A DNA stretch of 36,994 bases from Parcubacteria group bacterium ADurb.Bin247. GTDB taxonomy: Bacteria > Patescibacteriota > Minisyncoccia > Minisyncoccales > CSSED10-335. The position numbers were made by a program, and so were the translations under genes. The stretch spans positions 1 to 36,994 of the forward strand of contig MWBX01000004.1 of assembly GCA_002069755.1 (NCBI GenBank), written 5' to 3'. The notes under the pieces were generated by a model. It was not told where the DNA came from, searched no databases, and was given only the letters and a program-made list of their open reading frames with translations. This document shows positions 1-36,994 of this stretch, piece after piece (the first letter of the stretch is position 1; each line of letters opens with the position of its first letter).

Positions 1-350
1 GGTGTAGTTCCCCCACTAGTAGTGCAAGATACGGTACTTAGCGTTTGTCCGGCAGTAGTTCTTAAATAGTAAGTATATTTAGTATTGGAGCTTAATCCTG
101 AGTTCGTATAATATCCAGATCTAGTACCTGAAAAAAGAGTTGTTACCAATGTAGCTCCTCGACGAATCTCAACCTGAGAATCTGGGCTAACATAATTATA
201 TTTTAATTTTATAGAATTATTAGTAACAGATTCACAACTAATTGAACCACTGGCAGCATAAGCTTGTTCCCCAACAGCAAAAAAAGCAAAAGAGAAAAAC
301 ATTATTATTGCTAATAAAAAGATTATTCTGTTGTAGTTTAAATTCATCAT
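1..350 (-). CDS. Secreted Fn3-like surface protein, N-terminal part (the gene continues past the left edge); paralog of the next gene
   Basis: My own reverse translation from ATGATG at 350 gives MMNLNYNRIIFLLAIIMFFSFAFFAVGEQAYAASGSISCESVTNNSIKLKYNY...YTYYLRTTAGQTLSTVSCTTSGG. It has the same signal peptide and the same Cys-bracketed Fn3-like module as the 507-aa neighbour, and it starts 4 nt after that gene's stop codon. Confidence 0.6.
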   Translation of the reverse strand, partial: MMNLNYNRIIFLLAIIMFFSFAFFAVGEQAYAASGSISCESVTNNSIKLKYNYVSPDSQVEIRRGATLVTTLFSGTRSGYYTNSGLSSNTKYTYYLRTTAGQTLSTVSCTTSGGTT

Positions 351-354
351 ATTA

Positions 355-1878
355 TTAAACTAAATCTTTTCTTAACTTCTCCAACTTTCTCTTAGCTCTA
401 GAATCAAGAACATCTTCTCTTTTTCTCTCAAGCCATTCTACTAGAATAGAAATGTGTTTTCTAAATAGGACAAATATAATTAGAGTAACGAGTAGTGGTA
501 AAATTACAAAATCAATTAACTTATTATTGGTAATGCCTGTTATAATATTGGTTGCCACTCCAGCAACAACGCCTTTCATTACAAACACCTTAGCAGTATC
601 ACTAACTGACTTAGAACCACTAGAAGCATAAACTGTATTAACAAGATTAGTTGATCCAATTCCAAATTGTTGTTCTTGAGCTACTCGAACATTAAAAGTA
701 ACTACCCTACTTTGTCCCTTAGATAAATTACCGATATTAATTCCTTGAGTTATGTCTCCAGCAGTAATAACATTATCAACGGTTAGACCTCCAGCATATA
801 CTAATCCATTAGGTAAAACATCTCTTACAACTACATTATTTGTGTATCCATCTGATTTAACTTTGATATAAAAAGATATTAACTCTCCTGGGGCTACAGT
901 AACAGAGTCTAACCACTCGGTGTTTTTATCTACACTTCTTACCAATTTTTGAATTGTTAAAGAATCTGCTGATTCAACAACTTGCTTAGTGCTGCAAATT
1001 ACCGAAGCTATTAGCGGAGAACCAGTGTTAACTCCATTTCTAAGATAATAATTATAACTTCCACTGCTTAAATTAGTGTCTTCAAAAAGGCCAAAATCAT
1101 TAGAGACTCCCCAGTTTTTAATCAAATTCTTTCCTCTAAAGAGTGAAACATTGTTTCCTTCACTGAAACTATACTCAACACTTATACTATCGCTTGTAAA
1201 TTCTCTACATTTAAGATTGCCACGAACATCATCGTATTTGTTAGTATTAAAACTAAATATCTGACCATAGCTTGTCCCACAACTATTCTGAGCCACAGCT
1301 CTAAAATAATATGTTGTATCTTTTGATAAAAACTCAATAGTTCTGCTAATACTATCGCTAGAATATATGCCTTGCTTGTTAGTAGAATTATTAAGGTGAT
1401 ATTGTGATTCTCCGTATTCAAACCAAAACTGAGTATATTCATCGTAAACCTCAACATCGCCATTCAATACTGCTGATTTAGAAGTAATAGATTCAGCACT
1501 ATATGTAGTAGCAACAGGAGAGTTGCATGTTGTGCCACCAGTTTTGCTAGCAACACATTCAATTGTATCTATTACGAGGCCACCAATTACTAAATGATAT
1601 TCATATACAAAGTTGGTATTTAGCCCTTTGTGAACATAACTACCACTATTAGTTCCCCATCCAAGATCTGCTATTTTAGAATTACCACTAAAAAGCTCTA
1701 CATTTTCAGATGCATTAAAGTATTCGTAGTTAATTTGAATAGAATTATCTGTTTTAGGACCACAAGTAATATTTCCACTAGTGGCATAAGCGGTATCAGC
1801 AACGACAAAAAACACAAGAAAGAAAAACATTATTGTGCTTAAAGAAACTATTCTGTTTTTAATTAAATTCATCATCAT
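355..1878 (-). CDS. Cell-surface protein: signal peptide, three Fn3-like modules, a DUF11-like repeat domain and a C-terminal TM anchor with a long charged tail
   Basis: Signal peptide MMMNLIKNRIVSLSTIMFFFLVFFVVADTAYA. There are two Cys-bracketed modules (SGNITCGPKTDNSIQINYEY... and RGNLKCREFTSDSISVEYSF...) and a WFEYG...TTYYFRAVAQNSCGTSYG Fn3-like module. A DUF11-like stretch reads VAPGELISFYIKVKSDGYTNNVVVRDVLPNGL. The C-terminal TM is LIDFVILPLLVTLIIFVLF, followed by a K/R/E-rich tail. Confidence 0.75.
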   Translation of the reverse strand: MMMNLIKNRIVSLSTIMFFFLVFFVVADTAYATSGNITCGPKTDNSIQINYEYFNASENVELFSGNSKIADLGWGTNSGSYVHKGLNTNFVYEYHLVIGGLVIDTIECVASKTGGTTCNSPVATTYSAESITSKSAVLNGDVEVYDEYTQFWFEYGESQYHLNNSTNKQGIYSSDSISRTIEFLSKDTTYYFRAVAQNSCGTSYGQIFSFNTNKYDDVRGNLKCREFTSDSISVEYSFSEGNNVSLFRGKNLIKNWGVSNDFGLFEDTNLSSGSYNYYLRNGVNTGSPLIASVICSTKQVVESADSLTIQKLVRSVDKNTEWLDSVTVAPGELISFYIKVKSDGYTNNVVVRDVLPNGLVYAGGLTVDNVITAGDITQGINIGNLSKGQSRVVTFNVRVAQEQQFGIGSTNLVNTVYASSGSKSVSDTAKVFVMKGVVAGVATNIITGITNNKLIDFVILPLLVTLIIFVLFRKHISILVEWLERKREDVLDSRAKRKLEKLRKDLV

Positions 1879-1923
1879 ATATCTTTAAAAACTTTAATTG
1901 ATAATTAAAACCTTTAAAAATAT

Positions 1924-1951
1924 GGGAATCAGGTTTAACATTCTGATTCCC
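1924..1951 (-). terminator. Hairpin terminator downstream of the high-GC gene
   Basis: Perfect 9-bp stem GGGAATCAG/CTGATTCCC with a 10-nt loop. On the minus strand it is followed by ATATTTTTAAAGG and lies 14 nt after the TAG stop at 1965. Confidence 0.5.
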
Positions 1952-1964
1952 TTTGTTCAAAGAA

Positions 1965-2861
1965 CTACACCCAAGCCCCATAAAGGAGCTTGCCATCACC
2001 CGTTTTGAGAACGGGGCGGACAAGCCCCTCGGGAGGAGGCATCCATACCATGATGCTCTCCCCCTCAACACGGGAGCCTGAGTTGACTTCAAAGAAGTCT
2101 CCCCAGGACTGCCCGCCCTCAGTCTCCCAGTAGAGCTTGAAGGGCGGTGTTGCCCAAACTCTGGCTTCGCCAGGTGTAACCGACTGAACGTCGGTCACAC
2201 CAGGCTGGGTTACCGTTGGCTGGGTTACCGTTGGCTGAGTTACCGTTGGCTGGCTCGGACAAACAGGAATTACTTCCTGTGTGCCTAGGAGGTAATTCCC
2301 CCTATTTTGGGAAACTAACTGGACTTTCCCTTCGGGGAATGTCCAGAATACCTCCCAACCTTGAGCCTCTAGCTCAAGGTAGGAGTTAATCTCCTCCTGG
2401 TCCATTCCCGTGAACCAGGACCAGTAGGTCCTAAAAACCGTATCGGTCTCCAAAACCTGCTGGATCCTGGCCCAGCTGGTTGGCCGTGAGGCAATAACGC
2501 CAACGGCCTTTCCGCCCGCTTGGGCATACCCTTGTGGATACACCCAAGCTGGGGACTTCCCAGCATTCTCCAGCGGTACTAAGACCTCCGAGAGGTCTTC
2601 GCCCGTGAGGCAGAAAGCCTCTTGGACGAAGACCCTGAAGGCCTCGTCCTCGCTCATAAGAGCGAGTACCTCACCCCACGTTCGTGGGGGCATCTGTTCA
2701 ACGATTACGGGGATATCCCCACTGCTGTCTCCCGAACCGCCAAAGGCGGCCAGGAGGAAGATTGCCACAAGGAGGACAAGTCCCCCTGCGACGATCTTCA
2801 TTCCGTGCCTCTCCAGCCATCCCTTCTGGGACGCTGGAGGAGCTGAAATTTCCTCCTCCAT
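1965..2861 (-). CDS. High-GC hypothetical single-pass membrane protein with a (PTVTQ)x3 linker; family not recognised
   Basis: This is the long ORF in the only GC-rich stretch of the window. I place the start at MEEEISAPP (ATG 2861) because GGAGG sits 7 nt upstream; the track start at 2924 would overlap the -10 box. The TM helix is MKIVAGGLVLLVAIFLLAAFGG. The other ORFs in this stretch look like high-GC shadow frames. Confidence 0.65.
   Translation of the reverse strand: MEEEISAPPASQKGWLERHGMKIVAGGLVLLVAIFLLAAFGGSGDSSGDIPVIVEQMPPRTWGEVLALMSEDEAFRVFVQEAFCLTGEDLSEVLVPLENAGKSPAWVYPQGYAQAGGKAVGVIASRPTSWARIQQVLETDTVFRTYWSWFTGMDQEEINSYLELEAQGWEVFWTFPEGKVQLVSQNRGNYLLGTQEVIPVCPSQPTVTQPTVTQPTVTQPGVTDVQSVTPGEARVWATPPFKLYWETEGGQSWGDFFEVNSGSRVEGESIMVWMPPPEGLVRPVLKTGDGKLLYGAWV
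2205..2249. repeat. 15-bp tandem repeat x3 (ctgggttaccgttgg, ctgggttaccgttgg, ctgagttaccgttgg) encoding PTVTQ x3
   Basis: Read directly from the sequence. The repeat is in frame inside the high-GC CDS. Confidence 0.9.
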
Positions 2862-2922
2862 AACTATCCTCCTCGACTCACCTTTCAAAGAACAAGTCTT
2901 TCTGTAAATCGAGATTGTCTCC

Positions 2923-2950
2923 ACTATACCAAACTATATTTTTTTGTCAA
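2923..2950 (-). promoter_or_regulatory. Sigma70-like promoter of the high-GC gene
   Basis: On the minus strand: TTGACA (2950..2945), 16-nt spacer, TATAGT (2928..2923). This is followed by a UTR of about 55 nt ending in GGAGGATAGTTATG. Confidence 0.5.
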
Positions 2951-3035
2951 GCCCTTGCAATAACATATTTATTATTGGATAAAAAAAGAAAAGAGGAAAA
3001 ATAATGGGGAGATGCAATGCACTCTCCCCTTTTGT

Positions 3036-3122
3036 TCATGCTACTATTTGAATATAGTAGCAATAACCCGTCGCCATTATTAATATAATAACGGCGACTA
3101 GAACATCCCATTCCAGCCTCAT
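3036..3122 (-). CDS. Candidate 28-aa hydrophobic peptide (MRLEWDVLVAVIILIMATGYCYYIQIVA)
   Basis: Hand translation; the ORF is below the track's size cutoff. Upstream are TTTACT-17-TATAAG with ATG 7 nt after the -10 box (leaderless geometry) and a GGGGG tract. Hairpin GGGGAGA/TCTCCCC (3006-3029) plus a U-rich run lies just after the TGA stop. This could be a chance ORF. Confidence 0.3.
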   Translation of the reverse strand: MRLEWDVLVAVIILIMATGYCYYIQIVA

Positions 3123-3140
3123 AGTCCCCCTTATACTTCT

Positions 3141-3181
3141 TTTTTAAAAAAAAGTAAAGTGGGGTTACTTTAAAACCCCAC
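3141..3181 (-). terminator. Rho-independent terminator of the sortase operon, overlapping the sortase stop codon
   Basis: On the minus strand: GTGGGGTT-TTAAAGT-AACCCCAC (3181..3159), followed by TTTACTTTTTTTT. Confidence 0.6.
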
Positions 3182-3752
3182 GAATTCCTAGTCTTTTAAT
3201 GTTTTTTCCTGGTGGCCAACAACTTAAAAGAATAATTTCTTCTTCTCCAGAATCATACTTGGGAACATCCTCTCCTACTTCTAGTATTATACTATCAGTA
3301 ATTTCATAAGTATATAATTTGTTATTGAAATATATTTTAATCTCTTCACCTAATTCAAGAGTCTCAGCTTTACTAAAAACCCAATCATAATTAATATTTG
3401 GCCAACCTGGCGGAGCTGAATGACCTAAAATAATAACTTGACCGCCCTCCCCTGGCAGAGATGATCCTGGAAAATGAGATACTCCCCTTTTTAATGCATT
3501 GTATATCGCATCATCTGATTCATTGTCTGGTATAATTAAAGGGGCAATAATATCAATTGCTTCAATTTCAATACTATTTTCTTTATCGTAGTAAATTACC
3601 TCTTCTTTTTCTTTAATAATACTTTCTATTCCTTCAATGGCATAATTACGATTAAAAAGCCAAGAAATATCATTCCAATTCAAAACAATAATGTTTACTA
3701 CAAACACTAATAGAAACATTTTTAATAAAGTATTAATTCTTGAGTTATGCAT
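3165..3752 (-). CDS. Sortase family transpeptidase with an N-terminal membrane anchor
   Basis: The catalytic triad context is recognisable: His in VIILGHSAPPGW, Cys in ILLSCWPPG, Arg in RLGIRG. The N-terminal TM is LLKMFLLVFVVNIIVL. Confidence 0.8.
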   Translation of the reverse strand: MHNSRINTLLKMFLLVFVVNIIVLNWNDISWLFNRNYAIEGIESIIKEKEEVIYYDKENSIEIEAIDIIAPLIIPDNESDDAIYNALKRGVSHFPGSSLPGEGGQVIILGHSAPPGWPNINYDWVFSKAETLELGEEIKIYFNNKLYTYEITDSIILEVGEDVPKYDSGEEEIILLSCWPPGKNIKRLGIRGVLK

Positions 3753-3760
3753 ATTTGTAA

Positions 3761-4690
3761 TTAACTAATCCAAGGACCTTCAACAACACAGCTAAGTATT
3801 GTAGAGTAATTAAAATAGTGGATAATGGTGAATAAAATTAAAAACTTAAATCCTTTAAATATTAAATCATTGTTTTGAGTATCAAACATTAAAAATACAT
3901 TACTAGTAATAATAAAGCCAACAAATAATACTGAGAAGAGGCTTGCTCTCTTGGCTATTTCATCATATTTTAAAATTAAGTTACCAACTAAAGTTGGCTC
4001 AGCCTCAACAATATTTTGGTTTTCGCTAGATATATATACTCCAGTATCATAGTCACCCAAAACAAAAGGATATGTTTTTGGCTCCTCAACAAAAACAAAC
4101 TCTTCTTTACTCTCAATTGCTTGCTTATCATTCGGAGATCCAAAAACCTGAACTGCAAAATATGTTTTTTGTCCATAAAAATCACCCTCTACTACAGCTA
4201 GCCCAATCTCGGTATAATTACTTGATAGTATGTTTGCTTTGTGACTTGGAGATTGGATCCAAGAACTATGAACATTGGCAGAATCTAGAAAACCTGCAGC
4301 TAGATTTTCTCCCGCATAAGAATAATTGTAGCCCGATACTCTAAACCAGTACCATGGGGACACACCGCTAGGACTCCAATGAGAAAAATAGTTATTAGAA
4401 ATCATATCTTGCGCTTTTAAGTAAGCAGTTTGATTTAGCTGCTCATTTTCTACTAATGGATTTAATCCATAATTAATTCTTTCTTGGTTAGTTAACTGAA
4501 CTAATACTTCCCTACTAACATCGGCAAAAAAGGAAAAATTAGGAATCGCTAAAAACAAAAACATCCCAATGAAATTAATTAAGATAAGCAAGAATAGAAG
4601 ATAAGATAAAAAAGAACCACTCAATATTAACGACCGATAATTATTACTAGCACAAGGAAATACAATAGTCCTTAATTTAGTCATACTCAT
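3761..4690 (-). CDS. CAP/SCP (YkwD-like) domain protein flanked by TM segments
   Basis: CAP-domain pattern LTNQERINYGLNPLVENEQLNQTAYLKAQDM...YFSHWSPSG...YAGENLAAGF...VHSSWIQSPSHKANIL...YTEIGLAV. There are N-terminal and C-terminal hydrophobic helices. Confidence 0.75.
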   Translation of the reverse strand: MSMTKLRTIVFPCASNNYRSLILSGSFLSYLLFLLILINFIGMFLFLAIPNFSFFADVSREVLVQLTNQERINYGLNPLVENEQLNQTAYLKAQDMISNNYFSHWSPSGVSPWYWFRVSGYNYSYAGENLAAGFLDSANVHSSWIQSPSHKANILSSNYTEIGLAVVEGDFYGQKTYFAVQVFGSPNDKQAIESKEEFVFVEEPKTYPFVLGDYDTGVYISSENQNIVEAEPTLVGNLILKYDEIAKRASLFSVLFVGFIITSNVFLMFDTQNNDLIFKGFKFLILFTIIHYFNYSTILSCVVEGPWIS

Positions 4691-4706
4691 ATTATATCAC
4701 CCATAG

Positions 4707-7127
4707 TTAATTTGTCAATACTAATTCAAAATTAGACCCAACAATCTTCACAGTACTTCCCTTTTTAATGGTTCCTGATATTAATCCATCGGCTAAAGTA
4801 TTTTCTACTTTGTCTTGAATAACTCTTTTTATTTCACGAGCCCCAAAAACTGGATTGTAGCCAATGTTAACAATTTCTTTTTTCAATTCTTCAGTAATCT
4901 CAAACTCAATCCCCTTTTCTTCTAAATTATTTTTGATTCTATTTAAAATTAATTGAGCAATATCTAAAAGATGTTCCTTACTTAATGGCTCAAAAAGGAT
5001 AACTGAACTAAAACGGTTAATAAATTCAGGTTTGAAAATTGATTCTTTAAAGAAATAATTTAAAAGCTCTAATTTTAAAGACTCTCCACTCATATTGTCT
5101 TTTTCTAATATTAAATTACTTCCAGCATTACTAGTTGCGATAATAATACAATTTTTGAAATCAACTTTTTGACCCAAACCATCAGTAACACTACCTTCAT
5201 CTAGTATTTGCAAGAAAACATTTAAAACATCGCTATGAGCTTTTTCTAATTCATCTAGTAAAACTAAAGAGAATGGCTTTTGCTTAACCTGGCTTGTTAA
5301 TATTCCCTCTCTACTAGAAGAGCCAATTAATCTTTCAATATCACCTAAAGTTTGAAACTCAGACATATCAATACGAATCATATTTCTTACATTTTTGAAA
5401 TAAACTTCGGCTAAAGCTTTGGCTGTTTCGGTCTTTCCTACCCCAGTTGGACCAATAAAAAGAAATGAACCTATCGGCTTATCATAAGAAGAAATGTCTG
5501 AACGAGACCTTCTTAGAGCTGAAGATATTTCTTTTACTGCACTTTCTTGATTAATTAGTCTTTTATGGATCAACGACTCAAGATTCATTAAAATATCTTT
5601 TTCTTGAGTATCCATTACCCCAATTGGAATATTCATTTTACGAGAAACTATTTTACGGATGTGCTCAGGCAAAAGTGTCTTTTCGTTGGTTTGACTAATA
5701 TACATCATTGCCTCGTCTAATAAATCTAGAGCTTTTTTAGGAAATGGCTCTTCGGGAATATATCTTTCAGAGCAAGCAACAATTTCTTTTATGGCTTGAT
5801 ACGATATTATTTTTCGATACTTAAACTCCATATTAATAGACTGTCTTTGCAAAAAGATTATTGTATCTGCCGGAGATAACTCAAAAACATCTATTTTTTC
5901 AAAAAAAGATCCAACCGAGGAGTTATTGTTAATATTCCTATAGCCAGTATAATCGGTAATTCCAATAATCGGAAAAGAAGCAAGGGGAAGATAATTTGCT
6001 AATACTCCCGATATATCAACCTTACCTGGTTTAGACTCACCTAATAAAAAATTATGAATATCGTTAATAAATAAAACAGTGTTACCCGAATTAACAACTT
6101 CTCTAAATATGTGATCTAAAATGTTTTCTAATTCTTCATTATTATCAACATTGGCTATTAAAAAAGGAATATCTAGTTCAATTACTCTTTTATAATTAAG
6201 ATTAGCCAAACTAGTACCATAAAACATCTTTTTGGCTAAAGCACGAATTATACAAACCCTACCCACTCCTGGATCTCCAACTAATAATACATTATTAATG
6301 TTGCTCTTAGCTAAAACTCTCTCAGTCTCTTCAATTTGTTTCTTGTGTCCAATAATATCAGGGAATCCATTTCTTTTAAAATAATCAGTCCAATTAATAG
6401 AAAACTTATCAAGCATTATGGTATAGCCCGAAGCCCAATCTTTAGCTAACGATCCTTTTTTAATAAGATTTTCCCATTTCCAAAACTTTTTTTTGTTTTC
6501 TTCTTTCTTGCGCATATTATATATCCAGCTAAAAACATTACGCACATCATCAGAAGAAACATCGTAGGCTTTAAACACTTCTTTTAAAATAAAATGGTTT
6601 TCTGATGCAAAGATTAAAACATCGTTTTTTTTGATTCGCACTCCCCCTCTAGCCTTTGATTCTTTAAGAGACCCTAATAATAAAGTCCAGATATCATCAT
6701 TATCTTTAGTAGTTTTTAATAATGTTCGTACTTCTTTAATATCAATACCTAGCCTAGAAAAAACAAAAGTAAAATCACTATCATCTAATAAATTGTATAA
6801 AAATTTACAGGTATCAGTAGAGAAAGACCTTGCTACATCAAAATTAAATAGCTCGGCAATATTTTCACTATCTTTTATCTTGGGATATTTTAACTTTAAA
6901 TTAAAGAAATACTCAATTTGGAAAAATATTAAAAAGAAAGAAAAGAATAAAAATATTAATCCAACAAAACTATCATCTATTATTAAAAAATAAAAAAGAG
7001 ATATTACAAAAAGAAGAAAAAATATTGTTTTAAATAATCTGGCTTTTCTAAAAATAATAAAGCGATTCATCGTCACTGCATTAAATATTAAAGCGCTAGA
7101 TGTATTAAATTTTTCTTTTATTACCAT
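4707..7127 (-). CDS. Membrane-anchored ClpB/ClpC-like double AAA+ protein; D1 is degenerate and D2 is intact
   Basis: D2 has Walker A FIGPTGVGKTETAKALAE and Walker B LVLLDELEKAH. D1 aligns to Clp D1 but reads LVGDPGVGRVCIIRALA and VLFINDIHNFL. There are N-terminal hydrophobic helices (FFLLFVISLFYFLII, GLIFLFFSFFLIFF) and a Clp_N-like segment. I chose the start at ATG 7127, which overlaps the upstream stop by 7 nt; ATG 7070 and the track start at 7184 are alternatives. Confidence 0.8.
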   Translation of the reverse strand: MVIKEKFNTSSALIFNAVTMNRFIIFRKARLFKTIFFLLFVISLFYFLIIDDSFVGLIFLFFSFFLIFFQIEYFFNLKLKYPKIKDSENIAELFNFDVARSFSTDTCKFLYNLLDDSDFTFVFSRLGIDIKEVRTLLKTTKDNDDIWTLLLGSLKESKARGGVRIKKNDVLIFASENHFILKEVFKAYDVSSDDVRNVFSWIYNMRKKEENKKKFWKWENLIKKGSLAKDWASGYTIMLDKFSINWTDYFKRNGFPDIIGHKKQIEETERVLAKSNINNVLLVGDPGVGRVCIIRALAKKMFYGTSLANLNYKRVIELDIPFLIANVDNNEELENILDHIFREVVNSGNTVLFINDIHNFLLGESKPGKVDISGVLANYLPLASFPIIGITDYTGYRNINNNSSVGSFFEKIDVFELSPADTIIFLQRQSINMEFKYRKIISYQAIKEIVACSERYIPEEPFPKKALDLLDEAMMYISQTNEKTLLPEHIRKIVSRKMNIPIGVMDTQEKDILMNLESLIHKRLINQESAVKEISSALRRSRSDISSYDKPIGSFLFIGPTGVGKTETAKALAEVYFKNVRNMIRIDMSEFQTLGDIERLIGSSSREGILTSQVKQKPFSLVLLDELEKAHSDVLNVFLQILDEGSVTDGLGQKVDFKNCIIIATSNAGSNLILEKDNMSGESLKLELLNYFFKESIFKPEFINRFSSVILFEPLSKEHLLDIAQLILNRIKNNLEEKGIEFEITEELKKEIVNIGYNPVFGAREIKRVIQDKVENTLADGLISGTIKKGSTVKIVGSNFELVLTN

Positions 7128-7507
7128 AATAGTGTAATACCCAAAACAAAAGATATTATTATAATGATAGGGGACAAAAACCAAAACACAAGCACTAACC
7201 CACCTATCAAAAACAAACTAAATCCTGAAATAACGCCAACAATAATTGTTAACAATCTCACAAATCCTCCCAAGATTCGAGAAATAAAATTTCCAAACAA
7301 AACATTGATATAATTTAATGGACCCGATCCCCTATCAAATGACCAACTATAATTGTGCCAATAACAAAACATTGTTTTAAAAAGAAAACCGATGGAAAAG
7401 AAATCAAAATTAAAAACAATAATATCTCTAAATGTTTTTATTATAAAAAGAGGAGCATCAAATAAATACCATTCAAACCAATTTAAAATTATACTGTTAG
7501 GTTTCAT
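7121..7507 (-). CDS. Small polytopic membrane protein, first gene of the AAA+/CAP/sortase operon
   Basis: ORF of 128 aa with hydrophobic helices (LLTIIVGVISGFSLFLIGGLVLVFWFLSPIIIIISFVLGITLL). It overlaps the next gene at its end. No family recognised. Confidence 0.55.
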   Translation of the reverse strand: MKPNSIILNWFEWYLFDAPLFIIKTFRDIIVFNFDFFSIGFLFKTMFCYWHNYSWSFDRGSGPLNYINVLFGNFISRILGGFVRLLTIIVGVISGFSLFLIGGLVLVFWFLSPIIIIISFVLGITLLW

Positions 7508-7519
7508 ATCCTTAAAATC

Positions 7520-7547
7520 ATTATACTTATTTTAGAGGTATTGACAA
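7520..7547 (-). promoter_or_regulatory. Sigma70-like promoter for the membrane protein/AAA+/CAP/sortase operon
   Basis: On the minus strand: TTGTCA (7547..7542), 16 nt, TATAAT (7525..7520). ATG 7507 lies 12 nt after the -10 box. Confidence 0.45.
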
Positions 7548-7568
7548 GAAAATCATCTTTCTTATAAT
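7541..7568 (+). promoter_or_regulatory. Near-consensus sigma70 promoter facing the acidic mini-ORF
   Basis: TTGACA (7541-7546), 16 nt, TATAAT (7563-7568). Confidence 0.5.
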
Positions 7569-7617
7569 GCTCTTGTAAATACAAAAGGTCGAAAAAAGAC
7601 TTTTAAAAAATAAAAAT

Positions 7618-7788
7618 ATGATTATTGAAAAAACAATTATGCCACTCGTAGCACAAGACGAAGATGAATTAGATGAAATAGAAGAAGATTTAATAGACGA
7701 TGATGAAATAGATGATGACTTGCTAGACGATGATATAGACGAAATTGACGATATTGAAGATGACATTGAAGACAATAATGAAAAGTAA
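7618..7788 (+). CDS. Candidate 56-aa hyper-acidic protein (MIIEKTIMPLVAQDEDELDEIEEDLIDDDEIDDDLLDDDIDEIDDIEDDIEDNNEK)
   Basis: Hand translation; the ORF is below the track cutoff. A consensus promoter lies upstream and a hairpin sits 7 nt after the TAA stop. There is no clear SD. It is mutually exclusive with the Ser-rich minus-strand ORF at 7527..7775, which would contain the minus promoter and lie behind a strong terminator. Confidence 0.4.
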   Translation: MIIEKTIMPLVAQDEDELDEIEEDLIDDDEIDDDLLDDDIDEIDDIEDDIEDNNEK

Positions 7789-7794
7789 TAAAAA

Positions 7795-7818
7795 AAGACC
7801 GCTCAACAAAGCGGTCTT
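7795..7818. terminator. Bidirectional hairpin terminator between the acidic ORF and the histidine kinase
   Basis: AAGACCGC-tcaacaaa-GCGGTCTT, a perfect 8-bp stem. On the minus strand it is followed by TTTTTTTATTA (strong). On the plus strand it is followed by TCTAC (weak U-tract). Confidence 0.6.
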
Positions 7819-7922
7819 TCTACAACCAAGGAAATTGGTATAAAAACAACCAGAGAATAACAACTGCAACAATAAATATAATTAAACAATCTATAATATT
7901 CATAAATTGATGATATCAATTA

Positions 7923-8837
7923 TTAAATAAAAAAACAAGAGGGCTTTTGTCCTCTTTTGTATCTGTCTTTGGGAACAATCATTTCAAACCTTGCTCCTTT
8001 ATTGCCAGTTTCTTTTATAGAAATTCCTGTAATTTCAAGAATTTCTTTGCAGAGAAAGAGGCCTAGCCCCGTATTTTTACCAAAGCCTTTATTAAATATT
8101 CTTTCTTTATCGGCTTCGGGAATACCAGACCCATCATCTTCCCAGATTATGACAAGGCCCTGATCTATCTCCTCACATTTAATGAAGATATTTTTTGACT
8201 GACCATGCCTTTTACTATTATCTAGCAGGTTATCAAAAACCTTGCTAATCATTGGATCAGCGTATATTTCAAAATCATGACAATCACACTGAATATTGCC
8301 ATAAAGTTTTGAGACAATATCCTCTATTCGGACCCATAACGGATCCTGACCCATATTATCGTAGACTCTGGTAAAGTCTACGATTTCCTGTATTTTTGTG
8401 ACCGCACTAGAAGCATCTTTTAAATACCTCAAAGATGCTTCGTCTAAAATATCTTTTTCTATTACGAAATAAAGATAGCCCTGAGCAACCATAATATTGT
8501 TTAAAATGTCATGGCGAGTTATTTGGGATAATAACTGTAGTTTTTGATTAGTGGCCCTAATAGCCCGCTCCAATCTCTTCTTCTCTGTTATGTCACTAAC
8601 AGAGATAATCACCCTCTCTTCTCCAAATGGAAATATATTTATACTAAATACGCTCCCATCAAGCTCATACTCAACAGTCTCCGACTGCTGAGTAACAAGC
8701 ACTTTTGCAATAACCCCTAGGGCTATCGCAACATCATCTTTCGGAATGATATCTGAAAGATGTTTTCCGACAATCCGCTCATTAGAAACCATTTCAATTA
8801 TGGTTCCTTCCTTATCAACAATGTTAACTATGTCCAT
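7923..8837 (-). CDS. Cytoplasmic PAS-domain sensor histidine kinase (orphan)
   Basis: H-box QITRHDILNNIMVAQGYL. HATPase_c N/G boxes: FDNLLDNSKRHG, WEDDGSGIP, FGKNTGLGLFLCKEI. The PAS-like N-terminal half ends in DITEKKRLE. I moved the start to MDIVNIV (ATG 8837) because GGAGGAAGAA precedes it. Confidence 0.8.
   Translation of the reverse strand: MDIVNIVDKEGTIIEMVSNERIVGKHLSDIIPKDDVAIALGVIAKVLVTQQSETVEYELDGSVFSINIFPFGEERVIISVSDITEKKRLERAIRATNQKLQLLSQITRHDILNNIMVAQGYLYFVIEKDILDEASLRYLKDASSAVTKIQEIVDFTRVYDNMGQDPLWVRIEDIVSKLYGNIQCDCHDFEIYADPMISKVFDNLLDNSKRHGQSKNIFIKCEEIDQGLVIIWEDDGSGIPEADKERIFNKGFGKNTGLGLFLCKEILEITGISIKETGNKGARFEMIVPKDRYKRGQKPSCFFI
7929..7956 (-). terminator. Possible weak terminator embedded in the last codons of the histidine kinase
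   Basis: Minus-strand RNA reads AAGAGG-acaaaagc-CCUCUU followed by GUUUUUUUAUUU. The U-tract is translated as FFI-stop. On this strand the stem is only 6 bp. Confidence 0.3.
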
Positions 8838-8905
8838 TTCTTCCTCCGCACAAATTGTAAAAGTGCTAATGACAGCATACCACATAAACTAATTTTTGAA
8901 CAGTG

Positions 8906-8977
8906 TGAGTCCAGATGGATTTGAACCATCGACCTTTCGGATGTGAACCGAACGCTCTACCCCTGAGCTATGGACTC
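8906..8977 (-). tRNA. tRNA-Val (anticodon CAC)
   Basis: Hand-folded cloverleaf. Acceptor GAGTCCA/TGGACTC, D-stem GCTC/GAGC, anticodon stem TTCGG/CCGAA with loop TTCACAT, T-arm GATGG-TTCAAAT-CCATC. No encoded CCA. Confidence 0.9.
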
Positions 8978-8988
8978 CTATACTAATA

Positions 8989-9017
8989 TTGCACATTATT
9001 TTAAAAAATACTATAAT
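8989..9017 (+). promoter_or_regulatory. Sigma70-like promoter of the 9031 gene
   Basis: TTGCAC (8989-8994), 17 nt, TATAAT (9012-9017). ATG 9031 lies 13 nt downstream. The TTG start used by the ORF track is this -35 box. Confidence 0.45.
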
Positions 9018-9030
9018 ACCCTTATTAATT

Positions 9031-10692
9031 ATGCAAATATTTGAATTTCAATTTAATCCAAGAATAAAAACAAAAAAAGTAGAAAACCTCTTTCAAGAGT
9101 TTGAATCAAGTGAACGCAACTTATACATTATTGGTGAACAAAAAAGAATTGTTCCGGGAAATGAAAAATTCTTAACCAATATTATTAGAATGATAAAGGA
9201 CGAATATGCCCTTAACGAGCCTGAAAATCACGAAAAAGCCCTTCAAGAATGTTTAATTAAGATAAATGAATATTTTAAAATTGAAATAGCTAGAAATAAT
9301 ACTGGCTGGATAGGTAATTTAAACTTAGTAATAGTTTCTCAAGACCAAGGAGAAATTCATTTGGCTAAAATAGGTAAATCTAAAATTTACCTTTTGAAAT
9401 ATGAAAACCACTCTGAACTGAATAACAAAGATAAGAAAACTTCTAGCTTCTTTGGAAGTATTATTTCAGGAAAAATGGTTTACGGTGACAGGTTATGTAT
9501 CGTTTCAGAAGAATTGCAAAAAATAGTAGAAAAAAAGAAAATACTAGAAAAAATATCAAAAACCCTATTCCTAGACCAAAAAACTATAGATGAAATTATT
9601 GATCCGATTAAAAAAGACTTAGAAAAATCATCAGGAACATTCTTTCTATTAGATAACAAAAATGTTCCTAAAAAGAAAAGCGCCTTATTAGAAGAAATAG
9701 AAGTAGACTTTTCAATAAAAGAACTCTATTATAATATTAAAAGAATTGCCAATAAAAAAACACTAAAAATTGATAGTGATTTTAAAAATATATTAAAACC
9801 ATTAATTGCACTTGGACTAATACTTTTAGTTGGTTCTTTTATCTTTGGAAAAAAAGAAAAAGAAATTGCCAAAGATATTAATATAGAAGAGAGATTAGTT
9901 CAGATTGATATAACAAAAGAAGAGTCTCTTCCACTGCTAGATGCACTATACAAAGAAACTGAGGCAAAAGAAGTTCAAAATATTATTGATTCATTGGCTA
10001 AAATAGAAAGAGTAGACGAAATTAAAAAAATCAAAGAATTTGAAAAAGACATTAAAGGAATATTTCTAAACAACTATGGATATAGTGACAACTTAGTAAT
10101 ATCAGATAAAGAATACAAATCTAACTTGCCAATAGATTCAATATTTGAGTTTCAAAACAGAATTATTTTGTTTTCAAAACCAAATAAATTGTTAGAATTA
10201 AAAAACAATCAAATTAGCGAAATCAAACAAATTGAAAAGAATAACATTGATAACCTAACACCATATTTAGCTAATATATATTTTACTAGTGGCCAAGAAA
10301 TAATAAAATATAATTTAGATAGCTATAATAATTGGTTAAAATCTCCATTAAAACAACCGACTGACATTATTTCAATGTCAGTCGATGGTCATATTTGGAT
10401 TTTACAGCAGGGAAATCAAATATCTAAATATTATCTTGGTGAACACTTGGCAGATATTAATTTTGATATATTTCCAAGCTCTAAAAACTTTATTCAGATA
10501 TTAACTTCTAGTCAGACTGATTACCTCTTTGTCTTAGATTCATCTCACAATAGAATTATTGTGTTAGATAAAAATGGTAAACTGGTTAAACAAATTTGGA
10601 GTGAAAAGTTCAACAACCTAAAACAAATCCAAATATCTGATAATAAACTATATATCTTAAATAGTAATACTATCTACGAAACCACTATTTAA
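9031..10692 (+). CDS. Hypothetical single-pass membrane protein: possible degenerate PP2C/SpoIIE-like N-domain and C-terminal NHL/beta-propeller-like repeats
   Basis: The central TM is [20 protein letters not shown]. An NHL-like motif reads [25 protein letters not shown]. The N-terminal pattern [24 protein letters not shown]...[11 protein letters not shown] resembles the PP2C fold only weakly. Confidence 0.65.
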
Positions 10693-11113
10693 GTGTAATT
10701 GTAGCACCAGCTGCTTCAAACTTCTTCTTTATTTCCTCAGCATCTTCTTTACTTACACCTTCAGAAACTATTTGAGGTGAATTTATTGCTCCGTCAACTA
10801 AGTCTTTGGCCTCTTTAAGACCTTTTCCGGTAATATCTCTAACAATTTTAATTACCTCTATCTTTTTATCACCAACCCCACTAAGCTCAATATCAAATGA
10901 GCTCTTCTCTTCTGCATCAGTGTCACCACCAGCCTGAGTAGCCACAGGAGCAACAACAGCCATAGGCATAGATGCAGAAACTCCAAACTTCTTCTCTAAA
11001 ACTCCTACAAGTTCTGAGAGATCTAAAACTGACATATTAGAAATTTCTTCTACAATTTTAGCAAATTTTTCAGGAACTTGTACTTCTTCATCTTTCTTTA
11101 TTTCTTCTGTCAT
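10685..11113 (-). CDS. rplL: 50S ribosomal protein L7/L12
   Basis: Recognised from [20 protein letters not shown] and the C-terminal domain [24 protein letters not shown]...[11 protein letters not shown] prefer ATG 11113; the track start at 11128 is a TTG. Confidence 0.9.
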
Positions 11114-11138
11114 TTTTTTAAAAGCCAAATCTTATTTC

Positions 11139-11651
11139 TTAGGACTTGACTTGTTTAAGTGTGTAAATTAAACCTTTAATGTTCCCCTCCAATACAGCAA
11201 CGAAACCAGAAATTGGAGCTTGAATTGTTCCAACTAATTTGCCTAAAAGCTCTTCTCGACTAGGAAGTTTAGCTAATTCTAAAACTTGTTCTTCGGAAAT
11301 AACACTTCCATCCATAAACCCACTAACTATTTTAAGGTTTGGATTGTCTTTCGAAAAGTTATAAGCAATCTTAGCTGGAGAAATTGGATCTGAAAAACCA
11401 AAAACAACACCAACCTCTTCTTTAAGCTCTTTAGCATCAACATCTATTTGGTTATTTTTAAAAGCAATATTCATTAATGTTTTCTTAAAAACTGTAAACC
11501 CGGCATCGCTCTTTCTAAGCTCACTTCTTAATTTGGATATTTCATCCATTTTAAGACCTTTAAAGTTTACAAAGATCATTGCTTTTTGTTTTTTGATCTT
11601 CTCGTCTAAATCTTTAACTATCTCTTGTTTTTTTTCTTTGGTTAAAGGCAT
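11139..11651 (-). CDS. rplJ: 50S ribosomal protein L10
   Basis: L10 pattern KKQEIVKDLDEKIKKQKAMIFVNFKGLKMDEISKLRSELRK, located immediately upstream of rplL. Confidence 0.9.
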   Translation of the reverse strand: MPLTKEKKQEIVKDLDEKIKKQKAMIFVNFKGLKMDEISKLRSELRKSDAGFTVFKKTLMNIAFKNNQIDVDAKELKEEVGVVFGFSDPISPAKIAYNFSKDNPNLKIVSGFMDGSVISEEQVLELAKLPSREELLGKLVGTIQAPISGFVAVLEGNIKGLIYTLKQVKS

Positions 11652-11769
11652 ATTTTTTAAAATAAAAAACTACGTAAATACACGCAGACAAAGGACGACC
11701 TTTTCAGTTATACCTCGAGAGGATTTAATATTACCTCTTGTCTGCGGTTGATTAAACAATATCAATTTT
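11652..11769 (-). promoter_or_regulatory. Structured rplJ 5' leader (L10-leader-like)
   Basis: A 10-bp long-range helix CGCAGACAAG/UUUGUCUGCG (11746..11683) encloses a GAGG/CCUC hairpin and is followed by a U-rich run before the ATG. The family assignment is not verified. Confidence 0.3.
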
Positions 11770-12816
11770 TTAGTTTTTAGTCAAGAGATATTTCTTGGGC
11801 CAAGCTTCTAATGTTTTTGACGATATATAGCAAAATAAAATAAGGAACAAAAGATATATATAAAATCTACCCTCTTCTCCTAAATATTCATAAGTGTTAG
11901 TTACTCTGTAAAATTGATATATGATTAAATATACTGGGAATTGAAGAATATAAATCCCATAGCTAGCTTCACCCCCTTTTACTAACAATGGCCAAGATAA
12001 TATTTTTTTTATTACCGAAGTAGATGTTGCTGCTCCTAAAATAAGAAAGGCGAAAATTGGTGCAATTAACCCATTATGATTAATGAAATTATCCGGAACA
12101 AGCGGTAAATAAACTATTAAAAATAACATTGCAAGAATAAAATAAATATTACCATTCATCTTGTTTTTTAAAAACACCAAACCAGCCATCATCCCAATTA
12201 AAAATTGATTCAAATGGAGTAAGGGAAAGAACTTAGTAAAGTTTTTAATAAATATGTCTGTTTGATCTAAATTAAAAAATAACCACAAGAATATAATACT
12301 ACTGACTAACCAAAACAAAAAAACATATTTTGATATCTTACTATTATTAAAAAACAACGGAACAATGAAAGGGAACAATAAATAAAAAAACATTTCTACA
12401 GAAATTGACCATCCTGGAAAATTAACTGATAGCGCATTAGTTGGAAACCATGCTTGTAGAAAAAATAAGCTTTGAATAAATCCATCAAAAGAAATAGATA
12501 TATCGTTATCAACAAAAAAAGAGACAAAAAACAAAACTATAAGCGCAATAATATATAAAGGAACAATCCGAATTAATCTTTTAAAATAGAAATTACCTGC
12601 TTTTATGTAAGAAAATTCTTTTAATTCATTATAATTTATAATCATAATAAAACCAGACAGAACAAAGAAAAAACTAACTGCTAAATGCATAGCATTAGTA
12701 TAAGGAAAACTATTAAACGGAAAACTCCATTTTCCAAAATGAAATATCACCACAGCTATAGCGGCAAAAAACCTTAACGAACTCAATTGAGCTATAAACT
12801 TATTATTAGCAGTCAT
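11770..12816 (-). CDS. Acyltransferase family 3 (OatA-like) integral membrane protein
   Basis: N-terminal motif LRFFAAIAVVIFHFGKW, about 10 hydrophobic helices and WSISVEMFFY. Confidence 0.8.
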   Translation of the reverse strand: MTANNKFIAQLSSLRFFAAIAVVIFHFGKWSFPFNSFPYTNAMHLAVSFFFVLSGFIMIINYNELKEFSYIKAGNFYFKRLIRIVPLYIIALIVLFFVSFFVDNDISISFDGFIQSLFFLQAWFPTNALSVNFPGWSISVEMFFYLLFPFIVPLFFNNSKISKYVFLFWLVSSIIFLWLFFNLDQTDIFIKNFTKFFPLLHLNQFLIGMMAGLVFLKNKMNGNIYFILAMLFLIVYLPLVPDNFINHNGLIAPIFAFLILGAATSTSVIKKILSWPLLVKGGEASYGIYILQFPVYLIIYQFYRVTNTYEYLGEEGRFYIYLLFLILFCYISSKTLEAWPKKYLLTKN

Positions 12817-12819
12817 ATC

Positions 12820-13102
12820 TTAATTAATATTACCAATACAAACCCTTTTAAAGGATATAATAGTTATGACAACACTATCAAGCACAATTCTAATTTGATG
12901 CTTTTTCCCTTCGTTTAAAATAATTCTCAAGGTATTATTATCAATAATCTTTGTCTCATCTGTATATCTCAACAACATCACCCTCCTCTATCATATAGTC
13001 ACTAATAACGATAGTGCCATTAACACGAACCAATCATTTTTCTATAAAATCATCTGCTTCGCGACATAAGCTATAATTCCGTTTAAGATATTTAGAATTC
13101 AT
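12820..13102 (-). pseudogene. Decayed RsuA/RluB-type pseudouridine synthase remnant
   Basis: Hand translation gives MNSKYLKRNYSLCREADDFIEK-TGA-LVRVNGTIVISDYMIEEGDVVEIYR-TGA, which is an S4 domain with an in-frame stop. After a frame change it reads TLRIILNEGKKHQIRIVLDSVVITIISFKRVCIGNIN, the C-terminal synthase motif. The catalytic core is missing. Its ATG overlaps the upstream TGA as ATGA. Confidence 0.6.
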
Positions 13103-14253
13103 TTTAATATATACTCACGAAAATTAACACTTGCACCACCGTTTCCTTTCAAAAATTCATCATATGTAGGCATTAAACACATAACAATATTGCCATCTAA
13201 AAAGTTTGAGTAAACAACCCTATTTTTGTAAACAGCAAGCCCAGTTGGCTGATTTCCACCAATAACCACATCTAACATATTACCCGTAGCAGTATCAAAA
13301 AACATTACCGTGCCCCAATCAGGTCCAGGGATATAGTAACTTTCGTTATTATTCGTTCCCCTATTTGAAACTATTAAAATATTTTTATCTTCTGTTAAAA
13401 CAATTGTATTTGGATTCTTTTCTGTTTTGATAAATTCCTCTACTTTATCATCTTTTAAATATACTTTATATATTTTTGCATTTGCCATGTCAGAAAAATA
13501 TAAAATACCTCTTTCTTCATCGGCAACAATATGTCGCATCGCTCCCCCATTTTTGTAAATAACATTACTTTCTTTTGTTTCAAGATTAATCTTTTGAATT
13601 TCACCATCATCAAAACCAGCAACATATAAATATTTTCCATCTTTAGTAGGATAAATTCCTCTTGGTGTTTTCACAGTTTGAATATGATCAAGTAATTCTC
13701 CTGTTTCTAAACTAATAACAGATATATTATTTCCAGACCAATTAGAGGCATAAAGAATACTTTCATCTTCGGATAAGATTACAACCTTGGTCCAAGCACT
13801 CTTTGTTTCAAAAGTTCTAGTTATTTCTTTTGATTTAGTGTCTATTTCATAAACCCTCCCCGTTTCCATTTGACTAACATAAGCCATACTCCCATTTTTA
13901 TTGAAAATAATCTCTACTGCCCCACCATCTGGTAAAACAATATCTTTTTTGTGACTTCCAGTATTAGTTTCAAAAACTATCACTCCTCGATGCTTATTCA
14001 TTAATGATGTTACCCAATATTCTTCACCATCAGGAGTAAAAGCAATACCCTTTGGAGAAGGAACACCATCTCTTTTGTAAAGACAATCCACTATCTGGTT
14101 TGGCATTTTCTCTGCAAAAGATGATTCTTCTCGGTAATAAACTTCCTCTTCTATTTCACTTTCTTCTGCTTGATAATAGATATATTTCTCTTCTTCTTTT
14201 GTGCAATAAAAACAAACTAAGGCAATAATTACGACTACTATTATTTTTTTCAT
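13099..14253 (-). CDS. Secreted or anchored YVTN/YncE-like seven-bladed beta-propeller protein
   Basis: N-terminal hydrophobic signal MKKIIVVVIIALVCFYC. Repeated blade motifs: PKGIAFTPDGEEYWVTS, MAYVSQ, ILYASN, PRGIYPTKDGKYLYVAG, ILYFSD, ILIVSN, PTGLAVY. Confidence 0.7.
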   Translation of the reverse strand: MKKIIVVVIIALVCFYCTKEEEKYIYYQAEESEIEEEVYYREESSFAEKMPNQIVDCLYKRDGVPSPKGIAFTPDGEEYWVTSLMNKHRGVIVFETNTGSHKKDIVLPDGGAVEIIFNKNGSMAYVSQMETGRVYEIDTKSKEITRTFETKSAWTKVVILSEDESILYASNWSGNNISVISLETGELLDHIQTVKTPRGIYPTKDGKYLYVAGFDDGEIQKINLETKESNVIYKNGGAMRHIVADEERGILYFSDMANAKIYKVYLKDDKVEEFIKTEKNPNTIVLTEDKNILIVSNRGTNNNESYYIPGPDWGTVMFFDTATGNMLDVVIGGNQPTGLAVYKNRVVYSNFLDGNIVMCLMPTYDEFLKGNGGASVNFREYILK

Positions 14254-14258
14254 AATTA

Positions 14259-14777
14259 TTAAATATGTTTAGAAATCACTATACCAAACTCTTCGGCCGC
14301 CTGTGGGCCATTTGCTGTAATAATATTGCCATCAACAACAACATCTAAATTTTCAAATATTGCTCCGTTTTGAGTTAATATCTTAATTGGACTTTTATCC
14401 ATTGGTGAACTCCAAACCGTGGCTTTTTTGCCCTTTAAAACTCCAGCTTTAGCCAATATTACAGGAGCAATACATATTGCAGTAATTACCTTATCATCTT
14501 TTTTCGCTTGATTAATTAGATTATAAGAATCTTGATTGTCTAGAGCCTTAAGACAACCAGAACCACCAACAAAAACTAAAACATCAAAATCATTAATATC
14601 AATTTCGTTAATTAGGTAATTTATTTCAACATCTAGACCATTCACCCCCAAAGCTATACCTTTCTTGTTACTAACAGTAGTAATACTAAAACCCTTATCT
14701 TTTAAAATACTTCGTGGTATAGCATACTCTTCGTCTTTAAAATTATCGTACGCAATAACAAATAATATTTTTTTCAT
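14259..14777 (-). CDS. DJ-1/PfpI family protein
   Basis: Nucleophile-elbow motif AICIAPVILAKAG and DVLVFVGGSG. Confidence 0.8.
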   Translation of the reverse strand: MKKILFVIAYDNFKDEEYAIPRSILKDKGFSITTVSNKKGIALGVNGLDVEINYLINEIDINDFDVLVFVGGSGCLKALDNQDSYNLINQAKKDDKVITAICIAPVILAKAGVLKGKKATVWSSPMDKSPIKILTQNGAIFENLDVVVDGNIITANGPQAAEEFGIVISKHI

Positions 14778-15715
14778 TTTAAATATTTATTCTTAGCTTG
14801 TATATGTTCATCAAAAGTTTTACTAAAAACGGTTTCTCCATCAGGCTTAGAAAGATAAAAGAAATACTCACTATCTTGTGGATATATTGCTGCCTTAATA
14901 CTTTTTATTCCAGGATTAGATATTGGACCAATTGGTAATCCACGATTAATATATGTATTGTAAGGAGAATCTATTTTTGTTTCCTCACTAGTTACTTGAG
15001 TGCTTTTTTTACCAGTAATATATACTATTGTAGCACACGACTGAAGAGGAATATTATGCTCAATTCTTTTCCATAAAATACCAGAAACTAAAGCCATATC
15101 TTCAAAACTTCTTACCTCTTTTTCAATTATTGATGCCATTATCACAATATCAGAAATAGTTTTACCTTGTCTGGCTATATCCATTCTCATTTCTTCAGTT
15201 ATCTTTTTATTAAAATTATCAAGCATTAGCTTAATAATGTCTTCTTCAGTGTAGCCATAAGGAATGTTATATGTATCAGGATAAAGATACCCCTCAACAC
15301 TTTTACTTAAAAAAACATCTACATCAAAATCTGCTATTGTATTAGACAAATATTCGGCGATATCATTTTTATTCCAACCCTCAATAATTGTAATTCTCTG
15401 CTCAGCCGAATTACCAAGATAAAAAGTGTTAACAATATCAACAATTGACATTGATTTATTTAAAAGATAGTGCCCAGCTTTTAAATTTTGTGATTTATTA
15501 GAAATAATCGCATAGGTAATAAAAATACTATTATGCCAAATCAAATCTTCTCGGTATAAATTTAATCCAATGCTTTTTAAGCTATCACCATAATTAACAA
15601 CAAAAAGAACATCTTCTTGATCTCCCCTATCTTTCGGCTTATTTATTATTAAATAAAAAGATGTAGCAACTAATACTATTAAAAGTAAAAAAACAATAAC
15701 AACTCTTTTTATCAT
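14774..15715 (-). CDS. mltG: Endolytic murein transglycosylase MltG (YceG family)
   Basis: Motifs EGYLYPDTYNI, ASIIEKEV, YNTYINRGLPIGPISNPG, and an N-terminal TM. Confidence 0.85.
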   Translation of the reverse strand: MIKRVVIVFLLLIVLVATSFYLIINKPKDRGDQEDVLFVVNYGDSLKSIGLNLYREDLIWHNSIFITYAIISNKSQNLKAGHYLLNKSMSIVDIVNTFYLGNSAEQRITIIEGWNKNDIAEYLSNTIADFDVDVFLSKSVEGYLYPDTYNIPYGYTEEDIIKLMLDNFNKKITEEMRMDIARQGKTISDIVIMASIIEKEVRSFEDMALVSGILWKRIEHNIPLQSCATIVYITGKKSTQVTSEETKIDSPYNTYINRGLPIGPISNPGIKSIKAAIYPQDSEYFFYLSKPDGETVFSKTFDEHIQAKNKYLK

Positions 15716-16173
15716 TTAAAAATTCTTTTAATTTTGTCAATTAACGGAACTCTATCAATAATAAGAATTCCGTTTAAGTGATCAAGCTCGTGTTGAAAAA
15801 TTCTAGCATCTAATCCTTCTAAATCACACTCTATAATATCACCTTCTATATCTAGTGATCGAATACGAATATACACTGGTCTTTTAACATTAACAAGCTG
15901 ATCGGGAATACTAAGACAACCCTCTTCAACGATATCTTTTTCACTACTCCTTTTAAGAATGACTGGATTAATAAAAGGAACTATATCGTTATTACTAAAC
16001 CTTACAAGAATTATTCTTTTCAAGATTCCAACCTGAGGTGCTGCTAGCCCTGCGCCTAATTCTTGTTCTATAATATCTGTCATCTGATCAATCAAATCAT
16101 AAACACTCCTATCTATTTCTTTAACAGGTTTTGATTTTTGTCTTAAAAACTTTAAGTTTTTTTGTATTTCCAT
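15712..16173 (-). CDS. def: Peptide deformylase
   Basis: Motifs GAGLAAPQVG, EGCLSIP, HELDHLNG. Confidence 0.9.
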   Translation of the reverse strand: MEIQKNLKFLRQKSKPVKEIDRSVYDLIDQMTDIIEQELGAGLAAPQVGILKRIILVRFSNNDIVPFINPVILKRSSEKDIVEEGCLSIPDQLVNVKRPVYIRIRSLDIEGDIIECDLEGLDARIFQHELDHLNGILIIDRVPLIDKIKRIFK

Positions 16174-16174
16174 G

Positions 16175-16245
16175 CGGGTCCGCCCCGACTCGAACAGGGA
16201 ACTTTGCTTTTGGAGAGCAAAATTATGCCATTTAACTACAGACCC
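16175..16245 (-). tRNA. tRNA-Trp (anticodon CCA)
   Basis: Hand fold. Acceptor GGGTCTG/CGGACCC, anticodon stem TTGCT/AGCAA with loop CTCCAAA, T-arm CCCTG-TTCGAGT-CGGGG. The discriminator at 16175 is 1 nt from the def ATG. Confidence 0.9.
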
Positions 16246-16301
16246 AAATCAAAATCAAACTCAAATTTACAATTTGAAATATTCTTAATCAATTGAGTAA
16301 A

Positions 16302-16475
16302 CTATTTCTTGATTTCTTTGTGTAGCTTATGACCTCTACACCAAGAACAAAACTTGCTCAACTCAAGCTTTTTTTCAACGTCCTCACCTTTTGATTTCTT
16401 AACTGAATAGTTAATTCTCTTACAAGCGACACATTGAAGCTTAACATATGCCTTCTTTTTTGATTTTGTAGTCAT
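16302..16475 (-). CDS. rpmG: 50S ribosomal protein L33 (zinc-ribbon form)
   Basis: MTTKSKKKAYVKLQCVACKRINYSVKKSKGEDVEKKLELSKFCSWCRGHKLHKEIKK. The longer track ORF (to 16679) runs across two tRNA genes. Confidence 0.9.
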   Translation of the reverse strand: MTTKSKKKAYVKLQCVACKRINYSVKKSKGEDVEKKLELSKFCSWCRGHKLHKEIKK

Positions 16476-16489
16476 ATTATTATTTTCTG

Positions 16490-16561
<72 letters not shown>

Positions 16562-16570
16562 AATATAATG

Positions 16571-16653
16571 TGGGTGGAGAGGGATTTGAACCCCCGTAGC
16601 CCGGAGGCGCCAGATTTACAGTCTGGTGCGATTGACCGCTCCGCCATCCACCC
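16571..16653 (-). tRNA. tRNA-Tyr (anticodon GTA), class II with a long variable arm
   Basis: Hand fold. Acceptor GGGTGGA/TCCACCC, anticodon stem CCAGA/TCTGG with loop CTGTAAA, a 14-nt variable arm, T-arm GGGGG-TTCAAAT-CCCTC. Confidence 0.9.
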
Positions 16654-16710
16654 AATATTATAAAAACAAGAAGCAACAACGAAATGATACTACCATAAAA
16701 CAGTAATTTT

Positions 16711-19383
16711 TCAATACAAATCCCGATACCTTAAATATTTATACAACTCCCCTATCCAAAGAACAAACGAAGACCCAATAATAATTAAAGTGATTTCTAA
16801 TAAATTAAGATGCACCAAATTAAAAACCGGATATAAAACATACATTGCAAGAAACTGTAATCCAACCGATAAAATCAATGCCCAAACAACATAAGGATTG
16901 GAGAATAATCCAATCTTAAAAACTGACCTTCTCATAGAACGCATATTTAAAATATTAAATAATTGAGTAAAAGCCATTGTAGTAAAAGCCGCACTTCGAG
17001 CTTTATCAATATCTTGATCTATAGAAAGATGGTAACTAAAGAAACCCAAGGTTAACACTACCATTACAAAAACTACTATTAATACGAATGGTAATGTCTC
17101 CCTACCTAATATGTTTTCGTTTTTCTTCCTTGGGGGGTCTTTCAAAACATCACCATGACCTGGCTCAGCAGCCAAAGCAAGGCCAGAAAAACCATCGGTT
17201 ACCAAGTTAAGCCATAAAATTTGAGTTGGCAAAAGTGGCAATTGAGTAAAAAGAGCTAAAGAACTAATTAATATTACATCTTCGGCAAAATTAGTAGTAA
17301 CTAAAAAACTACTAGCCTGTCTAGTATTATTAAATACTATTCTCCCCTCTTCAATAGCATTAACAATAGATCTAAAATTATCATCAGTTAAAACAATTTC
17401 ACTGGCTTCGCGAGCAACATCGGTACCAGTAATACCCATCGCAATACCAATATCTGCTTTTTTAAGAGCTGGAGCATCATTAACCCCATCTCCCGTCATA
17501 GCAATAATATGACCCTGGTTTTGAAGCTCTTCGGCAATTTTAAGCTTCATTTTTGGAGTAAGACGTGCAAAAACATTAACATCCTTTATTGCTTTAGAAA
17601 ATTGCTTATCCGACATAACTAAAAGCTCAGATTCAGTTAATATGTTATTATCTTTTTCTTCAATAATTCCGACCTCCCTAGCTATTGCTAGTGCAGTTCC
17701 TTTATGATCTCCAGTAGTCATAATAACTCTGATTCCAGCTTTCTTTGCTTTTAAGACAGACTCTCTTGCCTCAGGCCTTGGAGGATCAATAATCCCTACA
17801 ACTCCAACAAAAACTATTTCTGAAACCAAATCATCAGAAATAGTTTTTTCACTAGATTGAATCTTTCGATATCCCAATGCTATTGTTCTCATAGCACCAG
17901 ATGTTAGACTATCTGTTTTAGATAAAAACTCTTTCTTTTTACTACCAGTTAAAATATTTTCTCCATTATCGCTTAGATAATATTTAGATCTATCTAGTAT
18001 AACTTCTGGTGAACCAACGACATATAGCTCAGTATCTTCTTTTTTAGAAACCAAAGAGGCTCGATACCTTAACTCTGAGTTAAAAGGTTCATCTTCTATT
18101 TTCTTTTCCTCTAGTATATCTGATTTTAAGCCCGCTTTTTGAGCTAATACCACTAAAGATGCTTCGGTAGGATCTCCAATAACTCGGTATTTATCATCTT
18201 TTTTTAAAAGCTTGGCATTGTTACACAAACAAGCAATATGCAAAAGCTTAGCCAAAGAAGCATATTCTAATGGCGATATTTTGTTATCATTAAATACAAA
18301 ATCACCAACCGATTCCCAAGCATTGCCAGTAACATCAATTATCTTGTCTGATAGAGCAATGCTCCTCACATTCATTGTGTTTTGAGTCAATGTCCCTGTT
18401 TTATCAGTACATATTACATTAGACACTCCTAACGTCTCAGTTGAAGGCAATCGTCTCACAATAGCATTTCTATTAGCCATTCTATGAGCTCCAATAGCCA
18501 AAACAATAATTAAAATTGCAGGCAATCCTTCGGGAATACCAGAGACCAAAGAAGCTATTGTAAAAAACAAAATCTCTTCAAATTCTATACCCTTGTAGAA
18601 ATAACCAACAATAAATGTTGCTGTTGCTCCTAAAATAGCAATCATTGCCATCTGCTTGGCTAATAAATCTATTTTTAATTCAAATGGACTTCTTCGTCTT
18701 TTTATCTCACCAATATCTTTGGCAATAGTTCCAAATACTGTTTCGTTGCCCGTTGCCACAACTACAGCTCGGGCATGACCACCAACGACAAAAGTACCCA
18801 TCCAAACCATGTTTTTTCTATCGGCGACACCAACTTCTTTTGCTATCTTTAAATTATCTTTTGTTATTGATGTTGATTCTCCAGTTAAAGAAGATTCTAC
18901 TGTTTTAAAATTTCGACAATCAATTATTCTGGCATCGGCAGGGACTTTATCACCCTCCTCTAAGAAAATAATATCACCGGGCACTAAATACTTAGCATCA
19001 ATCTTTAACATTGCCCCATTGCGATAAACTTTAGCAACCGGAACAATAATCTTTTTAAGAGACTGAATTGCTTTTTCAGCACGATATTCTTGAACAAAAC
19101 CAATAATTGCATTAATAGCAATAACAAAAAAAATTATATAAACATCAATTGTCCTCCCATAAAACCAACCAATAACAGCAGCTGCAATTAAAATATATAT
19201 TAAAACACTATTAAATTGCTTCAAAAATATATATATTGGCCGGCTACCTTCTTTTTCTGTTATTTCGTTAAAACCATAATCATCTAAACGATTTTTGGCT
19301 TCACTTTCAGACAAGCCACCCTCATCTGATTTAATATCATTTAATGCTTCTCTTGGTGATAATAAATAGAAAGATTTATCCAT
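16711..19383 (-). CDS. P-type II cation-transporting ATPase (Ca2+/Mg2+ type)
   Basis: Motifs TGES, PEGLPA, CTDKTGTLTQN, TGDHKGTA, GDGVNDAPALKKADIGIAMG, and about 10 TM helices. Confidence 0.9.
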   Translation of the reverse strand: MDKSFYLLSPREALNDIKSDEGGLSESEAKNRLDDYGFNEITEKEGSRPIYIFLKQFNSVLIYILIAAAVIGWFYGRTIDVYIIFFVIAINAIIGFVQEYRAEKAIQSLKKIIVPVAKVYRNGAMLKIDAKYLVPGDIIFLEEGDKVPADARIIDCRNFKTVESSLTGESTSITKDNLKIAKEVGVADRKNMVWMGTFVVGGHARAVVVATGNETVFGTIAKDIGEIKRRRSPFELKIDLLAKQMAMIAILGATATFIVGYFYKGIEFEEILFFTIASLVSGIPEGLPAILIIVLAIGAHRMANRNAIVRRLPSTETLGVSNVICTDKTGTLTQNTMNVRSIALSDKIIDVTGNAWESVGDFVFNDNKISPLEYASLAKLLHIACLCNNAKLLKKDDKYRVIGDPTEASLVVLAQKAGLKSDILEEKKIEDEPFNSELRYRASLVSKKEDTELYVVGSPEVILDRSKYYLSDNGENILTGSKKKEFLSKTDSLTSGAMRTIALGYRKIQSSEKTISDDLVSEIVFVGVVGIIDPPRPEARESVLKAKKAGIRVIMTTGDHKGTALAIAREVGIIEEKDNNILTESELLVMSDKQFSKAIKDVNVFARLTPKMKLKIAEELQNQGHIIAMTGDGVNDAPALKKADIGIAMGITGTDVAREASEIVLTDDNFRSIVNAIEEGRIVFNNTRQASSFLVTTNFAEDVILISSLALFTQLPLLPTQILWLNLVTDGFSGLALAAEPGHGDVLKDPPRKKNENILGRETLPFVLIVVFVMVVLTLGFFSYHLSIDQDIDKARSAAFTTMAFTQLFNILNMRSMRRSVFKIGLFSNPYVVWALILSVGLQFLAMYVLYPVFNLVHLNLLEITLIIIGSSFVLWIGELYKYLRYRDLY

Positions 19384-19384
19384 A

Positions 19385-20029
19385 TTAAAATATTTTTTTA
19401 TTCTTATCTCTCCACTCCTCTATCTTTTTATGATTTCCAGATAATAAAACTTTAGGAACACTCCAATTATTATAAACAGAGGGTCTAGTAAATTGAGGAT
19501 ATTCTATTGCATTAACATTTTTAGTTCTATTCTTTAAAAATTTATCTGTGCCAACAACTCCAGGAATAAGACGAGCAACCGATTCTATAACAATCATAGC
19601 TGGAATTTCTCCACCCATTAAAATATAATCTCCTATTGATATTTCTTCATCAGCAATATGTTTGGCTACCCTTTCATCTACTCCTTCATATCGCCCACAA
19701 ATCATAATAATTTGATCCATTTTAGATAAACGATTGGCAATTCTCTGATTATACTTTTTACCTCTTGGACTAAAAAGAATAACCCGAGATTTACCATTTT
19801 TTTTAACCGCTTCAACTGCTTTAAATATTGGCTCAATCATCATTACCATACCTACCCCACCACCAAATGGTTTATCATCTACTGTTTTTCTTTTATCAGT
19901 TGTAAAATTTCTTAAATTATAAACATTAATCCCGATAATATTTTTACTACAAGCACTCTTTAAAATTCCTTCTTTTTTATAAGGAGTAAAAAATTCAGGA
20001 AAAAGAGTAATAACTTCAAAATTTGTCAT
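19385..20029 (-). CDS. trmD: tRNA (guanine37-N1)-methyltransferase
   Basis: Motifs PFGGGVGMVMMIEP, CGRYEGVDERV, SIGDYILMGGE. Confidence 0.9.
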   Translation of the reverse strand: MTNFEVITLFPEFFTPYKKEGILKSACSKNIIGINVYNLRNFTTDKRKTVDDKPFGGGVGMVMMIEPIFKAVEAVKKNGKSRVILFSPRGKKYNQRIANRLSKMDQIIMICGRYEGVDERVAKHIADEEISIGDYILMGGEIPAMIVIESVARLIPGVVGTDKFLKNRTKNVNAIEYPQFTRPSVYNNWSVPKVLLSGNHKKIEEWRDKNKKIF

Positions 20030-20082
20030 AAAAAAATTGTACTATCCATAAGATAGCACAATTTTTGTTTTTAAGAAATACC

Positions 20083-20391
20083 TCAAAGGTTTAAATCGTC
20101 TAAATTAGTAGATGGCCTTGCCTCTTCTTCTACTTTTCTACTCCCCTCTGGTTCTTCTATTTTTAAATTAACTCTTGCTTGATTCTTTAATCCAATGATT
20201 CTAATCAAGTTTCTGATTGATTTAGCTGTAGCTCCAGCTCTACCAATAACTTGACCCATATCTTTTGGATTGACTCTCAATGAAAGTAAAACTCCCATTT
20301 CATCTACCTTTCTTTCGATATGAACATCTTCAGGATGATCAACTAAAGCCTTAATAACGTATTCTAAGAATTCCTGATCTGCAATAGGCAT
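20083..20391 (-). CDS. KH-domain RNA-binding protein (YlqC/UPF0109-like)
   Basis: KH motif VIGRAGATAKSIRNLI, and the conserved position between rpsP and trmD. Confidence 0.75.
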   Translation of the reverse strand: MPIADQEFLEYVIKALVDHPEDVHIERKVDEMGVLLSLRVNPKDMGQVIGRAGATAKSIRNLIRIIGLKNQARVNLKIEEPEGSRKVEEEARPSTNLDDLNL

Positions 20392-20518
20392 AATATTTAA
20401 TTCTGTTTTTTTAATTTTCCTACACTCGGTAGTCCGACCTTTTAATCTTACTGATAACTACAGTAAAATTACTGACCGCATAACACATTTATATCTTTCA
20501 AAAACAAAAAAGTTAAAC

Positions 20519-20893
20519 TTAATCTTTCTTTTCTTCAACGGACTTTTCTTTTGGAGCTTCAACAGATTCTTCGGCTTTAACTTCTTCAACAATAGGTTTA
20601 ATTTCCTCTGCTGATTGCTCTTTTTTAGAAACACTATGTTTTGGTTTCTTAGGACCTTCTACTATCTTTTCATCAACTAACATATTGAAAACTGTATCGG
20701 AAATTTGAACACCATTATCAAGCCAATGCTTAACTCTTTCCGAATTAATATTTCTTTGTTTTGTTATTGGATCGTAAAAACCAACCTCTTCAACAAAACG
20801 ACCTCTAGCTGGAGCATTTTTCTTCTCCGTAACCACTATTTTGTAAGCTGGTTGCTTTTTTCTTCCTACTCTAAATAATCTGATTATTAACAT
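20519..20893 (-). CDS. rpsP: 30S ribosomal protein S16 with a K/E-rich C-terminal extension
   Basis: MLIIRLFRVGRKKQPAYKIVVTEKKNAPARGRFVEEVGFYDP, plus an extra acidic/basic tail of about 40 aa. Confidence 0.9.
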   Translation of the reverse strand: MLIIRLFRVGRKKQPAYKIVVTEKKNAPARGRFVEEVGFYDPITKQRNINSERVKHWLDNGVQISDTVFNMLVDEKIVEGPKKPKHSVSKKEQSAEEIKPIVEEVKAEESVEAPKEKSVEEKKD

Positions 20894-20918
20894 ATTTTTA
20901 TTCTAACTTAATTATAAA

Positions 20919-21626
20919 TTAATTGCAATCTTTATTAAACCATTTCTTTACTTCTAAAGCTTTTCCAGCTGCATCTTCTTCGGCTGCTTGCTTAGAAAAA
21001 CCAGTTCCTCGAGCAATAATATTGTCGCCAAAAAAAACTCCTACTGTAAAATTCTTTCTGTGATCTGGACCTTCTTCTTCTAAAACCTTGTATGTGGGTG
21101 TAATTGATTCTATTCTTTGAGCCTCTTCTTGAAGTCTAGATTTATTATCCTTATCAAGACCAAACTTAATAATATTAGGAAGTTTACATATTAAGTTTTT
21201 ATTAATAAAATCTCTACACTCGCCATATCCCTGATCAAGATATATTGCCCCGATCAATGCTTCAAATGTATTGGCTAATATTGACTGCTTTAATTTTCCA
21301 ACCTCTCGATTCTCACCTTTCGATAGAAAGACAAAATCAATAAAGCCAAAACCCTCAGAAATTTCTGAAAGAATTTTAGTATTTACTAATGCTGCTCGTA
21401 AACTAGTGAGTTCACCTTCAGTTTTATCTGGATAATTACTATACAAATACTCTGTAACAACCAACTCGAGGACAGCATCTCCCAAGAATTCCATTCTTTC
21501 GTTATGACCTAATAAAAAACCAGGATTTTCATTGATATATGAACGATGACAAAAAGCTTGCAAAAGCAAGTTTTTGTTTCCAAAACTTATTCCAATGTTC
21601 TTTTCAAGTAAAGAAAAATCATTCAT
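20919..21626 (-). CDS. rnc: Ribonuclease III
   Basis: Signature NERMEFLGDAVLELVV, and a C-terminal dsRBD (GPDHRKNFTV...GFSKQAAEEDAA). Confidence 0.9.
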   Translation of the reverse strand: MNDFSLLEKNIGISFGNKNLLLQAFCHRSYINENPGFLLGHNERMEFLGDAVLELVVTEYLYSNYPDKTEGELTSLRAALVNTKILSEISEGFGFIDFVFLSKGENREVGKLKQSILANTFEALIGAIYLDQGYGECRDFINKNLICKLPNIIKFGLDKDNKSRLQEEAQRIESITPTYKVLEEEGPDHRKNFTVGVFFGDNIIARGTGFSKQAAEEDAAGKALEVKKWFNKDCN

Positions 21627-21630
21627 AGTA

Positions 21631-22068
21631 TTATCTGTTCTCTATTTCTTTTTTCATTTCGCGAAAAACAGTTCCTAAAACTCCATTAACAAATCTTCCA
21701 GAGCTTTCTCCTCCAAAGTTCTTTGCTAATTCTATAGCTTCATTAATAGCAACCTTAGGAGGTACCTCTGACTTATCTCCGAATAAAAGCTCATAAAGAC
21801 CAATTCGTAAAACATTTCTATCTACAATTGCCACTTGTTCTATTGGCCACTCTGGAGCAGCCACTTTAATAATATTATCTATTTTTTCAATATTATCATT
21901 TATTCCTTTAATCAAAGTAAAAATGAAGTCTTTTTCTTGAAGTCCAGGAGCAAAGCTATCAATATTTCTATTTACAATATCATCTAACTCCCCTACTCTT
22001 CTACCAAAAAAATCCCACTCATAAAAAGACTGGAGAACAATAGAACGTGACAAATGCCTAGAAGCCAT
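21631..22068 (-). CDS. nusB: Transcription antitermination factor NusB
   Basis: [57 protein letters not shown]. Confidence 0.8.
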
Positions 22069-22101
22069 AATTTTTAAAAATTATAATAAATTGTCAAAAA
22101 A

Positions 22102-22332
22102 CTAATTGCTCTGAATTTCTCTTTCTTTCTGCTTTCTTTCCTTCTTGTCAAGCTTTTTTAATACATCTACTACTTCTCTACCCTTGTAATAACCACAACT
22201 CTTGCAAACAGTGTGAGGTAATGTTTCTTTACCACATTTAGGACACGAAACAAAACCAGTCTTTTCTAAAAAAATGTGCATTCTTCTGTTGTTTCGCTTA
22301 CCTTTGGTATGACGTTTTTTTGGTACAGCCAT
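22102..22332 (-). CDS. rpmF: 50S ribosomal protein L32
   Basis: MAVPKKRHTKGKRNNRR and the CPKCG...CKSCGYY zinc ribbon. Confidence 0.9.
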   Translation of the reverse strand: MAVPKKRHTKGKRNNRRMHIFLEKTGFVSCPKCGKETLPHTVCKSCGYYKGREVVDVLKKLDKKERKQKEREIQSN

Positions 22333-22359
22333 ATTTTTATTCTTGTTTTAACTGACAAT

Positions 22360-22388
22360 AATATACCATAGCGAGTATAATTTTGCAA
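22360..22388 (-). promoter_or_regulatory. Possible promoter of the rpmF-nusB-rnc-rpsP block
   Basis: On the minus strand: TTGCAA (22388..22383), 17 nt, TATATT (22365..22360). Confidence 0.35.
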
Positions 22389-22455
22389 GAGAAGATAGTT
22401 TTATACATAAGTTCAAACACATTCTGGACTCCGATGTGAATTAGAAATTATACAA

Positions 22456-23019
22456 CTATTTTACCCTAAAACTCTTTCTGTGTATCTTAGAGTATCCATA
22501 TTTCTTAATTGCATCTCTGTGTTCTTTAGTTCCATAACCCTTGTGGTTTTTAAAACCATATTCAGGGTATTTCAAATCATACTTGTCCATTAGTCTATCA
22601 CGAGTAACTTTAGCAACAATACTTGCAACGCTGCAAGAAACAATTCTTTCATCTCCTTTAATAACTGGTAATTCTAAAACATTAAGTCCAATTTTAAAAT
22701 TGCCATCAATAATTACCAAATCAGGCTTAACATTCAAATTATCTAGAGCTTTTCTCATTGCTAATTTAGTTGCCTCTAATATATTTATCTTATCAATTGT
22801 ATTATTAGACACATTACCAATCCCCCACTTAATCTCACTTTTTGATTTAAAAAAAGCAAACAACTTTTCTCTTCTTTTCGCACTCATACTTTTAGAGTCT
22901 CCAAACTTCATCCCTTTAAGTACATTAAAATCACTAATATGAACCGCAGCCGCAACAATTGGTCCAGCTAACGGTCCTCTTCCTACTTCATCTAATCCAA
23001 CAATGCAATTAAAATCCAT
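22456..23019 (-). CDS. rnhB: Ribonuclease HII
   Basis: GLDEVGRGPLAGPIVAAAV, IIDGN, ASIVAKVTRD. Confidence 0.9.
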   Translation of the reverse strand: MDFNCIVGLDEVGRGPLAGPIVAAAVHISDFNVLKGMKFGDSKSMSAKRREKLFAFFKSKSEIKWGIGNVSNNTIDKINILEATKLAMRKALDNLNVKPDLVIIDGNFKIGLNVLELPVIKGDERIVSCSVASIVAKVTRDRLMDKYDLKYPEYGFKNHKGYGTKEHRDAIKKYGYSKIHRKSFRVK

Positions 23020-23057
23020 ATCTTTCTTTTTTTAAAATATTATTGTATAATATCACT

Positions 23058-23744
23058 ATGCAAGAAACATATCAATCTATAATTTCTCAAAAAGAAATTG
23101 ACCAAATAATTAAAATTGCTGAATCAGAGAATAAAATAGCTGATTTCTCAAATATGACAATTCAAGAAATAAACTTGTCAGAAAGAGAAATAAGGTGTGG
23201 TCTTAATTTTACCAACGTTGTTTTTTTGGGAAGTGTATATATGGGCCGTTCAATTATTTATGGAGATGTTATTCTTAATGGCTCTGTAATTAATAATACA
23301 ACTTATCTTGGAGAAATTATCGTAAAAGGAGATTTTATGGCCTCAAGAGTAGTAATTAAAAACTCTTTTAATATGGTTAAAGGAGAAGTTCATGGTCAGT
23401 TAATTATGGAAAAAGCCCATATCCAGGGTTTTCTAGGCTTAAATAAAACAACAATTAAGAATACTGTTAATCTTAAGGGGTTAAAGATAATAGGAATGGT
23501 TACCCCTAGTGGAATCATTAATGGAGATCTTTACTTACAGGGTGCCGAATTACAAAAATCACTAAATATGGAAGATTGCCATATTACCGGACTAGTCGAT
23601 TTAAGCAAAGTTAATATCTGGGAATCTTTAAACCTTACTAATGGAGAAATACGAGAAGCCTTGATTCTTAAAGAAAGCTATATTAAAGGAGAAAGTACAT
23701 TTGAAGGTTTAAAATGTAGCGAAAAATTTGTTTCTTTCTTCTGA
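23058..23744 (+). CDS. Beta-helix repeat protein (pentapeptide- or bactofilin-like, coils of about 21 aa)
   Basis: About eight units of 20-22 aa with alternating hydrophobic residues and Gly/Asn turns (VILNGSVINNTTYLGEIIVKGD, VNLKGLKIIGMVTPSGIINGD...). I prefer ATG 23058; the track's TTG at 23043 overlaps TATAAT at 23046-23051. Confidence 0.6.
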   Translation: MQETYQSIISQKEIDQIIKIAESENKIADFSNMTIQEINLSEREIRCGLNFTNVVFLGSVYMGRSIIYGDVILNGSVINNTTYLGEIIVKGDFMASRVVIKNSFNMVKGEVHGQLIMEKAHIQGFLGLNKTTIKNTVNLKGLKIIGMVTPSGIINGDLYLQGAELQKSLNMEDCHITGLVDLSKVNIWESLNLTNGEIREALILKESYIKGESTFEGLKCSEKFVSFF

Positions 23745-23750
23745 ATACTG

Positions 23751-26700
23751 ATGACTAAATTCACTCACTTACATGTACACACTCACTACTCTTTATTAGA
23801 CGGCCTGTCTAAAATAGACGATTTACTAGAGCATATAAAAAGCATGGGTATGGATTCGGTAGCCATCACTGATCATGGTGTATTATACGGTGCAGTTGAA
23901 TTCGCTCAAAAAGCAAAAAAAGTTGGAGTAAAACCAATCATCGGTTGTGAGTTTTATGTCGCCCTCGATAGTCTCTACGACAAAAGACCTGGAATTGATG
24001 ATAAAAGATACCATTTAATACTTTTAGCTAAAAACGAAACTGGTTACAAAAATTTAGTTAAAATGGTGACTATTGCTCACCTGGATGGATTCTACTACAA
24101 ACCACGAATAGACGAAAAAACATTTGAAAAATATTCTGAAGGTCTTATTGGTTTGTCAGCCTGTGTCCAAGGGAAAATACCTCAACTTGTTATTAGCAAC
24201 AATATAGAAGAAGCAGAAAAAACAGCCCTAAAATATGAAAAAATACTAGGCAAAGGTAATTTTTATTTAGAACTTCAAGATCACGAAAAAATACCTGAAC
24301 AAAAAAAAGCTAACCAAGGTCTTATTCAAATATCTAAAAACACTGGTATTCCCTTAGTTGCAACTAATGATTGTCACTACTTAAACAAAGATGATGCTCA
24401 TGCTCAAAATGTGCTAGTTTTAATCAATACCGGAGCAAAGATTAACGACCCCGATAGACTAAATATGCAAAACTGCGATTTATCCGTCAGAAGCCCGAAA
24501 GAAATGGCTGAAAGTTTTAAAAAAATACCCGAAGCTATAGAAAATACTCAAAAAATAAAAGATGCATGTAATTTTGAATTTGAATTCGGAAAGATAAAAT
24601 TACCTGAGTTTGCCCTACCTCAAGGTAAAACTGCCGAAGGCTACCTGAAAGAATTAACACTAAAAGGTGCTAAAGAAAAATGTAAAAACTACGATTATCA
24701 AGAAAGAATCAATTATGAACTAAGTATAATTGAAAAAACTGGTTTTGCCTCATACTTTCTTATTGTCCAAGACCTTATTAATTGGGCTAAAGGAAATGGA
24801 ATCGTGGTTGGTCCTGGACGAGGATCGGCTGGAGGATCTTTGGTTTCTTATTGTCTAGGAATTACTGAAATCAATCCCCTGGATTACGACTTACTATTTG
24901 AAAGATTTCTAAACCCTGAAAGAATATCAATGCCTGATATTGATATTGACTTTGCTGACCGAAGAAGAGACGAAGTAATATATTATGTTTCGGAAAAATA
25001 TGGTAGTAATAAAGTGGCTCAAATTATTACATTTGGAACAATGGCCTCTCGTGCTGTAATTAGAGACACCGGAAGAGCCCTACAATATCCATATAATTAT
25101 TGCGACCAAATAGCTAAAATGATTCCAATGGGATTATCTCTAGAGGAGACTTTTGAGAAAATACCCGAGTTCAGACAACTCTACAACACCGATACCAAAG
25201 CAAAAGACTTAATTGATGTTGCTAAAAAACTAGAAGGTGTTGCCAGGCACGCATCAACTCACGCTTGTGGAGTTGTAATATCTAAAGACCCACTAGATGA
25301 AATAATTCCCCTACAACACGCAACTAATAATGAAGGAAGCACAATAACACAGTACGAAATGACATCTGTAGAAGCACTAGGGATGCTTAAAATGGATTTC
25401 TTAGGACTTAAAAACCTTACCACTATTGAAGATACTCTTTCTAAGATATATGCCATACACAAAAAGAATATAGATATTGGATCATTGCCCCTAAATGATA
25501 AAAAAACATACCAATTATTACAAAAAGGAGAAACAATTGGAGTCTTTCAATTAGAATCTGGTGGAATGCAAAGATATTTAAAACAATTAAAGCCAACCAA
25601 ATTTGAGGATATTATTGCTATGGTAGCACTTTATCGTCCAGGACCAATGGAGCTTATTCCAGATTATATCGCTAGAAAAAACAAACAAAAAGCTCTAGAA
25701 TATATTCATCCAAAATTAAAACCAATACTTGAAAGCACCTACTCTATTCCTCTTTACCAAGAACAAATTATGAAAATGGCTCAAGATATAGCTGGTTTTT
25801 CTTTATCAGAAGCTGATATTTTAAGAAAAGCCATGGGCAAAAAGATCAAAACCTTACTTGATGAACAAAAAGATAAGTTTATTAACGGATGTATTAAAAA
25901 TGGAGTTGAAGAAAGCATTGCCAAGAAAATATGGGATTGGATTACACCTTTTGCTAGTTACGGATTTAACAAAAGTCATTCGGCTGGATATGCTACAATA
26001 GCTTATCAAACTGCATGGCTTAAAACACACTACCCTTGCGAATTTATGGCTTCACTTTTAGCATCAGAAAGAAAAGATATCGAAAGAATCTCTTTTCTAA
26101 TTGAAGAATGTAAAAGAATGAAAATAGAAGTATTGCCACCTGATATTAACGAAAGTTTTGTTTTTTTTAGCGTAGTACCACAAAAAAATCAAATTAGGTT
26201 TGGACTATCAGCTATTAAAAATGTTGGCATCGGAATAACCGAAAATATCGTTGCTGAAAGAAAAACCAACGGTCCGTTTAAATCTCTTAACGATTTTATA
26301 TCTAGAATCCAAGAAGGAAGTATTAACAAAAAATCACTAGAAAGCATGACAAAAGCTGGAGTTTTTGATAGTATGATAGAGAGAAACAAGATACTTGAAA
26401 ATATAGATGACATTTTAAATCACATTAGAGAGAAAAACAAAAATAATTGTAATGGGCAAAAAAATCTTTTTGACAATACAACATTTAAACACGAAGAAAT
26501 ATATCTTAAAGATGCAACTCCGGCTAAGAAAAATGATTGTTTAAAATGGGAAAAAGAATTACTTGGACTTTTTGTAACCAGCCACCCACTAGATAGTATG
26601 CGAGAATTATTAAAGAAAAATACTACTTCTGTTGTTGTTGCGCAACAGGCCATATCAGGACAAAGAATAAAAATTGGTGGAATCATATCAGGAGTTAAGA

Positions 26701-26912
26701 AAATATTAACTAAATCAGGTAAGCCAATGATGTTTATCACCCTAGAAGATTTAACTGGAAAAATAGAAGTTGTAATATTTCCAACTATCCTTGAAAAATA
26801 TTACACCATCTTAGAAGAAAACAAAATAGTATTTATTGCTGGTAAAGTTGATCATAAAGATGGAGTTCCAAAAATAATATCTGACCAAATAGAAGAAATT
26901 TTAGAAATATAA
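23751..26912 (+). CDS. dnaE: DNA polymerase III alpha subunit
   Basis: PHP domain FTHLHVHTHYSLLDG, palm region GPGRGSAGGSLVSYCLGIT and PDIDIDF, HhH and OB regions. Confidence 0.95.
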   Translation: MTKFTHLHVHTHYSLLDGLSKIDDLLEHIKSMGMDSVAITDHGVLYGAVEFAQKAKKVGVKPIIGCEFYVALDSLYDKRPGIDDKRYHLILLAKNETGYKNLVKMVTIAHLDGFYYKPRIDEKTFEKYSEGLIGLSACVQGKIPQLVISNNIEEAEKTALKYEKILGKGNFYLELQDHEKIPEQKKANQGLIQISKNTGIPLVATNDCHYLNKDDAHAQNVLVLINTGAKINDPDRLNMQNCDLSVRSPKEMAESFKKIPEAIENTQKIKDACNFEFEFGKIKLPEFALPQGKTAEGYLKELTLKGAKEKCKNYDYQERINYELSIIEKTGFASYFLIVQDLINWAKGNGIVVGPGRGSAGGSLVSYCLGITEINPLDYDLLFERFLNPERISMPDIDIDFADRRRDEVIYYVSEKYGSNKVAQIITFGTMASRAVIRDTGRALQYPYNYCDQIAKMIPMGLSLEETFEKIPEFRQLYNTDTKAKDLIDVAKKLEGVARHASTHACGVVISKDPLDEIIPLQHATNNEGSTITQYEMTSVEALGMLKMDFLGLKNLTTIEDTLSKIYAIHKKNIDIGSLPLNDKKTYQLLQKGETIGVFQLESGGMQRYLKQLKPTKFEDIIAMVALYRPGPMELIPDYIARKNKQKALEYIHPKLKPILESTYSIPLYQEQIMKMAQDIAGFSLSEADILRKAMGKKIKTLLDEQKDKFINGCIKNGVEESIAKKIWDWITPFASYGFNKSHSAGYATIAYQTAWLKTHYPCEFMASLLASERKDIERISFLIEECKRMKIEVLPPDINESFVFFSVVPQKNQIRFGLSAIKNVGIGITENIVAERKTNGPFKSLNDFISRIQEGSINKKSLESMTKAGVFDSMIERNKILENIDDILNHIREKNKNNCNGQKNLFDNTTFKHEEIYLKDATPAKKNDCLKWEKELLGLFVTSHPLDSMRELLKKNTTSVVVAQQAISGQRIKIGGIISGVKKILTKSGKPMMFITLEDLTGKIEVVIFPTILEKYYTILEENKIVFIAGKVDHKDGVPKIISDQIEEILEI

Positions 26913-26915
26913 AAA

Positions 26916-28496
26916 ATGACGCAAATATCAAAAGAAACAAAAAACCTAATTTTGAGCTATCAAAAATGGCAAGAATCACTTCAAAAAAAAGAAGGTGTTT
27001 CTACAATCCATGTTGATGAAGTAGCTTCGAAAGTTGCTGCTTTTTACGAGAAAATAAGAGGAATTATTGACTGGAAAGAAGAACACCTAATGAAATTAAG
27101 TGTAATTGAACGGTCAGTGAGAAAAAGAATTATCCCTAAATTAGGATCTAAGATTAAGGTTGATGCTGAATCTTTAGTACTAGAATTAATTAGATCGGGA
27201 CACTTCCCTAATGATAAAATAGAGGAATCAAAAATAGAAGAGGTTCAAAAAATAATCAATAAATACATCTATATCATTGGAAGTAAATCAGAAAATATTC
27301 AACTAATTCAATGGTTATCTTCAATACTGTCTTGCGAAATAGAAGAAGCCCTTATGTCATCAATTAAAGAAAATGCTTTGATTGATTTTATGTATAATAA
27401 AATAAAGTCAACAACTTTTTTAAGTAAAGACTTAATAGAGAAAGAAAAAATAACTGAAAAAGAAAAAGATATACAAATATTTGTTAATGTTCAACGAGCT
27501 CTCTTTGATTTAGACGATTCATTAATTGGATATCATTTAATTAAATATAAATACCCCAATTGGTCAAAAATATCAGAAGAAGAATTAAAAAAAATAAATA
27601 TTGAACAAATTAAAAAAGAGATTGATTATGAGCTAGATCATCCACTAAAAGGTAAAATTAGCCAAATTTGCTACAAATACAACACCCCTTATTTAATATT
27701 AAACGACATTATACTAGAAAATCCATTTGAAGCTGAAAATAAAATATCTAACCCAGCTTTAATGGAATCTCTTATTAAAAAACACTACAATAAAAGACTA
27801 AATAATATGCAATCCCGAATGACGAGAGCAGGCTTTTATTCCACCCTCTCAATATTTATTACCAATATAGCATCTCTTTTATTTATAGAAATACCAGTGG
27901 CCAAATACTTTGGTCAATTCTCTAATGTTTCCTACATTGTTGACATACTTGTTCCAACCGCTCTAATGGCAATACTAGTTTTATCAATAGACAAACCGCC
28001 CAAAGGAAACCTAGAAAAAGTTATTATGGAGACAATTAAAATAGTTTATAATGACGAAAAGAAAGAGCTTTACGAAATCAAAAAATTTAAAAAGCGAGGA
28101 CCAATATTTAATTTTTTCATATCTTTAATGTATGCTATAAGCTTTGTTTTAAGTATGAGTGTAATATATTGGTTATTAAGCCTAATTAACTTTCCCCCAT
28201 TCTCATATATTGTATTTGTAATTTTTTTATCCCTTATTGCTTTTGCTGGAGTTAAAATAAGAGAAAGAGCAAAAGAGCTACATATGATGGATCAAAAAGA
28301 TGGATTTATAGCTACAATTACAGATCTTCTAGCTCTTCCAATAATACTCTTGGGTAAATGGTTCACTCTTAGATGGAAAAGATATAATATTATATCAGCC
28401 GTGTTTAACGCACTGATAGATATGCCCTTGTCTATATTTGTAGAATTTATTGAACAGTGGAGATACTTTCTACAAGAGAAAAAAGAACGACTCTAA
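26916..28496 (+). CDS. Hypothetical membrane protein (soluble N-terminal half, about 4 C-terminal TM helices)
   Basis: Clean 526-aa ORF starting 3 nt after dnaE and overlapping the miaB start (TAATG). No family recognised. Confidence 0.6.
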   Translation: MTQISKETKNLILSYQKWQESLQKKEGVSTIHVDEVASKVAAFYEKIRGIIDWKEEHLMKLSVIERSVRKRIIPKLGSKIKVDAESLVLELIRSGHFPNDKIEESKIEEVQKIINKYIYIIGSKSENIQLIQWLSSILSCEIEEALMSSIKENALIDFMYNKIKSTTFLSKDLIEKEKITEKEKDIQIFVNVQRALFDLDDSLIGYHLIKYKYPNWSKISEEELKKINIEQIKKEIDYELDHPLKGKISQICYKYNTPYLILNDIILENPFEAENKISNPALMESLIKKHYNKRLNNMQSRMTRAGFYSTLSIFITNIASLLFIEIPVAKYFGQFSNVSYIVDILVPTALMAILVLSIDKPPKGNLEKVIMETIKIVYNDEKKELYEIKKFKKRGPIFNFFISLMYAISFVLSMSVIYWLLSLINFPPFSYIVFVIFLSLIAFAGVKIRERAKELHMMDQKDGFIATITDLLALPIILLGKWFTLRWKRYNIISAVFNALIDMPLSIFVEFIEQWRYFLQEKKERL

Positions 28497-29617
28497 TGAA
28501 AAAATACAAAATTATAACCTATGGCTGTTTGGCTAACCACTCAGACAGCGAAAGAATTGCAAAAAAACTAGAAGATCAAGGATATTTAAAAAGCGAAAAC
28601 CCCGATCTAGTAATAATTAATATCTGTTCTATAAGACAAGCAGCTGTAGATCGAGCCTTTGCTCAAGCAAAAAAATATAAAAATGTAATAGTAACTGGAT
28701 GTTTACTAAAATCTGACTACGATAAATTTACTAAATACGCTAAAATAGTTAAAAAAGAAAACCTCTTTAGTGTAAAACCAAAAAACTCTTGCCTTATTCC
28801 AATAATGACTGGGTGTAACAACTTCTGTAGTTATTGTGTTGTCCCCTATACTAGAGGACGAGAATATTCTAGACCACCAAAAGAAATAATAGACGAAGCA
28901 AAATTATTTATCAATAATGGCGCTAAAGAAATTTGGCTTTTAGGCCAAAACGTAAATTCATATAAATATGATTTTCCAAAATTGCTCTATAAAATAAACT
29001 CTATTCCTGGCGATTTTTGGATAAGATTTTTAAGTTCTCACCCTAAAGATATGGGCAATGATTTAATTAAAAGTATACGAGATTTACCAAAAGTTACCGA
29101 ATATATAAATTTAGCTGTTCAATCGGGAGACAACGAAATACTTAAAAAAATGAACCGCAATTATAGTATTGAAGAATACAAAAAACTAGCTCTAAAAATA
29201 AAAAGAGAGATTCCGAATGTTTGTCTTTCAACTGACATAATTGTTGGTTTTCCCGGAGAAACAAAGAAAGCCTTTCAAAATACAGTAAAACTATTTAAAG
29301 AAATTGAATTTGATATGGCATATATTTCAAAATACTCTCCACGACCAGGAACTCTGGCTTCAAAAATGAAAAATCAAATTACTTTTGAAGAAAAGAGTAG
29401 AAGGTATAGTGAATTAAATAATTTATTAAAGAAAATATCTTTAAAAAGAAACAAACAGTTAATTGGCCAAGAAACAAGAGCGTTGATAAACAATAATTTT
29501 ATCGGAAAAACAAAAAACTTTAAAACAATAAAAGTTAACGGATCAAGCAATAATTCTTTCGTAGATGTTAAAATAACAAAAGCTTTAATATGGGGATTAT
29601 CAGGAAAGATAAAATAA
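28496..29617 (+). CDS. miaB: Radical-SAM tRNA methylthiotransferase (MiaB-like)
   Basis: N-terminal TYGCLANHSDSE, INICSIRQ, VTGCL. Radical-SAM CNNFCSYCVVPYTRGRE. TRAM-like C-terminus. The start is at MKKYKIITYGC (TAATG overlap). It is adjacent to miaA. Confidence 0.75.
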   Translation: MKKYKIITYGCLANHSDSERIAKKLEDQGYLKSENPDLVIINICSIRQAAVDRAFAQAKKYKNVIVTGCLLKSDYDKFTKYAKIVKKENLFSVKPKNSCLIPIMTGCNNFCSYCVVPYTRGREYSRPPKEIIDEAKLFINNGAKEIWLLGQNVNSYKYDFPKLLYKINSIPGDFWIRFLSSHPKDMGNDLIKSIRDLPKVTEYINLAVQSGDNEILKKMNRNYSIEEYKKLALKIKREIPNVCLSTDIIVGFPGETKKAFQNTVKLFKEIEFDMAYISKYSPRPGTLASKMKNQITFEEKSRRYSELNNLLKKISLKRNKQLIGQETRALINNNFIGKTKNFKTIKVNGSSNNSFVDVKITKALIWGLSGKIK

Positions 29618-30465
29618 TAGTAGTCTTGGGGCCAACTGCATCTGGTAAAAGCGAATTGGCAGTTGAACTAGCTAAAGAATTTAACGGTGAAGTTGTTTCA
29701 GCCGATTCTAGGCAAGTATATATTGGAATGGATATCGGCAGTGGCAAGATTACTAAGAAAGAAATGTCTTGTATCCCCCACCATATGCTTAGTATTGCTA
29801 GTCCAAAAAGAAATTTCAGTGCTGGCCAATATCAGAAAAAAGCAGAAAAAACAATTAATAAGATTATAAAAAATAACAAGCTTCCAATTATTTGTGGTGG
29901 AAGTAATTTCTATGTTAATACTATTACTAAAGGCCTCGTAATACCTGACACAAAACCAAACTATAAGCTAAGAAATGAATTGAATAAATTAGATGTTAAA
30001 AAACTATATCAAATACTTAAAAAAATAGATCCGCCAAGAGCAAAAAACATTGATCAAAATAATCCCCGTAGATTGATAAGAGCTATTGAGGTTGCACCAT
30101 CAGCTCCACTTAAAGAAAATCCTAAATATGATTGCCTAAAATTAGCAATTAAAAAAGACAATCTAGATATTTTAATTAAAAAAAGACTTGATAAAAGAAT
30201 AAAACTAGGAATGATTAAAGAAGTTAAACGCCTTAAAAATAGTGGTCTTTCATGGTCAAGAATAGAAAGTTTTGGATTGGAATACAAATGGATTGCGATT
30301 TACTTACAGAACAAAATATCAAAAGAAGAAATGCTTAACAATATTTTTAAAAGCTCAATAAAATTAGCCAAGAATCAAAATTCTTGGCTAAACAAAGAAA
30401 AAGATATTTATTGGATTAGAAATAAAAAAGAAGCAAAAAAGCTAATAAAAGAATTTTTAAATTAA
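29590..30465 (+). CDS. miaA: tRNA dimethylallyltransferase
   Basis: GPTASGKSELAVELAKEFNGEVVSADSRQVYIGMDIGSGK, and RRLIRAIEV. Confidence 0.9.
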   Translation: MGIIRKDKIIVVLGPTASGKSELAVELAKEFNGEVVSADSRQVYIGMDIGSGKITKKEMSCIPHHMLSIASPKRNFSAGQYQKKAEKTINKIIKNNKLPIICGGSNFYVNTITKGLVIPDTKPNYKLRNELNKLDVKKLYQILKKIDPPRAKNIDQNNPRRLIRAIEVAPSAPLKENPKYDCLKLAIKKDNLDILIKKRLDKRIKLGMIKEVKRLKNSGLSWSRIESFGLEYKWIAIYLQNKISKEEMLNNIFKSSIKLAKNQNSWLNKEKDIYWIRNKKEAKKLIKEFLN

Positions 30466-31923
30466 TTTTTCTTTGAGTATTTTCTCTATTACTTTTGGAT
30501 TAGCTCTACCTTTAGTCTTAGCCATTATTCCGCCAACTAAAAACTTAAATGAAGCTTCTTTGCCATTTTTGTAATCTTTTACAGCCTTATCGTTCTCTTT
30601 AATCACATTCTCTATTATCAACTCTATTTCAGACTCATCATCAATTTCGGTGAGTCCTTTTTCTTTAATAATTTGAGTTGGATCTCCACCAGTATTAAAC
30701 ATTTCTTTTAAAACTTCTTTAGCAACCTTACTAGATATTTTATCTTTGTAAAGCAAACAAATAAATTCGGCAAAGTTCTCTGGGTCAATTGGAAATTCGT
30801 TTAGATTGCGTAGTGCCTGAAAATCGGTCAAAAGATAATTAGCAGATAATCTCGATAATTTAAGCATAGCATCATCAACACTAAGAGTTAACTCGGTCTC
30901 TTTTATCCAATTTCTAAGCTCGCTCACTACTTTTTCGTAATAATCACCTAATTCTTTGTCATTAACCAAAAACTCTATTTCTTTTTCAAAAAGATTGTAT
31001 TCTTCTTTAAAACGATCTCTTCTTTGTTGAGGCAACTCAACAATTGATGATTTTATTTTCAACAAATCAATTCCGCTATCTTTAATATATATTGGAGGCA
31101 AATCTGGATCGGGGAAATATCGGTAGTCATGAGATTGCTCTTTGCTTCTCTGACCAACGGTAATTTGTTTGTTATCATCCCAACCCCGTGTTTCTTGAAC
31201 AACCACCCCACCACTATCTAGCAACTCTTGCTGCCTTTTAACTTCGTATTCTAGGGCTTTCTCTATAGACTTAAAAGAGTTTAAGTTTTTAATTTCTACT
31301 CTTGTGCCATCTAGTTTTTCTGGAGCAGAAGAAAGTGAGATATTAGCATCAACCCTCATTTCACCTTTTTCCAAATCAACGTTAGAAACATTTAAATATT
31401 TTAAAATAAGACGTAATTCTTGAGCAAAACGAGCTGCTTCTTTTGGCGATTTAATATCTGGCTCAGTTACAAGTTCCATTAAAGGAACGCCTGATCTATT
31501 AAAATCAACTAAAGAATGGTCCGCATCAATTGAGTGTAGTAACTTACCAGCGTCTTCTTCAAGATGAATTCTAGTTATTTTAATGTCCCGACCATCAACA
31601 TTTAGAGAACCACCAAGACAAAAAGGGTTTTCTTGTTGGCTAATCTGATAGGCTTTGGGCAAATCGGGGTAAAAATAGTTTTTTCTATCAAATTTAGAAT
31701 AATCAGGTATCTGACAACCAAGAGCGAGACCAACCTTAATCGTCTTTTCTATTGCCTCTTTATTAGCTACTGGCAATGTTCCTGGATGACCAGAACATAT
31801 TGGACAAATATTAATATTAGGTATTTTGTTATCAGATTCGTTTTTACAAGAACAAAACATCTTAGACTTTGTATTGAGTTCTGCATGAACCTCTAAACCA
31901 ATTACAATTTCATATTTCATCAT
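30457..31923 (-). CDS. gatB: Asp/Glu-tRNA amidotransferase subunit B
   Basis: YEIVIGLEVHAELNT, CPICSGHPGTLP, NYFYPDLPKAYQISQ, and the C-terminal GatB/YqeY domain. Confidence 0.95.
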   Translation of the reverse strand: MMKYEIVIGLEVHAELNTKSKMFCSCKNESDNKIPNINICPICSGHPGTLPVANKEAIEKTIKVGLALGCQIPDYSKFDRKNYFYPDLPKAYQISQQENPFCLGGSLNVDGRDIKITRIHLEEDAGKLLHSIDADHSLVDFNRSGVPLMELVTEPDIKSPKEAARFAQELRLILKYLNVSNVDLEKGEMRVDANISLSSAPEKLDGTRVEIKNLNSFKSIEKALEYEVKRQQELLDSGGVVVQETRGWDDNKQITVGQRSKEQSHDYRYFPDPDLPPIYIKDSGIDLLKIKSSIVELPQQRRDRFKEEYNLFEKEIEFLVNDKELGDYYEKVVSELRNWIKETELTLSVDDAMLKLSRLSANYLLTDFQALRNLNEFPIDPENFAEFICLLYKDKISSKVAKEVLKEMFNTGGDPTQIIKEKGLTEIDDESEIELIIENVIKENDKAVKDYKNGKEASFKFLVGGIMAKTKGRANPKVIEKILKEKLI

Positions 31924-32576
31924 TTTAAACTTTTCATTATTTTAACACCAGAGCTAGTTCCGACAATACTAGCCCCCGCCCTAAGAACTTTTTTAATATC
32001 GTCTAGCGTTTTAATATTACCTGATGCTTTAACAACTAATCCAGAATACTTCTTCATTAGTTTTAAATGAATCACCTTCTCATCCATTTCTCTATTTTCT
32101 AAAGGATCTTTAGATGTTGCAGTTTTAATACAAAAAGCTCCTGCTTTTTTAACAATTGCCGACACCTTAATAATTTCTTCATCGGTTAAAAAACCAGAAC
32201 CAATTATTACTTTAGTTGGTAATATTTTACAAAGAGGTGTTAAATCTTTTAAAACCTTATCATATCTGTCATACTTAACATCAACAATATTCAAAACAAT
32301 ATCTAGCTCATCAGCTCCATCATTTTTAGCTTTTTTGCACATTGATAATCTTTTACTATGAGGTGATAGTCCCATATATGGATCAATCAAAACAACTGTC
32401 TTAATTGGGGTTCCTTTTAATTCTTTGGCAACCAAAGAAACGAACTTAGGATTAACACAAACTCCATGAAAGCCATAAAACTTGGCTTCTAGACACCTAT
32501 TTTTAATATCTTTAGCCGTTGCTTCAGGTCTAATGTCGGTATGATCTATTGCGCTAGCAATTTTTTTTATTGTCAT
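31920..32576 (-). CDS. deoC: Deoxyribose-phosphate aldolase
   Basis: IDHTDIRPEAT, GVCVNP, and Schiff-base Lys context FCIKTATS. Typical length. Confidence 0.8.
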   Translation of the reverse strand: MTIKKIASAIDHTDIRPEATAKDIKNRCLEAKFYGFHGVCVNPKFVSLVAKELKGTPIKTVVLIDPYMGLSPHSKRLSMCKKAKNDGADELDIVLNIVDVKYDRYDKVLKDLTPLCKILPTKVIIGSGFLTDEEIIKVSAIVKKAGAFCIKTATSKDPLENREMDEKVIHLKLMKKYSGLVVKASGNIKTLDDIKKVLRAGASIVGTSSGVKIMKSLK

Positions 32577-33256
32577 ATTTTTAATATTTTTAATATTTTT
32601 AAATTAACTTCCTCTGGACTTAAAATATTATCCTCATTCATACAATTTATCAATTTAAAATCTTTAGGATATGCTTCGGTTAACTCGATATAAGCATTGA
32701 GACTGTTTTTTAAATGCTCTTTATCATTTTCGTGAATATCTTTCTTCTTTCCTAAAAAATCTACTGCTTTCTTTTTCTGACTTTTATTCTTAGAAAGCTT
32801 GTAGGAAAAATCTACCGAAACTTTTAAAATGATAGTTAAATCTGGTTTTGGTATTTTAAATATTCCGTATTCTAAATCGTATAACCATTTTAAATACTCT
32901 TTTCTCTTAGCCTTGCTTTTAATTTTACCGCCCTGATGACCGATATTAGAAGCAATGTAACGATCAGCAATAACAACATTGCCCTCGCTTAACCATTTTC
33001 TAATTTGAAAAGACAATGCATAACGATCAATAGCATAAAAAACAGATGCTCTGTAAGGACCAACATCATTAGCGCTTCCATAATTACCACTTAAATATTC
33101 TTCTATTGGACCAGCTGATTTTTCTCCATATCTGGGAAAATCTATTTTCTTAACTTTTAATCCCTTAGCGATTAATGCTTCAGTCAATAATCTAACCTGA
33201 GTAGCTTTTCCAGAGCCATCAACTCCTTCTATGACTATAAATTTACCTAATTTCAT
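32573..33256 (-). CDS. tmk: Thymidylate kinase
   Basis: P-loop FIVIEGVDGSGKATQ and DRY motif VIADRYIASN. Confidence 0.9.
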   Translation of the reverse strand: MKLGKFIVIEGVDGSGKATQVRLLTEALIAKGLKVKKIDFPRYGEKSAGPIEEYLSGNYGSANDVGPYRASVFYAIDRYALSFQIRKWLSEGNVVIADRYIASNIGHQGGKIKSKAKRKEYLKWLYDLEYGIFKIPKPDLTIILKVSVDFSYKLSKNKSQKKKAVDFLGKKKDIHENDKEHLKNSLNAYIELTEAYPKDFKLINCMNEDNILSPEEVNLKILKILKI

Positions 33257-33729
33257 TAACTTAAAAATGTTATACTGTCCGATGGTTTGTCTAAAATATC
33301 AACTTCAATCCCCGCTTCTTTAAATAATTCTACAAAAGAATCTTCTGAATAATGGCTAAAACTCACAAATCTTTTAATTTTTGAATTAACTAACATTTTG
33401 GCGCAAATAATACAAGGAGTGTGAGTACAATAAACAGTTGCTCCAGATAAAGAAACTCCATGAAGAGAACTTTGAATAATTACATTTTGCTCGGCATGAA
33501 TAGCACGACATATTTCATGATGAGTTCCCGAAGCTATTCCATTTTGATCTCTTAGACACCCGAGCTCAAGACAATCTTTAAGTCCCGAAGCTGCTCCATT
33601 ATACCCGGTTGCTAAAATATGTTTATCTCTTACAGCAACTGCGCCAACATGATGTCTGACGCAGGTAGATCTTTCGGCAACAACTAAGGCAATCTTCAAA
33701 AAATACTCATCTATTGAGATTCTTTTCAT
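33256..33729 (-). CDS. comEB: dCMP deaminase (ComEB family)
   Basis: Zinc motifs HAEQNVI and PCIICAKML. Confidence 0.85.
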   Translation of the reverse strand: MKRISIDEYFLKIALVVAERSTCVRHHVGAVAVRDKHILATGYNGAASGLKDCLELGCLRDQNGIASGTHHEICRAIHAEQNVIIQSSLHGVSLSGATVYCTHTPCIICAKMLVNSKIKRFVSFSHYSEDSFVELFKEAGIEVDILDKPSDSITFLS

Positions 33730-33733
33730 TGAA

Positions 33734-34159
33734 TTATTTTTTTATTTCTATTCCCATGTTTTTTGCAGTTCCCTCTATTATTTTCATAGCTGCATCAATA
33801 TCGTTAGCATTAAGATCATTCATTTTCTTCTCAGCCACATCTTTCAACTGATCTTTAGTAATTGTTGCAACTTTATTTTTATTGGGTGTTGGAGACCCTT
33901 TTTCTATTCCAGCAACCTTCTTCAAAAGTTCCGATGCTGGAGGTTGCTTCATTTGAAAAGTATAAGTTCTATCTTCAAATATAGTAACCTCTACTGGTAT
34001 TGTAAAACCCGCCTTATCTTTGCTTTGGTCATTAAACTTTTGACAAAATTCTGCAATGTTTAATCCATGTTGAGCTAAAGATGGACCAACTGGAGGAGCT
34101 GGAGTTGCTTTACCTGCTTCTATTTGTAATTTAACAATCGCTTTAATTTTTTTAGTCAT
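33734..34159 (-). CDS. rplK: 50S ribosomal protein L11
   Basis: [34 protein letters not shown]. Confidence 0.95.
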
Positions 34160-34163
34160 AATA

Positions 34164-34709
34164 TTATATTTTCTTAATTTGAAGAGAATCTAATTCTATT
34201 GGAGTGTCTCTACCAAACATATTTACTAAAACTTTTATCTTACCTTTTTCAAGATCAATTTCCGAAACTCTTCCATCAAAATCCTTAAAAGGTCCATCTA
34301 TTATTTTAACCGCATCCCCTATCACAACATCAACTTTAAACTTAGGAACTTCAGCACCCATTCTTTTCTTTAACAAATCAATTTCTTGAAAAGACAATGG
34401 GAGTGGTGTTGTTCCTGCACCAACAAAGCCAGTAACATTTGGAGTATTTCGAACAACATACCAAGAATCATCAGTAACTATCATCTCAACTAAAACATAC
34501 CCTGGATATATCTTCTCTTCTACAGATTTTCTCTTACCATTTTTAATCTTTACTTTTTTTTCTTTTGGAACAATTACACTAAAAATCTTATCCTCCATAC
34601 TCAACGATTCAACTCTTTGACGCAAGTTCTTTGCTACCGCTTCTTCATAACCAGAATAAGTATGAATCACATACCATCTTTTTTCTTGTGAAAATTGCTG
34701 TTTAGACAT
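34164..34709 (-). CDS. nusG: Transcription termination/antitermination factor NusG
   Basis: NGN domain [23 protein letters not shown], and KOW motif [18 protein letters not shown]. Confidence 0.95.
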
Positions 34710-34710
34710 A

Positions 34711-34899
34711 TTAGAGTATAAAATTTCTTAAAAAAGTTGTAAAAATATAATCAAAACCACCAAGGATTATTGCTGTTAATATGGAAACCGCAATTACAAT
34801 CATTCCATATTTAATGGCATAACTTGAGGTAGGCCAAGTTACCTTAGCTGTTTCTTGTTTAACCTCTCTTAAAAATAATGTTATCTTGTTTGCAATCAT
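34711..34899 (-). CDS. secE: Preprotein translocase subunit SecE
   Basis: FLREVKQETAKVTWPT plus a single TM, in the position before nusG. I prefer ATG 34899; the track's TTG start at 34935 is the -35 box of the promoter below. Confidence 0.75.
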   Translation of the reverse strand: MIANKITLFLREVKQETAKVTWPTSSYAIKYGMIVIAVSILTAIILGGFDYIFTTFLRNFIL

Positions 34900-34906
34900 G
34901 TTTTGT

Positions 34907-34935
34907 ATAATAGCTAAACAAAGCTCTTTTGTCAA
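34907..34935 (-). promoter_or_regulatory. Near-consensus promoter giving a leaderless secE mRNA
   Basis: On the minus strand: TTGACA (34935..34930), 17 nt, TATTAT (34912..34907), then 7 nt (ACAAAAC) before ATG 34899. Confidence 0.5.
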
Positions 34936-34937
34936 CC

Positions 34938-36851
34938 TTAAATATCTAAATTTCTAGCGCTTTTAGCTCTACTTTGGATAAATTTCTTACGAGATAAAAC
35001 ATCATCGCCCATCAAAACATCAAAAACTTTATCGGCCTCTTGAGCATCTTCTATTTTAACTTGCAAGAGAACCCTATTCTCGGGGTTCATGGTTGTCTCC
35101 CAAAGTTGTTCAGGATTCATTTCGCCCAAACCTTTATACCTCTGAATTGAAATATTTACTTTCTCCTTGCTCATAGAATCTACAATCTCTTGTTTTTCAT
35201 CTTCTAAATAGGCGTACTCTACCCTTTTGCCTGCTTGTATTTTATACAATGGTGGTTGAGCAACATAAACATAACCAGCCTCTATCAATGCCTTAAAATA
35301 TCTATAAAAAAGAGTAAGAATTAGTGTTTTGATATGATTTCCATCAGAATCAGCATCAGCCATGATAATAATTCTATGATATCTTAATTTCTCAATATTA
35401 AAGTCCTCAGCAATTGCGGTTCCAAGAGCAATAATCAGTGCTTTGATTTCTTTAGAAGCAAGTATCTTGTCTAGGCGAGCTCGCTCAACATTCAAAATCT
35501 TTCCCCTCAATGGCAATATTGCCTGAAATCTTCTATCTCTTGCTCCCTTACAAGAACCTCCAGCAGACTCACCCTCTACAATATACAACTCTGATTCTTC
35601 AGGTTTTCTAGAAGAACAATCAGCAAGCTTGCCTGGTAATGATAGACCCTCTAAAACACCTTTTCTCAATACTGTTTCCCTAGCTGCTTTGGCCGCTTTT
35701 CTGGCCTTAGAAGATAAAAGACATTTCTCAATTATAATCTTAGCATCTTGAGGATTTCTTTCTAAAAAATCCGTCAATTGCTCAGCCACAACCGCTTCAA
35801 CGGCAGGCCTAACTTCAGGGTTGCCCAACTTCGCTTTAGTTTGTCCTTCAAACTGAGGCTCTCTAATTTTAACAGATACTACCGCAGTAAGACCCTCTCT
35901 CACATCTTCTCCCCCAAGATTATCATCAGTATTTTTTAATATCCCATTCTTTTTAGCATAATCATTTAACGTTCTAGTTAATACGGATCTAAAACCAGTT
36001 AAATGACTTCCCCCTTCTTTAGTAATAATATTATTAGCAAAACTCTCTTCATAAGGTTCATATTCTTCAGTGTAGACAAAAGAAGCTTCAACAACAATTT
36101 CGTCTTTAACTCCAAAACAATAAAACACATTTGGATGTCTTTTTGTCACTCCCCGCGTTAAATGCTTAATATAAGACAACAATCCTCCTTCAAAATAAAA
36201 AAAGTATCCTTTTTTATCTTTTGGATCTCTAAAATCAAAAAAACTAACCGCAATTGATTTAGTTAAATAAGATTGTTGCCTCAAATGGGATAATATTTTT
36301 TTAGAATTAAAAGATATTTCTTTAAATATAGTTGGATCAGGTTGGAAAGTAATTACCGTTCCCCTTTTATTTGTTTTTCCGTCTTTTATAAGCTTAGTTT
36401 TTACCTTACCTTGAGAATACTCTTGATAATATTTATAACCATCGCGATAAACATCAGCACGCATCCACATAGATAAAGCGCAAACAACAGAAATACCAAC
36501 CCCATGAAGACCACCAGATACTTGATATGCATCTCCTCCAAATTTTCCACCAGCATGAAGTGTTGTCATAACAGTTTCTAAAGCAGATTTCTTTGTTTGA
36601 GCATGAGTATCTATTGGTATTCCTCTACCATCGTCTGCCACACTAACTATATTGTCTGGTAAAAGCGTAATTTCAATATTTTTTGCATAACCCCCAATAG
36701 CTTCATCTAAAGAGTTGTCAGTGCACTCCCATATTAAATGATGCAAACCCTCGGTTCCCGTAGAACCAATATACATACCAGGTCTTTTCCTAACAGGGTC
36801 TAGGCCCTCTAAAACAAAAATGTCTTTTGAAGTGTATTCCTTTTTTGCCAT
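34938..36851 (-). CDS. gyrB: DNA gyrase subunit B
   Basis: LEGLDPVRKRPGMYIGST, GGLHGVG, EGESAGGS, PLRGKILNVE, and the Toprim motif IMADADSDGNHI. Confidence 0.95.
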   Translation of the reverse strand: MAKKEYTSKDIFVLEGLDPVRKRPGMYIGSTGTEGLHHLIWECTDNSLDEAIGGYAKNIEITLLPDNIVSVADDGRGIPIDTHAQTKKSALETVMTTLHAGGKFGGDAYQVSGGLHGVGISVVCALSMWMRADVYRDGYKYYQEYSQGKVKTKLIKDGKTNKRGTVITFQPDPTIFKEISFNSKKILSHLRQQSYLTKSIAVSFFDFRDPKDKKGYFFYFEGGLLSYIKHLTRGVTKRHPNVFYCFGVKDEIVVEASFVYTEEYEPYEESFANNIITKEGGSHLTGFRSVLTRTLNDYAKKNGILKNTDDNLGGEDVREGLTAVVSVKIREPQFEGQTKAKLGNPEVRPAVEAVVAEQLTDFLERNPQDAKIIIEKCLLSSKARKAAKAARETVLRKGVLEGLSLPGKLADCSSRKPEESELYIVEGESAGGSCKGARDRRFQAILPLRGKILNVERARLDKILASKEIKALIIALGTAIAEDFNIEKLRYHRIIIMADADSDGNHIKTLILTLFYRYFKALIEAGYVYVAQPPLYKIQAGKRVEYAYLEDEKQEIVDSMSKEKVNISIQRYKGLGEMNPEQLWETTMNPENRVLLQVKIEDAQEADKVFDVLMGDDVLSRKKFIQSRAKSARNLDI

Positions 36852-36900
36852 TTTAATTATTTATTTTACTCCTTCATTCTAACTTAATTTGTATTAAAAA

Positions 36901-36924
36901 ACAAGAGGTGTTTTTGCCTCTTGT
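36901..36924 (-). terminator. Hairpin terminator between tRNA-Asp and gyrB
   Basis: ACAAGAGG/CCTCTTGT 8-bp stem. On the minus strand it is followed by TTTTTTAATAC. Confidence 0.55.
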
Positions 36925-36933
36925 TTGTTCTTT

Positions 36934-36994
36934 TGGCGCGGGCGATGGGATTCGAACCCACGATCTCTACCGTGACAAGGTAGCGCTTTAACCG
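36934..36994 (-). tRNA. tRNA-Asp (anticodon GTC), 3' part only (5' end is beyond the window); CCA encoded
   Basis: The reverse complement reads ...CTACC-TTGTCAC-GGTAG...GTGGG-TTCGAAT-CCCAT-CGCCCGC-G-CCA. Confidence 0.85.

Follow-up and report, generated by a model that had tools for sequence, protein, structure and literature searches.

Introduction

Extensive base pairing within coding RNA is well known from RNA viruses (genome-scale ordered RNA structure, GORS, and coding hairpins) and RNA phages (MS2), where an excess of folding energy extends throughout the coding sequence (CDS), coding and pairing act as a dual constraint and compensatory substitutions occur. These are RNA genomes, whose folding has a role in replication, packaging or immune evasion. 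In the 5' stabilisers and STAB-SD leaders of Escherichia coli ompA, Bacillus subtilis aprE, Bacillus thuringiensis cryIIIA and S-layer genes the structured part does not extend past the leader. The Rickettsia palindromic elements (RPEs) form a dispersed repeat family that lies in frame within genes and is translated. In the literature that we searched, we encountered no cellular protein-coding mRNA that consists of covarying hairpins over its entire length. With respect to composition, the vls locus of Borrelia (vlsE and its silent cassettes) is a relevant case, since this hypervariable locus is actively maintained at ~49% G+C in a genome of ~28% GC (PMC11499132). Its variation involves segmental recombination among variants, with which inverted repeats are associated (PMC11499132).

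Compositional islands in bacterial genomes are routinely read as the result of recent horizontal transfer. The gene described here, which stands out sharply in a window (i.e., the whole stretch of DNA analysed) of 36,994 nucleotides, appears to owe its composition to a different cause.

Results

Composition of the island

The open reading frame (ORF) at 1965-2861 on the minus strand has a GC content of 57.1%, compared with 31.5% for the remainder of the 37-kb window. In sliding windows of 300 nt (mean GC 0.321, sd 0.053) it peaks at 0.60, i.e., more than 5 sd over the mean, and the sole other 300-nt windows above 0.42 belong to a tRNA cluster at ~16.35-16.8 kb. In 30-nt bins the GC climbs from 0.10-0.37 to 0.57 within ~30 nt at the stop codon and drops from 0.67 to 0.40 at the start codon. 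The step at the ORF borders that the initial annotation had noted is thus borne out at both scales. The sense transcript contains 308 G and 245 C, a coding-strand GC skew of ~0.11. An overlapping antisense ORF was considered as a cause of the high GC and rejected, as the plus strand carries short ORFs only.

The island gene and its protein

The ORF is a genuine protein-coding gene under purifying selection. Substitutions between orthologs are most frequent at the third codon position, followed by the first and then the second, insertions and deletions preserve the reading frame, and dN/dS values lie at 0.16-0.36. The true start is the ATG at 2861, as an extension would have to begin at a GTG (2924) within the -10 hexamer and the protein begins with ME in every ortholog. 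Transmembrane (TM) prediction gives the 298-aa product the topology of a type-II membrane protein with an N-in tail and a TM helix (residues 23-41) as its anchor, followed by an alpha/beta ectodomain with conserved C84 and C201. In the AF2 model (mean pLDDT 55, confident solely in the C-terminal beta-sandwich) residues 221-298 form an Ig/FN3-like domain, whose Foldseek matches are generic (Ig/FN3/CBM-like, E 0.007 or worse); in view of this low confidence and these generic matches, assignment of a function from structure was abandoned. The TM helix and the (PTVTQ)x3 linker described previously were both recovered, the latter at 2252..2203 of the minus strand. The linker is unpaired in the transcript and is not conserved, the orthologs carrying other Pro-rich linkers, e.g., (AP)n in lineage L024.

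As the initial annotation had supposed, the protein belongs to no recognisable family: none was found in Pfam, PHROGs, NCBIfam or the PDB sequence profile, and the lone NCBIfam match reflects the low-complexity AP linker and lies far under its cut-off. No LPXTG-type sorting signal was found; the C-terminus (..LLYGAWV) carries no TM segment, and the "LKTG" of the allele in the window is LVTP or LEVQ in orthologs. BLASTP revealed no kinship with the adjacent adhesin-like protein.

Promoter, leader and terminator

The gene is preceded by a predicted sigma-70-type promoter, TTGACA-16(TG)-TATAGT, at 2923..2950 of the minus strand, which matches 11 of 12 positions in addition to the TG extension, in agreement with the earlier call, and which is invariant in 4/5 orthologs and near-invariant in L008. 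A 10-bp stem-loop occupies the 5'UTR (2872..2913; 5' arm 2913-2904, 3' arm 2881-2872). It opens a few nt past the transcription start predicted from the -10 hexamer and closes at the Shine-Dalgarno (SD) sequence; 100% of its cells are paired in six sequences, and 5/10 pairs show double compensatory changes. The SD, GGAGG (2872-2868), is separated by a 6-nt spacer from the ATG, and the ribosome-binding window that includes the first codons (2844..2871) is the longest conserved single-stranded stretch besides the variable linker, with an unpaired probability of 0.5-0.7 in 5/7 orthologs compared with 0.27-0.33 transcript-wide. The rarity of GGAGG among the native genes that had been remarked upon holds as well: only two of the 33 genes in the window carry it, the island gene and a histidine kinase gene.

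At the other end, an intrinsic-terminator-like hairpin (1924..1951, minus strand) consists of a 9-bp stem (GGGAATCAG/CTGATTCCC) with a loop of 10 nt and a T-run (ATATTTTT). This hairpin, also part of the initial annotation, is invariant at 9/9 pairs in seven orthologs, and the 45-nt spacer between it and the next gene is near-invariant too. The picture of a self-contained unit stands in so far as promoter, SD and terminator are all present, but alignment shows that all three elements upstream of the CDS (promoter, leader and SD) share descent with those that precede the adhesin gene in outgroups, i.e., with the ancestral adhesin-gene leader.

A transcript composed of hairpins

Between 1969 and 2843 the minus-strand transcript is predicted to fold into a chain of ~26-37 (about 30) conserved local hairpins with stems of 6-18 bp and loops of 3-7 nt, comprising ~65-72% of the CDS nucleotides. 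For the seven alleles the minimum free energy lies 88-147 kcal/mol below that of synonymous-codon shuffles (z -8.1 to -15.2). Nine other genes at two clade loci, with CAP, sortase, adhesin-like and L10 genes in both, have z-values of -2.7 to +3.3, and the histidine kinase (HK) gene is the only one tested there, apart from the island gene, that falls far below its shuffles. In a coarse scan of the minus strand of the 37-kb window only 1921-3120 and 8161-8880 stand out.

The consensus fold contains 261-324 pairs, and 91% of its cells are paired in the orthologs compared with 37-52% for slid partners. Double compensatory changes, counted over seven alleles, affect 59 pairs and 107 cells, compared with 46 ± 5 cells in shuffles (0/500 reach the observed number) and 13-30 when partners are slid. 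The structure is better formed in the sense RNA, with a consensus energy of -412 versus -327 kcal/mol for the antisense, a difference of 85 kcal/mol, although the antisense strand likewise falls far below its own shuffles (z -9.9). G·U pairs outnumber A·C combinations by 214 to 36, and by 70 to 21 when the prediction is strand-symmetric. The phase that pairs third positions with third positions accounts for 57% of stems compared with 33% expected, and third positions are invariant in 38% of stem columns versus 11% of loop columns (p = 2e-6), a contrast that is inflated since the consensus fold favours conserved columns. The structure is retained across dS above 1.

GC3 is 0.73 in stems and 0.47 in loops. 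As the latter lies well above the native GC3 of about 0.2, selection on stems alone falls short of explaining all of the GC, and GC-biased gene conversion (gBGC) or unmodelled lineage-specific stems must contribute to the remainder. The transcript-wide hairpin architecture, which is previously unreported and had been missed in the initial annotation, nevertheless explains much of the odd composition.

At the gathering threshold no Rfam 15 family matched in 1700-3200; in a permissive search the best E-values were far under the cut-offs and fell in the intergenic region. Simple local hairpins follow one another along the transcript, and the multi-helix junctions typical of large ribozymes or scaffold RNAs are missing. 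An origin from a repeat family, MITE or RPE was rejected, as all hairpins are unique and have no copies elsewhere in the window. Enrichment of GNRA/UNCG tetraloops proved weak as an RNA signature (6/34 tetraloops).

Distribution and alleles

The island gene occupies the same site in all seven lineages of the clade that were sampled. In three outgroups (L018-L020), whose sortases are 58-61% identical, the neighbourhood is syntenic, the adhesin-like gene begins ~100 nt past the sortase gene with nothing in between, and the island gene is missing; it is, therefore, a clade-specific addition, and its earlier description as an insertion between the sortase operon and the adhesins was correct in that sense. 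A word-index search of 5.8 billion sequences yielded no homologs outside the clade and six protein clusters, all within it, L024 being a further member. A profile HMM scan of 1.84 billion representatives returned the family's own cluster only, and a scan of GTDB genomes found a single species of the clade.

All seven alleles have 56-60% GC with flanks of 30-35%, and their GC3 is 0.56-0.68 while they are separated by dS of 0.4-2.3. At third positions S>W and W>S changes are about equally numerous on terminal branches, although this tree-based polarisation is weakened by recombination among alleles. The per-site W>S rate is 0.31, compared with 0.10-0.15 in neighbouring genes, and exceeds the S>W rate, whereas the order is opposite in the flanking genes.

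The genomes of L001 and L024 are 97-99% identical, yet their island genes are only 68% identical (dS 1.7), and this divergence has sharp boundaries that coincide with the invariant promoter and terminator. The pattern of nearest alleles along the gene is mosaic between lineages. Mosaic alleles are, as far as these comparisons indicate, swapped between near-identical genomes. Strict vertical co-divergence had been considered because dS resembled that of the neighbours, and was dropped after the comparison of L001 and L024. The island gene is a hypervariable gene for a predicted surface protein and not a recent import.

Neighbouring genes

Downstream of the island lies an adhesin-like gene (355..1878, minus strand; 507 aa) with DUF11/CLIPPER similarity in Pfam and the leader homology mentioned above. 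It has no SD of its own, and no promoter was recognised in 1800-1924; it is, therefore, probably transcribed by read-through from the island promoter. Upstream of that promoter, a conserved minus-strand element (3006..3122) contains a hydrophobic small ORF of 28 aa (MRLEWDVLVAVIILIMATGYCYYIQIVA; 3122..3036) followed by a terminator-like hairpin (3029..3006). This region is strongly structured (z -7.5 for the 240-nt window 2881-3120), and the element is absent from L008.

The island is flanked by the sortase and adhesin-like genes, and no mobility genes, integrase, tRNA or direct repeats occur at its borders, nor a tRNA or tmRNA within it. No reverse transcriptase domain was detected among the scanned ORFs of the window, and blastn against the rest of the 37 kb gave no sign that any part of the island gene is duplicated there; a diversity-generating retroelement target was rejected on the lack of both this domain and a template-repeat copy in the window.

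A second hairpin-chain gene

A second compositionally odd gene near the island, with clear archaeal relatives, encodes a PAS-HATPase HK of Methanomicrobiales type (7923..8837, minus strand) and lies directly downstream of tRNA-Val(CAC) (8905-8977). It is the other gene with a GGAGG SD and, as comparison of its slot in outgroups indicates, also a clade-specific addition. Its homologs show that it was acquired from Methanomicrobiales, which are known as hosts of Paceibacteria (PMC10936435). The shuffle z-values are -11.1, -6.0 and -7.2 in three lineages versus -1.5 to -3.8 in the GC-rich archaeal homologs, which indicates that the hairpin-chain architecture arose after transfer from archaea. The structure is conserved, the GC content of the gene is only 37-39%, and the gene is not hypervariable (97% identity between L001 and L021).

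Discussion

Why the island is rich in G and C

We consider it reasonably probable that the features described above belong together, i.e., that a surface gene confined to the clade has its GC held up by a conserved hairpin-chain mRNA, occurs as mosaic alleles and has a message in which the structure is protective. The gene, restricted to one small clade of Candidatus Paceibacteria, would have been placed, or have arisen, in the ancestor of that clade between the promoter, leader and SD of the adhesin gene and the adhesin start codon, and would now be the first gene in the adhesin transcription unit of a sortase/CAP/adhesin surface locus. Its high GC would not be a fading donor signature but rather an equilibrium state, because the whole transcript, from the 5' stem to the terminator, may be a hairpin chain under purifying selection in the sense RNA. 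The G-C rich stems (GC3 0.73) would make up the island, and only the window from SD to AUG and the variable linker would stay open. Old mosaic alleles may be exchanged between lineages by recombination via the invariant flanks, and this exchange may add gBGC limited to the variable CDS.

The purpose of the hairpins is a matter of conjecture. The native messages of the organism appear to be AU-rich, unstructured and SD-less, and the hairpin chain could act together with the 5' stem, a strong SD that is left exposed and the terminator to keep a G+C-rich message full-length, long-lived and translatable. The stems could, for example, deny single-stranded entry sites to endoribonucleases or Rho; a test of the Rho idea through sequestration of C was set aside, since C and G are each 73% paired and the result is not informative. 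The protein may be a variable surface factor that cooperates with the adhesin and the sortase system, possibly where the cell meets an archaeal host. Such a surface or host-interaction role, which the initial annotation had proposed, is consistent with the topology, with an Ig-like domain at the C-terminus and with alleles that are hypervariable and mosaic, and is, like the functional reason for the structure and the read-through into the adhesin gene, inferred.

gBGC as the main cause of the high GC, with the hairpins separate or secondary, is the alternative that survives best, although we consider it unlikely. Because the flanks are identical, heteroduplex mismatches would be confined to the variable CDS, and GC-biased repair would hold its GC up. 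The exchange of mosaic alleles among genomes that are otherwise almost the same, bounded by the invariant promoter and terminator, the raised W>S fixation and the loop GC3 of 0.47, also far over the native value, are all in line with this, as are the GC-rich hypervariable surface loci of AT-rich Borrelia (PMC11499132). However, gBGC makes no hairpins, G·U bias, phasing of third positions or compensatory changes, and it does not account for a GC3 that is far higher in stems than in loops. Moreover, the HK gene has its hairpin chain at 37-39% GC while its sequences in L001 and L021 are 97% identical.

A mutational by-product is improbable. Template-switch (quasi-palindrome) mutagenesis acting on G+C-rich foreign DNA would keep perfecting inverted repeats, so that the two arms of a stem are altered jointly; this would look like covariation and accelerate divergence, and no RNA function would be involved. 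Both hairpin-chain genes are indeed clade-specific and would have been more GC-rich than the genome on arrival, the antisense also folds well under its shuffles (z -9.9) and the island gene evolves fast. Yet third positions in stems are slower than those in loops rather than equal or faster, there are 3-6 times as many G·U as A·C combinations, and the sense RNA folds better than the antisense by 85 kcal/mol. The structure also starts at the 5' end of the transcript, spares the ribosome-binding site, stops at the terminator and is retained across dS above 1.

We see only a slight chance that the RNA is the main product (a large RNA that is structured or has a dual function, a scaffold, or a precursor for RNase III cleavage) and the ORF a passenger. 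The extreme, conserved and sense-specific structure over ~1 kb would suit it, and the ORF annotation of the window includes an RNase III gene (20919-21626). The 3-periodic substitutions, in-frame indels and dN/dS of 0.16-0.36 speak against it, as do the conserved TM helix and cysteines, the confidently predicted beta-sandwich, the accessibility in which SD and AUG are kept, and a fold that is made up of local hairpins, lacks multi-helix junctions and matches no Rfam family.

Recent transfer from a high-GC donor, with a signature that has not yet ameliorated, was the original interpretation of this locus and has become very improbable. The atypical composition is bounded by the ORF, the gene is missing at the syntenic outgroup site, and the nearby HK was demonstrably acquired from archaea. 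However, the acquisition is not recent: seven alleles separated by dS of 0.4-2.3 all have 56-60% GC and a GC3 of 0.56-0.68, and their third-position changes are balanced, whereas under the substitution regime of the flanks S>W changes would be expected to outnumber W>S changes 3-7 fold. Nor is there a sign of a high-GC organism as the source, since neither the word-index search nor the HMM search of 1.84 billion representatives yielded a homolog outside the clade, and the sortase-to-adhesin interval of relatives, whose comparison had been suggested, holds the same gene at similar GC in the clade without donor homologs. The promoter, leader and SD are native, and neither mobility genes nor repeats are present at the borders. 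An assembly chimera or contamination by a high-GC fragment, a possibility raised earlier for which the sharp compositional step is the sole support, has practically no likelihood left, as the window is matched at 100% identity over 1700-3400, thus across both borders, by six independent JGI assemblies, and the junctions and conserved flanks recur in seven diverged orthologs that come from a variety of samples and sources.

Implications

If hairpin chains are selected as we propose, RNA-folding selection over a whole CDS, probably aided by allele recombination, holds this gene ~25 GC points above its genome, and an mRNA of covarying hairpins from end to end would provide a natural test bed for the superimposition of coding and structural constraints. 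As the head of an adhesin operon, a hypervariable surface gene is a candidate determinant of host attachment or phage/host recognition in an uncultured group, and an HK captured from methanogens would tie the clade to archaeal hosts.

The island and HK genes, both hairpin chains and the sole SD genes in the window, could point to a lineage-specific rule for the expression of foreign genes in ultra-small symbionts. That incoming genes in this clade evolve with time into hairpin-chain messages with a strong SD, an unrecognised form of domestication of foreign genes, is an idea that we regard as decidedly doubtful. A possible reason would be surveillance (by Rho or endoribonuclease) against single-stranded RNA that is not AU-rich in an SD-less, AU-rich organism. 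As histidine kinases are normally of low abundance, a rationale of stability or expressibility is less obvious for the HK gene. A more radical possibility is that these messages, unusually stable, GC-rich and equipped with an SD, are transferred to the archaeal host for translation there. The anti-SD is missing in about half of the Parcubacteria (PMC9297842), and if this lineage lacks it as well, the conserved GGAGG would be without a partner in the bacterium's own ribosome.

Comparison with known systems

The locus resembles classical genomic islands in its atypical composition and clade restriction, and the HK gene, adjoining a tRNA gene and with foreign (archaeal) relatives, does so too. 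However, the island gene has no donor homolog, integrase, border repeats or tRNA, uses a native promoter-leader and has a composition at equilibrium without amelioration. As in RPEs, hairpin-forming palindromic sequence is translated as protein, but here the hairpins are unique in the window and make up the entire gene. The 10-bp stem near the predicted 5' end, the strong exposed SD and the surface-protein gene recall the STAB-SD leaders, and the stem is maintained by covariation, whereas in the island the helices (~26-37) run on through the entire CDS. With GORS it shares a CDS that folds beyond its shuffles, the combination of coding and pairing constraint, and compensatory changes, although here the gene is part of a bacterial DNA chromosome and has a sigma-70 promoter as well as an intrinsic terminator. 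The Borrelia vls locus is similar in being a G+C-rich hypervariable surface gene that is kept GC-high in an AT-rich genome. It differs in that blastn detects no silent cassette array or extra island copy in the 37-kb window, and in that the coding-strand GC skew is ~0.11 in the island and ~0.52 in vls (PMC11499132). The mosaics and allele replacement of the island gene are known between lineages, and its transcript-wide hairpin chain with compensatory evolution, not reported for vls, sets it apart.

The Island Gene and Its Product

The window represents an ordinary stretch of core chromosome from a Candidatus Paceibacteria organism, with genes for L10/L12, def, TrmD, S16, RNase III, NusB, RNase HII, DnaE, MiaA/B, and GatB, and in it the minus-strand ORF at 1965-2861 (hereafter the island gene) has a GC content of 57.1% vs. 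31.5% in the remainder. In 300-nt sliding windows the mean GC over the whole window is 0.321 (sd 0.053), the island peaks at 0.60 and the tRNA cluster is the sole other region above 0.42; in 30-nt bins the GC step falls at the stop and start codons. The compositional outlier bounded by the ORF that the initial annotation had claimed from hand counts is thus real. Its description of the signals and the product is likewise accurate. The signals are a near-consensus promoter with TG extension (TTGACA-16-TATAGT, 2950..2923, minus strand), a GGAGG Shine-Dalgarno (SD) motif 6 nt upstream of the ATG at 2861, which is rare (2 out of 33 genes of the window), and a 9-bp terminator hairpin with T-run (1951..1924, minus strand); the product has one TM helix (residues 23-41), a (PTVTQ)x3 linker and no recognizable family in Pfam, PHROGs, NCBIfam, or PDB sequences. 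AlphaFold is confident only for a beta-sandwich (residues 221-298), and Foldseek with this model returns generic Ig/FN3/CBM-like matches.

Differences among alleles follow the order position 3 > position 1 > position 2, every indel is in frame and dN/dS is 0.16-0.36, which indicates that the ORF is translated and under purifying selection and is not a chance ORF of GC-rich sequence. The island holds a clade-specific, translated, hypervariable gene that encodes an N-anchored extracytoplasmic protein and heads the adhesin unit.

A Transcript-Wide Hairpin Chain

From end to end, the island mRNA is a chain of conserved hairpins on which selection acts in the sense strand; GC is concentrated in the stems, and this architecture is the probable cause of the odd composition. 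Folding energies of the native CDS range from -429 to -537 kcal/mol and are 88-147 kcal/mol lower than those of shuffles preserving protein and codon counts (z -8.1 to -15.2 in seven of seven alleles). By the same measure nine other genes of two clade loci give z -2.7 to +3.3 (CAP, sortase, adhesin-like gene, and L10 in both loci), with the histidine-kinase gene discussed below as the single exception, and values for GC-rich genes of archaea are -1.5 to -3.8. In a scan of the 37 kb, strong structure occurs only at 1921-3120 and 8161-8880. Native-gene regions at 10321-10560, 17281-17520, and 19681-19920 reach a moderate z of -3.9 to -4.2 (minus strand), a far weaker signal than that of the island.

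The fold is a run of local near-perfect hairpins (stems 6-18 bp, loops 3-7 nt) that begins with a 10-bp stem at the 5′ end of the UTR and ends with the terminator. Consensus folds contain 324 pairs for five sequences (-412 kcal/mol) and 261 for seven, and in both 91% of the cells are paired vs. 37-52% when pairing partners are slid by 1-3 columns. Two-sided changes affect 59 pairs and 107 cells, a number reached by none of 500 shuffles (46 ± 5 cells; slid controls 13-30), and the covariation score is 0.26 vs. 0.055-0.095 in controls; five of the ten pairs of the 5′UTR stem covary and none is broken. The antisense consensus reaches only -327 kcal/mol and G·U pairs exceed A·C (214:36, or 70:21 with the structure predicted without G·U), which identifies the sense RNA as the strand under selection. 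Third codon positions are invariant in 38% of stem columns vs. 11% of loop columns (Fisher p = 2e-6), stem GC3 is 0.73 and loop GC3 0.47, and stems are in the position 3-position 3 register, which gives most room for synonymous compensation, in 57% of cases vs. 33% expected. Apart from the variable linker, the longest conserved unpaired stretch is the SD-AUG window (2871-2844). No Rfam family matches the island, and its hairpins do not belong to a repeat family.

Allele Exchange and the Maintenance of Composition

Two clade loci (L021 and L024) represent a genome nearly identical to that of a third (L001), with identities of 99% for L10, 97.8% for a 561-aa gene, 97.6% for the ClpB-like gene, 96.8% for the histidine kinase, 94% for CAP, 92% for sortase, and 88.5% for the adhesin-like gene. 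The sortase-to-island intergenic region is 96% identical, and 100% over a promoter-bearing 150-nt window, but the island CDS is only 67.7% identical (dS 1.69), and this drop runs from the start codon to the terminator. Moreover, the L024 allele has a mosaic make-up: it matches the L009 allele at 92% identity in codons 31-60, is nearest to L008 in the C-terminal domain and has no close relative in the middle part. The divergence between near-identical genomes, the sharp borders and this mosaic indicate that an old pool of alleles is exchanged through invariant flanks, a pattern typical of surface-exposed proteins that evolve under balancing or diversifying selection. In the L021/L024 genome, the ClpB-like gene is separated from the CAP-sortase-island-adhesin block by an AAA_2 ATPase gene and a VWA gene (L021 10154-12690), both missing from the otherwise nearly identical L001 (8170 onward).

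Such exchange also brings in GC-biased gene conversion as a second force for GC. It would act only where alleles differ, i.e., within the CDS, and could explain why GC3 even in loops (0.47) still greatly exceeds the native level of about 0.2. As a rival explanation, in which it would be the main driver of GC, it probably contributes, but it cannot make the hairpins. Templated quasi-palindrome mutagenesis would itself generate hairpins, but is contradicted by the slower evolution of stems, the G·U bias and a design bounded by the transcript, and a primarily RNA function of the transcript is contradicted by the strong coding signatures.

The recent horizontal acquisition from a high-GC donor proposed by the initial annotation is refuted. 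All seven alleles have 56-60% GC (GC3 0.56-0.68; flanks 30-35% GC) although they are separated by dS 0.4-2.3. Polarized changes at third positions balance out on terminal branches (9-24 from G/C to A/T, S>W, vs. 9-17 from A/T to G/C, W>S), with per-site rates of 0.31 for W>S and 0.09-0.20 for S>W, the reverse of sortase and CAP in the same genomes (0.10-0.15 and 0.14-0.37), although tree-based polarization is approximate because alleles recombine. The island composition is thus at equilibrium and actively maintained. An assembly chimera is refuted by six independent assemblies that are identical to the window through both junctions.

Distribution and Origin

A word-index search of 5.8 billion protein sequences yielded only six matching clusters (57-100% identity), a DNA search recovered the seventh allele (L024), and an HMM profile against 1.84 billion representatives found nothing further, so that no homolog beyond the clade, and no high-GC donor, emerged. 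Where contigs are long enough to show neighbors, the order is CAP, sortase, island gene, adhesin-like gene. The nearest outgroups (sortase 58-61% identical) are syntenic from L12, ClpB-like, CAP, and sortase to the adhesin-like genes and MraZ, but no island homolog was found in their genomes, and their adhesin-like gene begins about 100 nt after the sortase gene, which makes the island gene a clade-specific addition. GC in the outgroup genomes varies between 38% and 52% (loci L018, L019, and L020, from GCA_036681025.1: 52%, 39.5%, and 38%, vs. 31-35% in the ingroup); base composition has shifted strongly in this family while gene order stayed fixed, since syntenic relatives differ so widely.

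In outgroups the adhesin genes follow a TTGACA promoter, and their leader, with the end 'TTCTTTGAAAGGAGGAAG..GTG', is in L019 and L020 the sole GGAGG leader of the locus (GGAAG in L018). The island leader equals this sequence plus a 9-nt insert, and the promoter, leader, and SD of the island gene are, therefore, native. The self-contained unit initially described is thus wrong in part; the CDS and terminator were placed, or arose, behind the leader of the adhesin gene and ahead of its start codon. In the ingroup the adhesin gene (355-1878) starts 45 nt past the island terminator, has no SD and no promoter detectable by promoter scan and gene-start survey of the window, and is probably transcribed by read-through. 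The spacer at 1879-1923 is almost invariant in the alignment of window and orthologs where coding dS is about 1, which implies a conserved signal, e.g., for initiation, for read-through/antitermination, or as an arm for recombination.

A small minus-strand ORF (3036-3122) in the interval from the sortase gene to the island promoter encodes a conserved hydrophobic peptide of 28 aa (MRLEWDVLVAVIILIMATGYCYYIQIVA), with synonymous and conservative changes between lineages. It is itself composed of hairpins, is followed by a terminator-like stem (3006-3029), and occurs in the window, L001, L004, L005, and L024, but is missing from L008.

A Second Hairpin-Chain Gene

The histidine-kinase gene (7923-8837, minus strand), downstream of tRNA-Val(CAC) (8905-8977), is also a hairpin chain (z -11.1 in the window, -6.0 in L001, -7.2 in L021). 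Pairing reaches 94% in its consensus vs. 42-48% in slid controls, with 23 doubly compensated pairs vs. 1-5 and a sense energy of -225 vs. -162 kcal/mol antisense. Beyond the clade its nearest relatives are PAS-kinases of Methanomicrobiales (47-50% identity), and in outgroups the slot just downstream of the conserved tRNA holds Na/Ca-exchanger and acylphosphatase genes, which identifies it as an archaea-to-Paceibacteria transfer beside a tRNA gene. Parasites of Methanospirillum are known in class Paceibacteria (PMC10936435, PMC9763046, PMC12281837). The archaeal homologs show no hyper-structure, and the architecture consequently arose after transfer. The GC of this gene is now down to 37-39%, so a hairpin chain can exist without high GC. 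Apart from the island gene, no other gene of the window has a GGAGG SD (its orthologs have GGGGA). The ortholog in GCA_015657915.1 (L021 6007-6900) is frameshifted as assembled, with the frame changing after '..YADPMIS', which reflects pseudogenization or else an error of sequencing; its hairpin-chain signal is kept.

Translation Signals in the Window

Among the 33 gene starts of the window, native genes, including ribosomal L10 and S16, have AU-rich upstream regions without an SD motif. This suggests that the lineage initiates translation independently of SD motifs; the anti-SD motif of 16S rRNA is missing in about half of Parcubacteria (PMC9297842). An L10 leader (RF00557, 46 bits, gathering score 44) lies at 11654-11765 (minus strand) upstream of rplJ. 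The next gene upstream is an acyltransferase, not L11/L1, which is of interest because losses of uL1 and of the anti-SD co-occur in Parcubacteria (PMC9297842). A 56-aa, extremely acidic ORF (..DEDELDEIEEDLIDDDEIDDD..; 7618-7788, plus strand) overlaps a serine-rich ORF (7527-7775, minus strand); it probably encodes a real protein, since a 52-56-aa gene is called on the same strand and position in ingroup and outgroup loci.

Possible Function and Comparison With Known Systems

The structural and evolutionary core of this account we consider highly probable. The rationale for the hairpin chain is more tentative, and we think it rather less probable than its negation: in an organism whose native messages are AU-rich, unstructured, and SD-less, the 5′ stem, open strong SD, CDS hairpins, and terminator may jointly keep an atypical message intact and translatable, possibly by leaving endoribonucleases or Rho no single-stranded sites of entry. 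The protein itself may be a variable surface factor working with the adhesin and sortase system.

Full-text literature searches did not turn up a cellular protein-coding gene with a covarying hairpin chain along its entire CDS, or a case in which such structure evolved in transferred genes. A new mechanism by which foreign genes are domesticated or deployed seems improbable. GORS-type RNA structure occurs in RNA viruses and known mRNA stabilizers are confined to the leader; together with the GC-rich vls locus these are the nearest known kinds. The nearest documented parallel for the island composition is Borrelia vls, with 49% GC vs. 28.6% and a "strong selective pressure to maintain" it (PMC11499132), from which the island differs in having neither silent cassettes in the window nor a strong GC skew. 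The island combines structured coding RNA with a hypervariable surface locus, both of which are known as kinds.

Follow-up and report, generated by a model that had tools for sequence, protein, structure and literature searches.

The stretch of DNA analyzed here (the window; 36,994 nt of Parcubacteria group bacterium ADurb.Bin247, MWBX01000004.1) carries a short run of genes on its minus strand, the strand on which all features given with coordinates below are located. The first of these encodes p128, an integral membrane protein of 128 aa (7121..7507), which is the partner of a Clp/Hsp100-like ATPase of 806 aa encoded by the next gene (4707..7127). The longest form of the ATPase ORF (4707..7184) would start at a TTG and yield 825 aa; the ATG at 7127 is the likely start and is also the one used in public gene calls. 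An earlier note on this DNA had described an overlap of the two genes; the p128 stop and the ATPase start share 7 nt (ATGGTAA). A frameshift separating p128 and the ATPase was considered and rejected, as ATGGTAA is a normal coupled stop and start, independent assemblies likewise give two gene calls, and most loci have the genes unfused.

A promoter-like site, TTGTCA-16-TATAAT (7520..7547), is located 5' of the p128 gene, where it was recognized by consensus matching only (11 of 12 positions), and it is preceded by the strong terminator of an upstream histidine-kinase gene (7821..7792). Downstream, the ATPase gene is followed by genes for a CAP/YkwD-family protein with hydrophobic segments at its N- and C-terminus (3761..4690; Pfam CAP, 1e-16; TIGR02909, 3e-35, under the model cutoff) and a sortase with an N-terminal anchor (3165..3752; Pfam Sortase, 6e-13; TIGR01076, 40.4 bits with the cutoff at 39.35). 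The gaps of 16 and 8 nt given previously for ATPase to CAP and CAP to sortase were reproduced. A terminator-like hairpin (3159..3181) overlaps the sortase stop, and no terminator was detected between the ATPase and CAP genes. However, the earlier note had also placed all four genes between one promoter and one terminator; the outer promoter-like site and the final hairpin were recovered, but a single promoter is not established because a second, perfect sigma-70 consensus, TTGACA-16-TG-TATAAT (4691..4718), lies within the 3' end of the ATPase gene and abuts the CAP start. Perfect sites of this kind number two in the 37 kb window versus 0.07 expected. Judged by its motif, the internal site probably yields an independent CAP-sortase transcript, which would possibly be leaderless. 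In one public gene call (L084) the CAP start is the ATG at 4684.

Searches of the ATPase against Pfam returned AAA_2 (3.5e-46), ClpB_D2-small (2.9e-24) and AAA_lid_9 (8e-9), and its closest PDB sequence was E. coli ClpB (1e-112). Its AF2 model (pLDDT 83.7) gave ClpC, ClpB, ClpC1 and ClpA as the top Foldseek matches, with E values from 1e-50 to 1e-38. With two tandem AAA+ modules, AAA_lid_9 and ClpB_D2-small, the protein belongs at the level of fold to Clp/Hsp100 class I, and its two N-terminal hydrophobic helices agree with its previous description as a membrane-anchored, Clp-like double-AAA+ protein. ClpA aligned to it in a single unbroken stretch and ClpB in two pieces with the M-domain unmatched; because of the uninterrupted ClpA alignment, the ATPase lacks an M-domain, as had been proposed. 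Scores against the NCBIfam equivalog models were all far below the cutoffs, for ClpB (TIGR03346, 448 versus 1232 bits), ClpA (TIGR02639, 412 versus 993 bits) and ClpV (TIGR03345, 342 versus 885 bits). Identity as a ClpB/Hsp104 disaggregase was thus rejected on the missing M-domain and the TIGR03346 score, as ClpA/ClpC/ClpE on the missing ClpP tripeptide and the sub-cutoff equivalog score, and as ClpV/TssH on score; none of the annotated neighbors of the ATPase was identified as a T6SS gene.

The N-terminus is predicted from hydropathy and AF2 to form a transmembrane hairpin (aa 29-79; 6891..7043), with hydropathy peaks up to 2.5 and AF2 helices at residues 29-49 and 52-79 separated by a very short loop. 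The hairpin is present in nearly all of 118 ATPase homologues. It is followed by a helical N domain (aa 90-213; 6489..6860), modeled by AF2 with eight to nine helices, whose profile gave marginal Clp_N matches to PDB sequences (E = 0.005-0.5), the weak matches being to the N domains of Hsp101, Hsp104 and ClpC. PF02861 was precomputed in some homologues only. Since these matches are marginal, the Clp_N-like segment noted previously is best described as likely and divergent, short of proven. Between the N domain and D1 lies a family-specific, Trp-rich linker (aa 213-247, KKFWKWENLIKKGSLAKDWASGYTIMLDKFSINWT; 6387..6491) with invariant residues W216, N220, L221, G225, W231, G234 and D240. This linker is the best-conserved segment outside D2 (entropy of 0.91 bits versus 1.73 bits in the N domain) and is kept in the clade in which p128 and the ATPase are fused.

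The first AAA+ module, D1, is a pseudo-ATPase (aa 255-500; 5628..6365). HMMER alignment to ClpB reproduced the degenerate motifs reported previously, namely GDPGVGRV at Walker A (6255..6278; GEPGVGKT in ClpB), LFINDIHN at Walker B (6051..6074; LFIDELHT in ClpB) and VGSFFEK at the Arg-finger site (5895..5915; ALERRFQK in ClpB), with neither the Walker A Lys nor the Walker B Glu intact. The D1 pore-loop site, ANVDNNEE (6132..6155), has no Tyr. Amongst the 118 homologues, the Walker A Lys is replaced by Arg in 100 and the Thr by Lys in 97, and the Arg-finger pair has become L/F-F in nearly all. By its motifs, D1 is therefore a catalytically dead module lacking Arg fingers. The same pattern was observed in a wider set of 80 Patescibacteria loci, in which the D1 lesions depend on the clade (for example GxxGIGKK, GKDGVGKT together with CFDNAE, or APSEDGAA). 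A GY.GY loop and the D1 Walker motifs are retained by a small number of relatives in which p128 is fused (L031, L035); it may be, therefore, that the family descends from a true threading motor, and this activity could partly persist.

The second module, D2, includes ClpB_D2-small (aa 504-806; 4710..5618) and carries Walker A GPTGVGKT (5430..5453), Walker B LLDELEKA (5238..5261), the sensor-1 N, the Arg finger INRF (5004..5021) and sensor-2 GAR (4824..4844). Walker A, Walker B, the Arg finger (R705) and sensor-2 are invariant among the 118 homologues, and D2 thus has the complete ATPase motif set, including an Arg finger acting in trans. The earlier statement that D2 is intact holds for these motifs but not for pore loop-1 (RLIGSSSREGILT; 5295..5333), which is 6 residues shorter than that of ClpB and has lost GYVG. 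The D2 pore-loop segment is shortened by the same 6 residues in 118/118 homologues. Of the 118 homologues, 9 have aromatic residues in the D1 loop and 29 in the D2 loop, none of them conserved in either, and both pore loops vary more than their flanks. The absence of a ClpP-docking loop was also confirmed, with the tripeptide [ILVM]G[FLM] found in 0/118 homologues in the relevant D2 segment, and no fused protease was found in the ATPase family. The combination of D1 lesions, transmembrane hairpin and intact D2 is not a matter of chance, because it recurs throughout the 118 homologues.

When compared with Clp/Hsp100 unfoldases, the ATPase thus has neither the aromatic pore loops (KYRG in D1, GYVG in D2) nor hydrolysis motifs in both rings, D2 alone being complete. 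Because the D1 pore-loop Tyr and the D2 GYVG are missing family-wide, these motifs make a canonical threading unfoldase unlikely, even though non-aromatic pore loops could engage substrates regardless. The suggestion made previously of an unfoldase that extracts surface proteins is doubtful for this reason, as the tyrosines that grip and thread are missing from both rings.

The p128 protein has an N-terminal head with conserved motifs (W13, FS, TLFxPWxR and NxISRxxGxxxR) and a C-terminal part consisting of a hydrophobic helix pair with a conserved Pro. No p128 family was found in Pfam, NCBIfam or PADLOC, and a Pfam scan of 34 homologues returned single, weak and inconsistent matches only. A p128 homologue is located directly upstream of the ATPase, or fused to it, in at least 71 of the 80 Patescibacteria loci, with 18 fusions, and unfused neighbors often have overlapping stop and start codons. 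Most of the loci missed by the p128 profile carry the same N-terminal motif by eye. In broader searches, p128 formed 1562 clusters at 50% identity, more than 200 fused p128-ATPase proteins of about 816 aa were found, and the long proteins among the best 150 p128 matches were Clp fusions only. Fused forms of p128 have two or three hydrophobic segments, and a structure model from the fused clade places the conserved PWxR loop at low confidence. The p128 profile did not match the N-termini of unfused ATPases, so no homology to the ATPase hairpin was detected; both membrane hairpins are nearly devoid of an extracytoplasmic loop. These observations show that p128 is genetically locked to the ATPase, bearing out the view that the upstream membrane protein belongs with it, and that the two genes are a two-component unit across Patescibacteria and one polypeptide in some lineages. 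As the p128-Clp module we define a p128 gene that immediately precedes a Clp-like gene or is joined to it in one reading frame, where the Clp-like product combines an N-terminal transmembrane segment and a degenerate D1 with a D2 that is canonical as an ATPase but has no aromatic residue in its pore loop. The genes at 7121..7507 and 4707..7127 conform to this definition.

Most close relatives have mraZ within about 60-300 nt downstream of the ATPase gene, and across the wider set mraZ/rsmH are downstream in 21/80 loci, with YceG upstream. Paceibacteria-type genomes have the pair adjoining mraZ-rsmH-ftsL-ftsI and MltG, and in Saccharimonadota MurT/GatD are divergently adjacent to it. The link to division and cell-wall genes comes from synteny alone and could reflect inherited gene order. 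A reading as a defense system was rejected, as PADLOC gave only generic ClpB-D2-type matches for the ATPase (DolB, PDC-M37B) and none for p128, and the context is one of housekeeping synteny. The cultivated Saccharibacterium Southlakia epibionticum encodes proteins of 127 aa (SEML1_0701) and 860 aa (SEML1_0700) that are an apparent orthologous pair by architecture and synteny, not by sequence. In the published Tn-seq data for this organism (PMC10633639, Table S1) the two genes receive the same call, a late growth defect (NE/NE/GD), and their read counts fall. The main text of that paper makes no mention of Clp or AAA (PMC10633639), and full-text searches of the literature on Clp, Hsp100 and AAA+ proteins of Patescibacteria, CPR or Saccharibacteria returned no description of this ATPase family.

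Comparison with known systems places the ATPase nearest to ClpA, ClpC and ClpB in its two AAA+ modules, AAA_lid_9, ClpB_D2-small, Clp_N-like N domain and D2 motifs, in the domain order of ClpA and with no M-domain. Unlike these proteins, it has an N-terminal membrane hairpin, a dead D1 lacking Arg fingers and an obligate partner, p128, and it lacks both pore-loop tyrosines, the D2 GYVG and the ClpP tripeptide. That sequence analysis can reveal a third, lineage-specific class of double-ring Clp proteins has a precedent in the recently defined ClpI of Actinomycetota, but in ClpI the ATPase modules are intact, translocation motifs and an M-domain are present, and a membrane anchor is missing (PMC10149685). 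In HSP101-PTEX of Plasmodium, a Clp/Hsp100 ring is likewise coupled to a membrane assembly (the EXP2 pore), and the HSP101 N domain is among the weak matches to that of the ATPase; however, both rings of HSP101 are active and carry pore-loop tyrosines, and HSP101 does not itself insert into the membrane. One ring that is non-hydrolytic, lacks pore-loop aromatics and presumably serves as an assembly scaffold is also seen in NSF (D2), p97 (D1) and Pex1/6 (D1), whose other ring keeps its aromatic loops and threads, whereas in the ATPase the active ring lacks them too. FtsH and Msp1/ATAD1 share an N-terminal membrane anchor, with the ring entry face expected to point at the bilayer, but are single-ring AAA proteins of the classical clade with conserved aromatic pore loops, and FtsH has a fused protease that the ATPase does not.

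A functional parallel may be drawn with Torsins, relatives of Clp/Hsp100 proteins whose pore loops are not aromatic and which require membrane cofactors (PMC5425593). Torsins and their partners LAP1/LULL1, of the eukaryotic ER and nuclear envelope, combine a Clp D2-related AAA+ protein that associates with the membrane through N-terminal hydrophobic sequence with a membrane-spanning partner, and Torsins are thought not to thread processively (PMC5425593). At the level of how the system might work, the ATPase resembles them in its Clp D2-like module lacking aromatic pore loops, in its attachment to the membrane, here by the transmembrane hairpin, and in having a membrane partner, here p128 by linkage or fusion. 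However, Torsins have a single AAA+ module, receive their Arg finger from a degenerate AAA+-like cofactor and reside in the ER lumen, whereas the ATPase is bacterial, has two modules with a dead D1 ring and supplies its own invariant D2 Arg finger (R705), and p128 is a small helical membrane protein with no AAA+-like fold. The ATPase is thus not a member of the Torsin family, and the resemblance is a functional analogy with no implication of orthology.

The reading that we favor, tentatively and at somewhat short of even chances, is a hexameric, Torsin-like membrane ATPase switch that works with p128, perhaps in the envelope or division, and does not thread processively. The ATPase, tethered to the membrane by its N-terminal helical hairpin, would assemble as a ring, as suggested by homology and by the conserved Arg finger acting between subunits. 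The face formed by the N domain and D1, with the Trp-rich linker, would lie against the membrane beside a collar in which its own hairpins are joined by p128. D1 would serve as a structural ring, perhaps still binding nucleotide, and ATP turnover in the membrane-distal D2 would make this membrane complex switch conformation, or assemble and come apart in cycles, and would not drive processive threading of polypeptides. The arrangement would be a bacterial analogue of that of Torsin and its cofactor. The process served would probably be cell envelope or division, as synteny suggests, and this is the weakest step of the proposal.

An unlikely but serious alternative is that the ATPase still threads, as an Msp1-like extractase or an FtsH lacking its protease, powered by D2 and acting on membrane or secreted proteins including sortase substrates; non-canonical pore residues would provide the grip, and p128 would either gate the membrane or serve as an adaptor for substrates. 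In favor of this view, contact of the N-domain/D1 face with the membrane would resemble that in FtsH, full conservation extends to the D2 ATPase, D2-small and the region of the pre-sensor-1 hairpin (DEGxxTDGxGRKVDF), L031 and L035 keep GY.GY, and a sortase cassette adjoins the ATPase here and in L001. These points are countered by the deletion of GYVG and the lack of a conserved aromatic in either pore loop, by loops more variable than their flanks, by the lack of a ClpP loop or fused protease, and by CAP and sortase genes that have their own promoter and are not conserved neighbors.

Less probable still is a membrane-tethering or regulatory pseudo-chaperone of the canonical Clp system that, at the membrane, forms mixed rings with, or recruits, the cytosolic ClpC/ClpB paralogue or FtsH, with ATP binding by D2 controlling assembly. 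At loci L033, L064 and L079 a canonical ClpC/B with intact motifs is found within about 0.1-1 kb as a separate paralogue of the degenerate protein, which retains the D1 fold despite its dead catalytic site and a Clp_N-like domain. However, such adjacency is limited to 3/80 loci, and real hydrolysis is favored over scaffolding by a D2 whose Walker B Glu, Arg finger and sensor-2 are strictly conserved.

The neighborhood survey of the 80 loci also did not sustain the four-gene cassette proposed in the earlier note, since an ATPase gene with CAP and sortase genes behind it occurs in the window lineage and its closest relative only, the latter being L001 (52% identity between the two ATPases). Five further loci have a CAP gene some 4-5 kb upstream and on the other strand; in at least two of these (L036, L041) a sortase gene adjoins it. 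Between the ATPase and mraZ here are inserted the CAP and sortase genes, a GC-rich ORF (54% GC) and a DUF11 surface protein. The GC-rich ORF was rejected as an assembly chimera, as it was found in independent JGI and ENA assemblies, and it had no match to phage. A foreign gene of 54% GC with a DUF11 protein is typical of an inserted accessory block, and the CAP and sortase genes are a separate, lineage-specific surface-protein cassette inserted beside the pair and outside the p128-Clp system. That p128, ATPase, CAP and sortase form one functional surface-display operon is thus very improbable, as their common strand, gaps of only 16 and 8 nt, lack of a detected terminator between the ATPase and CAP genes and recurrence in L001 are outweighed by absence from the other 78 loci, by mraZ directly following the ATPase in relatives, by the perfect internal promoter before CAP and by the accessory character of the cassette.

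Clp/Hsp100 motors are the textbook hand-over-hand polypeptide translocases, in which pore-loop tyrosines grip and thread the substrate, and Patescibacteria have very small genomes. A large family with a double-ring scaffold and a fully competent D2 from which the gripping loops have been excised is a natural experiment on the other uses of this scaffold, a question posed so far mainly by Torsins, whose mechanism is unknown, and the ATPase family is in addition anchored in the membrane and has a small membrane subunit of its own. The module is kept across Parcubacteria-, Microgenomates-, Saccharibacteria- and Berkelbacteria-type lineages and is likely central to the envelope or lifestyle of these organisms. 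With a pair in S. epibionticum, a Saccharibacterium that can be cultivated, the system would be genetically tractable, and its apparent orthologues there show matching fitness defects in published Tn-seq data (PMC10633639). The bolder view, which we hold as doubtful though well worth considering, is that p128-Clp is a phylum-wide, previously undescribed membrane machine, derived from Hsp100, that has abandoned threading. In it, as in Torsin with its cofactors, ATP turnover in a single active ring would act on a collar of membrane helices, by remodeling or gating them, as needed for the envelope growth, division or host-dependent membrane biology of these ultra-small episymbionts. If true, such a non-threading membrane machine would be the first example in bacteria of the Torsin principle.

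The 806-aa Clp/Hsp100-like double-AAA+ protein (here the ATPase) and the 128-aa hydrophobic membrane protein encoded directly upstream of it (p128) belong to a block of four close-packed genes on the minus strand. The p128 gene (7121..7507) is preceded by a promoter-like site at 7547..7520 (-) and, upstream of the block, by a strong terminator at 7821..7792 (-) that ends a histidine-kinase gene. The Clp-like open reading frame spans 4707..7184 (-), and its start is most likely the ATG at 7127, as the same start was called in independent public assemblies of the organism; this ATG overlaps the p128 stop codon by 7 nt (ATGGTAA). Genes for a CAP/YkwD-family protein (3761..4690, -) and a sortase (3165..3752, -) follow after gaps of 16 and 8 nt, the values reported in the earlier note, and a terminator-like hairpin lies at the sortase (3181..3159, -).

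The identification of the ATPase as a Clp-like double AAA+ protein was borne out by Pfam-type domain matches (AAA_2, ClpB_D2-small and AAA_lid_9), by its nearest solved relatives in sequence (ClpB, ClpC and ClpA) and by an AlphaFold2 model (pLDDT 83.7) that Foldseek matched to ClpC, ClpB, ClpC1 and ClpA chains with E-values of 1e-50 to 1e-38. Scores against the NCBIfam Clp equivalogs fell far under the cutoffs (ClpB 448 vs 1232, ClpA 412 vs 993, ClpV 342 vs 885), and the family is a clear derivative of a known superfamily. The predicted lack of an M-domain agreed with an alignment to ClpA in a single unbroken stretch (query 253-814, ClpA 164-733), as did the lack of a ClpP-docking loop with the absence of an [ILVM]G[FLM] tripeptide from the window ATPase and from all 118 full-length homologues used for motif counts. 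The hydrophobic N-terminal helices recognized by the earlier note number two in the AlphaFold2 model (29-49 and 52-79) and make up a hairpin whose connecting loop is very short, behind which residues 90-213 fold into a bundle of eight to nine helices. To call this N domain Clp_N-like is plausible if it is taken as a divergent version, since profile matches to the Hsp101, Hsp104 and ClpC N domains were weak (E 0.005-0.5) and a precomputed Clp_N match is present in some homologues.

In a HMMER alignment to E. coli ClpB, the first AAA+ module (D1) was indeed found without its catalytic residues, with GDPGVGRV in place of GEPGVGKT at Walker A, LFINDIHN in place of LFIDELHT at Walker B, and VGSFFEK where ClpB has the arginine-finger pair ALERRFQK. 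Across the 118 homologues, the family Walker A is GEPGxGRK, with the lysine replaced by arginine in 100 and the Mg-binding threonine by lysine in 97, the arginine-finger pair is L/F-F in essentially all, and the Walker B DE is kept in only about 60%. Lesions differ by clade among the 80 Patescibacteria loci compared, which were collected in a scan with one genome per species (GxxGIGKK, GDPGVGRL, APSEDGAA, and GKDGVGKT with CFDNAE), with a canonical D2 throughout. Such independent decay of D1 in a retained fold is as expected of a ring kept for structure.

The second module (D2) had been described as intact, which holds for all ATPase motifs (GPTGVGKT, LLDELEKA, sensor-1, the arginine finger INRF and the sensor-2 GAR), whose catalytic residues are invariant family-wide, but not for pore loop-1, a point that the earlier description had missed. 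In Clp/Hsp100 proteins, the tyrosine by which the polypeptide is gripped and translocated sits in D2 pore loop-1, and this loop is strongly conserved in working unfoldases. The corresponding segment of the window ATPase is RLIGSSSREGILTS, a clean 6-residue deletion relative to ClpB in which GYVG is gone, and the D1 pore-loop site reads VDNN where ClpB has KYRG. The shortened D2 loop was found in 118 of 118 full-length homologues (consensus RLIGSPGEEGLLTT); an aromatic residue occurs in the D2 loop segment of 29 and in the D1 segment of 9. Contrary to the conservation of working unfoldases, the D2 loop varies freely in length and sequence across the 80 loci, with an entropy of 2.33 bits compared to 1.3-1.8 in its flanks. 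With pore loop-1 truncated, GYVG absent and the loop variable, D2 reads as an intact ATPase and not as a canonical translocase.

A residual threading function may nevertheless persist in the window's family, as two related loci (L031 4023..6662 and L035 7182..9884) encode a sub-family in which a p128-like N-terminus is fused on, the D1 Walker motifs are intact and the D2 loop retains GY.GY. This combination suggests that the ancestor may have been a true membrane unfoldase, and the sub-family may represent an evolutionary intermediate. Another sub-family (L029, L043 and L079 7395..10160) carries a Cys4 zinc-ribbon at the N-terminus ahead of the transmembrane helices.

The association of the ATPase with p128, noted earlier from the gene overlap, proved general. 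Of the 80 loci, 53 have a p128 homologue directly in front of the ATPase by a single phmmer pass, and 71 have one upstream or fused after three profile iterations, with tight spacing that ranges from few-nt overlaps to small gaps. In 18 loci, e.g., in Moran-, Portnoy-, Berkel- and Woesebacteria, the p128 domain forms the N-terminus of the ATPase polypeptide, and a search with one such fusion retrieved over 200 proteins with lengths near 816 aa. On inspection by eye, the N-terminal p128 motif was also recognizable in most loci that had escaped the profile: it reads FS..L..FF.PYRRD in L031 and L035, and related versions occur in L058, L066 and L072. Searched against 1.84 billion cluster representatives, the p128 profile matched 1562 clusters; among the best 150, 141 were shorter than 150 aa and Clp fusions were the only proteins above 500 aa. 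No family for p128 was found in Pfam, NCBIfam or PADLOC. Its conserved parts are a hydrophobic helix pair with a conserved proline and an N-terminal head bearing W13, an FS motif, TLFxPWxR and NxISRxxGxxxR. Outside D2, the best-conserved part of the ATPase is a family-specific Trp-rich linker that joins the N domain to D1 (aa 213-247, KKFWKWENLIKKGSLAKDWASGYT..LD.FS..WT), which is also kept in the fused clade. Altogether, p128 is a real partner of the ATPase, and we infer that the p128 head meets the Trp-rich linker in a functional interface at the membrane.

The remaining proposal of the earlier note, in which an unfoldase serves a CAP and sortase surface-protein cassette as one four-gene operon under one promoter, was not supported. 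Among the 80 loci, CAP and sortase directly follow the ATPase elsewhere in a single locus, that of the nearest relative (L001, 52% identity); in five other loci a CAP gene is encoded on the opposite strand some 4-5 kb upstream, and at least two of these (L036 and L041) have a sortase gene next to it. Unbiased clustering of neighbours instead gave the recurrent order YceG/MltG, L10, L7/L12, (divergent 567-aa protein), p128, ATPase, mraZ, rsmH, ftsL, ftsI, in which mraZ starts about 60-300 nt past the ATPase stop in many loci and is downstream in 21 of 80 overall. The window keeps the same order with YceG (14774..15715), L10 and L7/L12, and in public contigs of the organism MraZ and RsmH lie right behind CAP, sortase, a GC-rich ORF and a DUF11 protein; as the recurrent order resumes behind it, this block is a local insertion. 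Additionally, a perfect promoter (TTGACA-16-TG-TATAAT, 4718..4691, -), one of two perfect sigma-70 sites in the 37-kb window against 0.07 expected, abuts the CAP start, which suggests a leaderless CAP transcript beginning with the ATG at 4684. The interval between the ATPase gene and CAP showed no terminator, so read-through is possible.

Within the block, the 319-aa GC-rich ORF (1965..2924, -) has 52-60% GC in a genome of about 30%, with a GC island that matches the ORF, its own promoter-like site at 2950..2923, and a product with an N-terminal transmembrane segment and a PTVTQ repeat but no Pfam, NCBIfam, PADLOC or phage match. An assembly chimera was ruled out by its presence in independent JGI and ENA assemblies, and it is probably a recent horizontal acquisition within the sortase cassette. 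The 507-aa DUF11-repeat surface protein (355..1878, -), with a signal/anchor at its N-terminus, is likely a substrate of the adjoining sortase, as its C-terminus (a …VAGVATNIITG… motif, a hydrophobic helix and an RKH tail) resembles a sorting signal. The best NCBIfam match of the sortase was the LPxTATN-specific SrtD model, under cutoff, and L001 has two DUF11-protein paralogues behind its sortase.

Other neighbours of the pair were also recorded. A 56-aa, extremely acidic ORF with Asp/Glu/Ile/Leu repeats (7618..7788, +), called as a gene in public assemblies, is divergent from p128 and ends at a bidirectional terminator (7792..7821); its promoter (7541..7568) is the other perfect sigma-70 site, and the -35 elements of this promoter and the p128 promoter overlap. 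The 567-aa protein (8989..10692, +) has one central transmembrane segment and no family match. Two distant clades, with 11 of the 80 loci between them, have a homologue next to the pair, placed either upstream in divergent or downstream in convergent orientation, and this protein may be a further component associated with the pair. Inserted between the 567-aa gene and p128 is a PAS and HATPase_c histidine kinase (7923..8885, -) of higher GC (0.37); the homology search of the 80 loci gave no counterpart near the pair, and no response regulator was seen in the annotated part of the window (about 350..20000). In 8-10 loci of a Nealson/Staskawicz-type clade (L002-L005, L007, L009, L010, L012, L016 and L046), p128 is directly preceded, in the same orientation, by a pair of small ORFs (about 112 and 117 aa; 6875..7213 and 7223..7576 in L002) that have no Pfam match and are absent from the window; in those lineages they may be additional genes of the operon.

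The p128-ATPase family is widespread and not peculiar to the window. A protein search retrieved more than 500 ATPase relatives, the best 120 of which were all full-length (about 800-860 aa) and, where named, were labelled "AAA family ATPase" or "ClpC" and assigned to Nealsonbacteria, Minisyncoccales, Parcubacteria or Patescibacteria groups. Record titles in the 80-locus set covered Nealson-, Staskawicz-, Portnoy-, Berkel-, Sung-, Andersen-, Moran-, Kaiser-, Levy-, Woese- and Kerfeldbacteria, Paceibacterota, WWE3 and CPR3; a handful of automated bins titled "Gammaproteobacteria" or "Bdellovibrionales" are probably mislabelled. Canonical ClpC/ClpB genes (GEAGVGKT, FVDEMH, LERRFQ, KYRG, PPGYVGYEE, no transmembrane segment) lie about 0.1-1 kb from the degenerate gene in L033 (11172..13844), L064 (4927..7635) and L079 (10721..13300), and this coexistence indicates that the degenerate ATPase is an extra paralogue and not the ordinary Clp chaperone. 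Databases name family members ClpC, ClpA or generic AAA ATPase, and full-text literature searches found no description of the family.

With regard to mechanism, the ATPase would assemble as a ring, given the Clp fold and the invariant D2 arginine finger acting in trans, and the N-terminal position of the anchor would place its N-domain/D1 face against the membrane. D1 would serve as a structural ring, possibly nucleotide-binding, comparable to NSF-D2 and p97-D1. The pair would most likely work through D2 hydrolysis driving conformational or assembly cycles of a collar in the membrane, made up of p128 and the hairpins of the ATPase, and not through hand-over-hand threading. Torsin offers the nearest working analogy; it is Clp/Hsp100-related, membrane-associated, devoid of aromatic pore loops, controlled via membrane-spanning partners and regarded as unlikely to thread substrates (PMC5425593). 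This is a likeness and not membership, as the p128-ATPase, unlike Torsin, has an intrinsic arginine finger, a second, dead ring and a partner that is not AAA-like. The weakest link is the process served, for which synteny suggests a possible role in envelope growth or division: in Paceibacteria-type genomes the pair is next to MltG and the dcw cluster, and in Saccharimonadota it divergently adjoins MurT/GatD.

Tn-seq data exist for the cultivated Saccharibacterium Southlakia epibionticum (PMC10633639, Table S1), in which a 127-aa hypothetical protein (SEML1_0701) overlaps an 860-aa "AAA family ATPase" (SEML1_0700). The latter has AAA_2 (544-706), ClpB_D2-small and AAA_lid_9 domains without Clp_N, both genes are divergent from MurT and CobQ/GatD, and the canonical ClpC is another gene, SEML1_0512. 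From their identical architecture, and from synteny with L085, a sequence-confirmed p128 member in Saccharimonadota, SEML1_0700 and SEML1_0701 are putative orthologues of the ATPase and p128. Both genes were called NE, NE and GD over passages P0-P2, with normalised reads for the two falling from 4124 to 2517 to 1638 and from 258 to 157 to 51 (PMC10633639). If the orthology holds, loss of either gene is tolerated at a cost, and such a common phenotype is what one machine would be expected to give. The family unites a membrane anchor, a dead D1, a catalytically complete D2 without its pore loop and a small membrane subunit, obligate as shown by gene fusion, an unusual combination that is surprising for AAA+ specialists and testable, as a cultivable host exists.
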